Assembly (NCBI GenBank): GCA_039208735.1
Contig: JBCCQY010000018.1
Location: 1-64,000, forward strand
DNA length: 64,000 nucleotides
Source: Myxococcota bacterium
Lineage (GTDB): Bacteria; Myxococcota_A; UBA796; GCA-2862545
Reading direction: 5' to 3'
In this document: positions 1 through 64,000 of the stretch, in pieces
Position numbering within the stretch: position 1 is the stretch's first letter
Layout of the letters: the number at the start of each line of letters is the position of its first letter
Translations under genes and position numbers: made by a program
The notes under the pieces: generated by a model
Seen by the model: only the letters and a program-made list of their open reading frames with translations
Databases searched by the model: none
Told to the model about the DNA's origin: nothing

Positions 1-1
1 C

Positions 2-112
2 GAGCACGTGGTGACCGGTGACTTCGACGGCGACGGTCGTGCAGACCTCGCCTGGAACCAGACCGCCGCCAGCAATCGCGTGTTTGTGGGCTTGGCTTCC
101 GACGCGCTCTAA
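2..112 (+). CDS. 3' end of an FG-GAP/VCBS-repeat protein (runs off the window start)
   Basis: Frame +2 reads EHVVTGDFDGDGRADLAWNQTAASNRVFVGLASDAL*. GDFDGDGRADL is the FG-GAP/VCBS Ca-binding motif. The TAA at 110-112 overlaps the convergent gene's stop. Confidence 0.75.
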   Translation, partial: EHVVTGDFDGDGRADLAWNQTAASNRVFVGLASDAL

Positions 113-3100
113 GGCCCCACCCGCTCGAAGATCTCGGACGCGACCCGGGTCACCTCGTGGTCGGGTCCGAGGACGCGTTGAATCACGGGTAGGTGCTCCT
201 GGAGAAGCTCCCGGGCTTCTGTTACCTCGCCGAGCGCTTCGTACACCTCGGCGAGGATGCCGACCGACCACAGCGTCGACACGTGCTCCGCGCCCAGGCG
301 CTCGGTGCGTAGCTCGAGCAGCCAGCGGGCCCGATCGAGCGCCTCGTGCAAACGCCCGGTCTGGAGATCGAGCTGTGCGCGACTGCCGTGGAAGGCCAGC
401 GTGTCCGGATGCTCAGGACCCATGAGATCCCGACTCACACGGAGCAGATGATCACTGTGGGCGCGTGCCTCGTCGCTTCGACCGTCGCCCAGCAGCGCGG
501 CGACCAGCCGAGCCCGAGTCGACAGGGTAAGCAGCGTATCCGGGCCCATGGTCTCTCCAATGTCGTCGAGCAGCGACAGGATGCCCGCCGGGTCGGCGGC
601 CGGGTCTACGACGAAGAGGTTGCTGCGAGCCAGGAGCGTCCTGAAGTCGCGCTCTCCGAGTTCCGCGCGATAGGTCTCGACGACCCCTCGAGCCAAGGCC
701 ACCGCTGCCTCCGGTTCGCCCATCTTCGACAAGAGGAGGCTCAATGAGTTCTCGGCCCGTCGAGTATGCAGGTGGGAGGGTCCAAGCGAGCCGCGCAGCT
801 CCTCGATGAGCTCGGTGAGGGTTCGGCGGCTTTCGGCAAGCTCCCCGGCTATCTGCTGCGAAGCCCCCAAGCGAAAGCGTGCGGCTCGGGTCGTTGCATG
901 GTTGTCCCCGTGGCATGCTCGCGAGGCCGCTACGAACCGCCTCGCAAGGCCGAGGGTCTCTTGAATCCGACCTCGACGCTCGAGGATGCTGTTGAGGACA
1001 GGGAACACCTCGAGCGTTGCGGGATGCGCCTCGCCGAGCTTCGACGCCCGAACCCTCAAGACGTCCTTGGCAATGACCTCGGCCTCTCCGAATCGTTCGG
1101 CTTTGCAAAGGACCATGCTCGCTCCGAGCCGCAGCGGTCCCCTGCCCTCGTCGCGCCGCAGACCCAGCACCTCGGCGTGAGGTGCAAGAGCGAGTTGCGC
1201 CGCGTCCGGCCTCTCGCCTCGGCCCACGACCAACGCATGGACCAACTCAGCCTCGAGCAGGTCGGCGACGTGTTCGGCGCGCTCGGGAGCGGTCTCGGTC
1301 GCGAGCACGGTTCGGGCCACCACGGGATGGATGGCCAGCGACGCGGGTTGCCCTTCCTCGATGGGGGATTCCATCCGTAGCATCGAACCGCCGACCGCCT
1401 GCTCGATCGCCCGGATACGCGCGCCGGGATCGGTCACGTCCAGTCCCTCAAGCACGGCATCGACGAGCGAACGCGGAATGGGGGTGTTGGGCGCGAGCCG
1501 CGCCATGGCCCGAAGAAGGTCGCGGGTCGCCGGCTCTTGGCGTTCGGCTCCAGCCGCGAACGTGGCGCCGATGGCGCGGGTGTGACCGGTGGGAAGGGCG
1601 CCCGCGAGCTGCTCGGCGAGATCGTCCAGCAACGCGCCGGGGGCTTGTAGGCGCTCATGCACGCCCGCGATGCCCAGGTGGGGCACCAGCGAACCCGCGA
1701 CCGCAACCGCCAACGCGTGGTCCCCGAGGGTGTCGAGCAGCTCCTCGCCCTGCCTCGCGGCGAGGTCGTCCCGAGGCGCATGACCTCGCCAGAGCAGGTG
1801 GCGTGAGGCCGGCCGTTCGAGTTCGCGGAGTTCCACATCGTGGGCCCAGTCGACGCGCCCTCGGGTCGTGACGAGGGTGCGTCCCGTCGGCCACGGACAC
1901 TGCCACGTCTCCGCCAAACCCGCCGCCTCCACGTCATCGACCACCCACAACGCCGGCTTGGATCCCCCAGCCCCGGCGACCGCCTCCCGCAGCCCACGCT
2001 CGTGGGTCTCGATATCAGCTCCCGCAGCGCGAGGAGGCACCGGGTAACCTCGAGCCAGTAGCCAGCTCACGAGCTGGGCTCCGAGAGGCTGCCGACCACT
2101 TAGGAAGTGCACGCCTCCGGGGTAGAACGGTTCGAACCGTCTTGCGTACTCCCGGGCGAGCATCGTCTTGCCTACCCCGCCCATGCCGCGCACCGCCACG
2201 TCGTGCCCTTCCTGCAGGGCATCATGCACCGCCGAGAGCACGGTCCGTCGGCCCACGAATCCGGTCGAAGACACCGGCTCGACCGGGTCTGCAACCGTCG
2301 CGTCGACTGAGGTCTCGGTCGGCGTCGCCTCCGTGGTCTCCCGAAGGGTCAGCCCCCAGCGTGCGTCACGCCCCTGCTGGGCGGGAATTGCCGTCACCAC
2401 GACCTGGGCGAACTGCGCAAGCGACGTCGTGCCGTGGCTGCGGCCCGAGGCGCGGGCGGCATCGCGGACTTCGCGAGCGGCGGGTCGGGTGGCCGGGTCC
2501 CAATGGATCCAGGTCCCGATCGAGGCTGCGACGTCCGAGGGCACGCCCCGCCCCATCATTGCATCCACGACCTGGCCCACTCGCGCGGCGTGATCGGCGG
2601 GATCGGCTCCCGCAGGGCCGAGCGCCGTTCCCGTCAGCGCCTCCACGACCACCGCACCGAGCGCGTAGATGTCACCGGCCGCAGTGTCCTGGTGGCGCAT
2701 CCGCTCGGGCGCCATGTAGGCGTGCGTGCCGACGGGAACTGGCCCGGTGCGCGACTCCCGGCTCTCGAGGCTCGCCCTGGCGATCCCGAAGTCGAGTACC
2801 CGCACCTCTCCCGACGGCGTGAGACGCAGGTTCGCGGGCTTGAGGTCGCGGTGTAGCAACCCCACGGGCTCGGCCGCGTGGAGCGCGGCGGCGACCTCCT
2901 CAACCATCTCGAGCGCAGGCCCGAGCGGCAGCGGACCGTGACGCTTTAGCACCTCGGCCAGGTCCGCACCCGGCACATACTCCATCACCAGGGCCCAGCG
3001 TCCATCGAGGCGGGTCAGGCCCTCGGTGTGCACCACCGCGCGGTGGTGGAGACGACCGAGCACCCGAGCCTCGTCACGGAGGCGCCCCAGCACCGACTCG

Positions 3101-3279
3101 TCGCCCTCGAGATGGGGGTGGAGCATCTTGACCGCCACGGGCTTAACGAAGCCGGCCACCCCACGCGCTTCGGCACGATAGACCACGCCAAAGCTCCCGA
3201 TTCCGAGAACTTCTTGCAAGCGGTAGGTGCGCAGACGGTCGTCCACGAGCAACTCCCGCTCCTGCGTAACGTGGCGCAC
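109..3279 (-). CDS. Ser/Thr kinase - NB-ARC/STAND ATPase - TPR fusion protein
   Basis: Kinase motifs GIGSFGVV, AVK, HRDLKPAN, DFG, APE. Walker A GMGGVGKT and Walker B LWVVDD. C-terminal LGxxHPxTL-type (kinesin-light-chain-like) TPRs. Confidence 0.92.
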   Translation of the reverse strand: MRHVTQERELLVDDRLRTYRLQEVLGIGSFGVVYRAEARGVAGFVKPVAVKMLHPHLEGDESVLGRLRDEARVLGRLHHRAVVHTEGLTRLDGRWALVMEYVPGADLAEVLKRHGPLPLGPALEMVEEVAAALHAAEPVGLLHRDLKPANLRLTPSGEVRVLDFGIARASLESRESRTGPVPVGTHAYMAPERMRHQDTAAGDIYALGAVVVEALTGTALGPAGADPADHAARVGQVVDAMMGRGVPSDVAASIGTWIHWDPATRPAAREVRDAARASGRSHGTTSLAQFAQVVVTAIPAQQGRDARWGLTLRETTEATPTETSVDATVADPVEPVSSTGFVGRRTVLSAVHDALQEGHDVAVRGMGGVGKTMLAREYARRFEPFYPGGVHFLSGRQPLGAQLVSWLLARGYPVPPRAAGADIETHERGLREAVAGAGGSKPALWVVDDVEAAGLAETWQCPWPTGRTLVTTRGRVDWAHDVELRELERPASRHLLWRGHAPRDDLAARQGEELLDTLGDHALAVAVAGSLVPHLGIAGVHERLQAPGALLDDLAEQLAGALPTGHTRAIGATFAAGAERQEPATRDLLRAMARLAPNTPIPRSLVDAVLEGLDVTDPGARIRAIEQAVGGSMLRMESPIEEGQPASLAIHPVVARTVLATETAPERAEHVADLLEAELVHALVVGRGERPDAAQLALAPHAEVLGLRRDEGRGPLRLGASMVLCKAERFGEAEVIAKDVLRVRASKLGEAHPATLEVFPVLNSILERRGRIQETLGLARRFVAASRACHGDNHATTRAARFRLGASQQIAGELAESRRTLTELIEELRGSLGPSHLHTRRAENSLSLLLSKMGEPEAAVALARGVVETYRAELGERDFRTLLARSNLFVVDPAADPAGILSLLDDIGETMGPDTLLTLSTRARLVAALLGDGRSDEARAHSDHLLRVSRDLMGPEHPDTLAFHGSRAQLDLQTGRLHEALDRARWLLELRTERLGAEHVSTLWSVGILAEVYEALGEVTEARELLQEHLPVIQRVLGPDHEVTRVASEIFERVGP

Positions 3280-3282
3280 CGA

Positions 3283-4188
3283 TCACCCGCGTATGATCTC
3301 GACGTTGACGGTTCCGAGCCGCAGCTGTCGGGCCGATGGACGCCGCTGAACGAGTTCGACCGCATCCGTCACTCCAGCCTCCGAGAGCTGGGTCCGTGCT
3401 CGGTGCACGTGGTTGTTGAGCAGCGCGTCACGGACCCGGAGCTGACGCACGAGCACGTCTTGGTACACCCAGCCCTGCGCAGACAACTCCACACCGCTCC
3501 CGTGGTCGTCGAGTCGGGCCCGGGCCAGGGTGAGCAGAAGGTAGTGGTAGGCACGTGACCCGAGGTCCAAGGTGCTCGACCCGTCCACGAGAGCCAGCCT
3601 CACATACTCCTCGTCGTGGCTCACCGTGAAGCGGAGGCAGGTGTCAGCGAGCTGACGGACCTCCCCCGCGCTGGTGCGGGGCAGAACCTCGGGAAGCCGA
3701 AGCGTGCACGACGTGGGGCCGACCTCGATCGTCTGCCCATCGAGCACCGGAACTCGTCCCTGGTCCGATTCCGACACCCACCGCCCCGCGGAGTCCTGGT
3801 ACAGGGTGACCAGAGGCTCCTCGACACTGGGAAGGGCGAGCATCCCGCTGCGGCCCGTCGCTCGCGACCCGTCCGGCCAAACGGCCATGGGTTCGGGCGC
3901 ACCCGCATCGTCGAGAACCCAAGAATCCGAGGGACCCCCACACGACAGGATCGCGCCGGGAGGCAGCACCGCCACCTCACCGACGCCGAGTCGTCGGCCG
4001 CCAACAAACGTGCCGTTTCGCGAACCCAGGTCACGAACCTCCCAGCGTGTGGTCCAAAGGAGCACGGCGTGCTCGCCCGAAACGCGAGGACTGGAGAGCA
4101 GAAGGTCGCACCGCGCAGCCCGACCGACCACGTGACGGGCCATCAGCCGGACCCTTCGTCCCGAAGCCTGGTGGTAGAGCGTTCCCAC
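3283..4188 (-). CDS. FHA domain protein with C-terminal HTH-like domain
   Basis: FHA signature VGR...VSGEHA...DLGSRNGT. C-terminal LLLTLARAR...GW...LNNHVHRARTQL region. Ends 3 nt before the kinase-STAND gene. Confidence 0.88.
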   Translation of the reverse strand: MGTLYHQASGRRVRLMARHVVGRAARCDLLLSSPRVSGEHAVLLWTTRWEVRDLGSRNGTFVGGRRLGVGEVAVLPPGAILSCGGPSDSWVLDDAGAPEPMAVWPDGSRATGRSGMLALPSVEEPLVTLYQDSAGRWVSESDQGRVPVLDGQTIEVGPTSCTLRLPEVLPRTSAGEVRQLADTCLRFTVSHDEEYVRLALVDGSSTLDLGSRAYHYLLLTLARARLDDHGSGVELSAQGWVYQDVLVRQLRVRDALLNNHVHRARTQLSEAGVTDAVELVQRRPSARQLRLGTVNVEIIRG

Positions 4189-4308
4189 GAGATCAACATA
4201 TCGATGCTCGGGCGGGCTCGAACAGCGTCGCGAGCGAAGTCTGATCCAGCCAACGTTGGTGCCCCCCGAATCGACAGCCTGCGAGCGCAGGCCCCTCCAG
4301 CTGAAACA

Positions 4309-4596
4309 TCAATCGCAGCACAGCAGGGGAAGTTCGCTGGCGCAATCCGTCTGTGTCGGGCGGGACTCCGTGTCGGCCCAGCGGCTTCCCTCACGACTCG
4401 CTTCCGTCGTCGTGTATCCGTTGCAGTCTGCGGCAACGCTGCCGTCGAGAGACGGCTGGTAAGTGCCCGAGGCGTACCATCCAGACGGCATCACTGTGCC
4501 CTCTGTGGCGGACATCACGACCTCGGGCGCCAGACAGACATGCGCATCGGCTCCGCACGTCGCGACCGCTGCACACAGGGGGACCGCTCCGCAGGT
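4309..4596 (-). pseudogene. 3' remnant of a Cys-rich extracellular domain gene (DUF1554-like C-terminus)
   Basis: Open frame CAAVATCGADAHVCLAPEV...GWY...DCNGYTT...DCASELPLLCCD*. No signal peptide or credible start; bounded upstream by an in-frame TGA at 4597-4599. Confidence 0.5.
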
Positions 4597-5052
4597 TCAC
4601 TCCGTTTCGAGAGCCCGGACCTCGGCAAGCCGCCGCCTAGCATAGGTATCGTCCCAACACACGGCTGCTTCCCAAGCTGCCTTGGCCTGGGAGGCAACGT
4701 CGAAGGCGATGGGGTCGAGACCGGCGGCGTTGTGGGGCAGGTCCAAATCGAGGACGGAAACGTCCACGTGGGCCTCGTCCCAATCGACGAGCCCGACCCG
4801 GTCACCGTGGATCAGGATGTTGCGGGGATTGGGGTCACCATGCACCACGCTCGTCTCTCGATCCGCCAATCTTGCCCACGCAGCTCGACAACGCCGCACG
4901 CCCTCGTCCGGCATCGCGGTGAGGTCGATCTTCGTACCGGTGTCGGCCCGAAGAAGATCGGTCGACGACCTCCAACCGGGCCTCACTCCGCAAGCCCTCA
5001 TGCTTGACCCCACTCGGTGCCACGAGGGCATCGTAGCGCCTTCGAAGCACAA
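4597..5052 (-). pseudogene. 5'-truncated aminoglycoside-phosphotransferase (APH)-like kinase
   Basis: Brenner-type motif VVHGDPNPRNI and GLVDWDEA. Only about 125 aa (from RPGWRSSTDLL) are recognisable; the ATP-binding N-lobe is absent. Confidence 0.7.
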
Positions 5053-5272
5053 CCCGGCCCCGACGAATGAGTACGAAACCGGGAGGGTTCGCCCACCACA
5101 GGTCGAGCAGGAGACTCAGATTCACAGTCTGCTGGCCGAAACCTCGGTTTCGTCGTCGAACCCGTAAGGCCCAGCGTCGCATCCGTCTGTGCAGCATTCC
5201 AAACGCACGTCGCAACGCACTCCGCGGGCGAGATTGCCGGACATCCGAGAACCAGCGATATACCTGTCAGAA

Positions 5273-6862
5273 ATGCAACCTACCGTCGAAGACCTCATCA
5301 CACGGGTTCGCGAGGCGACGACCGCGGCGGAGCAGGCCCGATGGCTTGAGGCGGCGGCGCGGAAAGCCGACGACAGCTACGGCCTGCGAGCTCTCGTGCG
5401 CACGCTGGTCGAACTGCGTTCCGAAGATCGGGAGACGATCGCAAGAGCAGTGGATCGGCTGGTCCTAGCCGCTGGCGCGAACGCGGACAGTTGGGGGTTG
5501 CGAGAGGCAGCCCAGGTCCGAGCCGGGCTGCTCGCGGACCCTGCCGGAGCGCTTGAGGCGTTGCAGGTCGCCGAGGCCCACATCCATCAGCAACACAGCG
5601 CCACCTGGGGTTGGACCCAGCTCGCGGAAGCCTACGCGGAGCTGGGCGAGACGGACGAGGTGCGGCGCTGCATGGAGGAAGCCCGTGCGGCAGCCACGGA
5701 CCACCACGACACCTACACTCTCGTCACCCAGTGGGCGGCGCTGCTTGGAGACCCCAAAAAGGCCGAAGCGATGCTCGCCGAGGCCGAGTCCGAGCTGCCC
5801 TTGACCGCAAGTGTGGCCTGGTCGCTCGCCAACGCCTGGCGTACGCTCGGTCTACCCGCACGCGCCGATCGATTGCTCGGAGCATGCCTCGATCGGGTCG
5901 AGGACACCCAGAGCGCGCTCACCCTAGTCGCAGCTCGTCAGAGCCACCGCGACCCCCAGGGGATGGCCCAGGCCCTCACCCGCGCGGAAGCACTGGCAGA
6001 CTCGGCCGAGGACTGGTTTCATGTCGCCGAGGCCCTCGCCGATCAAAACGCCCCGAACACCTCCGTTCGCCGTGCCCTAGAGGCCGCGGTGGAAGCTGAA
6101 GGCGCGTCCGATTGGCTCGAGGCCGTCGCCACAGGCTACCGACGCTGGTTGTCGGACGAGGCAGCGGCCGACGCGCTGGGCATCAGAGGCCTCCGCCCAG
6201 GTGCGCTCGGCGATCCATCCGACGGCTTTAGGGGCCTCGAGTGGTCCGCCGAGGGGTTGTTCGACTGGGTGCGCGCCGTAGTACCACCCTCGTCGCTTCA
6301 ACAAATCGCACGAGCTGACTATGGCTCCGATGCCGACAAACACCTGGTAGCCTTGAAGGAGATCTGCCAGAGCGGCCTGCTTCCAAGGACGCTGCCGTGG
6401 CACCCGCGCGAGGTGCTCGCGCTGACCCGGTGGTCTCAAGGGGAGCGCGTCGACCACCACGCTCGTGCGCTATCGACCACGATCCTTTCGCTGTACGTCG
6501 AAGAGACCGAACTCTCGGACACCCTGTCGTACCTCGTGGAGAGCTGCCTGCAGCTCGGGCCTAAGGCGTCAGAGCACGCGGACCGGTTCCTCGTCTGGGC
6601 GTGTGCCTGCACCGCCAACTCAGAATTCGCTGACAACGCCGCAGCCCCGATTGCCCTTGCGCTCCTACGGTTGGTCCGCAATCCGTCGGACCCGCTGCTC
6701 CCCGAGCTGACGTCCGCGCTCTCGCAAGATGTTGTCGACGAGATGCTTCGGTTCTGCACAGCGGCGAAGCACTGGTCAGAACTCGTAGAGGCCTTGGCGG
6801 GCCCTCATCTTCCCCACCACGAGGTCGCGAAGTCGCTTGCAGCCTGGTTCGGCATCGCCTAG
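5273..6862 (+). CDS. Hypothetical alpha-helical repeat protein
   Basis: Long ORF with Ala/Glu/Arg-rich TPR-like repeats, then a distinct C-terminal domain (IARADYG...WHPREVLALTRW). Start placed at ATG 5273. Confidence 0.75.
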   Translation: MQPTVEDLITRVREATTAAEQARWLEAAARKADDSYGLRALVRTLVELRSEDRETIARAVDRLVLAAGANADSWGLREAAQVRAGLLADPAGALEALQVAEAHIHQQHSATWGWTQLAEAYAELGETDEVRRCMEEARAAATDHHDTYTLVTQWAALLGDPKKAEAMLAEAESELPLTASVAWSLANAWRTLGLPARADRLLGACLDRVEDTQSALTLVAARQSHRDPQGMAQALTRAEALADSAEDWFHVAEALADQNAPNTSVRRALEAAVEAEGASDWLEAVATGYRRWLSDEAAADALGIRGLRPGALGDPSDGFRGLEWSAEGLFDWVRAVVPPSSLQQIARADYGSDADKHLVALKEICQSGLLPRTLPWHPREVLALTRWSQGERVDHHARALSTTILSLYVEETELSDTLSYLVESCLQLGPKASEHADRFLVWACACTANSEFADNAAAPIALALLRLVRNPSDPLLPELTSALSQDVVDEMLRFCTAAKHWSELVEALAGPHLPHHEVAKSLAAWFGIA

Positions 6863-6956
6863 CGGCGACCGGAAGTGCGCAGCCATTTTGCACACCCATC
6901 AGGCCCTTGCCAGCCGTCACTGCATTGACTATGCATGAGCCATGTTGACCTGTACC

Positions 6957-7229
6957 CCATGCCTGGCTTTGGAGGGCGCACCGACTGCGGTGCCGTTCAA
7001 GCAGGCATGGTGCGTCTCGCCATAGGCGGGGCCCTCAGGTTTACCGTGCGTCATCTACGCGCCGAATCGCCCTAACTCCACTCTCCTCTGGATGATGAGC
7101 GAGTTGGAACCTGTGCTCCGCCCTGGCTCTGTGTGCAGTTCCAAGCTGCCACAGAACGCCCGGCCCTGGGCCGGCAGGGGCGTGGTGCCATTGCCGGCCT
7201 TGGGCTTCACCCCACGGGACCATTCCCGT
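6957..7229 (+). promoter_or_regulatory. Structured leader upstream of the EF-G paralogue
   Basis: Four successive inverted repeats at about 6957-7010, 7104-7144, 7169-7199 and 7214-7229. The last abuts the GGAGG RBS. Confidence 0.4.
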
Positions 7230-7239
7230 TGGAGGTTTC

Positions 7240-9219
7240 ATGTCCATCGACATTCGCAACATCGGCATTTCGGCTCACGTCGACGCAGGCAAGACCACGC
7301 TCGCCGAGCGCATCTTGTTCTATGCGGGTCGCATTCGCACGATCCGCGACGTCAAGGGCGGCGACGGGGGGGCCCACATGGACCACGATCCGCTTGAAAC
7401 CGATATGGGCATTACGATCGACGCCGCGGCGACCACCGTCCGGTGGCGTGACACCGATGTGCATGTCGTCGACACCCCCGGACACGTGGATTTCACCGTG
7501 GAAGTGGAGCGTGCGCTCCGCGTGCTCGACGGTGCGATTCTCGTGCTCTCGGCCGTCGCAGGGGTGCAGGCCCAGACGCACACGGTGGGACGCCAGATGG
7601 ACCGGTACGACGTTCCCTGCGTCGCCTTCATCAACAAGTGCGACTTGGCCGGAGCCGACCCTGCCTTGGTGGTGGAACAGATGAGGACAGCGCTGGACCT
7701 ACCCGCGGTCCTCGTGCAATGGCCCCTCGGACTCGAGCACGACCATCGAGGAATCATCGACCTGCTCACGGAGGAGTCCGTCACGTTTGAGGGTTCGGAA
7801 AACGAAAGGGTGACTCGGGCGCGGACCGAACTCTCCCCAGGAGCTCGGGCGGCGCGCGAGGCGTTACTCGAAGCGGTCGCGGAGCATGACGAAGACCTGT
7901 TGGAAGCCCTTCTTGACGGCGGTCCTTTGGACCTCGAACGGGTTCGTGCGGTGCTGGCTCATGCGACGCACCTTCGCCAGCTCGTGCCGGTGTTCGTGGG
8001 GGCAGCCCGCCAGAACCTTGGTGTGCAGCCTTTGCTGGATGGGGTGGTGGACTACCTGCCGCGGCCTGAGCAGCGCCGAGTGGTGGCCACCGACCCCGAG
8101 ACCGAAGCCCTTCACGAGGTGCGTGGAGATGTCGATGGGGCCGTACTCGCCTATGCGTTCAAGCTTCAGGAGACCGACTTTGGCTCCCTGACCTGGCTTC
8201 GTGTGTACCGCGGGATTCTACGCCCCGGGGTGGCGCTCGTCGACGTCCGTACGGGTCGTAAGCAACGACCTCGTCGGTTGTCCCGACTCGACGCAGGGGA
8301 GACCTTGCCTGTTGCCGAGGCCCGCCCTGGCGAAATCGTAGCGGTGTCAGGGCTGGACGTGGCGTCGGGCACGACCTTGTCGGACCCTGACCATCGGCTC
8401 GTCATTGGGGAGTTGCACGTGCCCGAACCGGTCGTGCAACGCGCGCTACGACTCGTCGATGGTGGGCCGGATCGACTTGGGCGAGGCCTGTCGAGGATGG
8501 TCCGAGAAGACCCCACGCTGCGGGTGGTGACGAATGGTGAAACAGGTGAGACCGTGCTTCACGGCATGGGCGAACTTCATCTCGAGGTCATCGCCCACCG
8601 TCTGCGCGAGCGGTTCGGAGTCCAGGTGGTCCTGGGTGAACCCTCGGTGGCCGAGCGTCAGGCGCTCACCAAGGCGACCTCGTTCGACTACGTCTTCAAG
8701 CGCCAATCGGGCGGTCCAGGCCTGTACGCGCGTGTCGTAGGCACGGTGGAGCCGGCTACGTCGTTCGAGTTCGACTGGACGGTGGTTGGCGGGGCGATTC
8801 CAACGGAGTTCCGCGCTGCAGTCGCGCGGGGATTCCGAACCGCGCTGGCTGAAGCAGAACCTGAAGTGGTTGGCGCTCATGTCGTGATCACGGACGGCAG
8901 CACCCATCCCAACGACAGCTCGGACCGCGCCTTTGAACTCGCCGCTCGTATGGCATTCCGTGAGGTCCTTGCGAAGGCCGAGCCAAACCGGCTCGAACCT
9001 TGGATGCGAGTGGTTGCGGAAGCGCCCGACGAGTGGCAGGGGGCACTCATTCAGTCCCTGACGAAGCGAAGGGGCCGAGTGCTCGAGGCCGAGCCGGGTC
9101 GCGTTGAGGCGGAAGTGCCACTGTCCCGAATGTTCGGCTACGCAACGGCGCTTCGATCGGCAACCTCGGGCGCGGGAACGTTCTCAATGGTGTTCGATCG
9201 CTTCGATACCGCCGTGTGA
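7240..9219 (+). CDS. fusA: Elongation factor G paralogue (EF-G2 type)
   Basis: RNIGISAHVDAGKTT, GITI, DTPGHVDF, NKCD, GMGELHLE and EVPLSRMFGYATALRSATSG. GGAGG RBS. Located outside a str operon. Confidence 0.93.
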   Translation: MSIDIRNIGISAHVDAGKTTLAERILFYAGRIRTIRDVKGGDGGAHMDHDPLETDMGITIDAAATTVRWRDTDVHVVDTPGHVDFTVEVERALRVLDGAILVLSAVAGVQAQTHTVGRQMDRYDVPCVAFINKCDLAGADPALVVEQMRTALDLPAVLVQWPLGLEHDHRGIIDLLTEESVTFEGSENERVTRARTELSPGARAAREALLEAVAEHDEDLLEALLDGGPLDLERVRAVLAHATHLRQLVPVFVGAARQNLGVQPLLDGVVDYLPRPEQRRVVATDPETEALHEVRGDVDGAVLAYAFKLQETDFGSLTWLRVYRGILRPGVALVDVRTGRKQRPRRLSRLDAGETLPVAEARPGEIVAVSGLDVASGTTLSDPDHRLVIGELHVPEPVVQRALRLVDGGPDRLGRGLSRMVREDPTLRVVTNGETGETVLHGMGELHLEVIAHRLRERFGVQVVLGEPSVAERQALTKATSFDYVFKRQSGGPGLYARVVGTVEPATSFEFDWTVVGGAIPTEFRAAVARGFRTALAEAEPEVVGAHVVITDGSTHPNDSSDRAFELAARMAFREVLAKAEPNRLEPWMRVVAEAPDEWQGALIQSLTKRRGRVLEAEPGRVEAEVPLSRMFGYATALRSATSGAGTFSMVFDRFDTAV

Positions 9220-9222
9220 ATC

Positions 9223-9259
9223 GACGAGGAGGCCCGTCCGAACCGACGGCCTCCTCGTC
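9223..9259. terminator. Hairpin downstream of fusA, probable terminator between convergent genes
   Basis: gacgaggaggc(c)cgtc-cgaacc-gacggcctcctcgtc, a 15-bp stem with one bulge starting 4 nt after the stop. Confidence 0.65.
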
Positions 9260-9345
9260 CATTTCGTGCAGGTCTGTGCGTGTCGGATCGGAGCCGACAC
9301 GAGCGTTGGTGGAGTCAACGCCAAGCCGTACGATGAAGTGACAGC

Positions 9346-10224
9346 TCAAAGGCTTTGAATCTGTGCTCGAAGGCCCAGTCGAAGCAGACTCGAGCCTCGC
9401 ATTCCCCGAACCTCGACGGCAAGTCGGTCGTGGGGCAGGCCCGCCTCGCGAAGCTGGGCCCGCGCGCGATGGGTGTAGAGGTGAAGCTGGCTCGAAGACA
9501 GGCTCAAACGGCGCCGCAGCATGGCGGCTTCGAGCCAGCCATCGTCGGGGGAGGCAAGGCGTGCGTCGGCTAACTCCACGAGCAGATGCGTATGCCGTCG
9601 CACCGTCAACTCTCGTTCGGCACCCCCCACCTGCAGCGCGCAACGGTAGATGCGATCACCGTCGGCGCTCACCTCCAGAATCAGCTGCTCGTCGTGGTCC
9701 ACTTCCGCTTCGGTATGGGAGGAGCCGCCACGAACGCTGGTAGGAAGCACCACGGTCCACGCCGCCTCGCCCGACTCGAGCAGGTCCCCCCCTTCGATCC
9801 AATGTCCACCTTCGGCGTGCCGCCAGCGCTCACCATCGCGTTCCAGCACATGCAAGCCATCGGGGCTGACCCACCGGGAACCGAGAACCGGTATGGCCCC
9901 GCCATCCAGGTCGATCAGCACAAGTCCAGGTGGGGAAAGATCAGCAACCTCCCAGACCTGTTCCGACGAGCCGAACCGAAGCCGCATGCCCACTTCGAGC
10001 GAATGCCGCGTTCCTTCTGCCAAAGGGGACGCGCCATCGAACGTGCCATTGGTCGTCTTTTGGGGTCGAATCCACCATTGGTCCTCGTCGAAGAAGAAGG
10101 TGGCGTGATGACCCGAGACACGTCGATCGAGGAGTTGAATGTCGCAATGGGGATAGCGACCCACCAACGTCCGAGCCCCAAGGTTGATCCATCGCCCGTC
10201 GCGATGTCGTTGAAGAAGTGCCAC
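9346..10224 (-). CDS. FHA domain protein with C-terminal HTH-like domain (paralogue of 3283-4188)
   Basis: VGRYPHCDI...VSGHHA...TTNGT. C-terminal LLVELADAR...GW...LHLYTHRARAQLREAG. The GTG start overlaps the upstream TAG by 1 nt. Confidence 0.87.
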   Translation of the reverse strand: MALLQRHRDGRWINLGARTLVGRYPHCDIQLLDRRVSGHHATFFFDEDQWWIRPQKTTNGTFDGASPLAEGTRHSLEVGMRLRFGSSEQVWEVADLSPPGLVLIDLDGGAIPVLGSRWVSPDGLHVLERDGERWRHAEGGHWIEGGDLLESGEAAWTVVLPTSVRGGSSHTEAEVDHDEQLILEVSADGDRIYRCALQVGGAERELTVRRHTHLLVELADARLASPDDGWLEAAMLRRRLSLSSSQLHLYTHRARAQLREAGLPHDRLAVEVRGMRGSSLLRLGLRAQIQSL

Positions 10225-13200
10225 TAGCCAGGCTCCGGAACCGCTAGCGCCTGGCGCGCCAACGCAAGAAGCACCCCCAGCTCGCCGTGCTCGGGTACCA
10301 CGAGTCCCTCCGCCAGACGTTCAGCTTCCGAAAGGGCATTCGCCGCGTCGTTTCTCGACCACCGCGCCTGATGTCGTGCGCGGTCCGCCCAGATCTTGGC
10401 GAGTTCAGCCGGCGTCTCGGCCTTCATAAGCTGCTCAATCGCCTGGTCCCAGTACCGACTCGCCTCGCGGCTACGGCCTTGGTTGGCGGCAACGTTCCCA
10501 AGCTGGGCGAGGGCCACCGCTTCGAACAGGGCGTTGCGCGACTCGCGAAGCGCGGGCAGTGCGTCAAGGAGCACCGCTTTTGCGGCCTCAAATCGCTTTG
10601 CGTGGACCAACATCACGCCTAGGTGAACCTGGCATTCGGCAACGTAATGAATGGCTCCACCCGCCTCAAGCGCCGCTGATGCGGTCTTGAACGACCCTTC
10701 CGCTTCTCCGAATGCCCCCACCATGCCCTGGATTCGGCCCAGATTGATAAGGGCAATCGCTGCATGCATGCGCCCGCCGTTCGTTCGGTGCAACGCAAGG
10801 GCCTGTCGATGCAGGTCGAATGCATCTGCCCACTGGCCACGCTCTTCGTGAAGGATCCCAAGCCCACCCAGCAAAATAGCATATCCTTGAGGAAATCCCT
10901 GATTTCGAGTTTGTTTCATTCCTTCGCGGTAATGGTGCTCGGCATCTTCGAGACGTCCTTGATAAATCGCCAGATTCGCAAGACCCGTGTGAATGCGCAC
11001 CAGCAACGGAGAGGGATCGAAGCGTTCGTGTAGGGCCAATGCCTGTTCGAGGTGTTGACGAGCCCGGTCCGGGCGTTCCGTCTTCAGGTACAGCACGCCG
11101 AGGGTATTGTGTACATTCGCTTGCCGGAAGGCCCCCGCATGGTTCCGCCTAGGATCGAGGCAGGCGTGAAGGAAGTCCTGGGCCGCCTCAAAATCGCCGG
11201 TGTACGTCGCGATCTGACCCAAGGTCAACCGCGCGGAAGCATGAACCGGATCGTCGGGCGTCTCCTTCGCCACTTCGCGGGCATACATCGCGGCTTTCCT
11301 CGCGTCATCGAACAGGCCAAGGTCGTTCAGCAACGTCGAAAGTCGCAGATAAGATGTGGCCTTGCCAATCGCATTCGACGTCGCGGACCAGTGCTCGATG
11401 GCCGCCTCAAAGGCCCGACGCGACTCCGCGGTCTGGCCCAGCTGTCGATGATTTCGGGCAAGCTCATCAAGCGCCAGGGCCTGATCTTCGTCGGAGAGTT
11501 TAGGAATCGCAACCAGGCGCTGGGCAAGCTCCAGGTTTCGCTCGGCTGTCCCGATCCGACTCCGAACGAGCGTTGCCGCTCGCAGCGTCGAAAGGGCTAC
11601 GACGGGGTCCTGACGCCTCAGCGCCCTGTCACAAGCTACCGTGATATTCGGGATTTCGCGAGTAAGAATCGCCAGCGCATCAACGTGACTGGCGGTGGCC
11701 GACGGTCGAATCGACTCCGACAGTGCTGCGTAATAGGCACCGTGGCGTTGTTCCGTATTGCTGCGCAACCCTGATGAATCCAGAGCCTGAGCCGCATACT
11801 CCTGAACCGTCAAGAGCAAACGGAACCGGCCGTCGCGCTCCACCTGGACGAGCGAATGCGACACCAACCGATCCATGACGTCCAACGTCAGCGAGGATGA
11901 ATCGAGCACCGACTCGACCGCCTCCAGATCAAAACTCGGTTCAAACACTGACAGTTGGAGGAGCGCGGCCCGTTCTTCAGCCGTGAGGAGCTGTACACTC
12001 CAATCGAGGGTCGCCCGTAGCGTGGCTTGGCGAGAGGGCCGGGGACTCATCGCCTTGAGCAGGCGAAACCGGTCGGTCAGTCGGGCCAGGATGGCCTTGA
12101 GTGGAAGCAACCGGACCCGCGCCGCAGCGAACTCGATGGCAAGGGGGATGCCATCCAACAAACGAAGTACCGCGTGTAGTGTCGAAGTCTGGGACGCGGC
12201 GTTGAAGGCGGGCTGCACGGCCAGGGCGCGGGCCTCGAACAACGCCTTTGCCTCGGGCTCCGAAAGGGGTTCAAGGGGCAATTGCTGCTCGCCCACCAAA
12301 CCCAGCGGGACGCGACTCGTCACCAAAAAGCGTGCGTCAGGTGCCGCCGCAGTCCAAACGTCGAGGAGTTCAACGAGAATATCCGCCACTTGCTCGGCAT
12401 TATCAAGGGCAATGAGGCAGGGACCGCGTTGCTGAATGACAAACGCAAGCCGCTTCGCATCAAGACTCCGTTGCGCGTTGGCCCCCAGCCCTTGGGCCAT
12501 CGCAGCCAGTACGTCCGACCGGTTCGTCGACTCGGCGAGGTCGCACCACACGGGGGTGCGCCCACCCACATCGCGATTTCGGATAAAATTTACGATAAAC
12601 CTTGTTTTCCCGATTCCTCCAAGCCCGGTTACCGTCACCACTCGGCCGCGATGCAGCGCAGTCCACAGAAGGTCGAAGTCCGAGTCTCGACCGATGAAGA
12701 CGTCCCGCTCTGCCGGCAGGAGCGCCGAGGCAGGGTGTGGCTGCGTGGATTCTGCTTCGGTAGTGTCCAGCGCAACTTCAAACCGACGCCGGACCAGCTC
12801 CCCAAGGGCGGTCTGGAAGCCCAGTGGCTCCAGGGCGGGCTGCCCAAGCTGGGCCCGAAGCGCCAACGCAGATGCGAACCGCTGATCCGGATCTCGCTTC
12901 AACAGTCGCAACAGAATCGTCCGAAACCGCTCCGGCACCTTCGAATCCATTCGATCAGCGTGGGGTTTGCGACCCAACAGCATCTCGTGGAGCAACACCC
13001 CGAGCGACCAAAGGTCCGCTCGGGCATCGACCGATCCCGCGTCCCTTCGCTGCTCGGGAGCCGCGTAGGCATGCGTGCCCAGAAAGTCCCCCGTGCGAGT
13101 CGCATCTGAACTCACAAACTGCGCTACCCCAAAATCCGTGAGCCTCGGAACAAGGCTCCCGGTATGCGGGTCGAGCAAGACGTTGGAGGGCTTGACGTCG

Positions 13201-13580
13201 CGGTGAACCACACCTGCCGCATGCGCGGCGGCCACCCCCTCCACAATGCCAACGAATAAGGCCAACGCCTCCTCTTCCGTGAGTTGGCGAATCTCGAGAA
13301 GTTCCTTGAGGGAGCACCCTCGGACTTGCGGCATGAGGAGCGCGGGTTGTCCGTCGACCGACAACACGGCTTGAACCGGCACCACATATCGGGAGACGAT
13401 GCGTTGTTGGACTTCACCTTCGAGGCGCACCCGAGCGGCGAGCGACGGCCGATGGATGACCTTGAGCGCATGCTCGGTCCCGAGGGTTACGTGTCGCACC
13501 GCATAAACCGTCGAGGCCCCTCCACGACCGAGCGGCCGAAGGACCCTGAAGGCACCGATTTGTCGTCCCAACGCGAGCAC
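10224..13580 (-). CDS. Ser/Thr kinase - STAND ATPase - TPR fusion protein
   Basis: GRGGASTV, ALK, HRDVKPSN, DFG, APE. Walker A GLGGIGKT, Walker B IALDNAE, and LDGIPLAIE. Many C-terminal TPRs. Confidence 0.92.
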   Translation of the reverse strand: MLALGRQIGAFRVLRPLGRGGASTVYAVRHVTLGTEHALKVIHRPSLAARVRLEGEVQQRIVSRYVVPVQAVLSVDGQPALLMPQVRGCSLKELLEIRQLTEEEALALFVGIVEGVAAAHAAGVVHRDVKPSNVLLDPHTGSLVPRLTDFGVAQFVSSDATRTGDFLGTHAYAAPEQRRDAGSVDARADLWSLGVLLHEMLLGRKPHADRMDSKVPERFRTILLRLLKRDPDQRFASALALRAQLGQPALEPLGFQTALGELVRRRFEVALDTTEAESTQPHPASALLPAERDVFIGRDSDFDLLWTALHRGRVVTVTGLGGIGKTRFIVNFIRNRDVGGRTPVWCDLAESTNRSDVLAAMAQGLGANAQRSLDAKRLAFVIQQRGPCLIALDNAEQVADILVELLDVWTAAAPDARFLVTSRVPLGLVGEQQLPLEPLSEPEAKALFEARALAVQPAFNAASQTSTLHAVLRLLDGIPLAIEFAAARVRLLPLKAILARLTDRFRLLKAMSPRPSRQATLRATLDWSVQLLTAEERAALLQLSVFEPSFDLEAVESVLDSSSLTLDVMDRLVSHSLVQVERDGRFRLLLTVQEYAAQALDSSGLRSNTEQRHGAYYAALSESIRPSATASHVDALAILTREIPNITVACDRALRRQDPVVALSTLRAATLVRSRIGTAERNLELAQRLVAIPKLSDEDQALALDELARNHRQLGQTAESRRAFEAAIEHWSATSNAIGKATSYLRLSTLLNDLGLFDDARKAAMYAREVAKETPDDPVHASARLTLGQIATYTGDFEAAQDFLHACLDPRRNHAGAFRQANVHNTLGVLYLKTERPDRARQHLEQALALHERFDPSPLLVRIHTGLANLAIYQGRLEDAEHHYREGMKQTRNQGFPQGYAILLGGLGILHEERGQWADAFDLHRQALALHRTNGGRMHAAIALINLGRIQGMVGAFGEAEGSFKTASAALEAGGAIHYVAECQVHLGVMLVHAKRFEAAKAVLLDALPALRESRNALFEAVALAQLGNVAANQGRSREASRYWDQAIEQLMKAETPAELAKIWADRARHQARWSRNDAANALSEAERLAEGLVVPEHGELGVLLALARQALAVPEPG

Positions 13581-13686
13581 AGCAATATGTACAGTGTCAT
13601 CCGCCTAAGTGCTCGCTAACATCGCCGTAGAGGAAGAAGATTGGCCGAAGGCGCTCGGACTGCTTCGGTTCCTCACCCGCAGGAAC

Positions 13687-14232
13687 TCAAGGGGTGACCG
13701 GCGTAAGCAAGACCCACGGATCTTCATCGCAGCCCGTTTCGAGGTCGGTGCGGTCCCGTGGGGGAGCCTTCAGCGCCTCCGCCTCGGTGTAGTAAAGGTC
13801 CGAGTTCCCACAGTAATACAGGTCGGTGCCGTCGAAGGTCCACTCCGTACGAACAAACGAAGCGTACCCTTTCGACGAGCTGTCCAAAATCATGAACATC
13901 TCTGTGTTATCGAACGACACCATAGGAAGGGTAAGCTTCTCTTTCGCTGTTCCGAACGTCACTTCCGTGTTCGAAAAGACAATCGTGACCATGCCCTTCT
14001 TGACCGTCGTCGTGTAGGTCCCTGCAATGGCAAGTTGAGGGCCCGTGTCCGCGTCCGTGTCCGCATCGGTGTCGGCGTCCGTGTCCGCATCGGCATCGGC
14101 ATCGGCGTCTGAATCGGCGTCGGTGTCCGCATCGGTGTCGGCATCGGCTTCAACGCCGGAGTCGGATTTGGTCTCCGAATCCGTACACGCCACCAAAAGC
14201 CCAACAGTCAAGATAGAAAACCAAGAATTCAC
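13687..14232 (-). CDS. Lipoprotein with an Asp-rich (DA/DT) low-complexity linker
   Basis: Lipobox GLLVAC, a DADTDADTDADSD repeat, then a beta-rich domain with two Cys. GGAG RBS. Confidence 0.85.
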   Translation of the reverse strand: MNSWFSILTVGLLVACTDSETKSDSGVEADADTDADTDADSDADADADADTDADTDADTDADTGPQLAIAGTYTTTVKKGMVTIVFSNTEVTFGTAKEKLTLPMVSFDNTEMFMILDSSSKGYASFVRTEWTFDGTDLYYCGNSDLYYTEAEALKAPPRDRTDLETGCDEDPWVLLTPVTP

Positions 14233-14442
14233 GCCTACTCCACGGAAGAAAATCGGCCATTGCTGGAACGGATGGACGATTTAACCCGACCCGACACCCA
14301 AGACGCTCACCGTACGCTAAGGCCAGGAAGCACAACGGTTCTGCTCCACTCGGATGGTAGGAATTGGAGTTCGGCAATCCATCGGAGATTGTGGAAATGA
14401 AGGGTCTTGATGACGGGACGGCCCGTCACCTGCCCCTACGAC

Positions 14443-16719
14443 TCACTGTACGACGATCGACAGCTGGCCTGCGTTGTCAGTCACGGCGAAGAGGTTCGTG
14501 TACTGGCCATCCGCGAGGGTGCCGAGGTCGAAAGACGCGTCGAGAACGAGATCGTTGTCGAGATCGAAGCCCAAGGTGTAGTCACCATCAGGAATGTCGA
14601 GACGCGAGCCCACCTCGCCAAAGTCGATGTCGTGCGCCGCGAACACGACCGCTCCGGCGGCCGGCAAGAGGAACACGTCGACTTCGTGGACGTCCACCGC
14701 CGTATGGATGAACCGAACCCGCGTGGTGTGGGCCGCGATGCTCTCATCCCGATCGACCAACAGCAGCGGTTGAATGTGGGCGAGCGTGTCGAAAGCCACG
14801 GCGGTGTAGCGAGCGTTCGGATCGAGGACCACGGCCTCGCCGATCACCGCTTGGCTTAGCCCAGCTCCGCCGGGCGTGATCGAGAGTGTGGTCGAGCCAG
14901 ACGGTACCGGTAGGTAGCCCGTGCCATCCGTGAACACGAGACCCGCCACCGCCGGCGCGCTCGTCGCCCCCACGAAGGCATCGACCGCGGGCGCGTCGGG
15001 CGACAGATGGAGGACGCGAATCTCGGCCGGCGGCGCGACGGCCTGGGCAGCGATGAGCGACACGATGTTCTCGTCTTGCAGTGCGAGCTGCACTGCGCCG
15101 TGGGCGTCAATGACGACGAACGCGTTGGCAATGGTCCCCTCGGCGAGCTGCGGCAGCGGGAACGCCAAGTCTTCGATTCCGTTGTCGTCGAGGTCCAGGC
15201 CGATGGTGTACGTGCCGGCATCGACTTCGACCGCAGCTCCGGCCGTGCCGAAATCCAAGTCGGCGGTCAGGGGCACTCGGTCGTCACCGATGATGGCGAG
15301 CACATCGACCTGACCCACTCCGACGGCGGTATGAACCGCCCGGATTCGGACCTCGTCGGGCGTGGACCGATCGTCCACGAGAACCAGGGCCTGAATCGTC
15401 GCCAGCTCGTCGAACGCCGCGACGGTGTACGAGGTGTCGGGGTCGAGCGTGACGTTCGCGGTGAGCACGGCGCCGCCGATGCCCGCACCCGCCGGGGTGA
15501 CGGCAATCTCCTGCTGACCGGACATCACCGAGGCATAGGCACTGCCTTCACCAAAGTCCACCCCCCCGAAGGCAACCGCGCCATCGACAAGAACGTCGAC
15601 GGTCGGTGCATCGGGCGACAGGTGAATCGCGCGGACCGAGGGCGACTGCGGAGCGGGAATGCCCACGACCCGCGTAACGGGGCCGGCGCCGGCCTGGATG
15701 GCGAGGAACACGTCACTTCCATCATGGACCGCGAAGACGTTCAACGACTCGTCCTGGGGCAACGACGGCAGGTCGAAGAGAAGGTCGCTGACCATGTCGT
15801 CATCGAGGTCGAGCCCCACGGTGTACTGCGCGGAGGGCAACTCGAGCGCATTGGCGGCCGTACCGAAGTCCAGGTCGTCGACCAAGGGCAGATCCAGCCC
15901 ATTCGAATCGCGCTGCAGCACGTTGACCGTGCCCACCCCGGCCGCGGTGTGGGCGATGCGTACCCGTGTCGTCCCTGGAGCGGGTGCCGATACGTCGTCA
16001 ACCAGCGAAAGAGCCGTGATATCTGCGAGCAAGTCGTAGGCGGTCAGCGTGTAGAACGTAAGGCCGAGGAGATCGAGGTTGTCGGCGTCGAGCACGCTAT
16101 CGGTCACCGCGGCACCCGCAGGGGTCACGTCGATGTCGTAAACCGCCGGCGAGAGCTTGAGGTAGTCGGTGGAATCCGCAAATGCCAGCGCGTTGATCAA
16201 GCGCTGTGCCGTGCTGTCGTCGGCCCCTGCGGCCCGGCCAAACACCGAGACGTCCGGTGCATCGGGCGACAGGTGAAGGGCGCGCACATTGGCGAACTGC
16301 GGAATGTTCGGGCTGGGCGTAACCACCGTCGTCCCACCGCTGGTGGATTGTACCGTCAGCACCACGCTGCTCGGCCCCTGGCCCACCGTGAGCAGCTCCG
16401 CCTCGACCAAGGCGTTGGCCGGAAGCTCAAACCAGAGGTCGAGCAACCGGTCGCCATCTTGGTCGAAGCCCAGTGCATGGATCGACAGTTCCATGGTGAT
16501 GTCGTCGGTACTCGTGGAGGGTTCCAGACCGTTGAACATCGGACTGCCGATGCCAGCATCGAAGCTCCACGCGCTGAGCGACACGTCAGGCAGCGCGTTG
16601 AGCACAGGAGCCCGGGTCGCATCCGCATCGACGGTGCCAGACGGTGAGTCAGCATCGGAGCAGGCGATGGCCGTGGCGACCAAGGTGGGGGCCAGCAAAG
16701 CGAAAATTCTCGGGTTCAT
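14443..16719 (-). CDS. Lipoprotein with tandem DUF4397 repeats
   Basis: Lipobox TAIAC. Three copies of VRxxHLSPDAPxVDV, each with a RVRxxHTAxGVG half-unit and a DxDxD motif. AAGGA RBS. Confidence 0.88.
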   Translation of the reverse strand: MNPRIFALLAPTLVATAIACSDADSPSGTVDADATRAPVLNALPDVSLSAWSFDAGIGSPMFNGLEPSTSTDDITMELSIHALGFDQDGDRLLDLWFELPANALVEAELLTVGQGPSSVVLTVQSTSGGTTVVTPSPNIPQFANVRALHLSPDAPDVSVFGRAAGADDSTAQRLINALAFADSTDYLKLSPAVYDIDVTPAGAAVTDSVLDADNLDLLGLTFYTLTAYDLLADITALSLVDDVSAPAPGTTRVRIAHTAAGVGTVNVLQRDSNGLDLPLVDDLDFGTAANALELPSAQYTVGLDLDDDMVSDLLFDLPSLPQDESLNVFAVHDGSDVFLAIQAGAGPVTRVVGIPAPQSPSVRAIHLSPDAPTVDVLVDGAVAFGGVDFGEGSAYASVMSGQQEIAVTPAGAGIGGAVLTANVTLDPDTSYTVAAFDELATIQALVLVDDRSTPDEVRIRAVHTAVGVGQVDVLAIIGDDRVPLTADLDFGTAGAAVEVDAGTYTIGLDLDDNGIEDLAFPLPQLAEGTIANAFVVIDAHGAVQLALQDENIVSLIAAQAVAPPAEIRVLHLSPDAPAVDAFVGATSAPAVAGLVFTDGTGYLPVPSGSTTLSITPGGAGLSQAVIGEAVVLDPNARYTAVAFDTLAHIQPLLLVDRDESIAAHTTRVRFIHTAVDVHEVDVFLLPAAGAVVFAAHDIDFGEVGSRLDIPDGDYTLGFDLDNDLVLDASFDLGTLADGQYTNLFAVTDNAGQLSIVVQ

Positions 16720-16790
16720 CTCGTCATGTCCTTCGTCACAGGTTCACGCTCGAGCGTCCGTGGCGTATGCCAACGCCTTCTGGCTTGTCC

Positions 16791-16828
16791 ATAGTTCGCA
16801 TATAGTTTGTGTATACTTTGCGTATACA
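16791..16828. promoter_or_regulatory. Candidate operator: 11-bp tandem direct repeats plus a TGTATAC-N5-GTATACA palindrome
   Basis: atagttcgcat / atagtttgtgt / atactttgcgt / ataca at 16791, 16802, 16813 and 16824. AT-rich island 70-110 nt upstream of the DUF4397 gene. Confidence 0.6.
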
Positions 16829-17744
16829 TACAGGGAGCACACGCTGTGCCGCCGAGGGTCGTGCGCCCTCGATTCGCAACCGACCTCAGCATCCGTCGGC
16901 ATCAAAGCAATCTCAAACCCGGTCGACACCAGGGTCGTTCGGTGTCACCCCGGATGGGGAGGCCCTATCTCGGCATCATTCGGCTGGATTTGTCCACCGG
17001 AGGCAAAAGACGCTTCCTACAGGGCCGAAACCCGTGGATGCATCCGAGCGGCAAAACCGTGTTCGCACAGTCCTGTGGCAGCCTCGTGAGTCGCATTGCC
17101 GTTGCGGATGCGTCGGGGCTATTCGAGGTGGTCACGCCTTGCAGCTCAGAGGTCGAATCCCCCAGTCTGACCCCGCCGGACTTCGAGTTCTCAAAGCTGT
17201 CGCCAGACGAGTCTCGCGTGGCGGTGGAAATGAGGTACTTCGCGGATGTTGGCGAAGTCGTATACACGACCATCGTGTTCGAGGGCGGTGAAGAGAGGGC
17301 ACGCTTCGATGGCTACTACGGCCCCGAATGGCTGCCCGACGGTGGCCTCGTCCTTTCGGCCGCTGAGGGCTTGTTCGTGGTCGATGCCACACTTTCGGAT
17401 GTCGTTCGCATCGACGGAGACCGCCTCGCCGGCCCCACCAACAACCCGTCCATCCACCCCGACGGCACACAATTGGTGTTCGAATTCAACCAGCAGATTT
17501 GGGCGATGAACATCGACGGTACCGAACTGCGGGAACTCGTCTTCGGGAGCCGGGCGTTGCGCTATCCGACCTGGTCCCCGAAGGCGATTCCGTTGCCTAC
17601 CTCGCCGTGTCCCAGCAGGACTGGTACGACAAGGCAATCTACTTTACCGATCTTGCAGAAGGAGCGAGTACGTACCTGGATTTAACGCCAGCCTTCGGCA
17701 CCGATCCCAGCGTGGTTCCCAACGGTCCGCTCAGCTGGCGTTGA
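16807..17744 (+). pseudogene. TolB-like/PD40 beta-propeller protein, frameshifted and probably 5'-truncated
   Basis: SKLSPDESRVA, PEWLPDG, PSIHPDGTQLVF and YPTWSP. The reading continues in another frame (EGDSVAYL...GPLSWR*) if one C is added to the C-run at 17576-17579. Confidence 0.7.
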
Positions 17745-17765
17745 GGAGTCTCGGTGTTCCGCCTC

Positions 17766-18212
17766 CTAGGCCGGAACGTCGTGACCCGCTTCTCTCCAAG
17801 CATTAAGATGCCACTCGCAGTCGAGCGTACCCAGGACTTCGCCATCGGCATTCACCCCCTCCAAAGGTCCATGGAATGTCGCGAGCATGATGCAGCCTGG
17901 ATTCGACACCGGCTCATGGACCGCACCATCCTTCTCAAGCAGGTAAACCCCACGGCCAAACCGAACCGAGGGATCGTCGCGATAGTGGAACTCCCCCTCG
18001 AGGATGAACACTTCCACGGCCTTCACGTGGCGATGCAACGGAGCGGAGACCCCTTCATCCACCTTGATGAGGACGGTGAAACGCCCCGTTTCTTGATCTG
18101 CGGACAACAGTTTAAATTCCGTACCTGCCATTCCCCAGGGCGCCCAGTCGACCTCGCTTGGATCGACTCGAGACAGTGTGTGGGGGGTGGTCGCAGAAGC
18201 CGTTGAGTGCAT
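17766..18212 (-). CDS. Cupin (ChrR-like / 2,4'-dihydroxyacetophenone dioxygenase family)
   Basis: PLHRHVKAVEVFILEGEF and GAVHEP metal-binding cupin motifs. GGAG RBS. Confidence 0.85.
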   Translation of the reverse strand: MHSTASATTPHTLSRVDPSEVDWAPWGMAGTEFKLLSADQETGRFTVLIKVDEGVSAPLHRHVKAVEVFILEGEFHYRDDPSVRFGRGVYLLEKDGAVHEPVSNPGCIMLATFHGPLEGVNADGEVLGTLDCEWHLNAWREAGHDVPA

Positions 18213-18328
18213 GGCGATGTCTCCGATTTCACGTGCGTATCGCCCGTATCGATGGAGTTATCTTCATGCACGACGACAGAGGCACCGCACGCGCGGATTC
18301 CGTTCAGCGCGCGTTTTGCGTCGCTTGC

Positions 18329-19123
18329 TCAATGGCGACGAAGAAGGTCCCGCAGTGCTCTTGGACCGGACAACCCACATTTCTTGGCAACGACCGCCGC
18401 CGGTTCACCGGCATCGAGGAGCAAACGAGCACGGAAGGCCCGGCGTGTAGCGACGTATCGCATGGGAGGGAGGCCGAAACTCTCGCGGAATGCACGTCGA
18501 AGGTGGCCCGGCGACAATCCAGCTCGCTCGGCAATCGACAGTTCACTCAGCGGCTCGGCAAGCTCCTGATCGATCCATTCACCGAGATCACGACGCACCG
18601 AATGCCGCAGGCCACCTCGTGTTGCGGTGGTTTCACCCAGGAAATCTGCCGCACCGAGCACAAGGCCAGTCGCAATGGCCTCCGCCCCCCTCACAGGCCG
18701 CTCGCTCCACATCCACTCCGCGAGGGTGGCCGCGATCGGACGCGCTTGCTGAATCATCCGATTGAAAAAGCCATTCTGGGGCACCAGCCCCGATGGGACA
18801 TCGAAGTGCAGCACCTTACACGGAGCGGCAACCTCGAACACGGGCTGAGTGCCGGCCGCGATGTGCGCAAAGGAACCCGGCCGCGAGCCCCGGTCGACGC
18901 AAACCCCCGTTCGCCGTGAAACCGCACGGGTTCCGCTGACATGATAGATAAGCGTATCGGTTTCCTGCTTTGGAACCTCAATCTGACCCGGCGGATGAGC
19001 ATATGCGGACACCGTGCCGAGCCCGCGGAGGCCGAGCGTCCGATGCGGTCGCATCTCGTGATTTCTCGAAAGGTACGACGCAAGGGTCGACCAATCGGGT
19101 TCGGACTCCGGCTCGGTGGACAT
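18329..19123 (-). CDS. AraC-family transcriptional regulator
   Basis: IAERAGLSPGHLRRAFRESFGLPPMRYV...RARLLL...VAKKCG. Lies upstream of the cupin gene. Confidence 0.87.
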   Translation of the reverse strand: MSTEPESEPDWSTLASYLSRNHEMRPHRTLGLRGLGTVSAYAHPPGQIEVPKQETDTLIYHVSGTRAVSRRTGVCVDRGSRPGSFAHIAAGTQPVFEVAAPCKVLHFDVPSGLVPQNGFFNRMIQQARPIAATLAEWMWSERPVRGAEAIATGLVLGAADFLGETTATRGGLRHSVRRDLGEWIDQELAEPLSELSIAERAGLSPGHLRRAFRESFGLPPMRYVATRRAFRARLLLDAGEPAAVVAKKCGLSGPRALRDLLRRH

Positions 19124-19204
19124 CAGTGTCGCCTCATGAGGTGGCGCAGACCTCAGGGTACCACAGAGCCCCGGCGGAAAGACGTGTTCACGCGCTGTTC
19201 TGAA

Positions 19205-19274
19205 CCGCTGGCCTTCGGCGCTACGCGCCTGCCGCTCACGCGGTCAGCGTTCGTCGCTTTGCTCCTTCAGGCTG
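19205..19274. repeat. REP-like repeat (units B+A)
   Basis: ccgctggccttcggcgctacgcgcctgc...acgcggtcagcgttcgtcgctttgctccttcaggctg closely matches 28491-28562. Confidence 0.85.
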
Positions 19275-19393
19275 TCCGCGGCCCAGCGTACGAAGGCGAA
19301 GCTGAAGAGAGCCGGCAACGAGACCAACCCGATGATCGTGACGGCCGCCAGTACTTGTCCCAGGGAGGGACTGAAGAAGACATCGGGCTCCAT
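19244..19393 (-). CDS. 49-aa single-TM small protein (absent from the ORF track)
   Basis: MEPDVFFSPSLGQVLAAVTIIGLVSLPALFSFAFVRWAADSLKEQSDER*. TGATG overlap with the upstream gene and an AAGGAAGG RBS. Confidence 0.6.
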   Translation of the reverse strand: MEPDVFFSPSLGQVLAAVTIIGLVSLPALFSFAFVRWAADSLKEQSDER

Positions 19394-19857
19394 CAGGTAT
19401 CCTTCCTTGGCCTGTCGGTGCCTGAGATGGCCGTCACCGCGAGTCCGCTCAATGCTCCCACTCCCGCGGCTGCGATGCCAGCAAGGGAGGCAACCACTCC
19501 CGCAGCTGATCCCATCACGGCCAAGGAGATCGCCGCAACAAGGGCCACCAGCGAGACAATTGGCAACGTCGAGACGGCAGCGCGGATGACGTTTGACCGG
19601 GCATCTACCAGAGGCGCCTTCCGCGGTTGTGGCTCATCCACGGGTTGCGAAGGGCGCCGCATCGCGTTGATCTTGCGCAGTAGCGCACGGTACTCATCGC
19701 GTGAGATTTCGACCGTGCCCGAAAGCGATTCGGGTCCGGCGTCAGACTCACCTTGATTGGTCTTTTGGTCGAGCCGCACGAGCCCTCCTTGGTTGGGCAG
19801 CGAGGATTCATGAACGGTGGTGGCGATCAAGCCTTCCGAAGTGGAAACCGCTTTCAT
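19393..19857 (-). CDS. Hypothetical membrane protein
   Basis: VEISRDEYRALL motif followed by two Ala/Gly-rich hydrophobic segments. Start is uncertain; the ORF is open to 19971. Confidence 0.6.
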   Translation of the reverse strand: MKAVSTSEGLIATTVHESSLPNQGGLVRLDQKTNQGESDAGPESLSGTVEISRDEYRALLRKINAMRRPSQPVDEPQPRKAPLVDARSNVIRAAVSTLPIVSLVALVAAISLAVMGSAAGVVASLAGIAAAGVGALSGLAVTAISGTDRPRKDT

Positions 19858-20094
19858 CCGGCGACTAACATTCGAGGACGCAAACATCACGATGGTGTTC
19901 AAGTGGGGGTGTGAAAAGCAAGACGGCGACTCGCCGGGGGGCTTTCGCCCCACGGACTGCCTCCGATTCATGACGCACAGACTCCCAGAAATCCGCTACA
20001 GAAACGCATCTTCGCAGGCAAGCCGCTGCGAAGCGCGTGACTTAGCCACCAAGGCTACTGAGCACAGCGATGCGGATGCGCGCTGTGGGGTCTT

Positions 20095-22773
20095 ATGCCT
20101 GCTTATCAATCACCAAACGATGCCTTTGTCGGACGCGAAGCTGAACTTCAGGCCCTTGATGAGGCGGTGGAGTTGCAAACTCGACTGGTCGCGATCGTTG
20201 GGATGGGAGGCATCGGCAAGACACGACTCGTCTACGAATCCCTGCGAACCAGCGTGAATGTTCGAGTGGTAGAACTTGCCGCTTGTGCAACAGAGGAGGG
20301 ACTGCTGGCTGCGGTAGCGGCGGTTCTGAATCCACGCGGTTCGACAACAGGCTTCGATCTGGTGGCGACGATGGAGCGCCTCGGGACGTTCACCCTGGTG
20401 CTCGACGCCGTTGAGAGTGTCTTGGACCACCTGTTGTCGCCCCTCGAGCAATGGTTGCGGGACGCCCCCAATGTGCGGTTTGTACTGACATCGCGCCTGC
20501 CGATTCACATTCGTGGGAGCCACACCCTCCTTTTGGGGCCGTTGTTGCCTGACGACTCGTTCGAACTCCTCGTCCGTCGGGCAAAGGAAAGCGATATCCG
20601 GTTCGATCCCACCTCCCAAGCCGATGAACTCAGAGGCGTGGTCGCTCGCCTGGACGGCATTCCCCTCGCAATCGAGCTTGCATCTGCGCGTTTGCACGTG
20701 TTGTCGCCCCGACAGCTCTTGAAACGGCTTCATGACCGGCTTTCCATCCTTCGTACCGACCGCAGCGACGTGTCCCCTCGACACACCGGCCTAAGGGCCA
20801 CGCTGGACGATGCGTGGAACACCCTGAGTCCGACCGATCGCACATCGCTGTCGGCCTTGTCGATTTTCACTCATCCCTTCGAGGTGTCGGCAGCCACCAC
20901 CGTACTTGGACTCGAAGATGACGCCGCGCTCGATTGCATCCAGCGCTTGGTCGGCCGGGGATTTATCCACGTTTCGCCAAACGATCCGGAGCGCTATCTT
21001 CGAATGGTGGACGTGTTGCGCGAGTACGCCGCGCATGAGTTGCCGGAAGCTCGTAGTCTAGAGGTTCAGCGCCGTCATGCGCAGCACTACAGGGATCAGT
21101 TCGCGGAGCTTCTTACGGCGCGGGGCATGAATCAACTGCTTGCGCAGCGGCTCTCGTTCGACAATCTCGACCAAACGATACCCCACCTCGACGCAATGTT
21201 GGACCGACCGGGCCTCGATTCCGACCTACGCCGAGACGTAGGAATCGTGCTGGCCGCCCTGCTCATTACCCACAGACCGGTCACGAGCCTTCATCGTGCG
21301 CTTCAGGTTGCCCGAGAGGAGGCCATTCAGACGTCTCGACGCCGGCTTGCGATCGTGGTCTTCCTCGAATCCATCTCGAGGGACTTTTTGGACACGAACG
21401 TTGCAGAGCTCGACGATGTGATCGATGCCTTCCGGTTCATGGAAAGCATCGGCGATGAGCCAGGTTGGGCCGCACTATTGGCCGGAGACATTAGCGCAAG
21501 AGTACGGTTTTCAGACTTCGAATCTGCACTTCAATGGGCGGACACCGCCCAGGTTCATGCCGACGCCTCTGGGAATGCCGACATCAGGTTCTACGTCAAG
21601 AACCTTCAGGCGTCTTATCGCTTGTTCGAGCAGTCGCTGCCTGAATCGTATCGTATGCTGAGCAAGCTTCTCGACGATCCGTCGATGAGCCGCGATGCAG
21701 CGTTCAACTGGTTGATGAATCGCGCATGGTTGTTGTACGAGCTTGGCACACTCGATGAGGCGATCGCGGATATCGAACGCGCGTTGGACATCGGGTCAGA
21801 CCGGACCGAGCCCATCGCCCGCGTTGGTGCCTTGACCCGTGCCGCAATCCTCTACTTTGCCGCGGGTCGTCGAGAACTCGCCTACGCAAGCTTGGGGGAA
21901 GCCTGCTCCCTGGGCGACCGCTACGGCGTTCGAGATGATGGTGCCTACGGCCGAGTTCACGTTCGAGGACTATTCTCGCTGGCTGAAGGGCGAGATTCCG
22001 ACGCTGCGGCGGCCATGGAATTGAGCGAACCGGTGGGAACCCCTCGCTCGACCCGGGGGCTGGTGGCGCTGTTCTCGGGCGATTTGGGAGCTGCTCATGC
22101 CCATCTGAAGGCGGCCCTACAGACCGCACGGGCATCGACAGGTCAAGGTCTGCGTACGGCGTTCTACGCCATTGCGCTTGGGCGCCTTGGCCAATCACAA
22201 GAAGCTTTGCAAACGATGGAGCAAGCCTGGTCGCAAACCACGCGTTGGCAGAGTCGTCGCGTCGACGCCGTTCTCGATGTGCTGGACTTGGCGCTTACGC
22301 TCCATCAGGGTCGTCCAAACACCATCTCCGAGGCCTGGGCACGGCTCAATGCACAACAGCGTTCAACCGAACCCCAATTTCCGATGTTGTTGATCGCAAC
22401 TCGCCTTTTGCGAGCGGCACTAGAACACGTGGGTTCACCGATCGTCGTCCACGTGGGGCCTGATGTCGCATGGGTTCAAGTCAACGATGCTAAGCCGATG
22501 GAACTCACGCGCCGACCGGTCTGGCGATCCCTTCTGCATAGGCTCGTCGAGGAATATCGCGCGGCGCCCGGGAGACCGATTCCGGCCCAAACGATGTTGG
22601 ACGCAGCATGGCCTGCGGATCGCTCCCGACGGGAAACGCTTGAAAACCGACTGTGGTCGGCATTGTCGAAAATGCGGCGAGCAGGCTTGGGGGAGGTCAT
22701 TCGGCGTGTTGAAGGCGGGTATCTGATTCCTGAGGCGGTTCTCGTCTTCTCTCGTGAAACGCCACTGGGCTAA
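20095..22773 (+). CDS. STAND ATPase - TPR - C-terminal winged-HTH regulator
   Basis: FVGREAEL, GMGGIGKT, LVLDAVE and LDGIPLAIEL. Helical repeats. C-terminal LDAAWP...NRLWSALSKMRRAGL...GGYLI resembles an OmpR-type wHTH. Confidence 0.88.
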   Translation: MPAYQSPNDAFVGREAELQALDEAVELQTRLVAIVGMGGIGKTRLVYESLRTSVNVRVVELAACATEEGLLAAVAAVLNPRGSTTGFDLVATMERLGTFTLVLDAVESVLDHLLSPLEQWLRDAPNVRFVLTSRLPIHIRGSHTLLLGPLLPDDSFELLVRRAKESDIRFDPTSQADELRGVVARLDGIPLAIELASARLHVLSPRQLLKRLHDRLSILRTDRSDVSPRHTGLRATLDDAWNTLSPTDRTSLSALSIFTHPFEVSAATTVLGLEDDAALDCIQRLVGRGFIHVSPNDPERYLRMVDVLREYAAHELPEARSLEVQRRHAQHYRDQFAELLTARGMNQLLAQRLSFDNLDQTIPHLDAMLDRPGLDSDLRRDVGIVLAALLITHRPVTSLHRALQVAREEAIQTSRRRLAIVVFLESISRDFLDTNVAELDDVIDAFRFMESIGDEPGWAALLAGDISARVRFSDFESALQWADTAQVHADASGNADIRFYVKNLQASYRLFEQSLPESYRMLSKLLDDPSMSRDAAFNWLMNRAWLLYELGTLDEAIADIERALDIGSDRTEPIARVGALTRAAILYFAAGRRELAYASLGEACSLGDRYGVRDDGAYGRVHVRGLFSLAEGRDSDAAAAMELSEPVGTPRSTRGLVALFSGDLGAAHAHLKAALQTARASTGQGLRTAFYAIALGRLGQSQEALQTMEQAWSQTTRWQSRRVDAVLDVLDLALTLHQGRPNTISEAWARLNAQQRSTEPQFPMLLIATRLLRAALEHVGSPIVVHVGPDVAWVQVNDAKPMELTRRPVWRSLLHRLVEEYRAAPGRPIPAQTMLDAAWPADRSRRETLENRLWSALSKMRRAGLGEVIRRVEGGYLIPEAVLVFSRETPLG

Positions 22774-22775
22774 AG

Positions 22776-24545
22776 ATGGGACCAGGAGACGGAATTGAAA
22801 GGACACTCGTGATGGACGCCGCGTCTCCCCGAGGACCCGTCGCCGCCAATCCGACGGTGCGGAAGCTCGCTTCATCTCGCCAGAGATTCGCCGCATGCCT
22901 TAACGATGTGGCGCGTGCGATGTGCGCCGGGCGTCCTGAACGGACTCCCGTCCATCTCTCCGAGGTTCCCAGGAGGCTCGAGACGGAATTGGCAACGTTG
23001 ATTCGTTGGTTCCATCACGAGACGAGCACCCAGTATCCCGAGGCCAACTGGTCGGATTCTGATCTTGCGGCGGTTCGATCACGTGTCGTCGCTGCGTTTC
23101 GCTTGGTCGTAGGTGACACCTATCGTGTGTTGCGAGAAGAGACGTTTCGCACCCGATTGGACAAACTAGTGAACGAAGCGCGCTGGCCTGATGTCGCCAT
23201 CATCCTCGAACGCCAATTGGTGTTTGTATTCGATGATGTCCAACTGCACATCAGTGAGGGGTTTGCCGACCTCGATCAGCTTCTTCTACCCACCACAACA
23301 CGAGGCACGATGAGAACCGAGTGGGCTTCATCCGGCCTTGTCGAACGCTCCGTCACCATGAAGGCCACCGAACTTTCCGAGACGCCCATCATCATTGCCG
23401 ACCGTTACGTCGTCGACAGTGTGGTCGCTCGACGCCCTCATGCCACGGTGTATGAAGCTCATCGCGAGGACATCGGCCTGAAGGTCGCCATCAAGGTTCT
23501 CGTCGAGCAGCTGCACCTTCAGCAGTCCAAGAAATGGGCGCGATTCAGGCGTGAAGCCAAGCTGCTTGCCAGAGTGACCAGTCCTCACGTGGTCTCGCTC
23601 TACGATTATGGATTGCATCAGGACAACCTGTTCCTCGCCATGGAGTGGCTGCCCGGACGCACATTGTACGACATTGTACAGAATGAGGGGAGCCTCCCGA
23701 TCGGTCGTGCGATCGATCTCGTCGAGCAGCTCGTCACCGGGCTCGCGTCGATCCATAGCCAAGGCATCGTTCACCGTGACATCAAGCCGTCGAATGTCAT
23801 GGTTACGCGCGGACCAGATGGCGAAGAGCACCTCCAGATTTTCGACTTTGGGATTGGCAAAGATCTACTTGAACCTGGTTCGCTCACCAGCATGGGAACC
23901 CTGGTGGGGAGTCCTCGGTACCTCGCCCCCGAACAGGTCCAAGGTCTCGAAGTTGGCTCATGGACGGACCAGTATGCGGTTGGCGTGACCTTGTTTCACC
24001 TCCTGACGGGCGACTACCCTCATCCGTCCAAAACCATTCCCGAGATGCTCTTTGCGACGGTGCATCGAGCTCCTCGAGAACTCGGCGAGCTGCTGGATGC
24101 CTCCATCGACCAACACCGAGCCGCTGCGGATGTGATTCGGCGGTGCCTCCAGAAACGGCCGGAAGACCGATACCGTGACACATTGGAGCTTCGAGAAGCA
24201 CTTCGAGCGGTTCGACGACAGCCTCGGGAGCCCCTGCCGGCGTTCGTAAGGAGCGTTCCTGCGCGCCGACCGAGGTTCAACCCCAGCGTGACCCTGACCG
24301 TTAGAAGGTTGAGTGAGTTCGCCATTCCTACGCCGCTCACGATTCCTGCGGGCCCTCCGTTTCGCAGATGGAGGGCCTTGCCCGGCTTCTTGGCCGTTGT
24401 CGCCCCGGTCGCGACCGTGTCCATGGGGCTAACCATCATCGTGTTGGCAGACCGGGTGAACTCCATCGAGTTCATCGTCTTGCTTCAGTTGGTGAGAACC
24501 GTCACCCGAGGGGTGATTCCCCAGCTGGGTTTGATCATCGGGTGA
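22776..24545 (+). CDS. Ser/Thr protein kinase with an unknown N-terminal domain and C-terminal TM segment
   Basis: VAIK, RFRREA, HRDIKPSN, DFG, APE and DQYAVG. Hydrophobic C-terminus. Confidence 0.9.
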   Translation: MGPGDGIERTLVMDAASPRGPVAANPTVRKLASSRQRFAACLNDVARAMCAGRPERTPVHLSEVPRRLETELATLIRWFHHETSTQYPEANWSDSDLAAVRSRVVAAFRLVVGDTYRVLREETFRTRLDKLVNEARWPDVAIILERQLVFVFDDVQLHISEGFADLDQLLLPTTTRGTMRTEWASSGLVERSVTMKATELSETPIIIADRYVVDSVVARRPHATVYEAHREDIGLKVAIKVLVEQLHLQQSKKWARFRREAKLLARVTSPHVVSLYDYGLHQDNLFLAMEWLPGRTLYDIVQNEGSLPIGRAIDLVEQLVTGLASIHSQGIVHRDIKPSNVMVTRGPDGEEHLQIFDFGIGKDLLEPGSLTSMGTLVGSPRYLAPEQVQGLEVGSWTDQYAVGVTLFHLLTGDYPHPSKTIPEMLFATVHRAPRELGELLDASIDQHRAAADVIRRCLQKRPEDRYRDTLELREALRAVRRQPREPLPAFVRSVPARRPRFNPSVTLTVRRLSEFAIPTPLTIPAGPPFRRWRALPGFLAVVAPVATVSMGLTIIVLADRVNSIEFIVLLQLVRTVTRGVIPQLGLIIG

Positions 24546-24693
24546 CCTGAGGCGGTGGTGGCGCGGCCTTTCCGAGATGGAGGCTTATTCCTTGCCCGTT
24601 CTAGCGTGGTAAGGTCGCGCGTAGAGAAGCAAGGTCGACCAAGGTCCATGGAATCCCGCCCCGAGCTAGTCACACGGCCGGGCTGGAGGATCC

Positions 24694-26388
24694 GTGTCGC
24701 GCTTCGAGCTGGGACGAAGCAAATCTCCCCGCCGACTGACCGTCTCTGTAAGGCGCTCTGATCTACGTTTTCGCGCGTTCCATCGCGCCATGGTCCTTCG
24801 ATTCTCTAGGTCTGCAGAAGTGTTTGCCGATGAACCTCTACCCACAGCACCTCATACGCCACAGCCCCTCGTCGACGCACAGCGGTTCATCGGGCGAGAG
24901 TTGCCAAGACTCATGAAGGTCGTACTCGCGGAGGCGGCCCGGGAGTTTCCGGAACAGGTCACGAGTCGTTCCTTTAAACGGCTTCAAGAAGAACTCGAGC
25001 GGTGCGTCGAGAGCATCATGGTATCAGCCAGGTCCGTGCTTCTTCACCCTTCCCTCGCCGACGAGGTGGTTCAGTTGCGAAGGTCGGCGAGGCCTTTCAG
25101 CGAGATATCGACGCGCATTTCCGATGCCACGAGCGAGGTGGTGCAGCAGATCCAAGCCATGCTCGAGTCGTGGCAAACTTCGGTCGAACATGAGTTTGTA
25201 GAGGATGGCGCCGTTCCCACGGTCTTGATGTGGCGTGAAGGACGACCGTCGGTTTCGAGGATAGAACACGAATTTGCCTCTGTCTCGTTTCTCCCTGGCA
25301 TTCCCAGGGGTCAAGACGGAAGGGTCGGAACGGTCATCGGCGAACGGTACCGAATCAAGCGGCTTGTGGCACGAAGCACCCTCAGCACCGTGTACGAAGC
25401 ACGACACCTTCAGACCGGCGCGCCCGTAGCATTGAAGCTTCTCACCCATGACGCACGGAGTGCGGATGCCCTTCAGTCCGCATCGCGGTTCAAGCGAGAG
25501 GCCCGTTTGCTCGGGCGCCTCTCGACGCCTCGAGTGGTACGTGTGTTTGACTGTGGAGAAGACGCCTTGGGGTTGTACCTCGCCATGGAGTGGGTTCTTG
25601 GGCAAACCTTGCAATCGCGACTCTCTGCAAGCGGCCCACTTTCGATGTCTGAGGCGGTGGCGTTGGGGGTGCAGATCGCCCGAGGACTCGCCGAAGCCCA
25701 CGAACTCGGCATCATCCATCGTGACGTTAAACCATCCAACATCATGCTCCTCCCACGAAAGGACCAATTCGAGATCAAGCTGATCGATTTTGGTGTCGGG
25801 AAGGAAATCGCGGATACGGCCCAGCTGACGATTCAGAATGTGTTGGTCGGAAGCCCCCAGTTCATGGCGCCCGAACAGATTCGGGGTCGAGCGGTCGACG
25901 GACGCACCGACCAATATGCATTTGGCGTCACCCTGTTCAACCTTCTCACAGCCGAATTCCCGTTTCCTCAGATGCCATTCAACAGCATGCTGTTGGCCCA
26001 TCTCTCACGGACCCCTCGATCGCTTGTCGAGGCCCTTGGCGATTCAGACGATGCGACCGCCCGGTGTTCCCAGATCATCGCTCGTTGCATGGAAAAGGAA
26101 CCCGCCTCACGATTCCGAGATATGTCAGAGTTGATCGATGCCCTCGCCCGTGTTCCGAAATCTAGGTCTCATCACAGTACGGTGTCGCAACATGACCAAT
26201 GGTCCGGCGAGGGGGGCGCCTCACGAGCCTCACGAAGCAGGGCCTCGCAACGTAGACGACGGATGCGGCTGCTGTGGCGATGGTCGTTTCTGGTTGTTGT
26301 GGGTGGCTTGGCCTGGGCTTTGGGGGCAGGGCTCGTCATCATGGGTCTCTTCGCGGGCATGCGGATGCAACATGTTTTCGGTCAGTAG
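24694..26388 (+). CDS. Ser/Thr protein kinase with an unknown N-terminal domain and C-terminal TM segment
   Basis: VALK, RFKREA, HRDVKPSN, DFG, APE and DQYAFG. Arg-rich stretch, then a TM helix. Start is uncertain (GTG 24694 or ATG 24790). Confidence 0.9.
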   Translation: MSRFELGRSKSPRRLTVSVRRSDLRFRAFHRAMVLRFSRSAEVFADEPLPTAPHTPQPLVDAQRFIGRELPRLMKVVLAEAAREFPEQVTSRSFKRLQEELERCVESIMVSARSVLLHPSLADEVVQLRRSARPFSEISTRISDATSEVVQQIQAMLESWQTSVEHEFVEDGAVPTVLMWREGRPSVSRIEHEFASVSFLPGIPRGQDGRVGTVIGERYRIKRLVARSTLSTVYEARHLQTGAPVALKLLTHDARSADALQSASRFKREARLLGRLSTPRVVRVFDCGEDALGLYLAMEWVLGQTLQSRLSASGPLSMSEAVALGVQIARGLAEAHELGIIHRDVKPSNIMLLPRKDQFEIKLIDFGVGKEIADTAQLTIQNVLVGSPQFMAPEQIRGRAVDGRTDQYAFGVTLFNLLTAEFPFPQMPFNSMLLAHLSRTPRSLVEALGDSDDATARCSQIIARCMEKEPASRFRDMSELIDALARVPKSRSHHSTVSQHDQWSGEGGASRASRSRASQRRRRMRLLWRWSFLVVVGGLAWALGAGLVIMGLFAGMRMQHVFGQ

Positions 26389-26438
26389 TCCTCCGGGGTT
26401 TCCAGCGGAAGCCCCACTCCTGCTGGAAAGGAGCGATC

Positions 26439-28217
26439 ATGATTCTGTGGAGCCTGTGTGCCGTTGCGATGGGTGTGGACCTCGTTGTGGGACCATCCCC
26501 CATGGGAGTCTACGCGAGCGTGACCGATGCCCTCCGTGATGCAAACGATGGCGACCGTATCCTGCTTCTATCGGGAACCTACGTCGGTTCATTCGTCGTA
26601 GCGGACCTCGACGTCGTTATCGAGAGCGTCGAGCCTCGAGGCGCGATTCTGCAACCGGACGATGAGTTTGGCCATGTCGTGGAGGGGTCGGGGGCATTCG
26701 TGACCCTACGCGGCGTGGTCATTGACGGTCGGGGGACCTACCCTGGCTTTTGGGTCCAGAATCGAGGGCATCTCCAGCTCTCTCGCGTTGAAGTACGCGA
26801 TGTGAAACGAGCTTCATTTGTATTGGATGGAGCCGCTGTCGCCGTATCGGCGAATAGCTCGCTTTCAGTCGTTGACTCCGAATTCGAGTCCGGACATGCC
26901 GCCGATGATGGAGGATTCATCGCAATGCGAACGGATTCGGGCGCATTGACGGTGTCCCGCAGCCGGTTTCGCTTGGGCATAGCGGAACAAAACGGTGGGG
27001 CAATCTATTGTAATGGCAGTGCGGAATGTCGGATTTCGGAGTCCACATTCGAGTTCAACATTGCCGGGGTTGGTGACGAAGGTGGGGGAGGAGCCTTGTG
27101 GGTCGCGGGTACGCGAACCCGGGTCGAGCGCTCGCGTTTCTGTGACTCTGCAGCGCACCAGGGAGGCGCAACCTACGCCGTAAACAGTGAGGTCGAGATT
27201 ATTGCCACCCTCTTTGACGGGAATCGTGCAATTCTTCAGGGTGGAGGTTTGTTTGCAGGTCAAACGAACGGGCTCGCTACACAGGGAAACGCCGTGGTTC
27301 GGTCACTTGGCAACGTGTGGCGCGGCAATCTGGCGGATCGGGGAGGGGGCGGTTTCTTTCGCGGCGATGCAGACTGGATTGGACACGGCGACATCTATGC
27401 GAACAATGCGTCGTCGGTGCCCACTCCTTGGTCGGCCCTAGAGGCTGAGCCCTACAACAATGGGAATCCATCGGCGTTGCTGGACTGGAATCTACTTTTT
27501 GATTTCTCGGGTGGAACGCCGTCGACGCTTGAGGACGCGCCGCCATCAACCGTGGTTTCGAACCTGATTCTGGCAGATCCTCAGTTTCTCGGTGATGGTC
27601 CGTGTGATCCTCGTGCTGCCCAGTTTGCGGCCGGATCTCCAGCCATTGACGTCTACTCGGCGGCGCCCGACCCGAGGAATCCGCCTACGCTGGTCTATCC
27701 CGATGTTCTGTTGGTGGATCGAGATGGAACAGTGGCCGACCTTGGACTCTGGAGTACTCAAGTCGGGATGGCCGATGCGGATGAGGATGGGTTCATCGCG
27801 GGGATTGAAGATTGCGATGATGCAAATCCCAACATTCATCCGGGCGCTACCGAGACCGTCGCAAACGGGACCGACGAAGATTGTGATGGAGGAGATCTGT
27901 GCTTTGCAGACCCGGATGGGGATGGCGTCGGGAAGGTGGGGATGGTGCAAGCCAGCACCAACCTCTCGTGTGCCGAACCTGGTGAGGCGTCCGTCGCGGT
28001 CGGTGAGTCGGTTGGGCCTGACGATGAGCCTGCAACGCCCCCCGACTCCGTTGATGAAACCATGTCCCCTCAACCCGACGAAGCCATCGACGCACCAGCG
28101 TTCTGGTTTTGCCAAACCGCCCGACCGCCAGCAGGTTCGCTAGTGGGACTCGGGCTCTTGATGCTCACCGTTGGCCTTCGGCGCTACTCGCCTGCAGGCT
28201 CGCGAGGTGTCGAGTAG
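26439..28217 (+). CDS. Secreted beta-helix (polymorphic GGA repeat) surface protein with a putative metal-binding motif and MYXO-CTERM-like tail
   Basis: Signal peptide after an AAAGGAG RBS. GGAIY/GGALW/GGGLF repeats, DADEDG...DCDDANPNIHPGATE...DEDCDG, and a C-terminal FC...GLGLLMLTVGLRR. Confidence 0.85.
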   Translation: MILWSLCAVAMGVDLVVGPSPMGVYASVTDALRDANDGDRILLLSGTYVGSFVVADLDVVIESVEPRGAILQPDDEFGHVVEGSGAFVTLRGVVIDGRGTYPGFWVQNRGHLQLSRVEVRDVKRASFVLDGAAVAVSANSSLSVVDSEFESGHAADDGGFIAMRTDSGALTVSRSRFRLGIAEQNGGAIYCNGSAECRISESTFEFNIAGVGDEGGGGALWVAGTRTRVERSRFCDSAAHQGGATYAVNSEVEIIATLFDGNRAILQGGGLFAGQTNGLATQGNAVVRSLGNVWRGNLADRGGGGFFRGDADWIGHGDIYANNASSVPTPWSALEAEPYNNGNPSALLDWNLLFDFSGGTPSTLEDAPPSTVVSNLILADPQFLGDGPCDPRAAQFAAGSPAIDVYSAAPDPRNPPTLVYPDVLLVDRDGTVADLGLWSTQVGMADADEDGFIAGIEDCDDANPNIHPGATETVANGTDEDCDGGDLCFADPDGDGVGKVGMVQASTNLSCAEPGEASVAVGESVGPDDEPATPPDSVDETMSPQPDEAIDAPAFWFCQTARPPAGSLVGLGLLMLTVGLRRYSPAGSRGVE

Positions 28218-28567
28218 CGGGGACGGTGCACGGCGGCGTCGTGGCTCGGTGCCCAGGTTGGCGCTTCCAGTGATGCAGCACGATCAGGCGCAAGCTTTGC
28301 TTGCTCGAAATCAGAACAGCAGCAAGCAAAGCGTGCAGGCACTACGCGGTCAGCTTTCGTCGCTTCGCTCTTGCAAGCTGATCAGGCTGCAGGAGCCGCA
28401 GGCGACGAAGCCTGAAGCGCGTAGGGCTGCAGGAACAAATGAACAAATGTCCTGGCACCTTGGTTCTGTGACGAAGCCCAGCGCTGATCACCGCTGGCCT
28501 TCGGCGCTACGCGCCTGCAGGCACTACGCGGTCAGCTTTCGTCGCTTCGCTCCTGCAAGCTGATCAC
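28168..28567. repeat. Mosaic cluster of REP-like repeats (REPIN/BIME-like)
   Basis: Unit B at 28168 and 28491. Unit A at about 28344 and 28526, with an inverted copy at about 28381-28424. Unit C with a 12-bp stem (gctttgcttgct/agcaagcaaagc) at 28294-28332. Confidence 0.85.
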
Positions 28568-28705
28568 CGTCAGGGTTCTGCAAGGTGGACCCCCTAGGTT
28601 CCCTTAGCTGCCGCGAACGGTCCGGCAGCCCAGTCACGCTCTAGGGCGACTGGATCTTCCCGATCCACAACCGAACCCGAGATCGGCAAACGCAGAGGAG
28701 AGCGC

Positions 28706-29785
28706 ATGAAGGACATTGCAAAGTTGGTTGGGTTGTTCGCCATCGCGTGCGTGGGGACTGCACCGGATGAGCCCATCACGCCCACCTACGGAGCGAATGC
28801 ATTCGCCTATGAGGCGATGGGCTTCGATGAGATGCTGGCCGATGGATTGACCGGTTCAGGCGTTTCCGTATGCGTCGTCGACACGGGAATCGACGATGCC
28901 CATCCTGCTTTTGCACACGTGCTCGACCGGGACCGCTTGGCATGGGCCGATTTCACGACCGAAGCATCGCCTGTCCCAATCGACACAAACGGTCACGGCA
29001 CGCACGTCGCGGGGATCATTGCCATGAACGAGTCACTCACGGGAGGTGCCCCGTTCATGAACCTGCAGATCGCTAGAGTCTTTACCGAGTCGGGCGGTAC
29101 AGACAACCAAACCATTGCCAACGCGGTGGACTGGTGCCGCGAACAAGAAGCGGACCTCATCTCGATGTCGCTTGGCGGGTTGACACTACCGGCGATCGAC
29201 GGGTTGCTTAACCAAGATGCGAGCGTAAGCGAGGCCGCGGTCGAGCGAGCCCTTGATGCGGGAATCTACGTGATTGCAGCGGCGGGCAACACGGAAATCA
29301 CACGAGATGTTGCAACCCCTGCCAACATTCCCGGGGTCATCGCAGTGGGAGCGCTCAACGAGGACGTCGCCACCAAAGCCCCCTTCAGCCAAAGCGGACT
29401 GAACGACGGGATTGTCGTCGTCGCTCGCACAGACCCCAACAAAAAGCCGGAAGTCTCCGCCCCTGGTGTGACCATCACCTCGGCGATGGCCGCAATGTCC
29501 CAGATCGCCAACGACGTCGATGAGTGCCAAGGCACGTTGTACTGCCCCCTCAACGGAACCTCGCAAGCCACGCCGTTCGTGGCCGCCGCGCTGGCGTTGG
29601 TTCTCGAGGCAGTTCCTGAACTGCAGGCCGACCAGGCCGAAGCCGCGAACCCCAGGGACAACGTCTTTGCCGTGAAACAGGCGCTATCGCAGACGGCGGC
29701 GTCGTTGCCAATGCAGGATGAGCCCCATGACGACGGGGTCGGGTATGGGCTCATGGACACACCAAGGCTCTTAGACCGACTCTGA
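28706..29785 (+). CDS. S8 subtilisin-like serine protease, lipoprotein
   Basis: Triad motifs VVDTG, GHGTHVAG and GTSQATP, plus AAAGN. Lipobox FAIAC. GAGGAG RBS. Confidence 0.93.
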   Translation: MKDIAKLVGLFAIACVGTAPDEPITPTYGANAFAYEAMGFDEMLADGLTGSGVSVCVVDTGIDDAHPAFAHVLDRDRLAWADFTTEASPVPIDTNGHGTHVAGIIAMNESLTGGAPFMNLQIARVFTESGGTDNQTIANAVDWCREQEADLISMSLGGLTLPAIDGLLNQDASVSEAAVERALDAGIYVIAAAGNTEITRDVATPANIPGVIAVGALNEDVATKAPFSQSGLNDGIVVVARTDPNKKPEVSAPGVTITSAMAAMSQIANDVDECQGTLYCPLNGTSQATPFVAAALALVLEAVPELQADQAEAANPRDNVFAVKQALSQTAASLPMQDEPHDDGVGYGLMDTPRLLDRL

Positions 29786-29787
29786 CC

Positions 29788-30330
29788 TCACTCTGCCTCT
29801 AGAAGACGCTGGCAAAGCGTATGTGCATCGTCGAACGCCAGGGGATGGCTCTTCATCGTCCACCCCTGGCAGGACCTACCGCGATGGGAAGAATCGTGGA
29901 GGTACGGTCGCTGTTCAATGATAATCTGGCTCACCGCCCGATCACAAGGCCGCCAAGCCCTCGGGAGAAGCGGCTCGAACAATTGCTGCGGGCGCCTCAA
30001 CACAGCGAGCAATCGGTGCTCGATTCCCTCGCGCACGACCACCGCACATGCGCCCTCTAGACAAGTGAGGGGATAGGTTCCACCACATGCGCCGTTGGCC
30101 CGACCAAGGAGTCGCGCCAGATCTTGGTGCCAATCCCCGATGGCCTGACGCTCGGGCATCTCTGCGGTCGCTGGACGTTCCTCACTGAACGTTCGAGACA
30201 GGGGTTGGACCTTCGGCGAGGCCCGCACGAGCTGAGCCGGAGCGTCGGGTGGCGGCAGGAACCACCACAGTGCGCAGCAGGCAAGGGCGATTGTGAGCAC
30301 GCTAACGAAAGCAAGAAGGCGGCGAAGCAC
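29788..30330 (-). CDS. Hypothetical membrane-anchored Cys-containing protein
   Basis: N-terminal hydrophobic helix and six spaced Cys in the soluble part. Fills the gap between neighbours. Confidence 0.55.
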   Translation of the reverse strand: MLRRLLAFVSVLTIALACCALWWFLPPPDAPAQLVRASPKVQPLSRTFSEERPATAEMPERQAIGDWHQDLARLLGRANGACGGTYPLTCLEGACAVVVREGIEHRLLAVLRRPQQLFEPLLPRAWRPCDRAVSQIIIEQRPYLHDSSHRGRSCQGWTMKSHPLAFDDAHTLCQRLLEAE

Positions 30331-30532
30331 GGAATCACGTCACGAAGAGTGGCACGGAGCGGCGAGGTAACTGTTTCGAATCCGACAACGACCAAGACTC
30401 ATCATTTTAGCACGCCGCATGAGGCGTATGCGAGCCTCCCCTCCGCGCGGCGTAAGGGAAGGGTTAGGGAACCGCCTCGATCCACCCCAGTGCCCAAGCT
30501 AGCTCCGCAACAGGGTCAACGAGGAGGAACGG

Positions 30533-31246
30533 GTGACGCAGACGAAGTTGCGAGTGGGCGTGGTCGCCATGGTTGGATTGTTGGCGGCGTGCACTGGGGC
30601 CGACGACGATGCGCCTCGCCAAAGCCCGGAGGTCCGCAATCTGACGGGAACCGCGGCCGCATTGGCCGAGGTCATCGAGAAGGGGCTGCGGCACAACAAC
30701 GGCTACATGGACGCCTACGAGCGTGCCCGGAATTCGATGCTTGGCATGGGCGACGATGGCGCCGCCTTTGCCGGAGACAAAACCTCGATCTCGGGCAACA
30801 TCGAGGCCGACCTTGAACAAGACGGCACCAGGGAAACGGCATTGTTCATGACCGTTAGGGGAGAACGCGACACGTTCGGCTCAAAGCTGACCGCATCGGT
30901 GAGCCAGGGGTCGATGCCGGGCGATGACCTCATCTCGATCTTCGCCGACGTACGGATCGACATTGGTAAAATGTCGGTCGAAGCCGAAAACATCTCGGGC
31001 TCCTACGAAGGTGAAGAAGCCAGCGTGTTCCTCTCCGACGGGCAGCTTTCGTACCCCATCATGGGCCCCTCGACGGGAGATGTCATCGGCACGGTGCAGT
31101 ACTCGGCCTACGATGACTCCTTCGCGGAGTTCTTGGTGGGGGAGATGGCGGCTGAGGTCGCAGATGACGGCTTCAACGTTCGCGTGACCATCGACGACGA
31201 TCCAAAGACCCCCGAAGATGAGTCGGACTCCTTCGTGGTGCTGTAG
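30533..31246 (+). CDS. Hypothetical acidic lipoprotein
   Basis: GAGGAGG RBS, lipobox GLLAAC, beta-rich acidic sequence. Confidence 0.78.
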   Translation: MTQTKLRVGVVAMVGLLAACTGADDDAPRQSPEVRNLTGTAAALAEVIEKGLRHNNGYMDAYERARNSMLGMGDDGAAFAGDKTSISGNIEADLEQDGTRETALFMTVRGERDTFGSKLTASVSQGSMPGDDLISIFADVRIDIGKMSVEAENISGSYEGEEASVFLSDGQLSYPIMGPSTGDVIGTVQYSAYDDSFAEFLVGEMAAEVADDGFNVRVTIDDDPKTPEDESDSFVVL

Positions 31247-31329
31247 GCACATCGACACGCCTCGTTCGTTGTCGATGGGCTCGGTCGACGATGCCTAAGA
31301 CAAACGGCCGTCAAAGCGACCTCACACGG

Positions 31330-31360
31330 ACTTGACCAAGAGAAAGGGTCCAAGTAGAGG
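31330..31360 (+). promoter_or_regulatory. Candidate TA promoter/operator
   Basis: TTGACC-N17-TAGAGG, overlapped by the imperfect inverted repeat acttgacc...ggtccaagt, just before the antitoxin ATG. Confidence 0.45.
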
Positions 31361-31365
31361 AGGGC

Positions 31366-31590
31366 ATGAAGACGGCCAACATCCATGAAGCCAAGGCGCA
31401 CCTTTCCGAACTCGTCGAACGAGCATTGAAAGGGGAGGAAGTCATCATTGCAAAGCGCGGTGTGCCCATGGTTCGGCTGGTCGCCGTGACCCCTCCGAGT
31501 AGCCGTCGGTTCCTCGGATCTCGCAAGGGTCAAATCCGCGTGGCCGAGGACTTTGACGCCCCCCTCGACGACTTCGCCGATTACCGATGA
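31366..31590 (+). CDS. Type II antitoxin, Phd/YefM family
   Basis: NIHEAKAHLSELVERALKGEEVIIAKRGVPMVRL, with C-terminal DFDAPLDDF. Confidence 0.93.
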   Translation: MKTANIHEAKAHLSELVERALKGEEVIIAKRGVPMVRLVAVTPPSSRRFLGSRKGQIRVAEDFDAPLDDFADYR

Positions 31591-31976
31591 GACCCTTGCT
31601 CCTGGACACCCACGCCCTGCTGTGGCTCCTCACCGACGATCCAAAGTTCGGCTCGAAAGCCAAAACCGCCTTTCTCGATCCCTCCCGGCCCGTGCGGCTG
31701 AGCATTGCAAGCCTGTGGGAAATGGCCATCAAAATCAGTATTGGGAAGCTTTCGGTTGACTTTTCGCTGCACGATCTGGTGCAGCATGACCTTCCCGCCC
31801 AGTCGATCGATCTGCTAAACATCGAGCCGCGACACATCGAGCGCGTGGTGAGCTTACCGTTTCACCATCGCGACCCCTTCGATCGGGTGCTGGTTGCGCA
31901 GGCCCACGCGGACGGGCTCCTCATTGCAAGCGGGGACGTGACTCTCGACGCTTATGGGGTGACCCGCATTTGGTAG
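31587..31976 (+). CDS. vapC: Type II toxin, VapC/PIN domain
   Basis: LLLDTHALLW, SIASLWEMAIK and HHRDPFDRVLVAQA. ATGA overlap with the antitoxin. Confidence 0.93.
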   Translation: MRPLLLDTHALLWLLTDDPKFGSKAKTAFLDPSRPVRLSIASLWEMAIKISIGKLSVDFSLHDLVQHDLPAQSIDLLNIEPRHIERVVSLPFHHRDPFDRVLVAQAHADGLLIASGDVTLDAYGVTRIW

Positions 31977-32098
31977 ATTCACGAGCTGGACAAGACACCG
32001 ACCCAGCGCGTTCCTTCCCGATTGAGCGCAACGTTTGGTGGCAAAGTGTCCGGCTCCCGTTTTGCCATGGTGTAGAACCCTGGAAAAGGGAGCAGAGC

Positions 32099-33880
32099 AT
32101 GATTTGGCTTGTGGTGGGGTTCTTGGCCTGCGGAAAGTCCGTTCCTGTCTATGGTGTGGAGCCTACCGCGCCATCAGCCGCCACGGTCACCTTTGGCTTT
32201 GCCCCCGAAGCGGGCCCCGTCGCGCGCACGCGGATGGTGCGGTCGATCATCGAGGCTCCGGGACCGGTTCGAGGAACCGTGGTGTCCTGGAACGAGCAGG
32301 TGCAAGCCGAACGAGACGGAGCAGGATTTCGCCTGCGCATTCAACGGGAGGCGCCGGAGGTTCAGAGCGTTGGGCTGCCCAACGGAGACCAAATGCAAGC
32401 CGCCCTCTTCCAGCATCGGTTGCTTCCCCGAGACCAGACGATGCGGATTTCGGGCGGAGGGGCCTTCGAACGCCTCACGTTTAAGGATGTCGAAGCAACC
32501 CTTCAGGGGGTTCGCGATGACCTGTCTGGTGCAGTGCTGGAAGGGGAGCAGGCCGATGACGTCCTGGCGGCGTTCCATGGGATGGTCACCTCGGAGAACC
32601 TAAACGCACTCGCAAACAACGAATGGTCGTTGGGGTCAGGATTCTTTGCCGGAAATCCCACGCTGGAATTCGGCGAGACGTATGCATTAAAGAGTGCCTC
32701 TCCGCTGCCCCTGATGGGGCCGCAGCCGGTGTCGTCCAACGTGAACTTCGTGGTCCTCAGACCGGTCGCCTGCCATGCGGAAGCTTCGAGCTTCGATTGT
32801 GTTGAGTTGGTCGTGTACACCGAACTCGACGGGGAGGCGGTCGCCGAGCGGATTTCGGCCCTGATGGCGACCGCCGGCCCCGGTCCGAAGATTGAGTCGA
32901 TCGAAAGTCTGGAACGGGCCGAGGTTATCATCAACCCTGCAACCCTTTCGATCTGGCGCTCCGTGAAGGAACGAACCGTTCAGATGCGGATCGGCGACGA
33001 GGACATTCGCCGGCGGTTCGTCACCGTCGACGAACGGATTCATGAAGGACGGGCCTCCAGTCGGCCATCCACATCCCTGGTCGACGCACGATCGCAACGG
33101 ACCACCAATGTCACCCCAAGCCCAAGTGCATCACCGCCTGCGACCCCCGAGGCACCCTTCGCGTTGGTTCAGTATCCATCCCCGGTGGGCTCTCTTGCTG
33201 CCTATGTGACGGAGGACCCCCAAGATGGAAAGCGTCATCCCGCCATTGTTTGGATCACTGGTGGGGACTGCAACACCATCAGTGACGTTTGGACCCCGCA
33301 GCCGAGAGAAAACGACCAGAGTGCAGCAGCCTACCGCGAACGCGGAATGGTGATATTGTTCCCCTCGCTTCGGGGTGGCAACGACAATCCCGGAAAGCGA
33401 GAGGGGTTCTTGGGCGAAGTCGATGACGTGCTCGCTGCCACCACCTTCCTTGCCTCGCTGCCCTACGTCGACCCCGACCGCATTTACCTAGGAGGCCACA
33501 GCACCGGTGGTACGCTTGCGCTCTTGGTGGCCGCCTCGACGGACCGCTACCGGGGTGTTTTCGCCTTTGGGCCGGTGGGAACGCCGCTTGGCTACGGAGG
33601 CGAGTTTACGTACGCGGACATGTCTGATCCTTGGGAGCGCCGTTTGCGGGAGCCTCGAAACTGGATCCATGCCATCACGTCACCGACGTGGATCTTTGAG
33701 GGGCGTGACGGAAACATCGACGCCTTGTGGTCGTTGAAGACCTGGGCGGGTGAGGCGCCCATCACGTTCGTTGAGCTGCCTGGTGATCACTTTGACGGCT
33801 TGGCGCCGACCAACGAGGGGCTTGCCGCTGCGATCCTGGACGGCACCATTGGTCCGGCTCCGACGGGCGCGACCCCGTAG
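32099..33880 (+). CDS. Lipoprotein: unknown N-terminal domain fused to an S9-like alpha/beta hydrolase
   Basis: Lipobox GFLAC, Pro/Ser/Thr linker, SLRGGNDNPG, nucleophile motif GHSTGG, and GDHF. Confidence 0.85.
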   Translation: MIWLVVGFLACGKSVPVYGVEPTAPSAATVTFGFAPEAGPVARTRMVRSIIEAPGPVRGTVVSWNEQVQAERDGAGFRLRIQREAPEVQSVGLPNGDQMQAALFQHRLLPRDQTMRISGGGAFERLTFKDVEATLQGVRDDLSGAVLEGEQADDVLAAFHGMVTSENLNALANNEWSLGSGFFAGNPTLEFGETYALKSASPLPLMGPQPVSSNVNFVVLRPVACHAEASSFDCVELVVYTELDGEAVAERISALMATAGPGPKIESIESLERAEVIINPATLSIWRSVKERTVQMRIGDEDIRRRFVTVDERIHEGRASSRPSTSLVDARSQRTTNVTPSPSASPPATPEAPFALVQYPSPVGSLAAYVTEDPQDGKRHPAIVWITGGDCNTISDVWTPQPRENDQSAAAYRERGMVILFPSLRGGNDNPGKREGFLGEVDDVLAATTFLASLPYVDPDRIYLGGHSTGGTLALLVAASTDRYRGVFAFGPVGTPLGYGGEFTYADMSDPWERRLREPRNWIHAITSPTWIFEGRDGNIDALWSLKTWAGEAPITFVELPGDHFDGLAPTNEGLAAAILDGTIGPAPTGATP

Positions 33881-34085
33881 CCGACGGGAGCCGGCAACCT
33901 GGCGAGAAGCTGCGGTCGTAGCCACGATGCGCCGCCGGGACCTTCACGGCCAGTGCGTCCACGACGAAATCTGGGATCTCCCCGTTCCCGCAGCTCCCCT
34001 CGTCGTCGAGGTCGAACTCACCCGTTGAGGGTGGGCTTTCCCATTTCGGAGACCACAGCTAAAGCTCGACCTGCAGGAGGTCGAC

Positions 34086-35057
34086 GTGGCCAAGCGGTTG
34101 GAGACTCTGATCGACGGCACCCCAGAGGCGGATGGGGTCATCGCGATGCTGAATTCGGAGTCGACAACGTTCGACCTCCTTGACGGGGAGGTCGGGTTGG
34201 ACCGCAGGGCCGCCCAGAACCTGGTAGCGCGCCGTGAAGGGCCGCAAGGGCGGTTTCAGACGGTTCATGATCTCGACGCGGTTCCGTGGGTCGGTGAAGC
34301 GGCCCTCCAGCGGCTGCTCGATTACGCCCGTAGAGCAGGATGGGTACGGATTCAGTTTCGCTACGGGCGTGTCGAAGGGGTGGATTTCACGACGTTTCAG
34401 GCGTGGGCGACGGTGCAGCTTGCGAATGAGGGGTCGAGACAGGTCCTCGACGAACAGGTACCGCTCGACCGACGAGCTGCAGGTGCCCTCGTCAATGGTC
34501 GCCCATTCGCCACCGTCGAGGAGGTTGCACAGGCGTTCTATGTCGGCCCGGCCGGCCTTGCCGCACTTCGGGATTTCGCGGAACGGTGGAGTGGACCAGG
34601 ACTTTTGTCCACGGACGCAGCCCAAGCTGTGTTGGGCGACGCGACGGTCGGCCTGGTCCACGTCAGCGACATTGACGAGCGACTCACCGTGGTCACCATC
34701 CGCGGTGTGGCTTCGATCAATTCGGATTCCGCCGAGCAGGTTCTCGCGGGGGTGTATGTGCCGAGGGCGGGCGAGGCGACCCTTGCCGATCGCGTCGTCG
34801 AGGAGGTGACCCTTGCTCGCTACTTCGACGGCTACACGGTCGAAGACCCGTTTTGGGATGACGACCACCGAGCCGCGGCCCGGCGATGGCGACTGCTTAG
34901 GGCCATCGTCGAGGAGCAACTCATCGCTTCGACCGTGCTTCGGCTCGGCGAATACGCCGTGGGCCCAGGAGTCGGGGGGGGCATCGACATCTTCGTGCTT
35001 GGAACCACGACAGACGGCGACCTGACCGGTTTCGCAACCATCTCTGTCGAGCCTTAA
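34086..35057 (+). CDS. Tandem helix-hairpin-helix domains fused to a nuclease A inhibitor (NuiA)-like domain
   Basis: Two LDRRAAxxLV...FxTVxxL/V...VGxAxL repeats. C-terminal VEEVTLARYF...IDIFVLGTTTDGDLTGFATISVEP matches the NuiA pattern. Confidence 0.75.
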   Translation: MAKRLETLIDGTPEADGVIAMLNSESTTFDLLDGEVGLDRRAAQNLVARREGPQGRFQTVHDLDAVPWVGEAALQRLLDYARRAGWVRIQFRYGRVEGVDFTTFQAWATVQLANEGSRQVLDEQVPLDRRAAGALVNGRPFATVEEVAQAFYVGPAGLAALRDFAERWSGPGLLSTDAAQAVLGDATVGLVHVSDIDERLTVVTIRGVASINSDSAEQVLAGVYVPRAGEATLADRVVEEVTLARYFDGYTVEDPFWDDDHRAAARRWRLLRAIVEEQLIASTVLRLGEYAVGPGVGGGIDIFVLGTTTDGDLTGFATISVEP

Positions 35058-35076
35058 GCAAACGCCGCTACCTGGG

Positions 35077-35949
35077 TCAGCGTGCGCGCCCAATACCTAG
35101 GGTTTCTGCAATATTGGCCTGCGGCACCAACTTGGGCACCAAGGTGCCATCCGTGGCGGTGAGCAGGCTTGTGACGCCCGGGCCGTGCCCCCCTTTGAAA
35201 CTATCGCCGTGGATAATGATGCCAATGATCACGCCGCCCTTCTTGGTTGTCCAGCCATGGGTGGCGTGGTGGTCTGTGATGGCCACGAAGTCACCGAGTC
35301 GCAACGTGGCCAGTCCGTGCTCGGCAAGAAGATCGTTGTCGGCCGTCTGAATGTCGTAGTCGCCAGCGAACGGCATGCTGCTACCAATGCCCGAACCCAT
35401 CAGGCCTCCCGGAACAATGGCAACAACCGGCACATGCAGCTTGCCGCCGACCTCCTCGATCCCCATCTTTACGAGCAGTCCGGGGTCCAAGTTCCAGGGC
35501 TTCACCGTTGGGTAATCGAGGAGTTCAAGCCCCGGGCCAACCGAGCGAACGAGGAGTTTGTCCTCGTAGGACATTCGTTCCAACACCTCGTCAGCGAAAT
35601 CGACCATCACCGTCTCGATCCCGCCGTGCTTGCCGGTGACCACCCCTTCTTCGCCCTTTGCATCGCCACTCATGATGCGTACGCGATTGCCGACACACGC
35701 AAAACCCTGCAACGCAAAGTTCGGATCCTTTCGTCCTCCCTGGCCTGCGATCATAGAAACGCAGGGCTCAAGATGATCAGCCGGCCAACCGTAGACCGAA
35801 TCGCCAACCTTCACATTGTAAAGAATGCCGCCGGTTCGATGACTAAAGAATGGCTCCCCTTCATGAGAGACCTGCCACGAACTGCCGGTAGGGTGGCGAG
35901 GCTTGCCGGGAACAGCCATGTGCGGAAGACGGTCTTCGTTTGTGCGCAT
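35077..35949 (-). CDS. DUF4438 family protein
   Basis: MRTNEDRL start, GGILYNVKVGD, DHLEPCVS, VTGKHGG, MGSGIG, DYDIQT and GHGPGVT. Confidence 0.85.
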   Translation of the reverse strand: MRTNEDRLPHMAVPGKPRHPTGSSWQVSHEGEPFFSHRTGGILYNVKVGDSVYGWPADHLEPCVSMIAGQGGRKDPNFALQGFACVGNRVRIMSGDAKGEEGVVTGKHGGIETVMVDFADEVLERMSYEDKLLVRSVGPGLELLDYPTVKPWNLDPGLLVKMGIEEVGGKLHVPVVAIVPGGLMGSGIGSSMPFAGDYDIQTADNDLLAEHGLATLRLGDFVAITDHHATHGWTTKKGGVIIGIIIHGDSFKGGHGPGVTSLLTATDGTLVPKLVPQANIAETLGIGRAR

Positions 35950-36007
35950 GGGGCCTGTTATCCAACTCCGCGACAGACCGGCTGGATGTGACGCATCTGA
36001 CGGCACT

Positions 36008-36313
36008 CTAATCAGCGGGTGGAACATCGCCTGTGAGTGGAGCTTCATCGGACGGACGGTCTTGCTTCACCGCCAGTTTCGCTGCCTCGTGAGCGGCAAG
36101 GATGCGCCGGGCATGTGGCAGGAATGCACGACCTGCCTCCGTGAGTTTGACCCCCCGAGCGCGTCGCTCGAACAACGTCGCACCGAGCTCCGCCTCTAGG
36201 GCCTGGATCCGACGCGTAAGCGGCGGCTGGGTCACGTGAAGTCGAGGTGCGGCCCGAACAAAGGCCCCTTCCTCAGCTAGCACAACAAAACTGCGGATGT
36301 GGACGTCGGACAT
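36008..36313 (-). CDS. LysR-type regulator, HTH and linker helix only (about 101 aa)
   Basis: FVVLAEEGAFVRAAPRLHVTQPPLTRRIQALEAELGATLFER...LTEAG, with no substrate-binding domain. Confidence 0.82.
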   Translation of the reverse strand: MSDVHIRSFVVLAEEGAFVRAAPRLHVTQPPLTRRIQALEAELGATLFERRARGVKLTEAGRAFLPHARRILAAHEAAKLAVKQDRPSDEAPLTGDVPPAD

Positions 36314-36359
36314 CGGACCAGCCCCGTCGCTCCGTATCGCGGTCCAACGCGGACGGCAT

Positions 36360-36374
36360 ATGCGACCTTGGTAT
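36360..36374. promoter_or_regulatory. LysR-type binding site ATGC-N7-GTAT
   Basis: One mismatch to the BenM/CatM-type ATAC-N7-GTAT (T-N11-A) box. Lies between the divergent lysR and map genes. Confidence 0.6.
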
Positions 36375-36408
36375 GGGTCGCGTGGCGCCATTCGAGCGAA
36401 GAAGTGCC

Positions 36409-37197
36409 ATGGAACTCGTCAATCTCTCTGGTATGCGCCGGGCTGGCCGCTCGGCCGCCGCCACCCTCGCCAATGCGGCTCGCATCCTACGTCCTGGCCT
36501 CGCGACCGCTGCCATCGACCGGCTCGTCCGCACGGACACCAAGCGGCGAGGAGGCCGCCCCAGCCAACTCGGCTATCACGGCTTTCCAGCCTCCGTTTGT
36601 GTGAGCCGCAACCACGTGGTCTGCCACGGGATTCCCAAGGACAGCGAAATCCTGGAAGACGGCGACATCGTGAACATCGACGTCACCACCGAGCTGGACG
36701 GCTGGAACGGCGACTGTTCCGCCACCTTCTTCGTGGGCCGACCTTCCCCCGAGGCCACACACGTGGTCGACGTGGCCCGCCGCTGTCGAGACGTCGGCAT
36801 CGCGGCCGTTCAGCCGGGAGCAACGATCGGAGATATCGCCGCGGTGATCATGGAGCTCGCCGCCAGCGAAGGCTGTTCGATCGTCGAGGAGTACGGCGGT
36901 CACGGCATCGGCCGTAAGATGCATCAGCCTCCCTCGGTGATGTACGTGGGCGAACGTGGAGATGGGATGGTGCTTCGCCCGGGCATGGCGATCACCATCG
37001 AGCCCATGATCAACCTGGGGAGTTCGACGGTCCGAGTGTTGGATGATGGCTGGACCGTCGTCACGGCCGATGGCCAGCTTTCCGCCCAGTTCGAGCACAC
37101 CGTCGTGGTGACCGAAGAGGGCGCGGTCGTCACCACCCGCGGCCCCGTGTCGGCAGGTGGCACGGCGGGGCGCCGGTCGGGACGTCGCCGTCGCTAA
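36409..37197 (+). CDS. map: Type I methionine aminopeptidase
   Basis: GFPASVCVSRNHVVCHGIP, GDIVNIDVT, GHGIG, TIEPMIN and SAQFEHT. Confidence 0.95.
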   Translation: MELVNLSGMRRAGRSAAATLANAARILRPGLATAAIDRLVRTDTKRRGGRPSQLGYHGFPASVCVSRNHVVCHGIPKDSEILEDGDIVNIDVTTELDGWNGDCSATFFVGRPSPEATHVVDVARRCRDVGIAAVQPGATIGDIAAVIMELAASEGCSIVEEYGGHGIGRKMHQPPSVMYVGERGDGMVLRPGMAITIEPMINLGSSTVRVLDDGWTVVTADGQLSAQFEHTVVVTEEGAVVTTRGPVSAGGTAGRRSGRRRR

Positions 37198-37205
37198 AGC
37201 CAATT

Positions 37206-38615
37206 CTAAAGGTCTGACCTCCAAATCAGAACCATTCCCAGGGCCCATGCCGCGAGAGCCCACATCCCGAGCGACCGAAGGGGAGTTCCAATCCGGACTG
37301 CGTCCGGCACAAAGGGCATGGAAGACTCCCGCAACAGCGCCTCGAAGTCGGCCACGCCAAGCTCACGCTGAGACCCCGTTTCCTCCAACAACCAGGTGAT
37401 TCGCTGACGCGTGGAGCGGATCACGTGTCCCCGAAACGCCACCGCCACTTCCTGGCCCACCCCGGCGAGTCCCTCGAACCCCTGCGCCAACGCAATGGCG
37501 GGCGATGCCCACACCGTCCAGGCGATAGCTCGAGCGGTTTCAGCCTCCCGCGCCATCTGGGCCTCATGGCTCTCCTCAACCAGCGCGAAGGTGAGCCCTG
37601 CAAAGATTGGATCACGGATCGGCCGGGGAAGATCATCGGCTTGAAAAGCGGGCAACCCGGCCGCGGCGGGAAACGTTCCCCGCAGCCTGGCTCTCAACTC
37701 GTCAGGCTCCAACTTGAAGATTGCGTACTGTTGCGTCCGCACCGACATGGACCGATCGACCGCGTACTCCGCACTCACCTGCGCGAGCGCCCACTCCGAC
37801 ATCGCTGCCGGCAAGACGACACACAACAGCGCCCAGACCAGTCCGTACGAAAACGCGCCATCCTGTAGGCGAGATGCGGTGGCCCCCGTCGCCAGCGACA
37901 CGCCGCCCCAGAACACGGTGTAGAGCACCGCCAAGCCCACCAGGCCCGCCGTAGACTCAAGGTCCGGACGCGCTCCTCCCACGCAGGCCCCACAGACCGC
38001 AACGACCACCGTGGCCGCGATTCCTGTCACCACCACCGTTCGGGCGACAAACCAGAACCCAGCCCGCCCGGCCTGTACCGCAACGGCGCGGTCCACCGCG
38101 TGTTCGCGCTCCCACGAGCCAATGCCCAGGCCCAAGATGCCCACCAGGATGGGGATGAAGAGAACGAAGACGAACACGAGGTCGAGGGACGCGGCCCGCG
38201 AAAACTCAGGGTTCTCGATTCGAACCCCCTCGGCGTTGGAGGGGTTGGCCCAGCGATCGAGCTTGATGGCTACCGGAGCCTCGTCCACTGCACCCGCGGC
38301 AATCCCTGCCAGCGGCGCGGGATGGCGCACCAGCCTCGTACCCGCACGAACGTCCTGCCAGGCCGGCTGGGTAATGTCGATCCAATCCTGGTCCTCAGGC
38401 CCCTTCTGACCCCGCTCGAACCAGCCTCTGACCTCCGCTACGGCCTTGGCCTCTTCTTGTTTCGCGGACTGGACGGCGGCGACCCATTCCCCATGGGAAC
38501 GTTGCCCCACGGCCAGTGCGTAGAGGCTCGCCCCCACGAACAACCCGATGATCAGGAGGACCGCCGGCGAACGCCTCGTCATCCGGAGCTGATGCTGAAA
38601 CGCTGCACCGATCAC
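37206..38615 (-). CDS. ABC-2 type permease, DUF3526 family
   Basis: Multiple TM helices and ENP...LDLVFVFVLFIP. GTGA overlap with the upstream permease. Confidence 0.85.
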   Translation of the reverse strand: MIGAAFQHQLRMTRRSPAVLLIIGLFVGASLYALAVGQRSHGEWVAAVQSAKQEEAKAVAEVRGWFERGQKGPEDQDWIDITQPAWQDVRAGTRLVRHPAPLAGIAAGAVDEAPVAIKLDRWANPSNAEGVRIENPEFSRAASLDLVFVFVLFIPILVGILGLGIGSWEREHAVDRAVAVQAGRAGFWFVARTVVVTGIAATVVVAVCGACVGGARPDLESTAGLVGLAVLYTVFWGGVSLATGATASRLQDGAFSYGLVWALLCVVLPAAMSEWALAQVSAEYAVDRSMSVRTQQYAIFKLEPDELRARLRGTFPAAAGLPAFQADDLPRPIRDPIFAGLTFALVEESHEAQMAREAETARAIAWTVWASPAIALAQGFEGLAGVGQEVAVAFRGHVIRSTRQRITWLLEETGSQRELGVADFEALLRESSMPFVPDAVRIGTPLRSLGMWALAAWALGMVLIWRSDL

Positions 38616-40033
38616 GCCGCCTCCTGGGTCTCGAGACGACGAGCCTGCAGCCCTAGGAGGGCCAGTCCGACCATAAACCAACCCACAAGCGCCAGGATCT
38701 CAATGCTTCGACCGCCCAGTACGGACGTCAGCGGTGGCACTCGGTGTTCGTAGGCCCCAAGATCGGCCAGAAACGCCGCATCAGCCTTCCAAGACCAATC
38801 TCCGGACTTCGAGCCTCCATAGGCATGTTCGTGGTTCAGCGCCTCCACCCAGGCTCGGCGATAGTCCTCCACCGCGCGTTGAAACGCAAGATCATGAGCC
38901 AAGTCGGTTCCGGCCAGGCTCATCGAGAGGCCATCGATGGCTTGGTAAGGATTGACCAATGCCGCGATGCGCCCGACCTGGGCCTGCCGGTCGAAGGTGG
39001 CGTGCAGGCGCCCGTAGTGTTCGTCCCAGACCGGGTTTCCATATTCCTCGTCGAGCTGCATCACGATGCCGGTGAAGTTGATTGGCAAGTCCTCGGTCTT
39101 CTCGACGCTGTACTCGGCCAGGACCTGCTCGCGAATCTCGTCGATCCGCTTGTCCAAGGGGTTGTGCCCGTCGATTTTCTTGCCCTTGTCCTCGAACATT
39201 GCGGACCGGAACGCATCCCGCGTAGGCAGTGTCGCCACCTGCGAAGCCATCGTGGTCGTCACCCTCGGAAGGACCGCCGTTCCCGCCACCCAACTCAGGA
39301 GGACGACCAGCAGTGCCATACCTGGAGACCGAGTGGCATAGGAGACCCCGACGGTGGTCGCCGAGATGACCCCGTAGAACAGAGCGTAGAACGCCCCCAT
39401 GCCCACAAGGCGGTCCACCGCCACCGACGCGATGGTCTGGGGATCCGCGGCGATGGCGGCGACCGCGACCGTAGCCATCAGCAACAGGCCCACCGACCAC
39501 AGGGCGAGGAACCGTCCCACGACCCAGGCACGGGGGGACGCGCCGTGGGCGAGCGCCCACCGGAATCGGCCCGAGGCACGGTCAGATGCAGTGGCCGTCG
39601 CCCCCATCAACAGAACGAGCAACGGCCCAACAACCTGCAGCAGGAAAGCCGGATCGAACCTTCCGAAACGAGTGATGGACCCTGCGTTGGCCGACGCGGT
39701 GTGGATCGGGATGCCCTGCGCATGGCCCTCGACCCGAAGCACCCGCCCGAGCGAAGCCTGGACCCCTCCGTCAATACGAGCCAGGGGGCCGCTGGGTCGG
39801 AACACGAAGTCCCCGAAATGGGCCATCCCATGAGGATTGGCGGCCCCCTGCGCGAGCCAATCTGCCCGCGCCTGCGCCGACGCCGCCCGCTGGGCTTCCA
39901 CTTGGCGCCGATCCAACGATGCCGACCACCACGAGGCAGCTCCCAACACGAGGAGCACTGCGAAGAGAGCCCCCACGATCCGGGGCGACCTTAGGGTGCG
40001 CATCCACTCGAGGCGGAACAAGACCAGGGCCAT
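38612..40033 (-). CDS. ABC-2 type permease, DUF3526 family
   Basis: WLAQGAANPHGMAHFG, RFGRFDPAFLLQ and SLAGTD motifs, with TM helices. Confidence 0.88.
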   Translation of the reverse strand: MALVLFRLEWMRTLRSPRIVGALFAVLLVLGAASWWSASLDRRQVEAQRAASAQARADWLAQGAANPHGMAHFGDFVFRPSGPLARIDGGVQASLGRVLRVEGHAQGIPIHTASANAGSITRFGRFDPAFLLQVVGPLLVLLMGATATASDRASGRFRWALAHGASPRAWVVGRFLALWSVGLLLMATVAVAAIAADPQTIASVAVDRLVGMGAFYALFYGVISATTVGVSYATRSPGMALLVVLLSWVAGTAVLPRVTTTMASQVATLPTRDAFRSAMFEDKGKKIDGHNPLDKRIDEIREQVLAEYSVEKTEDLPINFTGIVMQLDEEYGNPVWDEHYGRLHATFDRQAQVGRIAALVNPYQAIDGLSMSLAGTDLAHDLAFQRAVEDYRRAWVEALNHEHAYGGSKSGDWSWKADAAFLADLGAYEHRVPPLTSVLGGRSIEILALVGWFMVGLALLGLQARRLETQEAA

Positions 40034-40047
40034 GGCGAAAGCCTCCT

Positions 40048-40758
40048 TCAGGACGCGGCGCGCATGTGGTGCAGATAGAGACGTTGGACCTCGGCCGCAT
40101 CGACCGCTTGGGCATCGATCGATTCCACCAAGGCCCCGCTGCGCAGGATGCTGATGTGGGTGGCGACCTCTTGGGCCCGAAAAATGTCATGGGTCGTCAT
40201 GAGGATGGCGCGGCCGGCGTCCCGCTGTCGAAGCAGCGACGCGGCAAACTCGTTGGCCGCGAGGGGGTCAAGGCCCGACATCGGCTCGTCAAGCAGCAGG
40301 ACCTGGGCATTACGGATACTGGCAATCGCCAAACCCACCTTCTGACGCATGCCCTTCGAGTACCCCTGCACCCGCTGATGCACCTGCTCGGCGACCAACC
40401 CGTGATCCACCAGAGCTTGTTCGAGGGCGTCTCGCCGCGGACGCCGGCCCGCCATCCGCTCAAAGAGGTCCAGGTTCTCGAACCCTGTCAGCTCTGGATA
40501 GAGGCTGACATTCTCGGGGATGTAAGCCAACTGGGCCCGCGCCTTACGCGGCTCGGCGCCAGGGTCGATGCCGTTCACCGTAATCGAGCCCTCATCCGGA
40601 CGAAGAAACCCAAGAAAAAGCTGAATGGTCGTTGTCTTTCCCGCTCCGTTGGCACCAAGAAGACACCGGATTTCGCCGGGTTCAACGCGAAGCGTCAACC
40701 CTTCCACGGCGATGACGGTCCCAAAGCGTTTCGTGATGGCAGTGGCATCGAGCATCAA
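40048..40758 (-). CDS. ABC transporter ATP-binding protein
   Basis: GANGAGKTT, YSKGMRQK, LLLDEP and TTHD. Confidence 0.95.
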   Translation of the reverse strand: MMLDATAITKRFGTVIAVEGLTLRVEPGEIRCLLGANGAGKTTTIQLFLGFLRPDEGSITVNGIDPGAEPRKARAQLAYIPENVSLYPELTGFENLDLFERMAGRRPRRDALEQALVDHGLVAEQVHQRVQGYSKGMRQKVGLAIASIRNAQVLLLDEPMSGLDPLAANEFAASLLRQRDAGRAILMTTHDIFRAQEVATHISILRSGALVESIDAQAVDAAEVQRLYLHHMRAAS

Positions 40759-40770
40759 ACGACCTCGCTA

Positions 40771-40806
40771 ATCAGCGGTAAGCGGAGCTTTCGCGAGTCT
40801 GATCAG
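40771..40806. repeat. Short REP-like unit C variant
   Basis: atcagcggtaagcggagctttcgcgagtctgatcag matches both ends of the reverse complement of 50435-50504, with an internal deletion. Confidence 0.7.
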
Positions 40807-40847
40807 CCCGCTCGGCCGGGCTCAGCTTAGAGACAACGGGCCCGTTC

Positions 40848-40862
40848 TGCAACTCGGTTGCA
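40848..40862. promoter_or_regulatory. Palindrome TGCAAC-N3-GTTGCA, candidate Zur/Fur-family box
   Basis: Perfect 6-3-6 inverted repeat about 90 nt upstream of the ABC operon. Confidence 0.65.
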
Positions 40863-40934
40863 ATAACGATCGCCTGAGTGCCGTCGACGATGGGGAGGCC
40901 ATGCTCGACGAGATGTCCTGCCATAGGAGGAAGC

Positions 40935-41843
40935 ATGGACGTTCCTACGGACTGGCAGGCGTTGACTCCGGAAGCTGACGAGGCCCTCACCAAAGTGGCC
41001 ACTCTGGCGCGCGACCAGGTCCTCGCCACGAAACATGACGTCGAAAGCGTTCGAAGTGCGCTGGCGGACTTCCTCGAGGGGTGGAAGTCGGTAGGGAGCC
41101 TATTTCCAGGCGTCGAAGACACCGATGTACGCGAATGCATCGCGGACTTCTTCGACGAACTCGTCCGGGAATCCGGTGCCGACCTCGATCCCGAGGTGCT
41201 CTGGGAGGAGTGCGCGTTCGGGCTCGTGGGTACGCCTGACCCGCCTACCCTCACAGATGCGTTGGGGGCAAACGACCCACCGTGGGCCCTCGGATTGGCG
41301 ACGGCGTTGCGAAACGGACTCATGGCCTCGATCCAAGATGACGTCGGGCGCATCCATCTCCCCGCCATCGGGGCCCTCCAGGTCCGATATCGGCCGGGCC
41401 GTCCCGGGATGCCGATGCCACGGCGTCCCGTGGACCGATTGCAAGCCGCTGCGGCTGGCGCCCAGCTCGCCATCCCGTCGCGAACCTGGATCACCTGGCG
41501 CACGCATCCCGACGTACTCACCGTCCTTCAGGACCCCGGTGCTTGGACCCCCAAAGGGACGGGTCCGCTGGCCGAAACCTTTGCGGAGGTTCTTGGCTCC
41601 ATGGACGCAGCCGAGGCCTACACGACAACCCTGCGAGCCTTGGCGGCGACACTCGGCGAGGACCGTGCGATGGTCGAGGTTGGGCGCGCTTGGGTGTTCC
41701 GACGTGTCGATCGCCCCACCGTGACCGGCCGAAATCCGGATGCCGGAGAGACCTTCACGATCCCCAGCCGCACTCAACTGCAGCTGCACGTCCGGCGTAA
41801 AACGCGCGACCTCATCACAGTCGCGTTCGAACGTCCGTCGTGA
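40935..41843 (+). CDS. Hypothetical protein with degenerate HU/IHF-like segments
   Basis: AGGAGG RBS. C-terminal RPTVTGRNPDAGETFTIPSRT resembles the HU beta-arm; an internal IHLPAIGALQVRYRPGRPG is similar. Confidence 0.7.
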   Translation: MDVPTDWQALTPEADEALTKVATLARDQVLATKHDVESVRSALADFLEGWKSVGSLFPGVEDTDVRECIADFFDELVRESGADLDPEVLWEECAFGLVGTPDPPTLTDALGANDPPWALGLATALRNGLMASIQDDVGRIHLPAIGALQVRYRPGRPGMPMPRRPVDRLQAAAAGAQLAIPSRTWITWRTHPDVLTVLQDPGAWTPKGTGPLAETFAEVLGSMDAAEAYTTTLRALAATLGEDRAMVEVGRAWVFRRVDRPTVTGRNPDAGETFTIPSRTQLQLHVRRKTRDLITVAFERPS

Positions 41844-41844
41844 A

Positions 41845-42321
41845 TCAGGCTACCGGGTCCCAGTCCAGCGCGACGTATTCCTCGACGGCGTTGTCCACAT
41901 CGAGCTTCCTCGTAAAGCCGAGCGACGCATAAAGCGCCTGCGCAACCGCGTTGTTGCGGTGGTAGCTGGTGGCGATCCGTCGCACCTGGGGCACAGCTTT
42001 CAACTGCCGCACCACTTCGCGCATTGCGGCCCGGCCATAGCCTTTGCCCTGCTGATCGGCGGCCACCATGAGGCGCTTGATGAAGCCGATCTCGTCCCAA
42101 ACCTGGTACATCACGAAGCCGCGGACTGGGTCGGACGCATTGGCCACGCGACCGACCAACGAGCCGTCGTAAATGGCAAGCGGGGTCAGCCGCGGGTTGA
42201 CGGAGGCTTCCGCCAACGACTCCACATTCGGGGCAACAAACGGCTCCTGGTCAGGGGCAACACGACAGCGCAACACCGGCCGGAGGGTCGTCATCGTGAC
42301 TTCTCGAAGGGTGATATCCAT
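41845..42321 (-). CDS. GNAT N-acetyltransferase (spermidine/diamine acetyltransferase-like)
   Basis: MDITLREVT start after GAGGAG. QEPFVAPNVESLAEA, RLMVAADQQGKGYG and NAVAQALYASLGF. Confidence 0.9.
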   Translation of the reverse strand: MDITLREVTMTTLRPVLRCRVAPDQEPFVAPNVESLAEASVNPRLTPLAIYDGSLVGRVANASDPVRGFVMYQVWDEIGFIKRLMVAADQQGKGYGRAAMREVVRQLKAVPQVRRIATSYHRNNAVAQALYASLGFTRKLDVDNAVEEYVALDWDPVA

Positions 42322-42701
42322 GGGAACTCCTCGGCAACGGAAAGGAGCGACGTAGCACGTGGCGTGCGCCGTCGTGCCGAACCCACAGATGCCCCTCCGA
42401 AACGCAGCGCCTACCGGCGTCGGCGCGTGGCCAGAAGTCGGCCTCACCGCCATCTCCGTTGTCGACACCGGTGTCAATGCGGGCTCCTCCATTGGGACAG
42501 TTGGCACCCGCAGGCTCAGCCTCGACCGCAACGAGAGCCGCCAGTCCATTGGCTCCATCCTCGCCGTCGGTTCCCGCCTCACCTCGGCACCGTTGCAGAC
42601 ACCCCCCATGAACTTTGCTAGACCGGCCATCGAGGGTCGAGACGAAGTACAAGACTTGGCGTGCCATTGGACGAAAGAGGTTTCACCATGACCCTCGAAA
42701 C

Positions 42702-44444
42702 ATGAACCCCGAACTGCTCGAGCGCCTCCGTTCCGACCTCGCAGTGTTCTGGCCCGATCGCTTTCGGCTTGACCGCGTTTCCCACCCCGAAGATTGGCTT
42801 GTGTTTGCCGACGCGCTGCAGGAGTCCGGCGATCAACGTGGAGAACTCATCGATCTCGAGCGCCGCTTCGCGGAGACCGGCAACCGGGCGTTCGACCATC
42901 AGCGCGCCCTACTGGCCCAGGCGCTGCACCTTCAAGGGGGCGCCATTCCCGAACCGTTCATCGGCCCAGGCAACCCGCTGCGCCCCCACGGCTTCATCTC
43001 GTCGGTCCGCCTGAAGCCGGGTGATCTCGCCACGCTCGCCAAGGTGGTTGCGCACCCAGATGCTCGCCTCCTCTCGGTGCTCCATCTCGAACCCGACCCA
43101 CCACGCTTGCCCGAACTCGCCAACGCCCTCGCTATCCATCCCGAGTTCGCGCAACTCCGCGGTCTGGCGATCACCTCAACCCTAGACGCCAAGGCGATGG
43201 CGGACCTACTCGCCATCCCCCACCTAGGGGGACTGACCGCCCTCACCCTGGCGGTCGATGAAGCATCGCTGGCGGCGTTGGTCCGAGGACCCTGGCGTCC
43301 GAGAAGAGCGGTGTTGTCCTGGACCCCGTCGATGGACGCGCAAGTCTTCACCGAAGCCCCAGCCTTTGCCCAGCTCGAAGAACTGGTGCTGCGTGGCCCC
43401 CTGTCGGACAAGGCGGCCGAGGCGCTTGTTCCCCAACTCGGAGCCCTGCGACGGTTGACGTTGATGGGGCACGGACCACAGGGCACAGGGCCGTTTGCCA
43501 CAATGCCAGGGTTGCCGAACCTCGAAACGGTGGACGTTCTACGGCTCGCCACGACCACCCGCGATGTGGCCGCCTTCGTAGCGGGAGCGCACCGACCCTC
43601 GCTTGAACGCGTTCGGATTCGATGCAGTCGCCTCGGTGACGCCAAACCCCACGTCGGCAACCTTACCGGGCCAGCCACCATCGAAGTGGACCTCGATGAC
43701 GAACGATGCGGCCAAGCCATGGCGACCCTCTCCCCCGCTGGGGTCTTTGGTCGGACGCGGGCGATTCGGCTGGGTCAAGCCGGCGCCATGGGGTTTCGCG
43801 CCTTGCTCCAAGCGCCCGATCTCTCCGGCCTCGAACGATTGGACGGCCGGCGCTGTGACCTCAATTCCGCACGGCTTCGAGCCTTGTTCAACCGCGAATG
43901 CCCTCGGCTCACGCAGCTGTGGCTCGACGACAATCCACTGGGCGACCGTGGGGTGGGTGAACTTGCGGCCTGGCCCGGACTCAGTTCACTCGTGGACTTG
44001 CGTTTGCTGGGCACCGAGATGACGCTGGATGGGCTGATGACCCTGATGAATTCGCCTCACCTGAACGATCTGCGGGTGCTTCATCTCGATCCTGAACTTC
44101 CCAATGGCGACCTCTCCGCCCTCGCCGCAGCGCAGGCCCTTCGCCCTCAGGAACTCGTATTCGTGCCACAAGGTCCCCAGGGTCTCCCCCCTCTGGCCCG
44201 CTCTTCCGTCCTCTCCCAGGTCCGTCGACTGACGCTGTCGGGTCCGGATCTACAGCCTGCCGATCTTGCCGCCTTACTCGAGAGCCCTCACCTCACCCAA
44301 CTCGAAGTGCTTGACCTGCGGCCCCGACCCCACCTCGCGGCCCAGGTTCCCGAGGCAACAACGCGGTTGTTGCGAGAGGCGCAACATGCATGGCCCAAGC
44401 TCAAAGACATCCGTGGCGTGTCTCCTGAAGCGTGGCTTGGGTAG
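42702..44444 (+). CDS. TIGR02996-like domain plus leucine-rich repeat protein
   Basis: WLVFADALQESGDQRGELI, then LxxLxLxxN-type repeats (LTQLWLDDNPLGDRG, SPHLTQLEVLDL). Confidence 0.85.
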   Translation: MNPELLERLRSDLAVFWPDRFRLDRVSHPEDWLVFADALQESGDQRGELIDLERRFAETGNRAFDHQRALLAQALHLQGGAIPEPFIGPGNPLRPHGFISSVRLKPGDLATLAKVVAHPDARLLSVLHLEPDPPRLPELANALAIHPEFAQLRGLAITSTLDAKAMADLLAIPHLGGLTALTLAVDEASLAALVRGPWRPRRAVLSWTPSMDAQVFTEAPAFAQLEELVLRGPLSDKAAEALVPQLGALRRLTLMGHGPQGTGPFATMPGLPNLETVDVLRLATTTRDVAAFVAGAHRPSLERVRIRCSRLGDAKPHVGNLTGPATIEVDLDDERCGQAMATLSPAGVFGRTRAIRLGQAGAMGFRALLQAPDLSGLERLDGRRCDLNSARLRALFNRECPRLTQLWLDDNPLGDRGVGELAAWPGLSSLVDLRLLGTEMTLDGLMTLMNSPHLNDLRVLHLDPELPNGDLSALAAAQALRPQELVFVPQGPQGLPPLARSSVLSQVRRLTLSGPDLQPADLAALLESPHLTQLEVLDLRPRPHLAAQVPEATTRLLREAQHAWPKLKDIRGVSPEAWLG

Positions 44445-44447
44445 GCC

Positions 44448-44837
44448 TTACGGTAGCAGCAGGACTTCGAACAGTCGGTGGTCTTCGGCCAATTCGATGA
44501 ACAGAACCCCTCCGTACGACAATGGGCCGTCGGACTGGCTTGCCATTAACCGTAGCTCGTACGAACCTGCTTCGAGCGCCGTAGCGGTAAACTGCGTTTG
44601 CTCGCAATCCGCCAACACGGGAAATCCATCGACCGGTGCACTCATCGGCATTTCCGTCAGGTTGATCTGAACCAGCTCGACCCCATTGTCGTCGCACGAG
44701 CCGTTGAACACGAAGTCCCAATACACGGTGAAACTTGCCTGTGGACCCGTGGCCCCGAGCGACGGCGCTTCGACCACGGCGACGTCTCCATCAGGAATGC
44801 ACGCCACCAGCCAGCACAGCAGTAGCGCCCTCACCAT
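44448..44837 (-). CDS. Small hypothetical lipoprotein
   Basis: MVRALLLCWLVAC lipobox, beta-sandwich-like sequence with a Cys pair. Start overlaps the upstream stop. Confidence 0.72.
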   Translation of the reverse strand: MVRALLLCWLVACIPDGDVAVVEAPSLGATGPQASFTVYWDFVFNGSCDDNGVELVQINLTEMPMSAPVDGFPVLADCEQTQFTATALEAGSYELRLMASQSDGPLSYGGVLFIELAEDHRLFEVLLLP

Positions 44838-45313
44838 CGGACCGTCCATCGGGCCGCAAGGCCCGTCCCAGAACGCGTGGGCTCGATCACCATCATGCTT
44901 GAGCCGATGGCCACGGTCCCGATTCCGGCGGCAAGAATGGCTTGCCCCGCCTTCTGGGCCCGGCGTCGTTGGCGTAGTTCGTCGGCGGCATCATCATTGG
45001 CGGCGACAATAACGCCATCTCGCACCACGAAGAGTCCCCGCTGACGGGACTCAAGCCACCACGACCCATTCACCGCCGTCAGGCTCCCTCCCACCGCCAC
45101 TGCAGCCGTTCCCACGGTGACCGTTGCGAGGCCAAGCACCCACAGCACCGGCCGACCCTTCCGCTTTGAGGTACGAGCCAACGTGCGGCCGGGTACGTGC
45201 AGATGCACACGGTGCGGCACCGGCGAATGGCGGTTGAACACCAGTTCGTCGTGCACCGGGCCGTGCGCTGTCGCAACCTGGCTTCCTAGTACGGCCGACA
45301 ATGTGATCCACAT
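44831..45313 (-). CDS. Hypothetical exported/membrane protein
   Basis: Signal-like N-terminus, two Gly/Ala-rich hydrophobic segments, and a terminal WTVRW. Confidence 0.65.
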   Translation of the reverse strand: MWITLSAVLGSQVATAHGPVHDELVFNRHSPVPHRVHLHVPGRTLARTSKRKGRPVLWVLGLATVTVGTAAVAVGGSLTAVNGSWWLESRQRGLFVVRDGVIVAANDDAADELRQRRRAQKAGQAILAAGIGTVAIGSSMMVIEPTRSGTGLAARWTVRW

Positions 45314-45383
45314 CGAATTGTCCCCCAAACCCGTGAGGAGTATGCCGGATTGCCGAACTGTCGAACAGGTGCGTACCGGTTCT

Positions 45384-48170
45384 TCACGACCTCTCTTTTG
45401 GCACCGAGCGCACACACAGGCGCTTCAAGAAGGTGCTGAACACATCAGGAGTCGGCAGATCGGTAAGGCGTCGAAGGGCCGATGCGCGGGCCCGTCGTGG
45501 CGTTCGACCCATCACTTCAATCATGGCGGACGCCACGGCGAGTGGGCTCTGAACGGACTGAAGGAGCGCGGGTTCAGTACGGTTCTGCAAGGTCTCAAGG
45601 CAGTCGGAAGCGCAGTCAGCCGACTCCACAATCGACAATAGGCAAGCCAGGAGAACCGTGAAGTAGACGCCTGTGAACGTATCGGCCAGCGTCTGCGACG
45701 CCTCCCGGAGTCGAGGTTCTGCCTCCTCGAAGCGCCCCTCGGCCCAGTAGAGCGAGCCAAGGTTCCCATCGGCAATGGCGACGTACGTAGGGACCCCGAG
45801 CGCGGCCAGTCGACCCCGAGCATCGCACAGCAGCGGTTCTGCCCCCCTCAAGCGGCCACGATGGAGCCGAACCACCCCGAGGTTCAGTCGAACGAGCCCT
45901 TGGTACTCGACAATGCCGTGCGCATCAACCTGATGCAAAACCTCCTGGTACGCCGCTTCAGCCTCTGCGAGTCGATTACAGTTATGCAAAGACGCAGCAT
46001 GATCCGCCGAGAACCTCGCAACGCGTTCTCTCGACCCAACATGGCGTTGGACCGCCAAAGCCTCTGCAAAGGCGTCCACCGCAATGTCATGACGGCCCCG
46101 CTGCCAGGCCAGCCCCCCCCGAATCGATGCCAGACGAGCCAGTTGCATGTGGGCTTGCGCACGTTCCAGGATGATGCGACTGTCGTGGAGCATCGTAGCC
46201 GCCGCTTCCGATTGTCCATCGTGACCAAGCGCACAAGCTAGAAACCCTCGAGTCACCGCCCAACTGACCTCGGGGCCGTGTATCCTACGGAGTTCGGTCG
46301 CTTCTCGCAGCAATGCAATCCCTTTGTCTACCTGACCGCGCAGCACCAACTGACGTCCTTGTGCATCCAATCCCCTCGCCAACAGCCGAGGGACGGCAAT
46401 CTGTCGTAGCGCTTGGACCGCATCCCTCATCCAACCGATTCGTTCATCGGGAGACGCCGCCTTCGCAGTCTCCGCCAGCCGACACTGCGCAATGGCCCAG
46501 AGGGCTGAACCCGGCGTTGCCTTACGAACCGCTTGCTCCCCCCAGCGCTGTGCCTCGTCGCCCAAGGTCAGCCACGCCCGCATGAGGCAGTACCGACATT
46601 GGCCGTCGGAATCCAACTGGTCGAAGTGTCCTCCAAGCACATCCAGCAACTCCGCCAACCGTTCGGCAGGGCCGCATGTCCACACCACATGGGCCTCTGC
46701 CCAGGCCAAACGAACGGCCAGCGCGATTCGATCCGCACGAATCGCCACGTCAAACCCAGCGCGAATGTTGGAAAGATCATCTTGTAGGGGCTGCAGCTCC
46801 TCAATGAGCAACCCATCCCCCAAGCGCGCGTAGTGCTCTGCAGCTCGGAGTTCAGCCATCGGATCAGGCCCTACGTTCCTTGCAAACGCCCGTACCGTGT
46901 CGAGCAACTGTAGCCGAACGCCCCGCGGGCCTCTGCTCGTGGAGAGCAATGAATGTCGCCACAGCGACTCCACCGCATCCGCTACAGACGTCGACTTGCA
47001 GGGAAGACGCAACACCGCCTCCGCGGCTTCCATAGAGAAGCTTCCCACGAAGGCCGCGCACTGGTTCAAAGCCGATGCCTCGACCGCGTTCAACAACGCC
47101 GCCGTCCATCCGACTGCTTCGGTGAGGGACGCCTGACGGGGCGGGCGCCGTGGGTCGCGGAGCACCGAGGAACCTCGAGCAACGCGCTCGGTGAGTTCCG
47201 TCGGACTCATGAGGGGCGCACGAGCCGCGGCAAGTTCGATGGCCAATGGCAACCCATCGAGGATGCGAGCCAGTTCCTGAACCGCTGGATCGGCAGCGTC
47301 GCCCCACCGGGGCAGCAGCGCATTGGCCCTCGTGACGATGAGGTTCGACGCGTCCGACAGATCCAATGGGGGAACCGTCAGGACGCAGGCCGCGTCGATC
47401 GATGGCAAGACCCGAGACGTGAAGAGCCAACGCATGCTGGGGGCCTGTTCCTCCCACCGGCGCATGAGCTCGGGAAGCAGGTCCGTCAGCCCCTCCACAC
47501 CATCCCCAATGATCAAGGCTGGTCCCCGCGCCTCAAGCACCATTCCCATGGACGAGGTAGGATCCGACTCTTGGACCCCAGGGCCCGCATGAAGACAAGA
47601 GGCCAATTGGGCAATGCAACCGTCAACCGTGACGCATTCCGAGAGGTCACACCACCACACGCCGCCCGGCGACCAACTCTCGAGGTATTGATAGGCATAC
47701 GCCAAGGCGAGTGACGTTTTCCCGATGCCCCCGGTGCCGTGCAGCACCACGACGGACGCATCGGAGTAGCTGTGGTGTAGCTTCTCCAGGAGGTCAGCCC
47801 GCCCGATCAGCGTCCTGGCCTCTCCCGGTAGCGCGTGCGAGGGTCGTTCCACGCCCGTGGGCATCGGGTCCAGCAGCTCGAATCGATACCCGGCCCCGTA
47901 CGCCGTCAACAGATGCCTGGGCCGTTTGGGATCGCGCTCGATCTTGGCCCGCACGCGGTGCACGGTCGACGTCACGGTTCGCGAACGGACGCTGGGGTTG
48001 TAGCCCCAAACCTCACGTAGCAGCTCTTGATGAGAAACCACTCGACTCGAATTGGCAAAAAGGTAGGCGAGCAGTCGACATTCGGTTGGCGAAAGGCGGT
48101 AGCTGGTGCCGGATTGCCGAACCGAACGCCTTTCGAGGTCGACCACACAGTCAAGCAAGCGGATGGTCAT
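45384..48170 (-). CDS. OmpR-type winged-HTH - STAND ATPase - TPR regulator
   Basis: LSPTECRLLAYL...ELLREVWGY...RVRAKIERDPKRPRHLLTAYGAGYRF, then GTGGIGKT and LDGLPLAIEL, then TPRs. GGGAGG RBS. Confidence 0.92.
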   Translation of the reverse strand: MTIRLLDCVVDLERRSVRQSGTSYRLSPTECRLLAYLFANSSRVVSHQELLREVWGYNPSVRSRTVTSTVHRVRAKIERDPKRPRHLLTAYGAGYRFELLDPMPTGVERPSHALPGEARTLIGRADLLEKLHHSYSDASVVVLHGTGGIGKTSLALAYAYQYLESWSPGGVWWCDLSECVTVDGCIAQLASCLHAGPGVQESDPTSSMGMVLEARGPALIIGDGVEGLTDLLPELMRRWEEQAPSMRWLFTSRVLPSIDAACVLTVPPLDLSDASNLIVTRANALLPRWGDAADPAVQELARILDGLPLAIELAAARAPLMSPTELTERVARGSSVLRDPRRPPRQASLTEAVGWTAALLNAVEASALNQCAAFVGSFSMEAAEAVLRLPCKSTSVADAVESLWRHSLLSTSRGPRGVRLQLLDTVRAFARNVGPDPMAELRAAEHYARLGDGLLIEELQPLQDDLSNIRAGFDVAIRADRIALAVRLAWAEAHVVWTCGPAERLAELLDVLGGHFDQLDSDGQCRYCLMRAWLTLGDEAQRWGEQAVRKATPGSALWAIAQCRLAETAKAASPDERIGWMRDAVQALRQIAVPRLLARGLDAQGRQLVLRGQVDKGIALLREATELRRIHGPEVSWAVTRGFLACALGHDGQSEAAATMLHDSRIILERAQAHMQLARLASIRGGLAWQRGRHDIAVDAFAEALAVQRHVGSRERVARFSADHAASLHNCNRLAEAEAAYQEVLHQVDAHGIVEYQGLVRLNLGVVRLHRGRLRGAEPLLCDARGRLAALGVPTYVAIADGNLGSLYWAEGRFEEAEPRLREASQTLADTFTGVYFTVLLACLLSIVESADCASDCLETLQNRTEPALLQSVQSPLAVASAMIEVMGRTPRRARASALRRLTDLPTPDVFSTFLKRLCVRSVPKERS

Positions 48171-48205
48171 CCGGCGCCTCCCCCTTCCGTTGTGATGATC
48201 CTGAG

Positions 48206-48242
48206 AGATTCGGTTTGCCCATCCCGCCGTAGATTCGGTTTG
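48206..48242. promoter_or_regulatory. 12-bp direct repeat AGATTCGGTTTG, two copies
   Basis: Exact copies at 48206-48217 and 48231-48242 in the divergent intergenic region. Confidence 0.55.
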
Positions 48243-48360
48243 TTCAACGGCCCTTCGGGCGGCGCTTTCGTTGCTCTTCTGATTGCCTGCGACGCACTCG
48301 GCAACCAAATGTTGAACGTTGAAGCCCCCTCAAGACCTGGTACCAACAAAGGAACAAAGC

Positions 48361-48780
48361 ATGACCATGATTGCGTTAGCGCTAGCCGGAATGGCTTCAG
48401 CTTCAGAGTCGACCGACATCTCTGACTGCATCGTTTTAATCAACCCTGGATTCGATCTCACTACGCTGATGAACCCCGACGGCGATCTTGAGATCCACGC
48501 ATCGTCAGGAGGAGCCGGTTCCGGTGGGGGAGGACTCGAACCTCAATTCAACAACTCCGCGGGTCCGTGCCCAGACACGGGCCGTACCGAAATGACGTTT
48601 AGCGAACCCTTGCAAACCGGAGGATCCGACACGATCGAGGTCTGCACACGAAGCTGTGTGACCACCTATAAGCCAATGTACGCAATGGATGAGCAGGGCA
48701 ATTGGCACTACTTCTGTATTTTGGAAACCGACACCTGTAGCGAATGGGAATGCGGACCGGTGCTTACCGACTCGAACTGA
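48361..48780 (+). CDS. Small secreted Cys-rich protein
   Basis: AAGGA RBS, signal peptide MTMIALALAGMASA, Gly linker and seven Cys. Confidence 0.75.
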   Translation: MTMIALALAGMASASESTDISDCIVLINPGFDLTTLMNPDGDLEIHASSGGAGSGGGGLEPQFNNSAGPCPDTGRTEMTFSEPLQTGGSDTIEVCTRSCVTTYKPMYAMDEQGNWHYFCILETDTCSEWECGPVLTDSN

Positions 48781-48821
48781 CGAAGCTCAGCGCAACTGTC
48801 CTCCATCGAACTGCCATGCTA

Positions 48822-50321
48822 GTGCGCGTGCCCGATAGTTCGTTGCCATCATCGGCCTGCTGAGTGATCAGGTTCCTCCGTAGATGGAGGAGCCCGTCGT
48901 GGATGTAGGTGCTCGGCGAGCCGAGCTGGAAGCGGTGATGCGCCAGGGGCGCGCAGAGCATCGCAGCGTGCAACGAGCGGAGATTGTGTTGCGGCACGTC
49001 TTCATGGGGATGTCGGTGAGCGAAACGGCTCGGCGGTGCGGCGTCAGCCGGCCGACGGTTCGCAAGTGGGCGTCGCGTTTTCGGGACAGTCCTGGTCTGA
49101 AGGCGCTGCGCGATGCCCAGCGCACGGGCCGTCCTCGGCGACGAACCGCTCGCGACGAGGCCGTAGTCATCAGCCTCGGTTGCCAACAGCCGGACCAACA
49201 CGACCGTCGCGACGTGCGGATGACTCAAACGCTGATCGTCGAGCTGGCTGCGCTTCAGGGCACGGTGATGAGCCGCTCCACGGTGCAGCGCATCCTGGCG
49301 ACGGCCGAGGTGCAGCCGCATCGGGAGCGCTACTACCTGTTCACGCCAACGGACCGGCCCGACTACATCCCGCGTCGCGACGCCATCTGCGACCTGTACA
49401 TGCGAGACCTTCCCGCGGACGAAGTGGTGGTCTGCTTCGACGAGAAGACAAACATCCAGGCCCTCGGCTCGCCCTACCCCGGGCGACCGACCGCGCCGGG
49501 CAAGGTGCGACGGGTCGAGCACAACTACATCCGCCACGGCACCCGCAACCTGGTGGCGGCCATCCGGCCCGACACCGGTGAGGTGGTTGCCGCCGAGGTC
49601 TTCCCGAGCCGGGGCTTCGCTACGGCCGAGGCGATCGCGATGCTCGAGTCCGTAGTCCAGGCCCTTCCGGGCATGCGCCGGATCCACCTGGTCTGGGACA
49701 ACGGTCCCACACACATCTCCCGGGAGATGCGGAACTTCCTGAACAGCGAGGCCGGTGCGCGGTTCCGGGTCTACGACACTCCGACCCACGCCTCCTGGCT
49801 GAATCTCGCGGAGAACTTCTTCTCTCGCTTCACGACGCGCTACCTCGCGGGCCGTCGCTACGGCGCGCTCATCGAGCTCGACGACCACCTGTACGCGTCG
49901 CTCGACGACTACGGGGCACGCCACGCGAAGCCCATGTCGTGGACGTACAATCCCCGCCTGGCCGCATAGGGAGCGCACCATGGCAAACGAAGCTCGATAC
50001 TTCGGTGAGAAGGTCCTCCGGCTCCTCCACGAAGAGTCCGAATTGGCTCGACGTTGGCTCCGTGCGCGCCCTCGGGGCAAGACCTGCACGTTGGGCCTCG
50101 AGGAGGACGACGAGTGGACGCCACTGCTGCGCTTTGCCAACGGCTCTGGCGCCTTCAACGTCATGGATCTACAGGTTCGCGACAAGAAGAGCTGGGCCTA
50201 CACCGGCGTTCGCGGCATTCCCGACGTTGTTGCAAAGGAACTCCTTGAATCCCTTCGATTCACGTGGGAGTTCCCGGCTCAGGCGGCCGAAACCTGGAAA
50301 CGAACTTCCGATCAACCGCAC
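48822..50321 (+). mobile_element. Complete IS630-family element with two ORFs
   Basis: TA on both flanks (48820-21 and 50322-23, each within CTAG). Imperfect terminal IRs (TA)GTGCGCGTGCCCGATAGTTCGTT and (TA)GTGCGGTTGATCGGAAGTTCGTT, 19/25 identical counting the TA. Confidence 0.9.
48884..49969 (+). CDS. IS630-family DDE transposase
   Basis: N-terminal HTH, RTGRPR, and DDE motifs FDEKTNIQ, VWDNGPTH and SWLNLAENFF. No frameshift. Confidence 0.95.
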   Translation: MEEPVVDVGARRAELEAVMRQGRAEHRSVQRAEIVLRHVFMGMSVSETARRCGVSRPTVRKWASRFRDSPGLKALRDAQRTGRPRRRTARDEAVVISLGCQQPDQHDRRDVRMTQTLIVELAALQGTVMSRSTVQRILATAEVQPHRERYYLFTPTDRPDYIPRRDAICDLYMRDLPADEVVVCFDEKTNIQALGSPYPGRPTAPGKVRRVEHNYIRHGTRNLVAAIRPDTGEVVAAEVFPSRGFATAEAIAMLESVVQALPGMRRIHLVWDNGPTHISREMRNFLNSEAGARFRVYDTPTHASWLNLAENFFSRFTTRYLAGRRYGALIELDDHLYASLDDYGARHAKPMSWTYNPRLAA

Positions 50322-50324
50322 TAG
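49980..50324 (+). CDS. 114-aa accessory/passenger protein inside the IS630
   Basis: AGGGAG RBS, start 10 nt after the transposase stop. Reads through the right IR and stops at the target-site TAG. Confidence 0.8.
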   Translation: MANEARYFGEKVLRLLHEESELARRWLRARPRGKTCTLGLEEDDEWTPLLRFANGSGAFNVMDLQVRDKKSWAYTGVRGIPDVVAKELLESLRFTWEFPAQAAETWKRTSDQPH

Positions 50325-50434
50325 GCTCCGCATGCGCCGCCTGGCACGAGGTATCGATGAGCGAAACGTCAGGAACAAGCATCGTGACGGCCCGTGGGCG
50401 CTCGCTCACCGTGACCTCGGGGTTGCTCCTCGCC

Positions 50435-50504
50435 CTGATCAGACTCGCGCAAGCTTTGCTTGCTGCTGTTCTGATTTCGCGCAAGCTCCGCTTGCCGCTG
50501 ATCA
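50435..50504. repeat. REP-like unit C (inverted relative to 28282-28337)
   Basis: gctttgcttgctgctgttctgatttcg is the exact reverse complement of 28306-28332. Bounded by tgatca at both ends. Confidence 0.85.
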
Positions 50505-50598
50505 CGATGAGGGCCGTGGGCTTCCCCGATGCCACGGAGATGCTGTTCTGCTGCGGGCCGTTTGTCATGTCGAAGTGGCTGTGGGGGGGGCCCGGGCG

Positions 50599-51135
50599 AT
50601 GGCACACGATTTCGCAAGGTTGACAACGATCGCGCGCAAACTCGAGTACCTGTCGCGAACCGACCTCATTGGGCGCACGGTTTACGTGACAGGTTCTGCT
50701 CACCGTTGGTCCTCGGTTCGGGAACAGCTGCCCGTCGGTGAGGTTGCATCCTCCATCGACCCTTCCATCAACCCACTGGCGTTGGCCAAGTATGGCATCT
50801 TGGAGTTTCAGTGGCCTGTGACCGCCGAAGCTGCGGACCATGAGACAGCGGTACGCGTCCCCTGGCGTACCCTGCTCGGACGCGGAGACGGCAGTGAGGA
50901 GTTTGAACCCGAAGTGGCGCTGTGGCTAGATGATGTCGTCACCGAGGTGACATCGGGTCAGCTTTGGTTCAAACTCATCCTCGATGCCCTTGCCGATGGC
51001 CGAGACTCAAAGACACGTCTCAAGCACACATCCACCCAATTGCCCGGCAGTTACTGGCCAAGGTCGTTCAAAGTACGGGATGCCTGCATCACCAATGCGC
51101 CGACCTTGTGGCTTTTCAAGCACTTCTACCTTTAG
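50599..51135 (+). CDS. Hypothetical protein, possibly a degraded remnant
   Basis: Protein-like composition from ATG 50599. It may continue to 51256 in another frame. Confidence 0.4.
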   Translation: MAHDFARLTTIARKLEYLSRTDLIGRTVYVTGSAHRWSSVREQLPVGEVASSIDPSINPLALAKYGILEFQWPVTAEAADHETAVRVPWRTLLGRGDGSEEFEPEVALWLDDVVTEVTSGQLWFKLILDALADGRDSKTRLKHTSTQLPGSYWPRSFKVRDACITNAPTLWLFKHFYL

Positions 51136-51346
51136 CTGCGGTGCGCTCGACGCTCGAGATGACGCCCGCTGGATTGGACCTTTCGGTACTCCACCGGCGC
51201 GATGGGCAAACGACTACTTCGCGGGACGCTTGGCAAGCGAACAGCATTCCACGTAGACGCCAACCACAACACACGCTCTAAGCTGCGATCAGCACTACTG
51301 AATGAACGAGCATCTTCAGCAGCATGAGATGTCGCCATCGGGGTTG

Positions 51347-52039
51347 TCACGAGAATACGAGAACCGACGCCACGGCTTCAAGACCCGCACGCTGCAAGTT
51401 TCGTTCGCTAATGCTGTCTGGCTCAGTGCGTGCGCCAAGGGTGGTCAGACCAAGGTTCTGAGCCACCTTTCGTCTGGCCGAAATCAGGGCCCTTTGGACC
51501 CCTCGGCCTCGAAACTCGGGCCGGGTCGCAGCCGACGCCAGGTAGCCAAGCCCTCCATGCGCAAACAGAATTGCGGTACCGACGGCTTCTGGACCCATGC
51601 GCGCGAGGAACAAATGCCAGCCTTCGAGGTCGACCCAATGCCGAAAGGCTTGGGCCGTCCGGACCTCTGGGTTGCCACCCGCTGCGATATCGGTCGCATA
51701 GAACCTGTCAAAGCTACTCGCATGGATTCGTTCAACGACGATGTCGGAGGGCAAGGGCTCCCCCGGAGCGACTTGTCCTCGAAGCAGCGTGCGGCGGCCG
51801 CGAGGTTCCAATCCACGGACCTGAAACCGGCGCTCGAGTGAAGGGGTGAGGTCGCGCTCGAGGACCTCGAAACGGGGGGTGACGTCAATCGCCGCAAAGC
51901 GAGCCAGGGCGCGATCGATTTGCGCATCCTCATCCCTGACCCCAAAGGCCGCATTGAACAACCCAAAGGTGGCTCCTCGCATCAAACACTGCACCATCGC
52001 CCCTTCGCGCTCGATGGTCCCAAACGGTTGAACCCGCAT
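51347..52039 (-). CDS. GNAT N-acetyltransferase
   Basis: YLASAATRPEFRGRGVQRALI...SERNLQRAG. Confidence 0.88.
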   Translation of the reverse strand: MRVQPFGTIEREGAMVQCLMRGATFGLFNAAFGVRDEDAQIDRALARFAAIDVTPRFEVLERDLTPSLERRFQVRGLEPRGRRTLLRGQVAPGEPLPSDIVVERIHASSFDRFYATDIAAGGNPEVRTAQAFRHWVDLEGWHLFLARMGPEAVGTAILFAHGGLGYLASAATRPEFRGRGVQRALISARRKVAQNLGLTTLGARTEPDSISERNLQRAGLEAVASVLVFS

Positions 52040-52160
52040 GGTGGTGAAGGCAACGCAAGCGTCGTTGACGTCGATGAGAACCTCCTGTCAGTGCAGGCCG
52101 CGGCCACCAAGTGACAGCCACCTCGCCACTCGGTGTCAGACGAATGACCTTGAGGTGCCC

Positions 52161-53489
52161 ATGCTCCGCATCCTAACTCTCGTGTTGGCGACGGGTTGTG
52201 TCACGGCATTCGTTCCCCTCTCCGATGACGTTTCGAACGTGCCGCCAACCCAAGCGATCGAACTCGGGATGGATCAGCTCGCCCACGCGTACGCCTTCAC
52301 TGCACACAAAGCCATCGATTGGCCAAGCCTGCGCAAGCTGCGGCGGTCTGAGATGGAGGCTGCCCAGTCCAACGTTGAGATCGATCAGGTGTTTCGAAGG
52401 CTCGTCACGGACCTGCCGGATGGTCACGTCGAACTGTGGAACGATGACCCCGCGCGAGATGCCTGTCCCGAGGTAGCGGCCACGTTTGGGTTCGTCGCGA
52501 GAGACCTCGACGATGGAACGGTGATGGTGGTGAGCCTCGATCCCGACGGGCCGGGCTTCGATGCGGGCATCGAGATCGGCGACCGGATCCTTGCCGTTGA
52601 CGAGCGTCCCATCGAAATGGTGGTCCCAGAACAACCCTTGCATTGCGTTCCGATCGGGCTCGCCACCTTGGAGCGTCGCCGGGCGGCCCGGGTACGGCTC
52701 CTCAGCCACGCTCTGCTTGACACAACACGTAGCTTCGAACTCGCTCGAAATGGAAAAGCCCGGGTGGTTCAGGTCGTGGCCGAACCCGAGACCCGAGCGC
52801 TGCGAGACATCGTCGATATGCCCATTCCGGAGGCCCGGGTGACCGCCCGGATTGAACGCGACGACGTGGGCCACATCGCGATTGGTTGGGAAGCAACTGC
52901 CCAAAGTGATCGTGAGGTTCGCCAAGCCCTGAAACGACTGTGGCGCGAGGGAGCGAGATACCTCGTCGTTGACCTCCGCGACAATCAAGGTGGCACCGAC
53001 CAAACCGCGGCCAATATTGTGGGTATGTTTACCGACCAAACCCTGTTCTACGACGCCATCAGCATGTACGACCGCCGCATCGAAGGCCAACGCATCGTGT
53101 CGACCGTGTTCGTCGAACCCCAGGAGGTGCGGTGGGACGCGCCTGTGGTGGTGCTAGTCAATGGCAACACGGTGTCGTCGGGCGATGGGATGGCCCGAAT
53201 GTTCAAGCAGCTCGGCATTCCCATTGTAGGTTTTGAAGCCACCGCAGCGAGCTTTGGCTCCGGCGGATCGACCATTCGATTTCCCGGCGGGTGGACGCTG
53301 CTCTACCCCGCCGGTCGGGGGCTCGACGAAGACGGTTCGATCCTCATTGACAGTGACGCCACTTTGCAAGGCGGCATCACGCCCACTCACCGCATTCCGT
53401 GGACGGCAGACCACCAAATCGGTCGGGCCCAAGACCGTCATGGCTTCGCCCTTGCGTACGCCATCGACCACGTGTTGGAGGAACGATGA
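52161..53489 (+). CDS. S41 family peptidase with PDZ domain, lipoprotein
   Basis: Lipobox LATGC, LPDGHV, PDZ motif AGIEIGDRILAVD, DLRDNQGG and NGNTVSSGD. Confidence 0.9.
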   Translation: MLRILTLVLATGCVTAFVPLSDDVSNVPPTQAIELGMDQLAHAYAFTAHKAIDWPSLRKLRRSEMEAAQSNVEIDQVFRRLVTDLPDGHVELWNDDPARDACPEVAATFGFVARDLDDGTVMVVSLDPDGPGFDAGIEIGDRILAVDERPIEMVVPEQPLHCVPIGLATLERRRAARVRLLSHALLDTTRSFELARNGKARVVQVVAEPETRALRDIVDMPIPEARVTARIERDDVGHIAIGWEATAQSDREVRQALKRLWREGARYLVVDLRDNQGGTDQTAANIVGMFTDQTLFYDAISMYDRRIEGQRIVSTVFVEPQEVRWDAPVVVLVNGNTVSSGDGMARMFKQLGIPIVGFEATAASFGSGGSTIRFPGGWTLLYPAGRGLDEDGSILIDSDATLQGGITPTHRIPWTADHQIGRAQDRHGFALAYAIDHVLEER

Positions 53490-54160
53490 TCGCACTTACG
53501 ACTCTCGCACTCGCCGCTCCTTCTTCTTCGGGACTCCGTGACACCGCCGGAACCCTCGAGGCAGGCGAAGTGGTCGTCCGTCTGCCCACTGGCCGATCTG
53601 CGGTGGGGCTCACGTCGACCACCGAAGCGTGGGTGACCCCTTTCGACGTCGGTCTTGGCGGCACCCGCATCGGACTGGAACAGACCCTGGTGGAACGCCG
53701 TGCAGTAGGCTGGTCGGTCACACCCTCAATTGGCCAAAAGTGGTCGTTGGGGCGTACGTCGCTCCGACTGAGTTCCACGCTCTCGCTCACGCAGCCATCC
53801 TCACGAATCAACCTGACCGTGGCACCCGAACTTGGGATTCTTCGCGAGACCATCCTGGACCAAACTTCCTCGCAACGCCTCGAGCTGTCGCGATTTCATC
53901 TGCCCGTCGAGGTCGCCTACGATCACCTGTGGGACCGAGCCCTGGTTCGAGGCGCGGTCCGAGTGTGGACCCTCGACGAAGGCGAACCCCTCACCTACGG
54001 CACCGCCACCGCAAGCTGGATTCATCAATGGGGCAGGCTGTTCACCGAGGTCGGAGCGGGTTTGCTCATCGGACGCCCCTCCGAACACCACTTCTTAGGT
54101 CGCTACCAGACTACCCTCGTACTGGGGTTTCCACGCGTGGACATGTGGCTTCAATTCTGA
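53486..54160 (+). CDS. Hypothetical exported protein, possibly an outer-membrane beta-barrel
   Basis: ATGA-coupled to the S41 gene. Signal peptide, TAGTLEAGE, amphipathic strands and a terminal WLQF. Confidence 0.7.
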   Translation: MIALTTLALAAPSSSGLRDTAGTLEAGEVVVRLPTGRSAVGLTSTTEAWVTPFDVGLGGTRIGLEQTLVERRAVGWSVTPSIGQKWSLGRTSLRLSSTLSLTQPSSRINLTVAPELGILRETILDQTSSQRLELSRFHLPVEVAYDHLWDRALVRGAVRVWTLDEGEPLTYGTATASWIHQWGRLFTEVGAGLLIGRPSEHHFLGRYQTTLVLGFPRVDMWLQF

Positions 54161-54206
54161 CGACGATAATGGAGGCCAACCCAACTTCGCCGATTCGATA
54201 GCGGGA

Positions 54207-55277
54207 GTGAAGATGTCGCCCGAGGAAAAGGGCAAGCGGCTGAAGCAGTATGTGCGGTCTGAGCAGTTGGTGGACGACCTCGACTCCAGCGAGGCCGACC
54301 TCGCAGGGGCCTACCTCATCAAAGCCAACCTCTTCGGAGCCTGGTTGACCGAAGCCAATCTGCAGGGGGCTCAACTCGATTGGTCCAACCTCAATGGGGC
54401 CGACCTGACCAGAGCCAACCTCCAAGGAGCCAACCTCACCGGCGCCGACCTTCGCGATGCCTGCCTCAAAGAGGCCAACCTGCGGAAAGCCAATCTCCAA
54501 GCGGCTCAACTCGATGGGGCAAACCTCGAGGAGGCCGACCTCACAGGCGCCCAACTCCGTTCGGCAAGCCTGATAAACCTCCAGGTCATCCCACCGTCCA
54601 TCGTCGATGCCGAAGACCTCACGGGTGCGTCGCCAAACTGGCAGACGGTCGCGCGCATGTTGACCCTGCGAGACCCTGACCACCTGCTGTGCCGCACGGG
54701 CATGCCGAGTGTCGCCGCGACCTACCTCGTCGACGCTCTGCGTTCGATCGATGCGGCTGACCTGTTCACGATGCTGCAATCGGTATTCTTGTCGTTTGGA
54801 ACGCCCGATCAGGCGTTTGCGGAACGGCTCCGCGCCGACCTGACGGAAAACGGGGTGAAAACATGGTTCTACCCGGAAGACGCTGAGCCCGGCCGGCGTC
54901 ATCATCGGCACATCCACAACAAGATCTGGGAGTACGACCGGTTGGTGCTCTGCTGCTCTCGGGATTCAATCCTGCGATCCGGGGTCCTCCACGAGGTGGA
55001 GGAAGTCTTGCAGCGAGAACAACAAGAAGGCAGCTCGAACCGACTTATCCCCATCTTCTTCGATGAGGACCTCTTCGAAACCGGGGCGTCGCCCCCTGAA
55101 TGGTGGCATCCAGAGCGGCGTCACATCTACCGCCAACTCCAAGGCCGAGTGTGTGCTCGGTTCACGACCGAACCCAACTCCCCCCAGTGGAACCAGGCCC
55201 TAAGGAAGCTTCTGAAGGTGCTTCACAAGCCGCCCCACGTCGAGGGTTCAACAGGGTCCGAATCGGACTTAGTCTAG
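54207..55277 (+). CDS. Pentapeptide-repeat - TIR domain protein
   Basis: About 17 A(N/D)LxG-type repeats, then TIR motifs VFLSF...DQAFAERL...GVKTW...SRDS...VLHEV...LIPI. Confidence 0.9.
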   Translation: MKMSPEEKGKRLKQYVRSEQLVDDLDSSEADLAGAYLIKANLFGAWLTEANLQGAQLDWSNLNGADLTRANLQGANLTGADLRDACLKEANLRKANLQAAQLDGANLEEADLTGAQLRSASLINLQVIPPSIVDAEDLTGASPNWQTVARMLTLRDPDHLLCRTGMPSVAATYLVDALRSIDAADLFTMLQSVFLSFGTPDQAFAERLRADLTENGVKTWFYPEDAEPGRRHHRHIHNKIWEYDRLVLCCSRDSILRSGVLHEVEEVLQREQQEGSSNRLIPIFFDEDLFETGASPPEWWHPERRHIYRQLQGRVCARFTTEPNSPQWNQALRKLLKVLHKPPHVEGSTGSESDLV

Positions 55278-55357
55278 GTCGGATTTGGCCATGTTCTGGC
55301 CTAATCGCGCGCCCTATGGACTCTCTAGTTCCACCCCGACGGTGGGAAGGAGGGAAG

Positions 55358-56446
55358 ATGGTCCGCTATGCATGGGCAGCGCTGGCGTTGATGGCGTGCA
55401 CCGACGACGTGCCGACCGAGGAAACAGGTGCGCCGGTCGACACCGAAGCGCCCCAGGACACCTCACCACCCCCCAACGATGATCCAGGACTTGCCGAGTG
55501 GCCCCAGGCCTACCAGGATTTCGTCACCTCCTTCGGAGGATCGAACTTCGTCGAAGTCGAAGGAATCAACCTCCACTACGTACAATCGGGCCCCGCAGAC
55601 GCGAGCGAAGCGGTGCTGTTGGTGCACGGCATTCCTGTACATGCGTACTTGTGGCGCAATGTTCTGGGCCAACTGGGAGATCGGAGGGTCATCGCCTTTG
55701 ATCTCGTAGGCTACGGCCGTTCGGATCGTCCCGACACCTTTGCCTACACGCCGGCAAGCCAGGTTCCGATCATGGAGGGCCTGGTTGAAGCCCTGAACCT
55801 CGATGAGGTCCACCTCGTCGTGCAAGACCTTGGGGGGTTGGTCGGCCTTCGCTGGGCCGCGGATCACCCTGACGAGGTGCAGAGCATCACGATGTTCGAA
55901 ACCCTATGGAGCACCATTCCAGACGGCATCGACGCGGTACCCGCGCCGTTTGGCGGGGTCGGGGGGCTACTGGATCAAATGCGAGACCCGGTGACCGGTC
56001 CTGTGTTGGTCGGCGAAAAGAACATCTTTCTTGCAACGTTGCCCTCGTTCACCGTGAATGGGCTGTCCAAGGAGGTCCAAGAGGTCTACCAGCACCCGTG
56101 GCCACTGGCCGAGGAACGGGCCCGGGTGTTGCGGACGTCAGGCCCCATCCAGTTCCCATTCCCCGCAGATCCCGCAGCCGAGGCGTTCGTGCGCGTGGCC
56201 CAAGACTACCTCGAGGCGTCCCCTACCCCCAAGCTCGTGATCGACGTGACACCGGGTGCGCTAAGTGCCGTCATGGTGCCGGAAGATGGCGGGGACGGGA
56301 AACGGGTGAGACAGCCCGAATACGCGGCGGCCGCCTTCCCGAATGTGACCTCGGCAACGCTGACCCCGGGTGGCCATTTTGTACAAGAGGACTTGCCCAA
56401 TTCGCTTAGCGAAACCATCTCGTCGTTCCTAAACGGTCTCGACTGA
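55358..56446 (+). CDS. Haloalkane-dehalogenase-like alpha/beta hydrolase, lipoprotein
   Basis: Lipobox ALMAC, LVHGIP...YLWRN, DLVGYGRSD, QDLGG and GHFVQED. Confidence 0.85.
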   Translation: MVRYAWAALALMACTDDVPTEETGAPVDTEAPQDTSPPPNDDPGLAEWPQAYQDFVTSFGGSNFVEVEGINLHYVQSGPADASEAVLLVHGIPVHAYLWRNVLGQLGDRRVIAFDLVGYGRSDRPDTFAYTPASQVPIMEGLVEALNLDEVHLVVQDLGGLVGLRWAADHPDEVQSITMFETLWSTIPDGIDAVPAPFGGVGGLLDQMRDPVTGPVLVGEKNIFLATLPSFTVNGLSKEVQEVYQHPWPLAEERARVLRTSGPIQFPFPADPAAEAFVRVAQDYLEASPTPKLVIDVTPGALSAVMVPEDGGDGKRVRQPEYAAAAFPNVTSATLTPGGHFVQEDLPNSLSETISSFLNGLD

Positions 56447-56473
56447 GCACCGCTACGCGATAAGCAAGCCTCG

Positions 56474-57286
56474 ATGTACCTGTTCATCCTGCTTGCGTGC
56501 ACGAGTCGGGCTCCAAAAGCCGACGCACCGACCCCGCCACCCCCGAAGACGTCGTTCGAGGCTCTGCGACCGGGCCTCGAAATGGCGACGTTCATCGGAG
56601 ATCCGCCCAGTCCCGTTGGCGATTCTCGCATCGTCGTCGTGCGCATCGATCCGAGCGTCCTCGACATTGTGCTCCTGGCTGCGTCGAGCCTCGGAACGTC
56701 TGCAAAGGCGCCCAAAGCGTGGGTCGAACAGCATGGGCTACTGGCCGCGACAAACGCCGCGCTTTACGAGCCGGATTACCTCACCGCGACCTTTCACATG
56801 CGCCAGGGCGATCACATCAACCAGGCCAAACTGAACCCCGACGCAAACCACTTCCTGCTCCTCGACCCTATCGACGGCACCCTGCCAGCGGTGCAGATTG
56901 TGGATCGCACCTGCGAAACCGTTCCGTTCGAGGCCTATCGAACCGTAGTGCAGGGGTATCGCATCACCGATTGCGAAGGAAATCCCGCCTTCAAGGACCG
57001 AGAGCGTATATGGAGCCATGCCTCGATCGGCATCGACAAATCGGGTCGGATGTTGTGGCTCTTCTCGCGGTCCCCTTGGTCAACCCATGACTTTGCCGAA
57101 GTGCTCACGCGCCTGCCCCTCGATCTTCATCGCGTACAGTACGCTGAAGGGGGTCCTCCCGCCGCATTGGTGCTGCAAAAGGGCAAGGAACAGTGGCTCG
57201 GAAGCTACGAGTCGGGGGCCTTCCAAAACAACGAAAACCAGACCCCGTTTGAACTCCCATTCGTTCTGGGTGTGAGACCCCGTTGA
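56474..57286 (+). CDS. Phosphodiester glycosidase (NAGPA-like) family lipoprotein
   Basis: Lipobox LLAC, VVRIDP, AATNAALY, SIGIDKSG and YAEGG. Confidence 0.75.
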   Translation: MYLFILLACTSRAPKADAPTPPPPKTSFEALRPGLEMATFIGDPPSPVGDSRIVVVRIDPSVLDIVLLAASSLGTSAKAPKAWVEQHGLLAATNAALYEPDYLTATFHMRQGDHINQAKLNPDANHFLLLDPIDGTLPAVQIVDRTCETVPFEAYRTVVQGYRITDCEGNPAFKDRERIWSHASIGIDKSGRMLWLFSRSPWSTHDFAEVLTRLPLDLHRVQYAEGGPPAALVLQKGKEQWLGSYESGAFQNNENQTPFELPFVLGVRPR

Positions 57287-57330
57287 CCAAGATCGCAGGT
57301 TAACTCCGTCGACGCAAAACGGATGCGGCG

Positions 57331-58134
57331 ATGGACCTCGAGCACTTTCTGGCGACGGCCTTCACGATTGAGGAGCTTAAGGCCCTGTGTTTACGCGACA
57401 ATGCGCTGACGGCGTTGGTCGTCGATGTGAATTGGAAAGACGCTCCAGCGGCGGTGGCACGTGGGGTTATCAGTGCCTCAGAACGGCATTTTGGAGCTGA
57501 CCAGAGCCGGCTTCGTGACGCACTGTTGCGCGAGCGGCCGGCCCGGCGACGCGAGATTCTTCAGATTTTCGGTGAACCTGACGAGCCCGAGGCCCCACCC
57601 AAGCCCCTCCCTCGCCCGAACCCCGTCCTTCCGGAGCCCGCGCGCACCTCCAGCGTCCTCCAACCGCTCATGGTCGCATTGCTCGTTACGGTCGTGGTTC
57701 TCGCCCTCTTGGGGGGCATCTCCTCGTGGTTTCTGATCGAGGAGCCAACCTCCGTGGAGGTCAAAGCCCCGCACGCAATCACCACCGCCTCGATCTTCGT
57801 GTACGACGAAGCCGACTTTCCTCGGGCCCGACGCATCGAGGCGCTGCTAAACGCCAAGGGCCTTACCGTCCGGCCCCCCGAGAAGTCACGCTGGGAAGGC
57901 CTCCCCGCCAGCCGAGATCAACTCTACGTGTTCCACGAACGCGACCGTCGTCCCTCTGAAGACGTCCGGGAATGGATTGTAGAACGGTCGTTGGGCGAGT
58001 TTCGTGTCGTAGACCGTTCGGATCGAAAGCTGAACGTGCCGGAAGGGAAGGTCGAAGTTTGGCTTGGCCATCCATACGACCCTGCCGATGCCATCGTTCC
58101 CGAGATTCGAGACGGCGACGGCTCCATCGATTGA
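57331..58134 (+). CDS. Effector-associated-domain-like N-terminus, TM helix and extracytoplasmic domain
   Basis: FLATAFTIEELKAL...LRDALLRERPARRREI, a Pro-rich linker, a TM helix, and a C-terminal alpha/beta domain. Confidence 0.7.
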   Translation: MDLEHFLATAFTIEELKALCLRDNALTALVVDVNWKDAPAAVARGVISASERHFGADQSRLRDALLRERPARRREILQIFGEPDEPEAPPKPLPRPNPVLPEPARTSSVLQPLMVALLVTVVVLALLGGISSWFLIEEPTSVEVKAPHAITTASIFVYDEADFPRARRIEALLNAKGLTVRPPEKSRWEGLPASRDQLYVFHERDRRPSEDVREWIVERSLGEFRVVDRSDRKLNVPEGKVEVWLGHPYDPADAIVPEIRDGDGSID

Positions 58135-58212
58135 AGCGCCGTTGCCCAAACGCGAATGGACTACCGCGTCCAGGGCAACAAACCAGCGCCTAGATAGAGA
58201 TCGGAGGTCATC

Positions 58213-58614
58213 ATGAGTGGAACGGGCACCCCCGAAGATCCTTGGACGCTCACCACCCCCGCTGGAGGGACGTCGTTCGAAATCTGGCGAGACGCCGAGA
58301 AAGGCGTCCTGCACTGTCAGGTCGGTGGCACGTGGCTTCACTACGACCCCCGCGCACTCGACGATGCCTTGGGCATGCTTCGGGCGCACGGGGACTGGAT
58401 GGAGTTGGGAAACAAGGACGAGAAGCAAGAAACCAAGCCAGGCACGGTCGAGCACTGGGCGCGTGCGAGCGACAACCCAATCGGGGGCTGGTACGGACTG
58501 CGAAAGGGGTACCGAGGCCGTTTCGCGAATTACATCATGCCGATCCTCGCCGCGCAGGGCCTCGTCGAGTTCGAAAAGAAGGGCCGTAGCTGGTGGGTGC
58601 GCGCTACGGGTTGA
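58213..58614 (+). CDS. Conserved hypothetical protein (DUF6855-like)
   Basis: GTPEDPWTLTTP...GTVEHWARASDNPIGGWYGLRKGYRGRFANY. GGAGG RBS. Confidence 0.82.
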   Translation: MSGTGTPEDPWTLTTPAGGTSFEIWRDAEKGVLHCQVGGTWLHYDPRALDDALGMLRAHGDWMELGNKDEKQETKPGTVEHWARASDNPIGGWYGLRKGYRGRFANYIMPILAAQGLVEFEKKGRSWWVRATG

Positions 58615-58617
58615 CCA

Positions 58618-58859
58618 TGAATACGCTGCACTGCAAGGCGTGTGGACAGCCAGTGAGCCAACCCGTCACGAAGGGCACCAAAGGCTTGCTGCGCACCCCC
58701 ATGTGGAAGGGTCGGGCTGAGGTTTCGTCCGCAAACCCACCCAATTGGCCGTGCCACACTGAACCGGGCTTCGTCGTCGCTCACGATGGGCGTAGCTTAA
58801 GCACGGATCCATTAGACCGAAGAATGGCAAACGGTTCCCTCACGCGGGCGCACGAATGA
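58618..58859 (+). CDS. Short CxxC protein, possibly truncated
   Basis: MNTLHCKACGQPVSQP starts 3 nt after the previous stop. A second Cys pair is missing. Confidence 0.35.
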
Positions 58860-58896
58860 CGAAGCGATCGGTGGTTCCTCGCTGAGCAGCGTGGAC

Positions 58897-61170
58897 CTAC
58901 GCAATGCCTCGGGCCAAGGCCACCACGGTCTGCCCCACCGCCAGTCCGCCGTCGCCAGGCGGCACCTCGCGATGCGTCAACACCGTGAAGCCGAGCATTC
59001 GCAGCCGGTGCACCAACGACTCCGTCAACACCCGATTCGCGAACACACCGCCCGACAACGCCACGGTGTCCAACTCGGGCCTCGTCGCTCGGAGGCGTTC
59101 CGCAAACTCGGCGAACGCACGAGACAGTCCGTGGTGGAACCGAGCGGCCACGGTACCCGCCGATGCGCCTTGCCGCACATCCTCGAGCAACTGCGGCCAC
59201 ATCGAGGCGGGGTCTAGGACGCCGGATGCGCCAAACGCCAACGGAAACCCGTCGTCCAGCGGTGCATCGAGGGGCACGAGCGATTCAAGGGCCATGGCCG
59301 CTTGCCCCTCGTAGCTGATGCCTTCCGGGTACACGCCCACGGCGGCAGCGACCGCGTCGAACAAGCGTCCGCAGGACGAGGCCTTTGGTGAAGGGTGGGC
59401 CCGCAACGTGTCCAGGGGTCGGTCCACCAGTCGACCAAACACTGGCCCACGGCCGTACTCCGCCTCAAGCGAGGCCCAGTCCGCGGCGTCGAGCTGGGCA
59501 AAGAGATTCCGCCACGGCTGGCGCGCCGCCCGATCGCCACCGGGAAGCACCGTGGGTCGAAGGTGGCCCACCCGTTCGGCGAACGCGTAGTCCGCAACGA
59601 ATACCTCGCCCCCCCACCACTCCTCGTTCGCACCGTAGCCGATACCGTCGAGTGCGATGCCGATGACGGGTCCTGCATCGCGCGGTCGCCCCACTTCCGC
59701 CATCACCGCGGCAATGTGCGCATGGTGGTGCTGGACCCGATGCACGGGCACGCGCCGTTCGGCCGCGATGTCCTCGCCAAACTGGCTCGCGCGATACTCG
59801 GGGTGCATGTCGACGACGACACATTGAGGCTCATGGTCGTAGACCTCGGTGAGCAGACGCAGCGCATGGTGCCAACTCTCGAGAGTGCGCAGGTCGTCAA
59901 GGTCGCCGAGGTGCTGGCTCGCGACGAGGTCGGCGCCCTTGGTCAGCGCGAAGACGGCCTTGAGGTCACCGCCCATGGCCAACACTTGGGTACCGCCGAA
60001 TCCCGGAGGCAGCCGCAGAGGAGCCGGGGCGTACCCACGCGCTCGACGGAGCACCCGGATGCTGCCGTCGATGAGGCGAACGACACTGTCATCGACACGG
60101 TTCGCAATGGGCCGGTCATGGACCAACCGCGCATCGGCAATCCCACTCAGTCGGGTGCGCGCATCTTCGTCGTCGGTGCATTGCGGCTCCTCGGTGAGGT
60201 TGCCGCTCGTGCAGACGATAGGCCCGTCGAACGCGGCGAGCAGAAGGTGATGCACCGGCGTCGTCGGCAACATGAAGCCCACATTGTCTGTGTCGGGTGC
60301 GATCTCGTGAGCGAGGGAAGCCCGACCTCTCAACACGACGATGGGTCCCGCAGGGCTTTGGAGTGCGGCCACTTCCTCGGGGCCAACCTCCGCATACCGT
60401 TCGACCATTTCGAGGTCCCGCGCCATGCAAGCCAAGGGCTTATGGGGACGTCGCTTGCGGGTTCGCAGTCGTGCAACCGCCTCGGAGGACGTGGCGTCGC
60501 AGCACAGCTGGTAGCCACCGAGCCCTTTCACAGCAATGATCTCCCCCTTCCGCAACCGATGGGCCGCCTCTACGATGGGGTCAACCGCCGAGCGGGGCTC
60601 CAACCACAGCCGTGGGCCGCAGGTTGGACACGCCACGGGCTGAGCGTGGAACCTGCGGTCGACCTCATCGTGGTACTCAGCGTGACACCTTGCACACAAC
60701 TCGAACGATGCCATCGTGGTCTGCGGGCGATCCCAGGGGACCCCGGTCACGATGCTGAAGCGAGGGCCGCAGTGGGTGCAGGTGGTGAAGCCGTAGCGAA
60801 ACCTCGGGTCGTTGGGTTCGAAAACCTCATCGAGGCAAGCCTGACAAACCACCGCATCCGGGCTGACCCCGGTGTTGGTGTCTCCCGCCTGACTCTTCAC
60901 GATCGAGAACCCGTGGTCCTCGAACGCCGCCTCAGTGGGGTCTCGCTCCACCTGGTCCACACGGGCGAGCGGTGGCAATTCGTCCATGAATTCCGTCACG
61001 AATCGGTCCCGAAGCGCGGTCTCCCCATAGACCGCGACCAGGACACCATCCGCATCGTTGCGGACCCAGCCGCGAACCCCGAGTCGGCGCGCGACCCGGG
61101 CCACCGTGGGGCGAAATCCCACTCCTTGGACGATACCCACAAAGCGAATCAGCTCGCCCGGCGGCGTCAT
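58897..61170 (-). CDS. hypF: [NiFe]-hydrogenase maturation carbamoyltransferase HypF
   Basis: GIVQGVGFRP acylphosphatase domain, two CxxC-CxxC fingers, KGLGGY, QHHHAH and PPGDGGLAVGQ. Confidence 0.97.
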   Translation of the reverse strand: MTPPGELIRFVGIVQGVGFRPTVARVARRLGVRGWVRNDADGVLVAVYGETALRDRFVTEFMDELPPLARVDQVERDPTEAAFEDHGFSIVKSQAGDTNTGVSPDAVVCQACLDEVFEPNDPRFRYGFTTCTHCGPRFSIVTGVPWDRPQTTMASFELCARCHAEYHDEVDRRFHAQPVACPTCGPRLWLEPRSAVDPIVEAAHRLRKGEIIAVKGLGGYQLCCDATSSEAVARLRTRKRRPHKPLACMARDLEMVERYAEVGPEEVAALQSPAGPIVVLRGRASLAHEIAPDTDNVGFMLPTTPVHHLLLAAFDGPIVCTSGNLTEEPQCTDDEDARTRLSGIADARLVHDRPIANRVDDSVVRLIDGSIRVLRRARGYAPAPLRLPPGFGGTQVLAMGGDLKAVFALTKGADLVASQHLGDLDDLRTLESWHHALRLLTEVYDHEPQCVVVDMHPEYRASQFGEDIAAERRVPVHRVQHHHAHIAAVMAEVGRPRDAGPVIGIALDGIGYGANEEWWGGEVFVADYAFAERVGHLRPTVLPGGDRAARQPWRNLFAQLDAADWASLEAEYGRGPVFGRLVDRPLDTLRAHPSPKASSCGRLFDAVAAAVGVYPEGISYEGQAAMALESLVPLDAPLDDGFPLAFGASGVLDPASMWPQLLEDVRQGASAGTVAARFHHGLSRAFAEFAERLRATRPELDTVALSGGVFANRVLTESLVHRLRMLGFTVLTHREVPPGDGGLAVGQTVVALARGIA

Positions 61171-62837
61171 GAGCCTGGCGGGCGGGCTTCGAGCTGCTTG
61201 GACTGGTGGAGCGACGACGCCAGGTGGCGTGACAACCGCACCCCGAAGCCCAACGTCCGTTGCACATCTTGATCCTGGAGCGCGCCCAGAAGGCCGAACA
61301 TGCCCACCGGCGTAGCAGGTTCCTTGAACGCCGCCGCCGTCGCTTCGTTGGCCGCCCGAAGAAAGCGGAGGGTGTCTTCTTTCACCGGCATCGACCGAAC
61401 CATGTCGAGGAGCCGCGACACATCTTCGGGGTCGATGCCATCGAGCTTGGTCAACAACGGCTTTGCGAACTTGGCGAGGTTCGGCGCAAGCTCGATCACC
61501 ATTTCGAGCGCCTCGAGGGTGTCGGGCTGGGTGGCCTGCTTCAAGAGGCGCAGTCCGGTCATGGTGGGCTTCTCGAGTTCCTCGATGGTGCCAATGCCGC
61601 TTTCTTCCGCGGCCGAATCGAGCATATCGAGGGCCCGTTCAACCTGGTTCACGGTCCGCTCGACCCTCGGCAGACGGTTCACCAACCGTTGCAGCGCTCC
61701 TGAAGTGTCCGGCGTGTCCGAGATCGAGGCAAGGATTGTGGAGACCTGCGCAAGCCCTCGGAGCGTCGGCGGGGTCGACAACGTGGTCAGGGCTTCAAGA
61801 CCGGCTTCCAACCGCTGGTCGACATCGGCCACGTCCTGCCGTCGGGCCCAGGTGCGCACGCCGTCCATGGTCTCTTCGAGAAGCTCGGGGCCTGCAGCAG
61901 CAAAGTACGCAGCGTATTCGAGCTGCGGGGCCAGGGCTGCAATCCGAGTCAGCGCCGAGAGCGTTTCTTCGTCCGACAACTCGAGCAGGACCTCGTAGAG
62001 TCGTGACTCGAGGCTCGCCTCCCCTTCCAGAGCCGCGCGCTGGCCCAACACCTCGGCCGTCGCGCGGAGCACGGGCCTCATGTGGGGTGCACTGCGCCCG
62101 AGTTCGCGTAGGGTCTCGATTTGCTCGGACCCCGTGAACAGCAGCAACAGGTCCGTGGCTTGATTCAGCCGATGGACGATGACATGAGGGTCGATTCCAT
62201 GTTCGGAAGCTTTGGAACGCGCAAGCTCCATCGCTTCTTCAAGCAACTCCGGGCCCGCCGCCACAAAACCCGCCGCATATTCGAGTTGGGGGGCCAAGTT
62301 GGCGAGCCGTACCAACGCTTCTTGCGTCTCGGGATCCGAGAGTTCGAGAAACGCCTCGGTCATGCGACGCTGCAAGTCCTCATGACCCTCAAAGTCCCCG
62401 CGTTGCTGTAGCGCTGACGCAGCCGCTTCAGCCAACGGCAAGTAGTGCGGTGCGACCTCGGCGACGCGCTTGACCAGTTCCATTCGACCGCCGCTCGACA
62501 GTTCGATCGCCGTTTCCACCGCCCGGGTGAGCCGCCGCTGGACCTCGAACGCCCCAAGCCCAGAGTCCTCAGCCATCTTGCGAGCGGAGACAAGCGCTTC
62601 GTCGAGCAGCTCGGGGCCTGCTGCCGCAAGGTAGGCCGCGTACTCGAGTTGAGGAGCCAACGCCGCAATGCGCGCCAAGGCATCCAGACTCTCGGGATCC
62701 CCCAACTCCAGCATCAGCTTGGACAGCGAATCCGATGGCGTCGGCGTCGCGACGTGCCGCTGCTCCAACAATGCAGTGAGGCGTTCAAGCGCCGCTTCCA
62801 CCCGATCGAGACGTGCCGAAACATCCGAATCACTCAT
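61167..62837 (-). CDS. DUF1641-tailed protein with three internal 121-aa repeats
   Basis: C-terminal PVGMFGLLGALQDQDVQRTLGF. LAPQLEYAA...AAGPELL occurs three times. ATGA overlaps on both sides. Confidence 0.85.
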   Translation of the reverse strand: MSDSDVSARLDRVEAALERLTALLEQRHVATPTPSDSLSKLMLELGDPESLDALARIAALAPQLEYAAYLAAAGPELLDEALVSARKMAEDSGLGAFEVQRRLTRAVETAIELSSGGRMELVKRVAEVAPHYLPLAEAAASALQQRGDFEGHEDLQRRMTEAFLELSDPETQEALVRLANLAPQLEYAAGFVAAGPELLEEAMELARSKASEHGIDPHVIVHRLNQATDLLLLFTGSEQIETLRELGRSAPHMRPVLRATAEVLGQRAALEGEASLESRLYEVLLELSDEETLSALTRIAALAPQLEYAAYFAAAGPELLEETMDGVRTWARRQDVADVDQRLEAGLEALTTLSTPPTLRGLAQVSTILASISDTPDTSGALQRLVNRLPRVERTVNQVERALDMLDSAAEESGIGTIEELEKPTMTGLRLLKQATQPDTLEALEMVIELAPNLAKFAKPLLTKLDGIDPEDVSRLLDMVRSMPVKEDTLRFLRAANEATAAAFKEPATPVGMFGLLGALQDQDVQRTLGFGVRLSRHLASSLHQSKQLEARPPGS

Positions 62838-63670
62838 GACGTTCTCCCGGGCGCACGGTCACGGATCCATTGGTACCAGGCATCCATTCCTTCACCGGTA
62901 CGGGCGGAAACCTGCAGCACAGGCACGGTGGGGTTCACGCTCGCAATGGCATCCAGCGTGCGCGGGACGTCGAAGTCGAGATGCGGGAGCAAATCGACCT
63001 TTGTGAGCAACACGAGGTCGGCCCGGCTGAACATATGGGGGTACTTCTCGGGCTTGTCCTCGCCCTCGGTGACCGAGTACAGCACCACTTTGGCCGCTTC
63101 ACCAAGGTCGAACAACGCGGGGCACACCAGGTTGCCGACATTCTCGATGAATAGCGTTCCGCCAGGCTCCGGCCGCAGGCGTTGAATCCCCTGCCAGACC
63201 ATCTCGGCTTCGAGGTGACAGCCCTTGCCCGTGTTCACCTGCACGACGGGCGCCCCGGTCGCCCGAACGCGTTCGGCGTCGAGCGAGGTCTCTTGGTCTC
63301 CCTCGAGCACGCCGGTAGAACCATCGAATTCCGTCAGGGTGCGCACAAGCAGCGTCGTCTTGCCGGAGCCCGGGGAACTCATGAGGTTCAACGCGGTGAC
63401 CTCACGCGCATCGAGCCACGTCCGATTCCGTTCGGCGATGCGTTCGTTGGTGGCCAACACCCGTTGTTCGATTTCCACGAGTTCGTGGGGACCATCGTGG
63501 TGGTGGTGATGATGATCATCGTGGTGATGATGGTCGTGGTCGTGGTCGTGGTGATGGTGGTGACCCGGTTTCGGGTCGAGGACCGCAGCGACGGCAGCCC
63601 GCTCTCCTGTGGTCAGGTCGTGCAAGGAGGCGTCGCTCTCGCCGCCACTACACCCGCAGGTCATACACAT
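62834..63670 (-). CDS. hypB: Hydrogenase nickel-insertion GTPase HypB
   Basis: MCMTCGC, His-rich linker, SSPGSGKTT, GCHL, ENVGNLVCP and TKVD. TGATG overlap with hypA. Confidence 0.97.
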   Translation of the reverse strand: MCMTCGCSGGESDASLHDLTTGERAAVAAVLDPKPGHHHHHDHDHDHHHHDDHHHHHHDGPHELVEIEQRVLATNERIAERNRTWLDAREVTALNLMSSPGSGKTTLLVRTLTEFDGSTGVLEGDQETSLDAERVRATGAPVVQVNTGKGCHLEAEMVWQGIQRLRPEPGGTLFIENVGNLVCPALFDLGEAAKVVLYSVTEGEDKPEKYPHMFSRADLVLLTKVDLLPHLDFDVPRTLDAIASVNPTVPVLQVSARTGEGMDAWYQWIRDRAPGRTS

Positions 63671-63999
63671 CAGAGCTCCATCGACTGAATCAAGAGTTCT
63701 TCGCCCGCTACGATGCGCAGGGGCGCTCGGCGTTCGCACTGGCAAAGCGCCACAAGGTGTTGGAGCTGCATCTGCTCCCCGCAACGTTCGCATTCCCCGC
63801 GCCCTTCGACCTCGTGCACCACGAGTTCGGCCCCTTCAAGAGCCGTGCCTTCGGTACACATTCCGAAGCAAAACTCAATGGCGCCAACCTCGATGCCAGC
63901 CAGAGCGCCGATACGGAGATGAATGCGGCGCACGGGTCGTCCTGCCGCACGTTCCGACACGATGGACACAATGTTTCGGGTGATCGACAGTTCGTGCAT
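63670..63999 (-). CDS. hypA: Hydrogenase maturation nickel metallochaperone HypA
   Basis: MHELSI, CERC...CQC and GEEL. Confidence 0.96.
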   Translation of the reverse strand: MHELSITRNIVSIVSERAAGRPVRRIHLRIGALAGIEVGAIEFCFGMCTEGTALEGAELVVHEVEGRGECERCGEQMQLQHLVALCQCERRAPLRIVAGEELLIQSMEL

Positions 64000-64000
64000 T

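Follow-up and report, generated by a model that had tools for sequence, protein, structure and literature searches.

Two gene pairs in the window, a 64,000-nucleotide stretch of DNA from a Myxococcota bacterium, each unite a sensor Ser/Thr kinase with a predicted OmpR-type transcription factor, and we think it probable that each pair forms a two-component-like module whose regulator would be controlled by phosphorylation at one conserved threonine in its linker. The regulators belong to an FHA-wHTH family of 1,884 clusters at 50% identity, and their pairing lies far above chance as a linkage between kinase and partner, not as one between STAND and partner.

Both modules are encoded on the minus strand. 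K1 (109..3279, 1056 aa) carries a Hanks Ser/Thr kinase, a Thr-rich linker, a STAND NTPase and TPR_10/TPR_12 repeats, and its partner F1 (3283..4188, 301 aa), with an FHA, FHA-like, Thr linker and OmpR-type wHTH arrangement, lies upstream across a 3-nt gap. K2 (10224..13580, 1118 aa) comprises a Hanks kinase, a STAND NTPase and TPR_12/MalT-like repeats, and the second FHA-wHTH regulator, F2 (9346..10224, 292 aa), lies downstream with a 1-nt overlap at the K2 stop (TAG/GTG). The preliminary description, which had reported two kinase-STAND-TPR/FHA pairs in opposite gene order, was accurate as to coordinates, gap and overlap; domain matches bear out its differing TPR types, and the C-terminal motif it had ascribed to both partners is present in the alignment of F1 and F2. 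An APH fragment, a helical-repeat protein and an EF-G paralogue are found between the modules. Recent tandem duplication of a single module is ruled out by the 32% identity of F1 and F2 over their full length, their distance on the family tree and the different STAND types.

The frequency of the pairing was examined across 86 non-independent loci drawn from related genomes. A Hanks kinase lies within 500 bp at 42 of these and within 3.5 kb at 58, versus 2.6% and 12%, respectively, for random intervals of this one genome. Likewise, a kinase was present within 3.5 kb in 10 of 14 metagenome clusters with full flanks, and in this genome kinase adjacency holds for five of six close family copies versus, by hand tally, one of 18 unrelated FHA genes. 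The 42 adjacent kinases bear FGE-sulfatase (19), STAND-TPR (6), FG-GAP (5) or other (12) sensor tails; K1 and K2 are two of the six STAND-TPR kinases, and the other four are at other loci. Only two of the 22 kinase-STAND genes of this genome have an FHA-wHTH partner, and STAND partners lie dispersed across the tree of the family, requiring seven changes for eight rows (shuffled mean 7.8). Together, sensor counts, tree scatter and own-genome copies rule out STAND-specific linkage. An NLR-like, STAND-specific system, as originally proposed, is not supported by this comparison (STAND-TPR at 6/42 versus FGE-sulfatase at 19/42); the co-location with kinase-STAND genes that had been proposed as its check holds for the Hanks kinase and fails for STAND. 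Even sister copies differ in this respect. F2 pairs with the C34 copy at an SH-aLRT support of 99 from a quick tree, and their kinases rank first and second nearest among 37 partner kinases, with a STAND-TPR tail for F2 and a membrane-FGE tail for C34.

Both kinases retain the catalytic Lys, HRDxKxxN, DFG and APE motifs of active Hanks-type enzymes, with the K1 kinase domain spanning aa 19-271. Walker A and B (at aa 365 and 444 of K1), a GxP-like motif and a C-terminal repeat sensor identify both proteins as STAND NTPases. The earlier NB-ARC label is apt as far as the intact Walker motifs are concerned, but NB-ARC scores of 14.2 and 17.5 bits in the two kinases fall below the Pfam cut-off of 23.5, and nSTAND6 and AAA_22 also match these regions weakly. 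The STAND domains belong to different subfamilies: that of K1 is closest to FxSxx_TPR (202 bits, under the cut-off of 300), and that of K2 resembles the HaaT and AfsR models, both under cut-off. This genome encodes 184 kinase ORFs, and the closest kinase paralogue of K2 (61% identity) is a single chain of kinase-STAND-Trans_reg_C-STAND-TPR.

The regulators were originally described as phosphothreonine readers, which the retained binding residues of F1, F2 and the wider family support. The pThr-binding motifs (G-R, S-x-x-H, N-G) are present in both proteins, with G-R, S-x-x-H and N-G-T intact in the F1 FHA domain (3901..4188, minus strand; aa 1-96), and G22, R23, S37, H40 and N58 are conserved in 99-101 of 102 full-length representatives. 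FHA Pfam scores exceed the cut-off (60 bits for F1, 54.8 bits for F2), and the best fold match of the F1 domain is the FHA of EmbR (Z 17.2). The central domain of F1 (3694..3900, minus strand; aa 97-165), all-beta in secondary structure and devoid of pThr pocket motifs, is likely a degenerate second FHA. It matches FHA domains with TM 0.65-0.69 in an ESM Atlas structure search; hhalign against the first FHA yields only 3.5%, so the FHA-like status derives solely from the structure search. Following this domain, Thr172 (3673..3675, minus strand) is a candidate phospho-acceptor, near-invariant within a variable linker: it is kept in 98 of 102 diverse full-length representatives, compared with at most 33 of 102 for adjoining columns, and a linker Thr recurs in 120/122 and 75/85 sequences of other alignments. 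In F2 the candidate is Thr171, whose distance from the conserved Pro exceeds that of F1 Thr172 by four residues.

The C-terminal domain of F1 (3286..3651, minus strand; aa 180-301) is predicted by AF2 and VIA to adopt an OmpR/PhoB fold, consistent with the wHTH anticipated in the preliminary description. The AF2 model of this region has a pLDDT of 97.7, and the only three long helices predicted for F1 all fall within the wHTH. A fold search of 48,161 chains placed OmpR/PhoB-type DNA-binding domains in the top 21 rows, led by BaeR (Z 10.2, rmsd 2.6, 94 aligned), GlnR (Z 9.7) and VicR (Z 9.1), although Z scores of 8-10 are moderate and fold alone shows no function. Foldseek with the same model gave no match at E <= 0.001, and the three PDB sequence matches, all to the SaeR recognition helix, are weak (E 0.26-0.33). 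G-W and R-x-R are invariant, and overall charge is approximately neutral. The domain is without a Pfam model across the FHA-wHTH family, and the same wHTH type follows REC-PAS-PAS in homologue P0126.

That this wHTH serves as a protein- or RNA-polymerase-binding adaptor, with an output other than sequence-specific DNA binding, seems to us highly improbable. Pfam Trans_reg_C indeed matches neither F1 nor F2 and only one of 66 family members (E 0.04), but a related subfamily-B copy matches at E 1e-4, and the fold assignment (Z 8-10) is that of a Trans_reg_C-type wHTH where the sequence model is not. ORC2 (Z 7.4) and ScpB (Z 6.4) wHTHs, which would suit an adaptor, occur lower in a fold list headed exclusively by DNA-binding domains, and the invariant Arg residues are located in the wing and the recognition helix of the prediction. 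An adaptor would also account for the lack of a common DNA motif in an operator search of the 86 upstream regions. Repeats were in excess there only at 9-, 10-, 12- and 21-bp spacings, with none at 11 bp, and EM motifs were degenerate; for both, the best explanation is that short divergent gaps are occupied by kinase coding sequence. Another reading, which we consider unlikely, is that FHA-wHTH transcription factors read many of the 184 kinases and owe their adjacency to co-regulation or co-mobility. The tight coupling of both pairs in the window argues against this, as does the rarity of adjacent kinases among unrelated FHA genes. Global co-evolution of partners and kinases was not detected (Mantel rho 0.04, a value reached in 329 of 1000 shuffles), nor was it in adjacent pairs only (rho 0.025, 406 of 1000), as broad reading would predict; close relatives nonetheless keep related kinases, with nearest-neighbour concordance in only 13 of 38 adjacent pairs but about three by chance. 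Broad reading would further accommodate the 28 of 86 loci without any kinase inside 3.5 kb, of which 17 had full flanks (one 11-row clade has nine rows without a kinase), and the variable gene order and orientation of adjacent pairs (22 divergent, 18 co-oriented, 2 convergent). It also has a precedent in EmbR, phosphorylated in vitro by three kinases (PMC4601284).

The two modules might alternatively constitute NLR-like immunity, in which STAND-TPR senses an invader and the kinase and FHA-wHTH protein launch a defence programme, but we judge this distinctly improbable. STAND is a minority input among adjacent kinases, although kinase-STAND partners do recur at the four other adjacent loci and in 3 of 54 metagenome clusters, and the STAND motifs of K1 and K2 are intact with different TPR arrays. 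PMC7159879 and PMC8195603 describe FGE/FGS domains, as well as STAND-FGS proteins, as sensors in conflict systems; PMC13581612 places non-immune transcriptional regulators within STAND clades. In most ORFs of this genome with a STAND of the K2 type (48 of 85), Trans_reg_C is joined to it in cis, and the genes between the modules likewise speak against defence. Against a PADLOC library dated 2023, the best 25 of 33 matches per kinase correspond to the kinase domain and one generic TPR model, with no Avs-type model among them, and F1 and F2 are without a match.

By analogy to PknH-EmbR, the dedicated module that we favor likely substitutes FHA and phospho-Thr for receiver and phospho-Asp. A transcriptional output is in keeping with the Trans_reg_C domains fused to K2-type STANDs and to the closest K2 kinase paralogue, and with the REC-PAS-PAS homologue P0126. 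PknH/EmbR of Mycobacterium tuberculosis also couples a Hanks kinase to a transcription factor that joins FHA to an OmpR-type wHTH, predicted in our case, and FHA-dependent Thr phosphorylation raises promoter binding by EmbR (PMC4601284). However, EmbR is a SARP ordered wHTH-BTAD-FHA, F1 and F2 lack a BTAD match, the EmbR wHTH is only a middling fold match to that of F1 (Z 6.4), and the FHA-wHTH family has expanded into paralogous pairs whose sensors vary. OmpR/PhoB regulators share the predicted C-terminal wHTH fold, an N-terminal input domain and a gene adjoining that of a sensor kinase; here the N-terminus is FHA, with neither receiver domain nor His kinase. PknS/EcfK of Xanthomonas citri similarly pairs a Hanks kinase with a cognate regulator activated by phosphorylation on Thr, a conserved linker Thr among the sites, but EcfK acts as an ECF sigma factor, and the abstract of PMC13147305 names no FHA. 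Rv1747 has tandem FHAs, shares an operon with PknF and is regulated by its own linker pThr (PMC8339232), and PDB titles indicate that the GarA/OdhI and DgcB FHA switches are likewise regulated through a pThr that lies in an unstructured stretch of the same protein. Their outputs are transport, metabolism or c-di-GMP, as opposed to the DNA binding proposed here. The STAND-TPR sensor body of K1 and K2 resembles that of the STAND transcription regulators AfsR, MalT and GutR and of the antiviral STANDs (Avs, bacterial NACHT), but a kinase occupies the N-terminal effector position, and a separate gene would provide the wHTH.

A ligand on the C-terminal sensor would bring kinase domains together and permit Thr autophosphorylation, proceeding through nucleotide exchange and oligomerization for STAND-TPR inputs, with FGE-sulfatase, FG-GAP or membrane tails serving as ligand sensors at other loci. 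The partner FHA would dock on kinase pThr, and the docked kinase could then phosphorylate the linker Thr (T172 in F1). Binding of linker pThr by FHA, more probably in trans, would place a wHTH dimer on tandem DNA sites and change transcription; alternatively, binding in cis may cause the change. STAND-TPR would be one interchangeable plug-in input. ALPK1-TIFA is an animal receptor-kinase-FHA adaptor relay that parallels the proposed STAND version.

Hanks kinases far outnumber known outputs in such bacteria, and dedicated readers would tie many of them to gene control. The large family and many kinds of adjoining sensor kinase suggest a likely undescribed kinase-to-gene route beyond NLR-like sensors. 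More tentatively, the roughly 1,900 FHA-wHTH proteins could be 'threonine response regulators' of a widespread undescribed Ser/Thr two-component class with cognate kinases and cassette-swapped sensors, in which STAND oligomerization might pass through the kinase to pThr-FHA oligomerization of the regulator, ending in a response at the level of transcription that could be immune. Dedicated readers would also let STAND-TPR sensors feed transcription via a kinase relay and not via a DNA-binding domain fused to them, and a single predicted phospho-site, one FHA pocket and one recognition helix would make for a short test. We found no description of the FHA-wHTH family in openly accessible article texts; the source data of PMC7159879, PMC8195603 and PMC13581612 could include these neighborhoods. 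By hhalign, subfamilies B (97.6%) and E (85-97%) are relatives, and look-alike subfamilies C and D are ruled out at about 1%. Kinase-partner fusion was rejected, as the one match among longer proteins reflects an over-extended start and none of 144 family representatives contains a kinase domain, both weak negatives. A locus search with F1 as sole query returned one locus. Named homologues occur in cultured Sorangium, so the module is testable outside this genome.

As in the preliminary description, the window (C18:1-64000 of a 9.4 Mb genome assembled in 288 contigs) holds two kinase-STAND-TPR genes with adjoining FHA genes; all four lie on the minus strand. The FHA gene F1 (4188-3283) lies 3 bases upstream of K1 (3279-109), which encodes a Hanks kinase with STAND and TPR regions, and the second such kinase gene, K2 (13580-10224), overlaps its FHA partner F2 (10224-9346) by one base. 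Both kinases possess intact Hanks motifs, Walker A and B, and Thr-rich segments after the kinase domain, and their TPR arrays are of different types, as described. NB-ARC fell below the Pfam cut-off in both; in NCBIfam, their STAND-TPR parts came closest to FxSxx_TPR (K1) and to HaaT/AfsR (K2), again below cut-off. The proposed paralogy of F1 and F2 held, with an N-terminal FHA above the Pfam cut-off in each and 32% identity end to end; beyond FHA, Pfam gave nothing above chance except an overlapping YscD model. An APH fragment, a helical-repeat protein and an EF-G paralogue (7240-9219) lie between the modules and were not counted as parts of them.

An AlphaFold2 model of F1 from a 122-row alignment (pLDDT 95) comprised an FHA domain at aa 1-96, a further all-beta domain at 97-165, a linker, and a C-terminal domain at 180-301 built from a beta-sheet, three helices and a hairpin wing. 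This last domain has no Pfam model and gave no Foldseek match at E ≤ 0.001. It was modelled alone with pLDDT 97.7, and OmpR/PhoB-type DNA-binding domains filled the top 21 rows of a fold comparison with 48,161 chains, in which BaeR ranked first (Z 10.2, rmsd 2.6, 94 aligned); the predicted fold is consistent with the wHTH proposed earlier. The central domain resembles FHA domains in the ESM Atlas (TM 0.65-0.69), and because it lacks the pocket motifs and scored only 3.5% against the first FHA by hhalign, we treat a degenerate FHA as a lead only. Of 102 full-length proteins drawn from 144 new representatives, 99-101 retain the residues of the FHA pocket and all 102 retain G239, W240, R263 and R265 (F1 numbering). 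Thr172 of the linker, which the preliminary description does not mention, is kept in 98 of these, where flanking linker columns reach at most 33, in 120 of 122 in alignment A1, and at 75 of 85 genome loci; at several of the others it is displaced by a few columns. By analogy, a single Thr conserved within a variable linker next to a functional FHA has the look of FHA-regulated phospho-switches, with precedents in Rv1747 (PMC8339232) and in intramolecular FHA-pThr binding (PMC4601284). Thr172 is a candidate phosphorylation site.

Kinase linkage was scored at 86 loci: two in the window, L001, four other own-genome copies, 59 from near genomes (the top full-length matches outside the own genome and one split copy, leaving out the truncated L096 and weaker matches) and 20 from new genomes of a phylum-wide search (where 3 other matches were omitted). 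Within 500 bp, a kinase was present at 42 loci versus 2.6% of 20,000 random own-genome intervals, and within 3.5 kb at 58 versus 12%; these and the following linkage counts are descriptive, because loci of related genomes are not independent. Among 18 unrelated own-genome FHA ORFs (27 others minus 8 look-alikes and 1 kinase fusion), a hand tally found a kinase within 500 bp at one. The 42 adjacent kinases are divergent (22), co-oriented (18) or convergent (2), and carry FGE-sulfatase (19), other or membrane (12), STAND (6, including K1 and K2) or FG-GAP (5) sensors, as labelled by purpose-built HMMs with a Pfam check on 44 kinases. Viewed from the kinase side of the own genome, a family member or look-alike lies within 1.5 kb of 2/22 kinase-STAND, 6/13 kinase-FGE and 5/149 other kinases. 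A metagenome sample (80 loci in 54 clusters) had an adjacent kinase in 11 clusters, 3 of STAND type; of the 14 clusters with full flanks, 10 had a kinase within 3.5 kb and 4 within 500 bp. Overall, the observation is confirmed and its interpretation partly supported: kinase-partner linkage recurs across genomes, and STAND specificity is not supported. What underlies the two pairs is a large FHA-wHTH family, as yet unannotated, whose partner kinases bear many types of sensor; the window provides two STAND-TPR examples.

The C-terminal profile matched 2,216 clusters (50% identity) at E ≤ 0.001 and 1,884 at E ≤ 1e-10. Homologue names are mostly from Myxococcota (Sorangium, Polyangiaceae, Kofleriaceae, Nannocystaceae), the group to which the source organism probably belongs. 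Distribution is patchy and often multi-copy, up to 10 per genome, with matches in 28/41 near genomes (at a threshold that lets in some distant copies), 23/151 across the phylum and 4/61 of another class. Six close copies occur in the own genome, and hhalign links another 5 to the family (subfamilies B and E); for further look-alikes no relation was shown. Look-alike groups C and D (~300 aa; L121-L127 and L131, on G000 contigs C231, C87, C7, C240, C105, C59, C1 and C21) have a Thr-bearing linker and a possible wHTH, and several adjoin kinase-FGE genes; hhalign did not support their relation to the family. A divergent member on the window's own contig (L129:4233-5156; G000:C18:74229-75155) has a changed FHA motif and lacks a neighbouring kinase, and in a single example, P0126, a family-type wHTH forms the C-terminal output of a REC-PAS-PAS protein.

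On a quick IQ-TREE tree of 85 rows, STAND partners were scattered (7 changes for 8 rows; 108/500 shuffles as low). F2 is sister to the own-genome C34 copy (SH-aLRT 99). The C34 kinase terminates in membrane helices plus FGE where K2 ends in STAND-TPR, and the two rank 1st and 2nd in mutual closeness among partner kinases. A second pairing of STAND and FGE sisters is supported at 95. Nearest neighbours of kinase and partner agreed in 13/38 adjacent pairs, with no global correlation (rho 0.04), which together with the STAND/FGE sisters argues that kinase and partner stay paired over recent divergence even as the sensor is exchanged; deep pairings are either reshuffled or beyond the resolution of the data. 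In one 11-row clade, 9 rows lack a kinase, yet the FHA motifs and linker Thr are kept. This mostly kinase-less clade (L005, L038, L041-L045, L047, L048) has a G-T-A-T-like linker and neighbours that are conserved in part and include ABC transporter genes, and the own-genome copy is divergent from a miaB-like gene.

The best reading, which we consider probable, runs from sensor kinase through FHA docking and linker-Thr phosphorylation to wHTH transcription. The sensor would drive kinase autophosphorylation, the partner FHA would dock on the kinase, and the kinase would phosphorylate the linker Thr; FHA-pThr binding would then cause dimerisation or closure, and the wHTH would mediate transcription. 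The predicted phosphorylation of partner by kinase would resemble PknH-EmbR in its way of working (PMC4601284), and PknS-EcfK is a second precedent for a kinase with a cognate regulator (PMC13147305). The family does not belong to the SARPs, as it lacks BTAD and has the reverse domain order, nor to the response regulators, as it lacks a receiver.

That the FHA-wHTH protein is instead a shared reader of many kinases is unlikely; the 28 of the 86 loci with no kinase within 3.5 kb (17 with full flanks) would favour it. Dedicated NLR-like immunity is rather less likely still; STAND sensors occur in both window pairs and are a minority among adjacent kinases, and among the PADLOC matches listed K1 and K2 had kinase-domain and generic TPR matches only, with none for F1 or F2. 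From that NLR-like two-component interpretation we retain the kinase-paired FHA-wHTH family and drop the limitation to STAND-TPR sensors. A non-DNA adaptor appears least plausible of all given the predicted OmpR-type fold. A motif search upstream of the 86 loci found no operator. A literature search covering text passages found no description of the family; FHA, FGS or STAND modules are mentioned in passages of PMC7159879, PMC8195603, PMC6213207, PMC13581612, 10.64898/2026.10.19.760177 and 10.1101/2025.01.12.632604, the family in none.

Among 85 K2-type STAND ORFs of the own genome (from 58 of 83 places found, leaving out short response regulators and second matches in one frame), Trans_reg_C is present in 46, a kinase in 12, both in 2 and neither in 25. 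The nearest K2 kinase paralogue (61% identity), a 1482-aa chimeric ORF on C274 (L118:141-4586), joins kinase, STAND fragment, Trans_reg_C, second STAND and TPR in one chain. From these fusions and this chain, K2-F2 may be read as a wHTH-STAND-TPR regulator whose DNA-binding output has shifted into a gene of its own, reached through a kinase relay. Trans_reg_C-STAND-TPR regulators are themselves a large own-genome expansion (48/85), with one at 45384-48308 of the window. At 20095-26388, a STAND-TPR protein with an HTH-like C-terminal tail, judged by eye, precedes two kinases whose N-terminal domain is helical and unannotated; they are paralogues of the two kinases adjoining the C36 family copy. 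Also by eye, an IS630-like transposase (48884-49969), a pentapeptide-repeat and TIR-like protein (54207-55277) and hypF/hypB-like genes (58897-63793) were noted.
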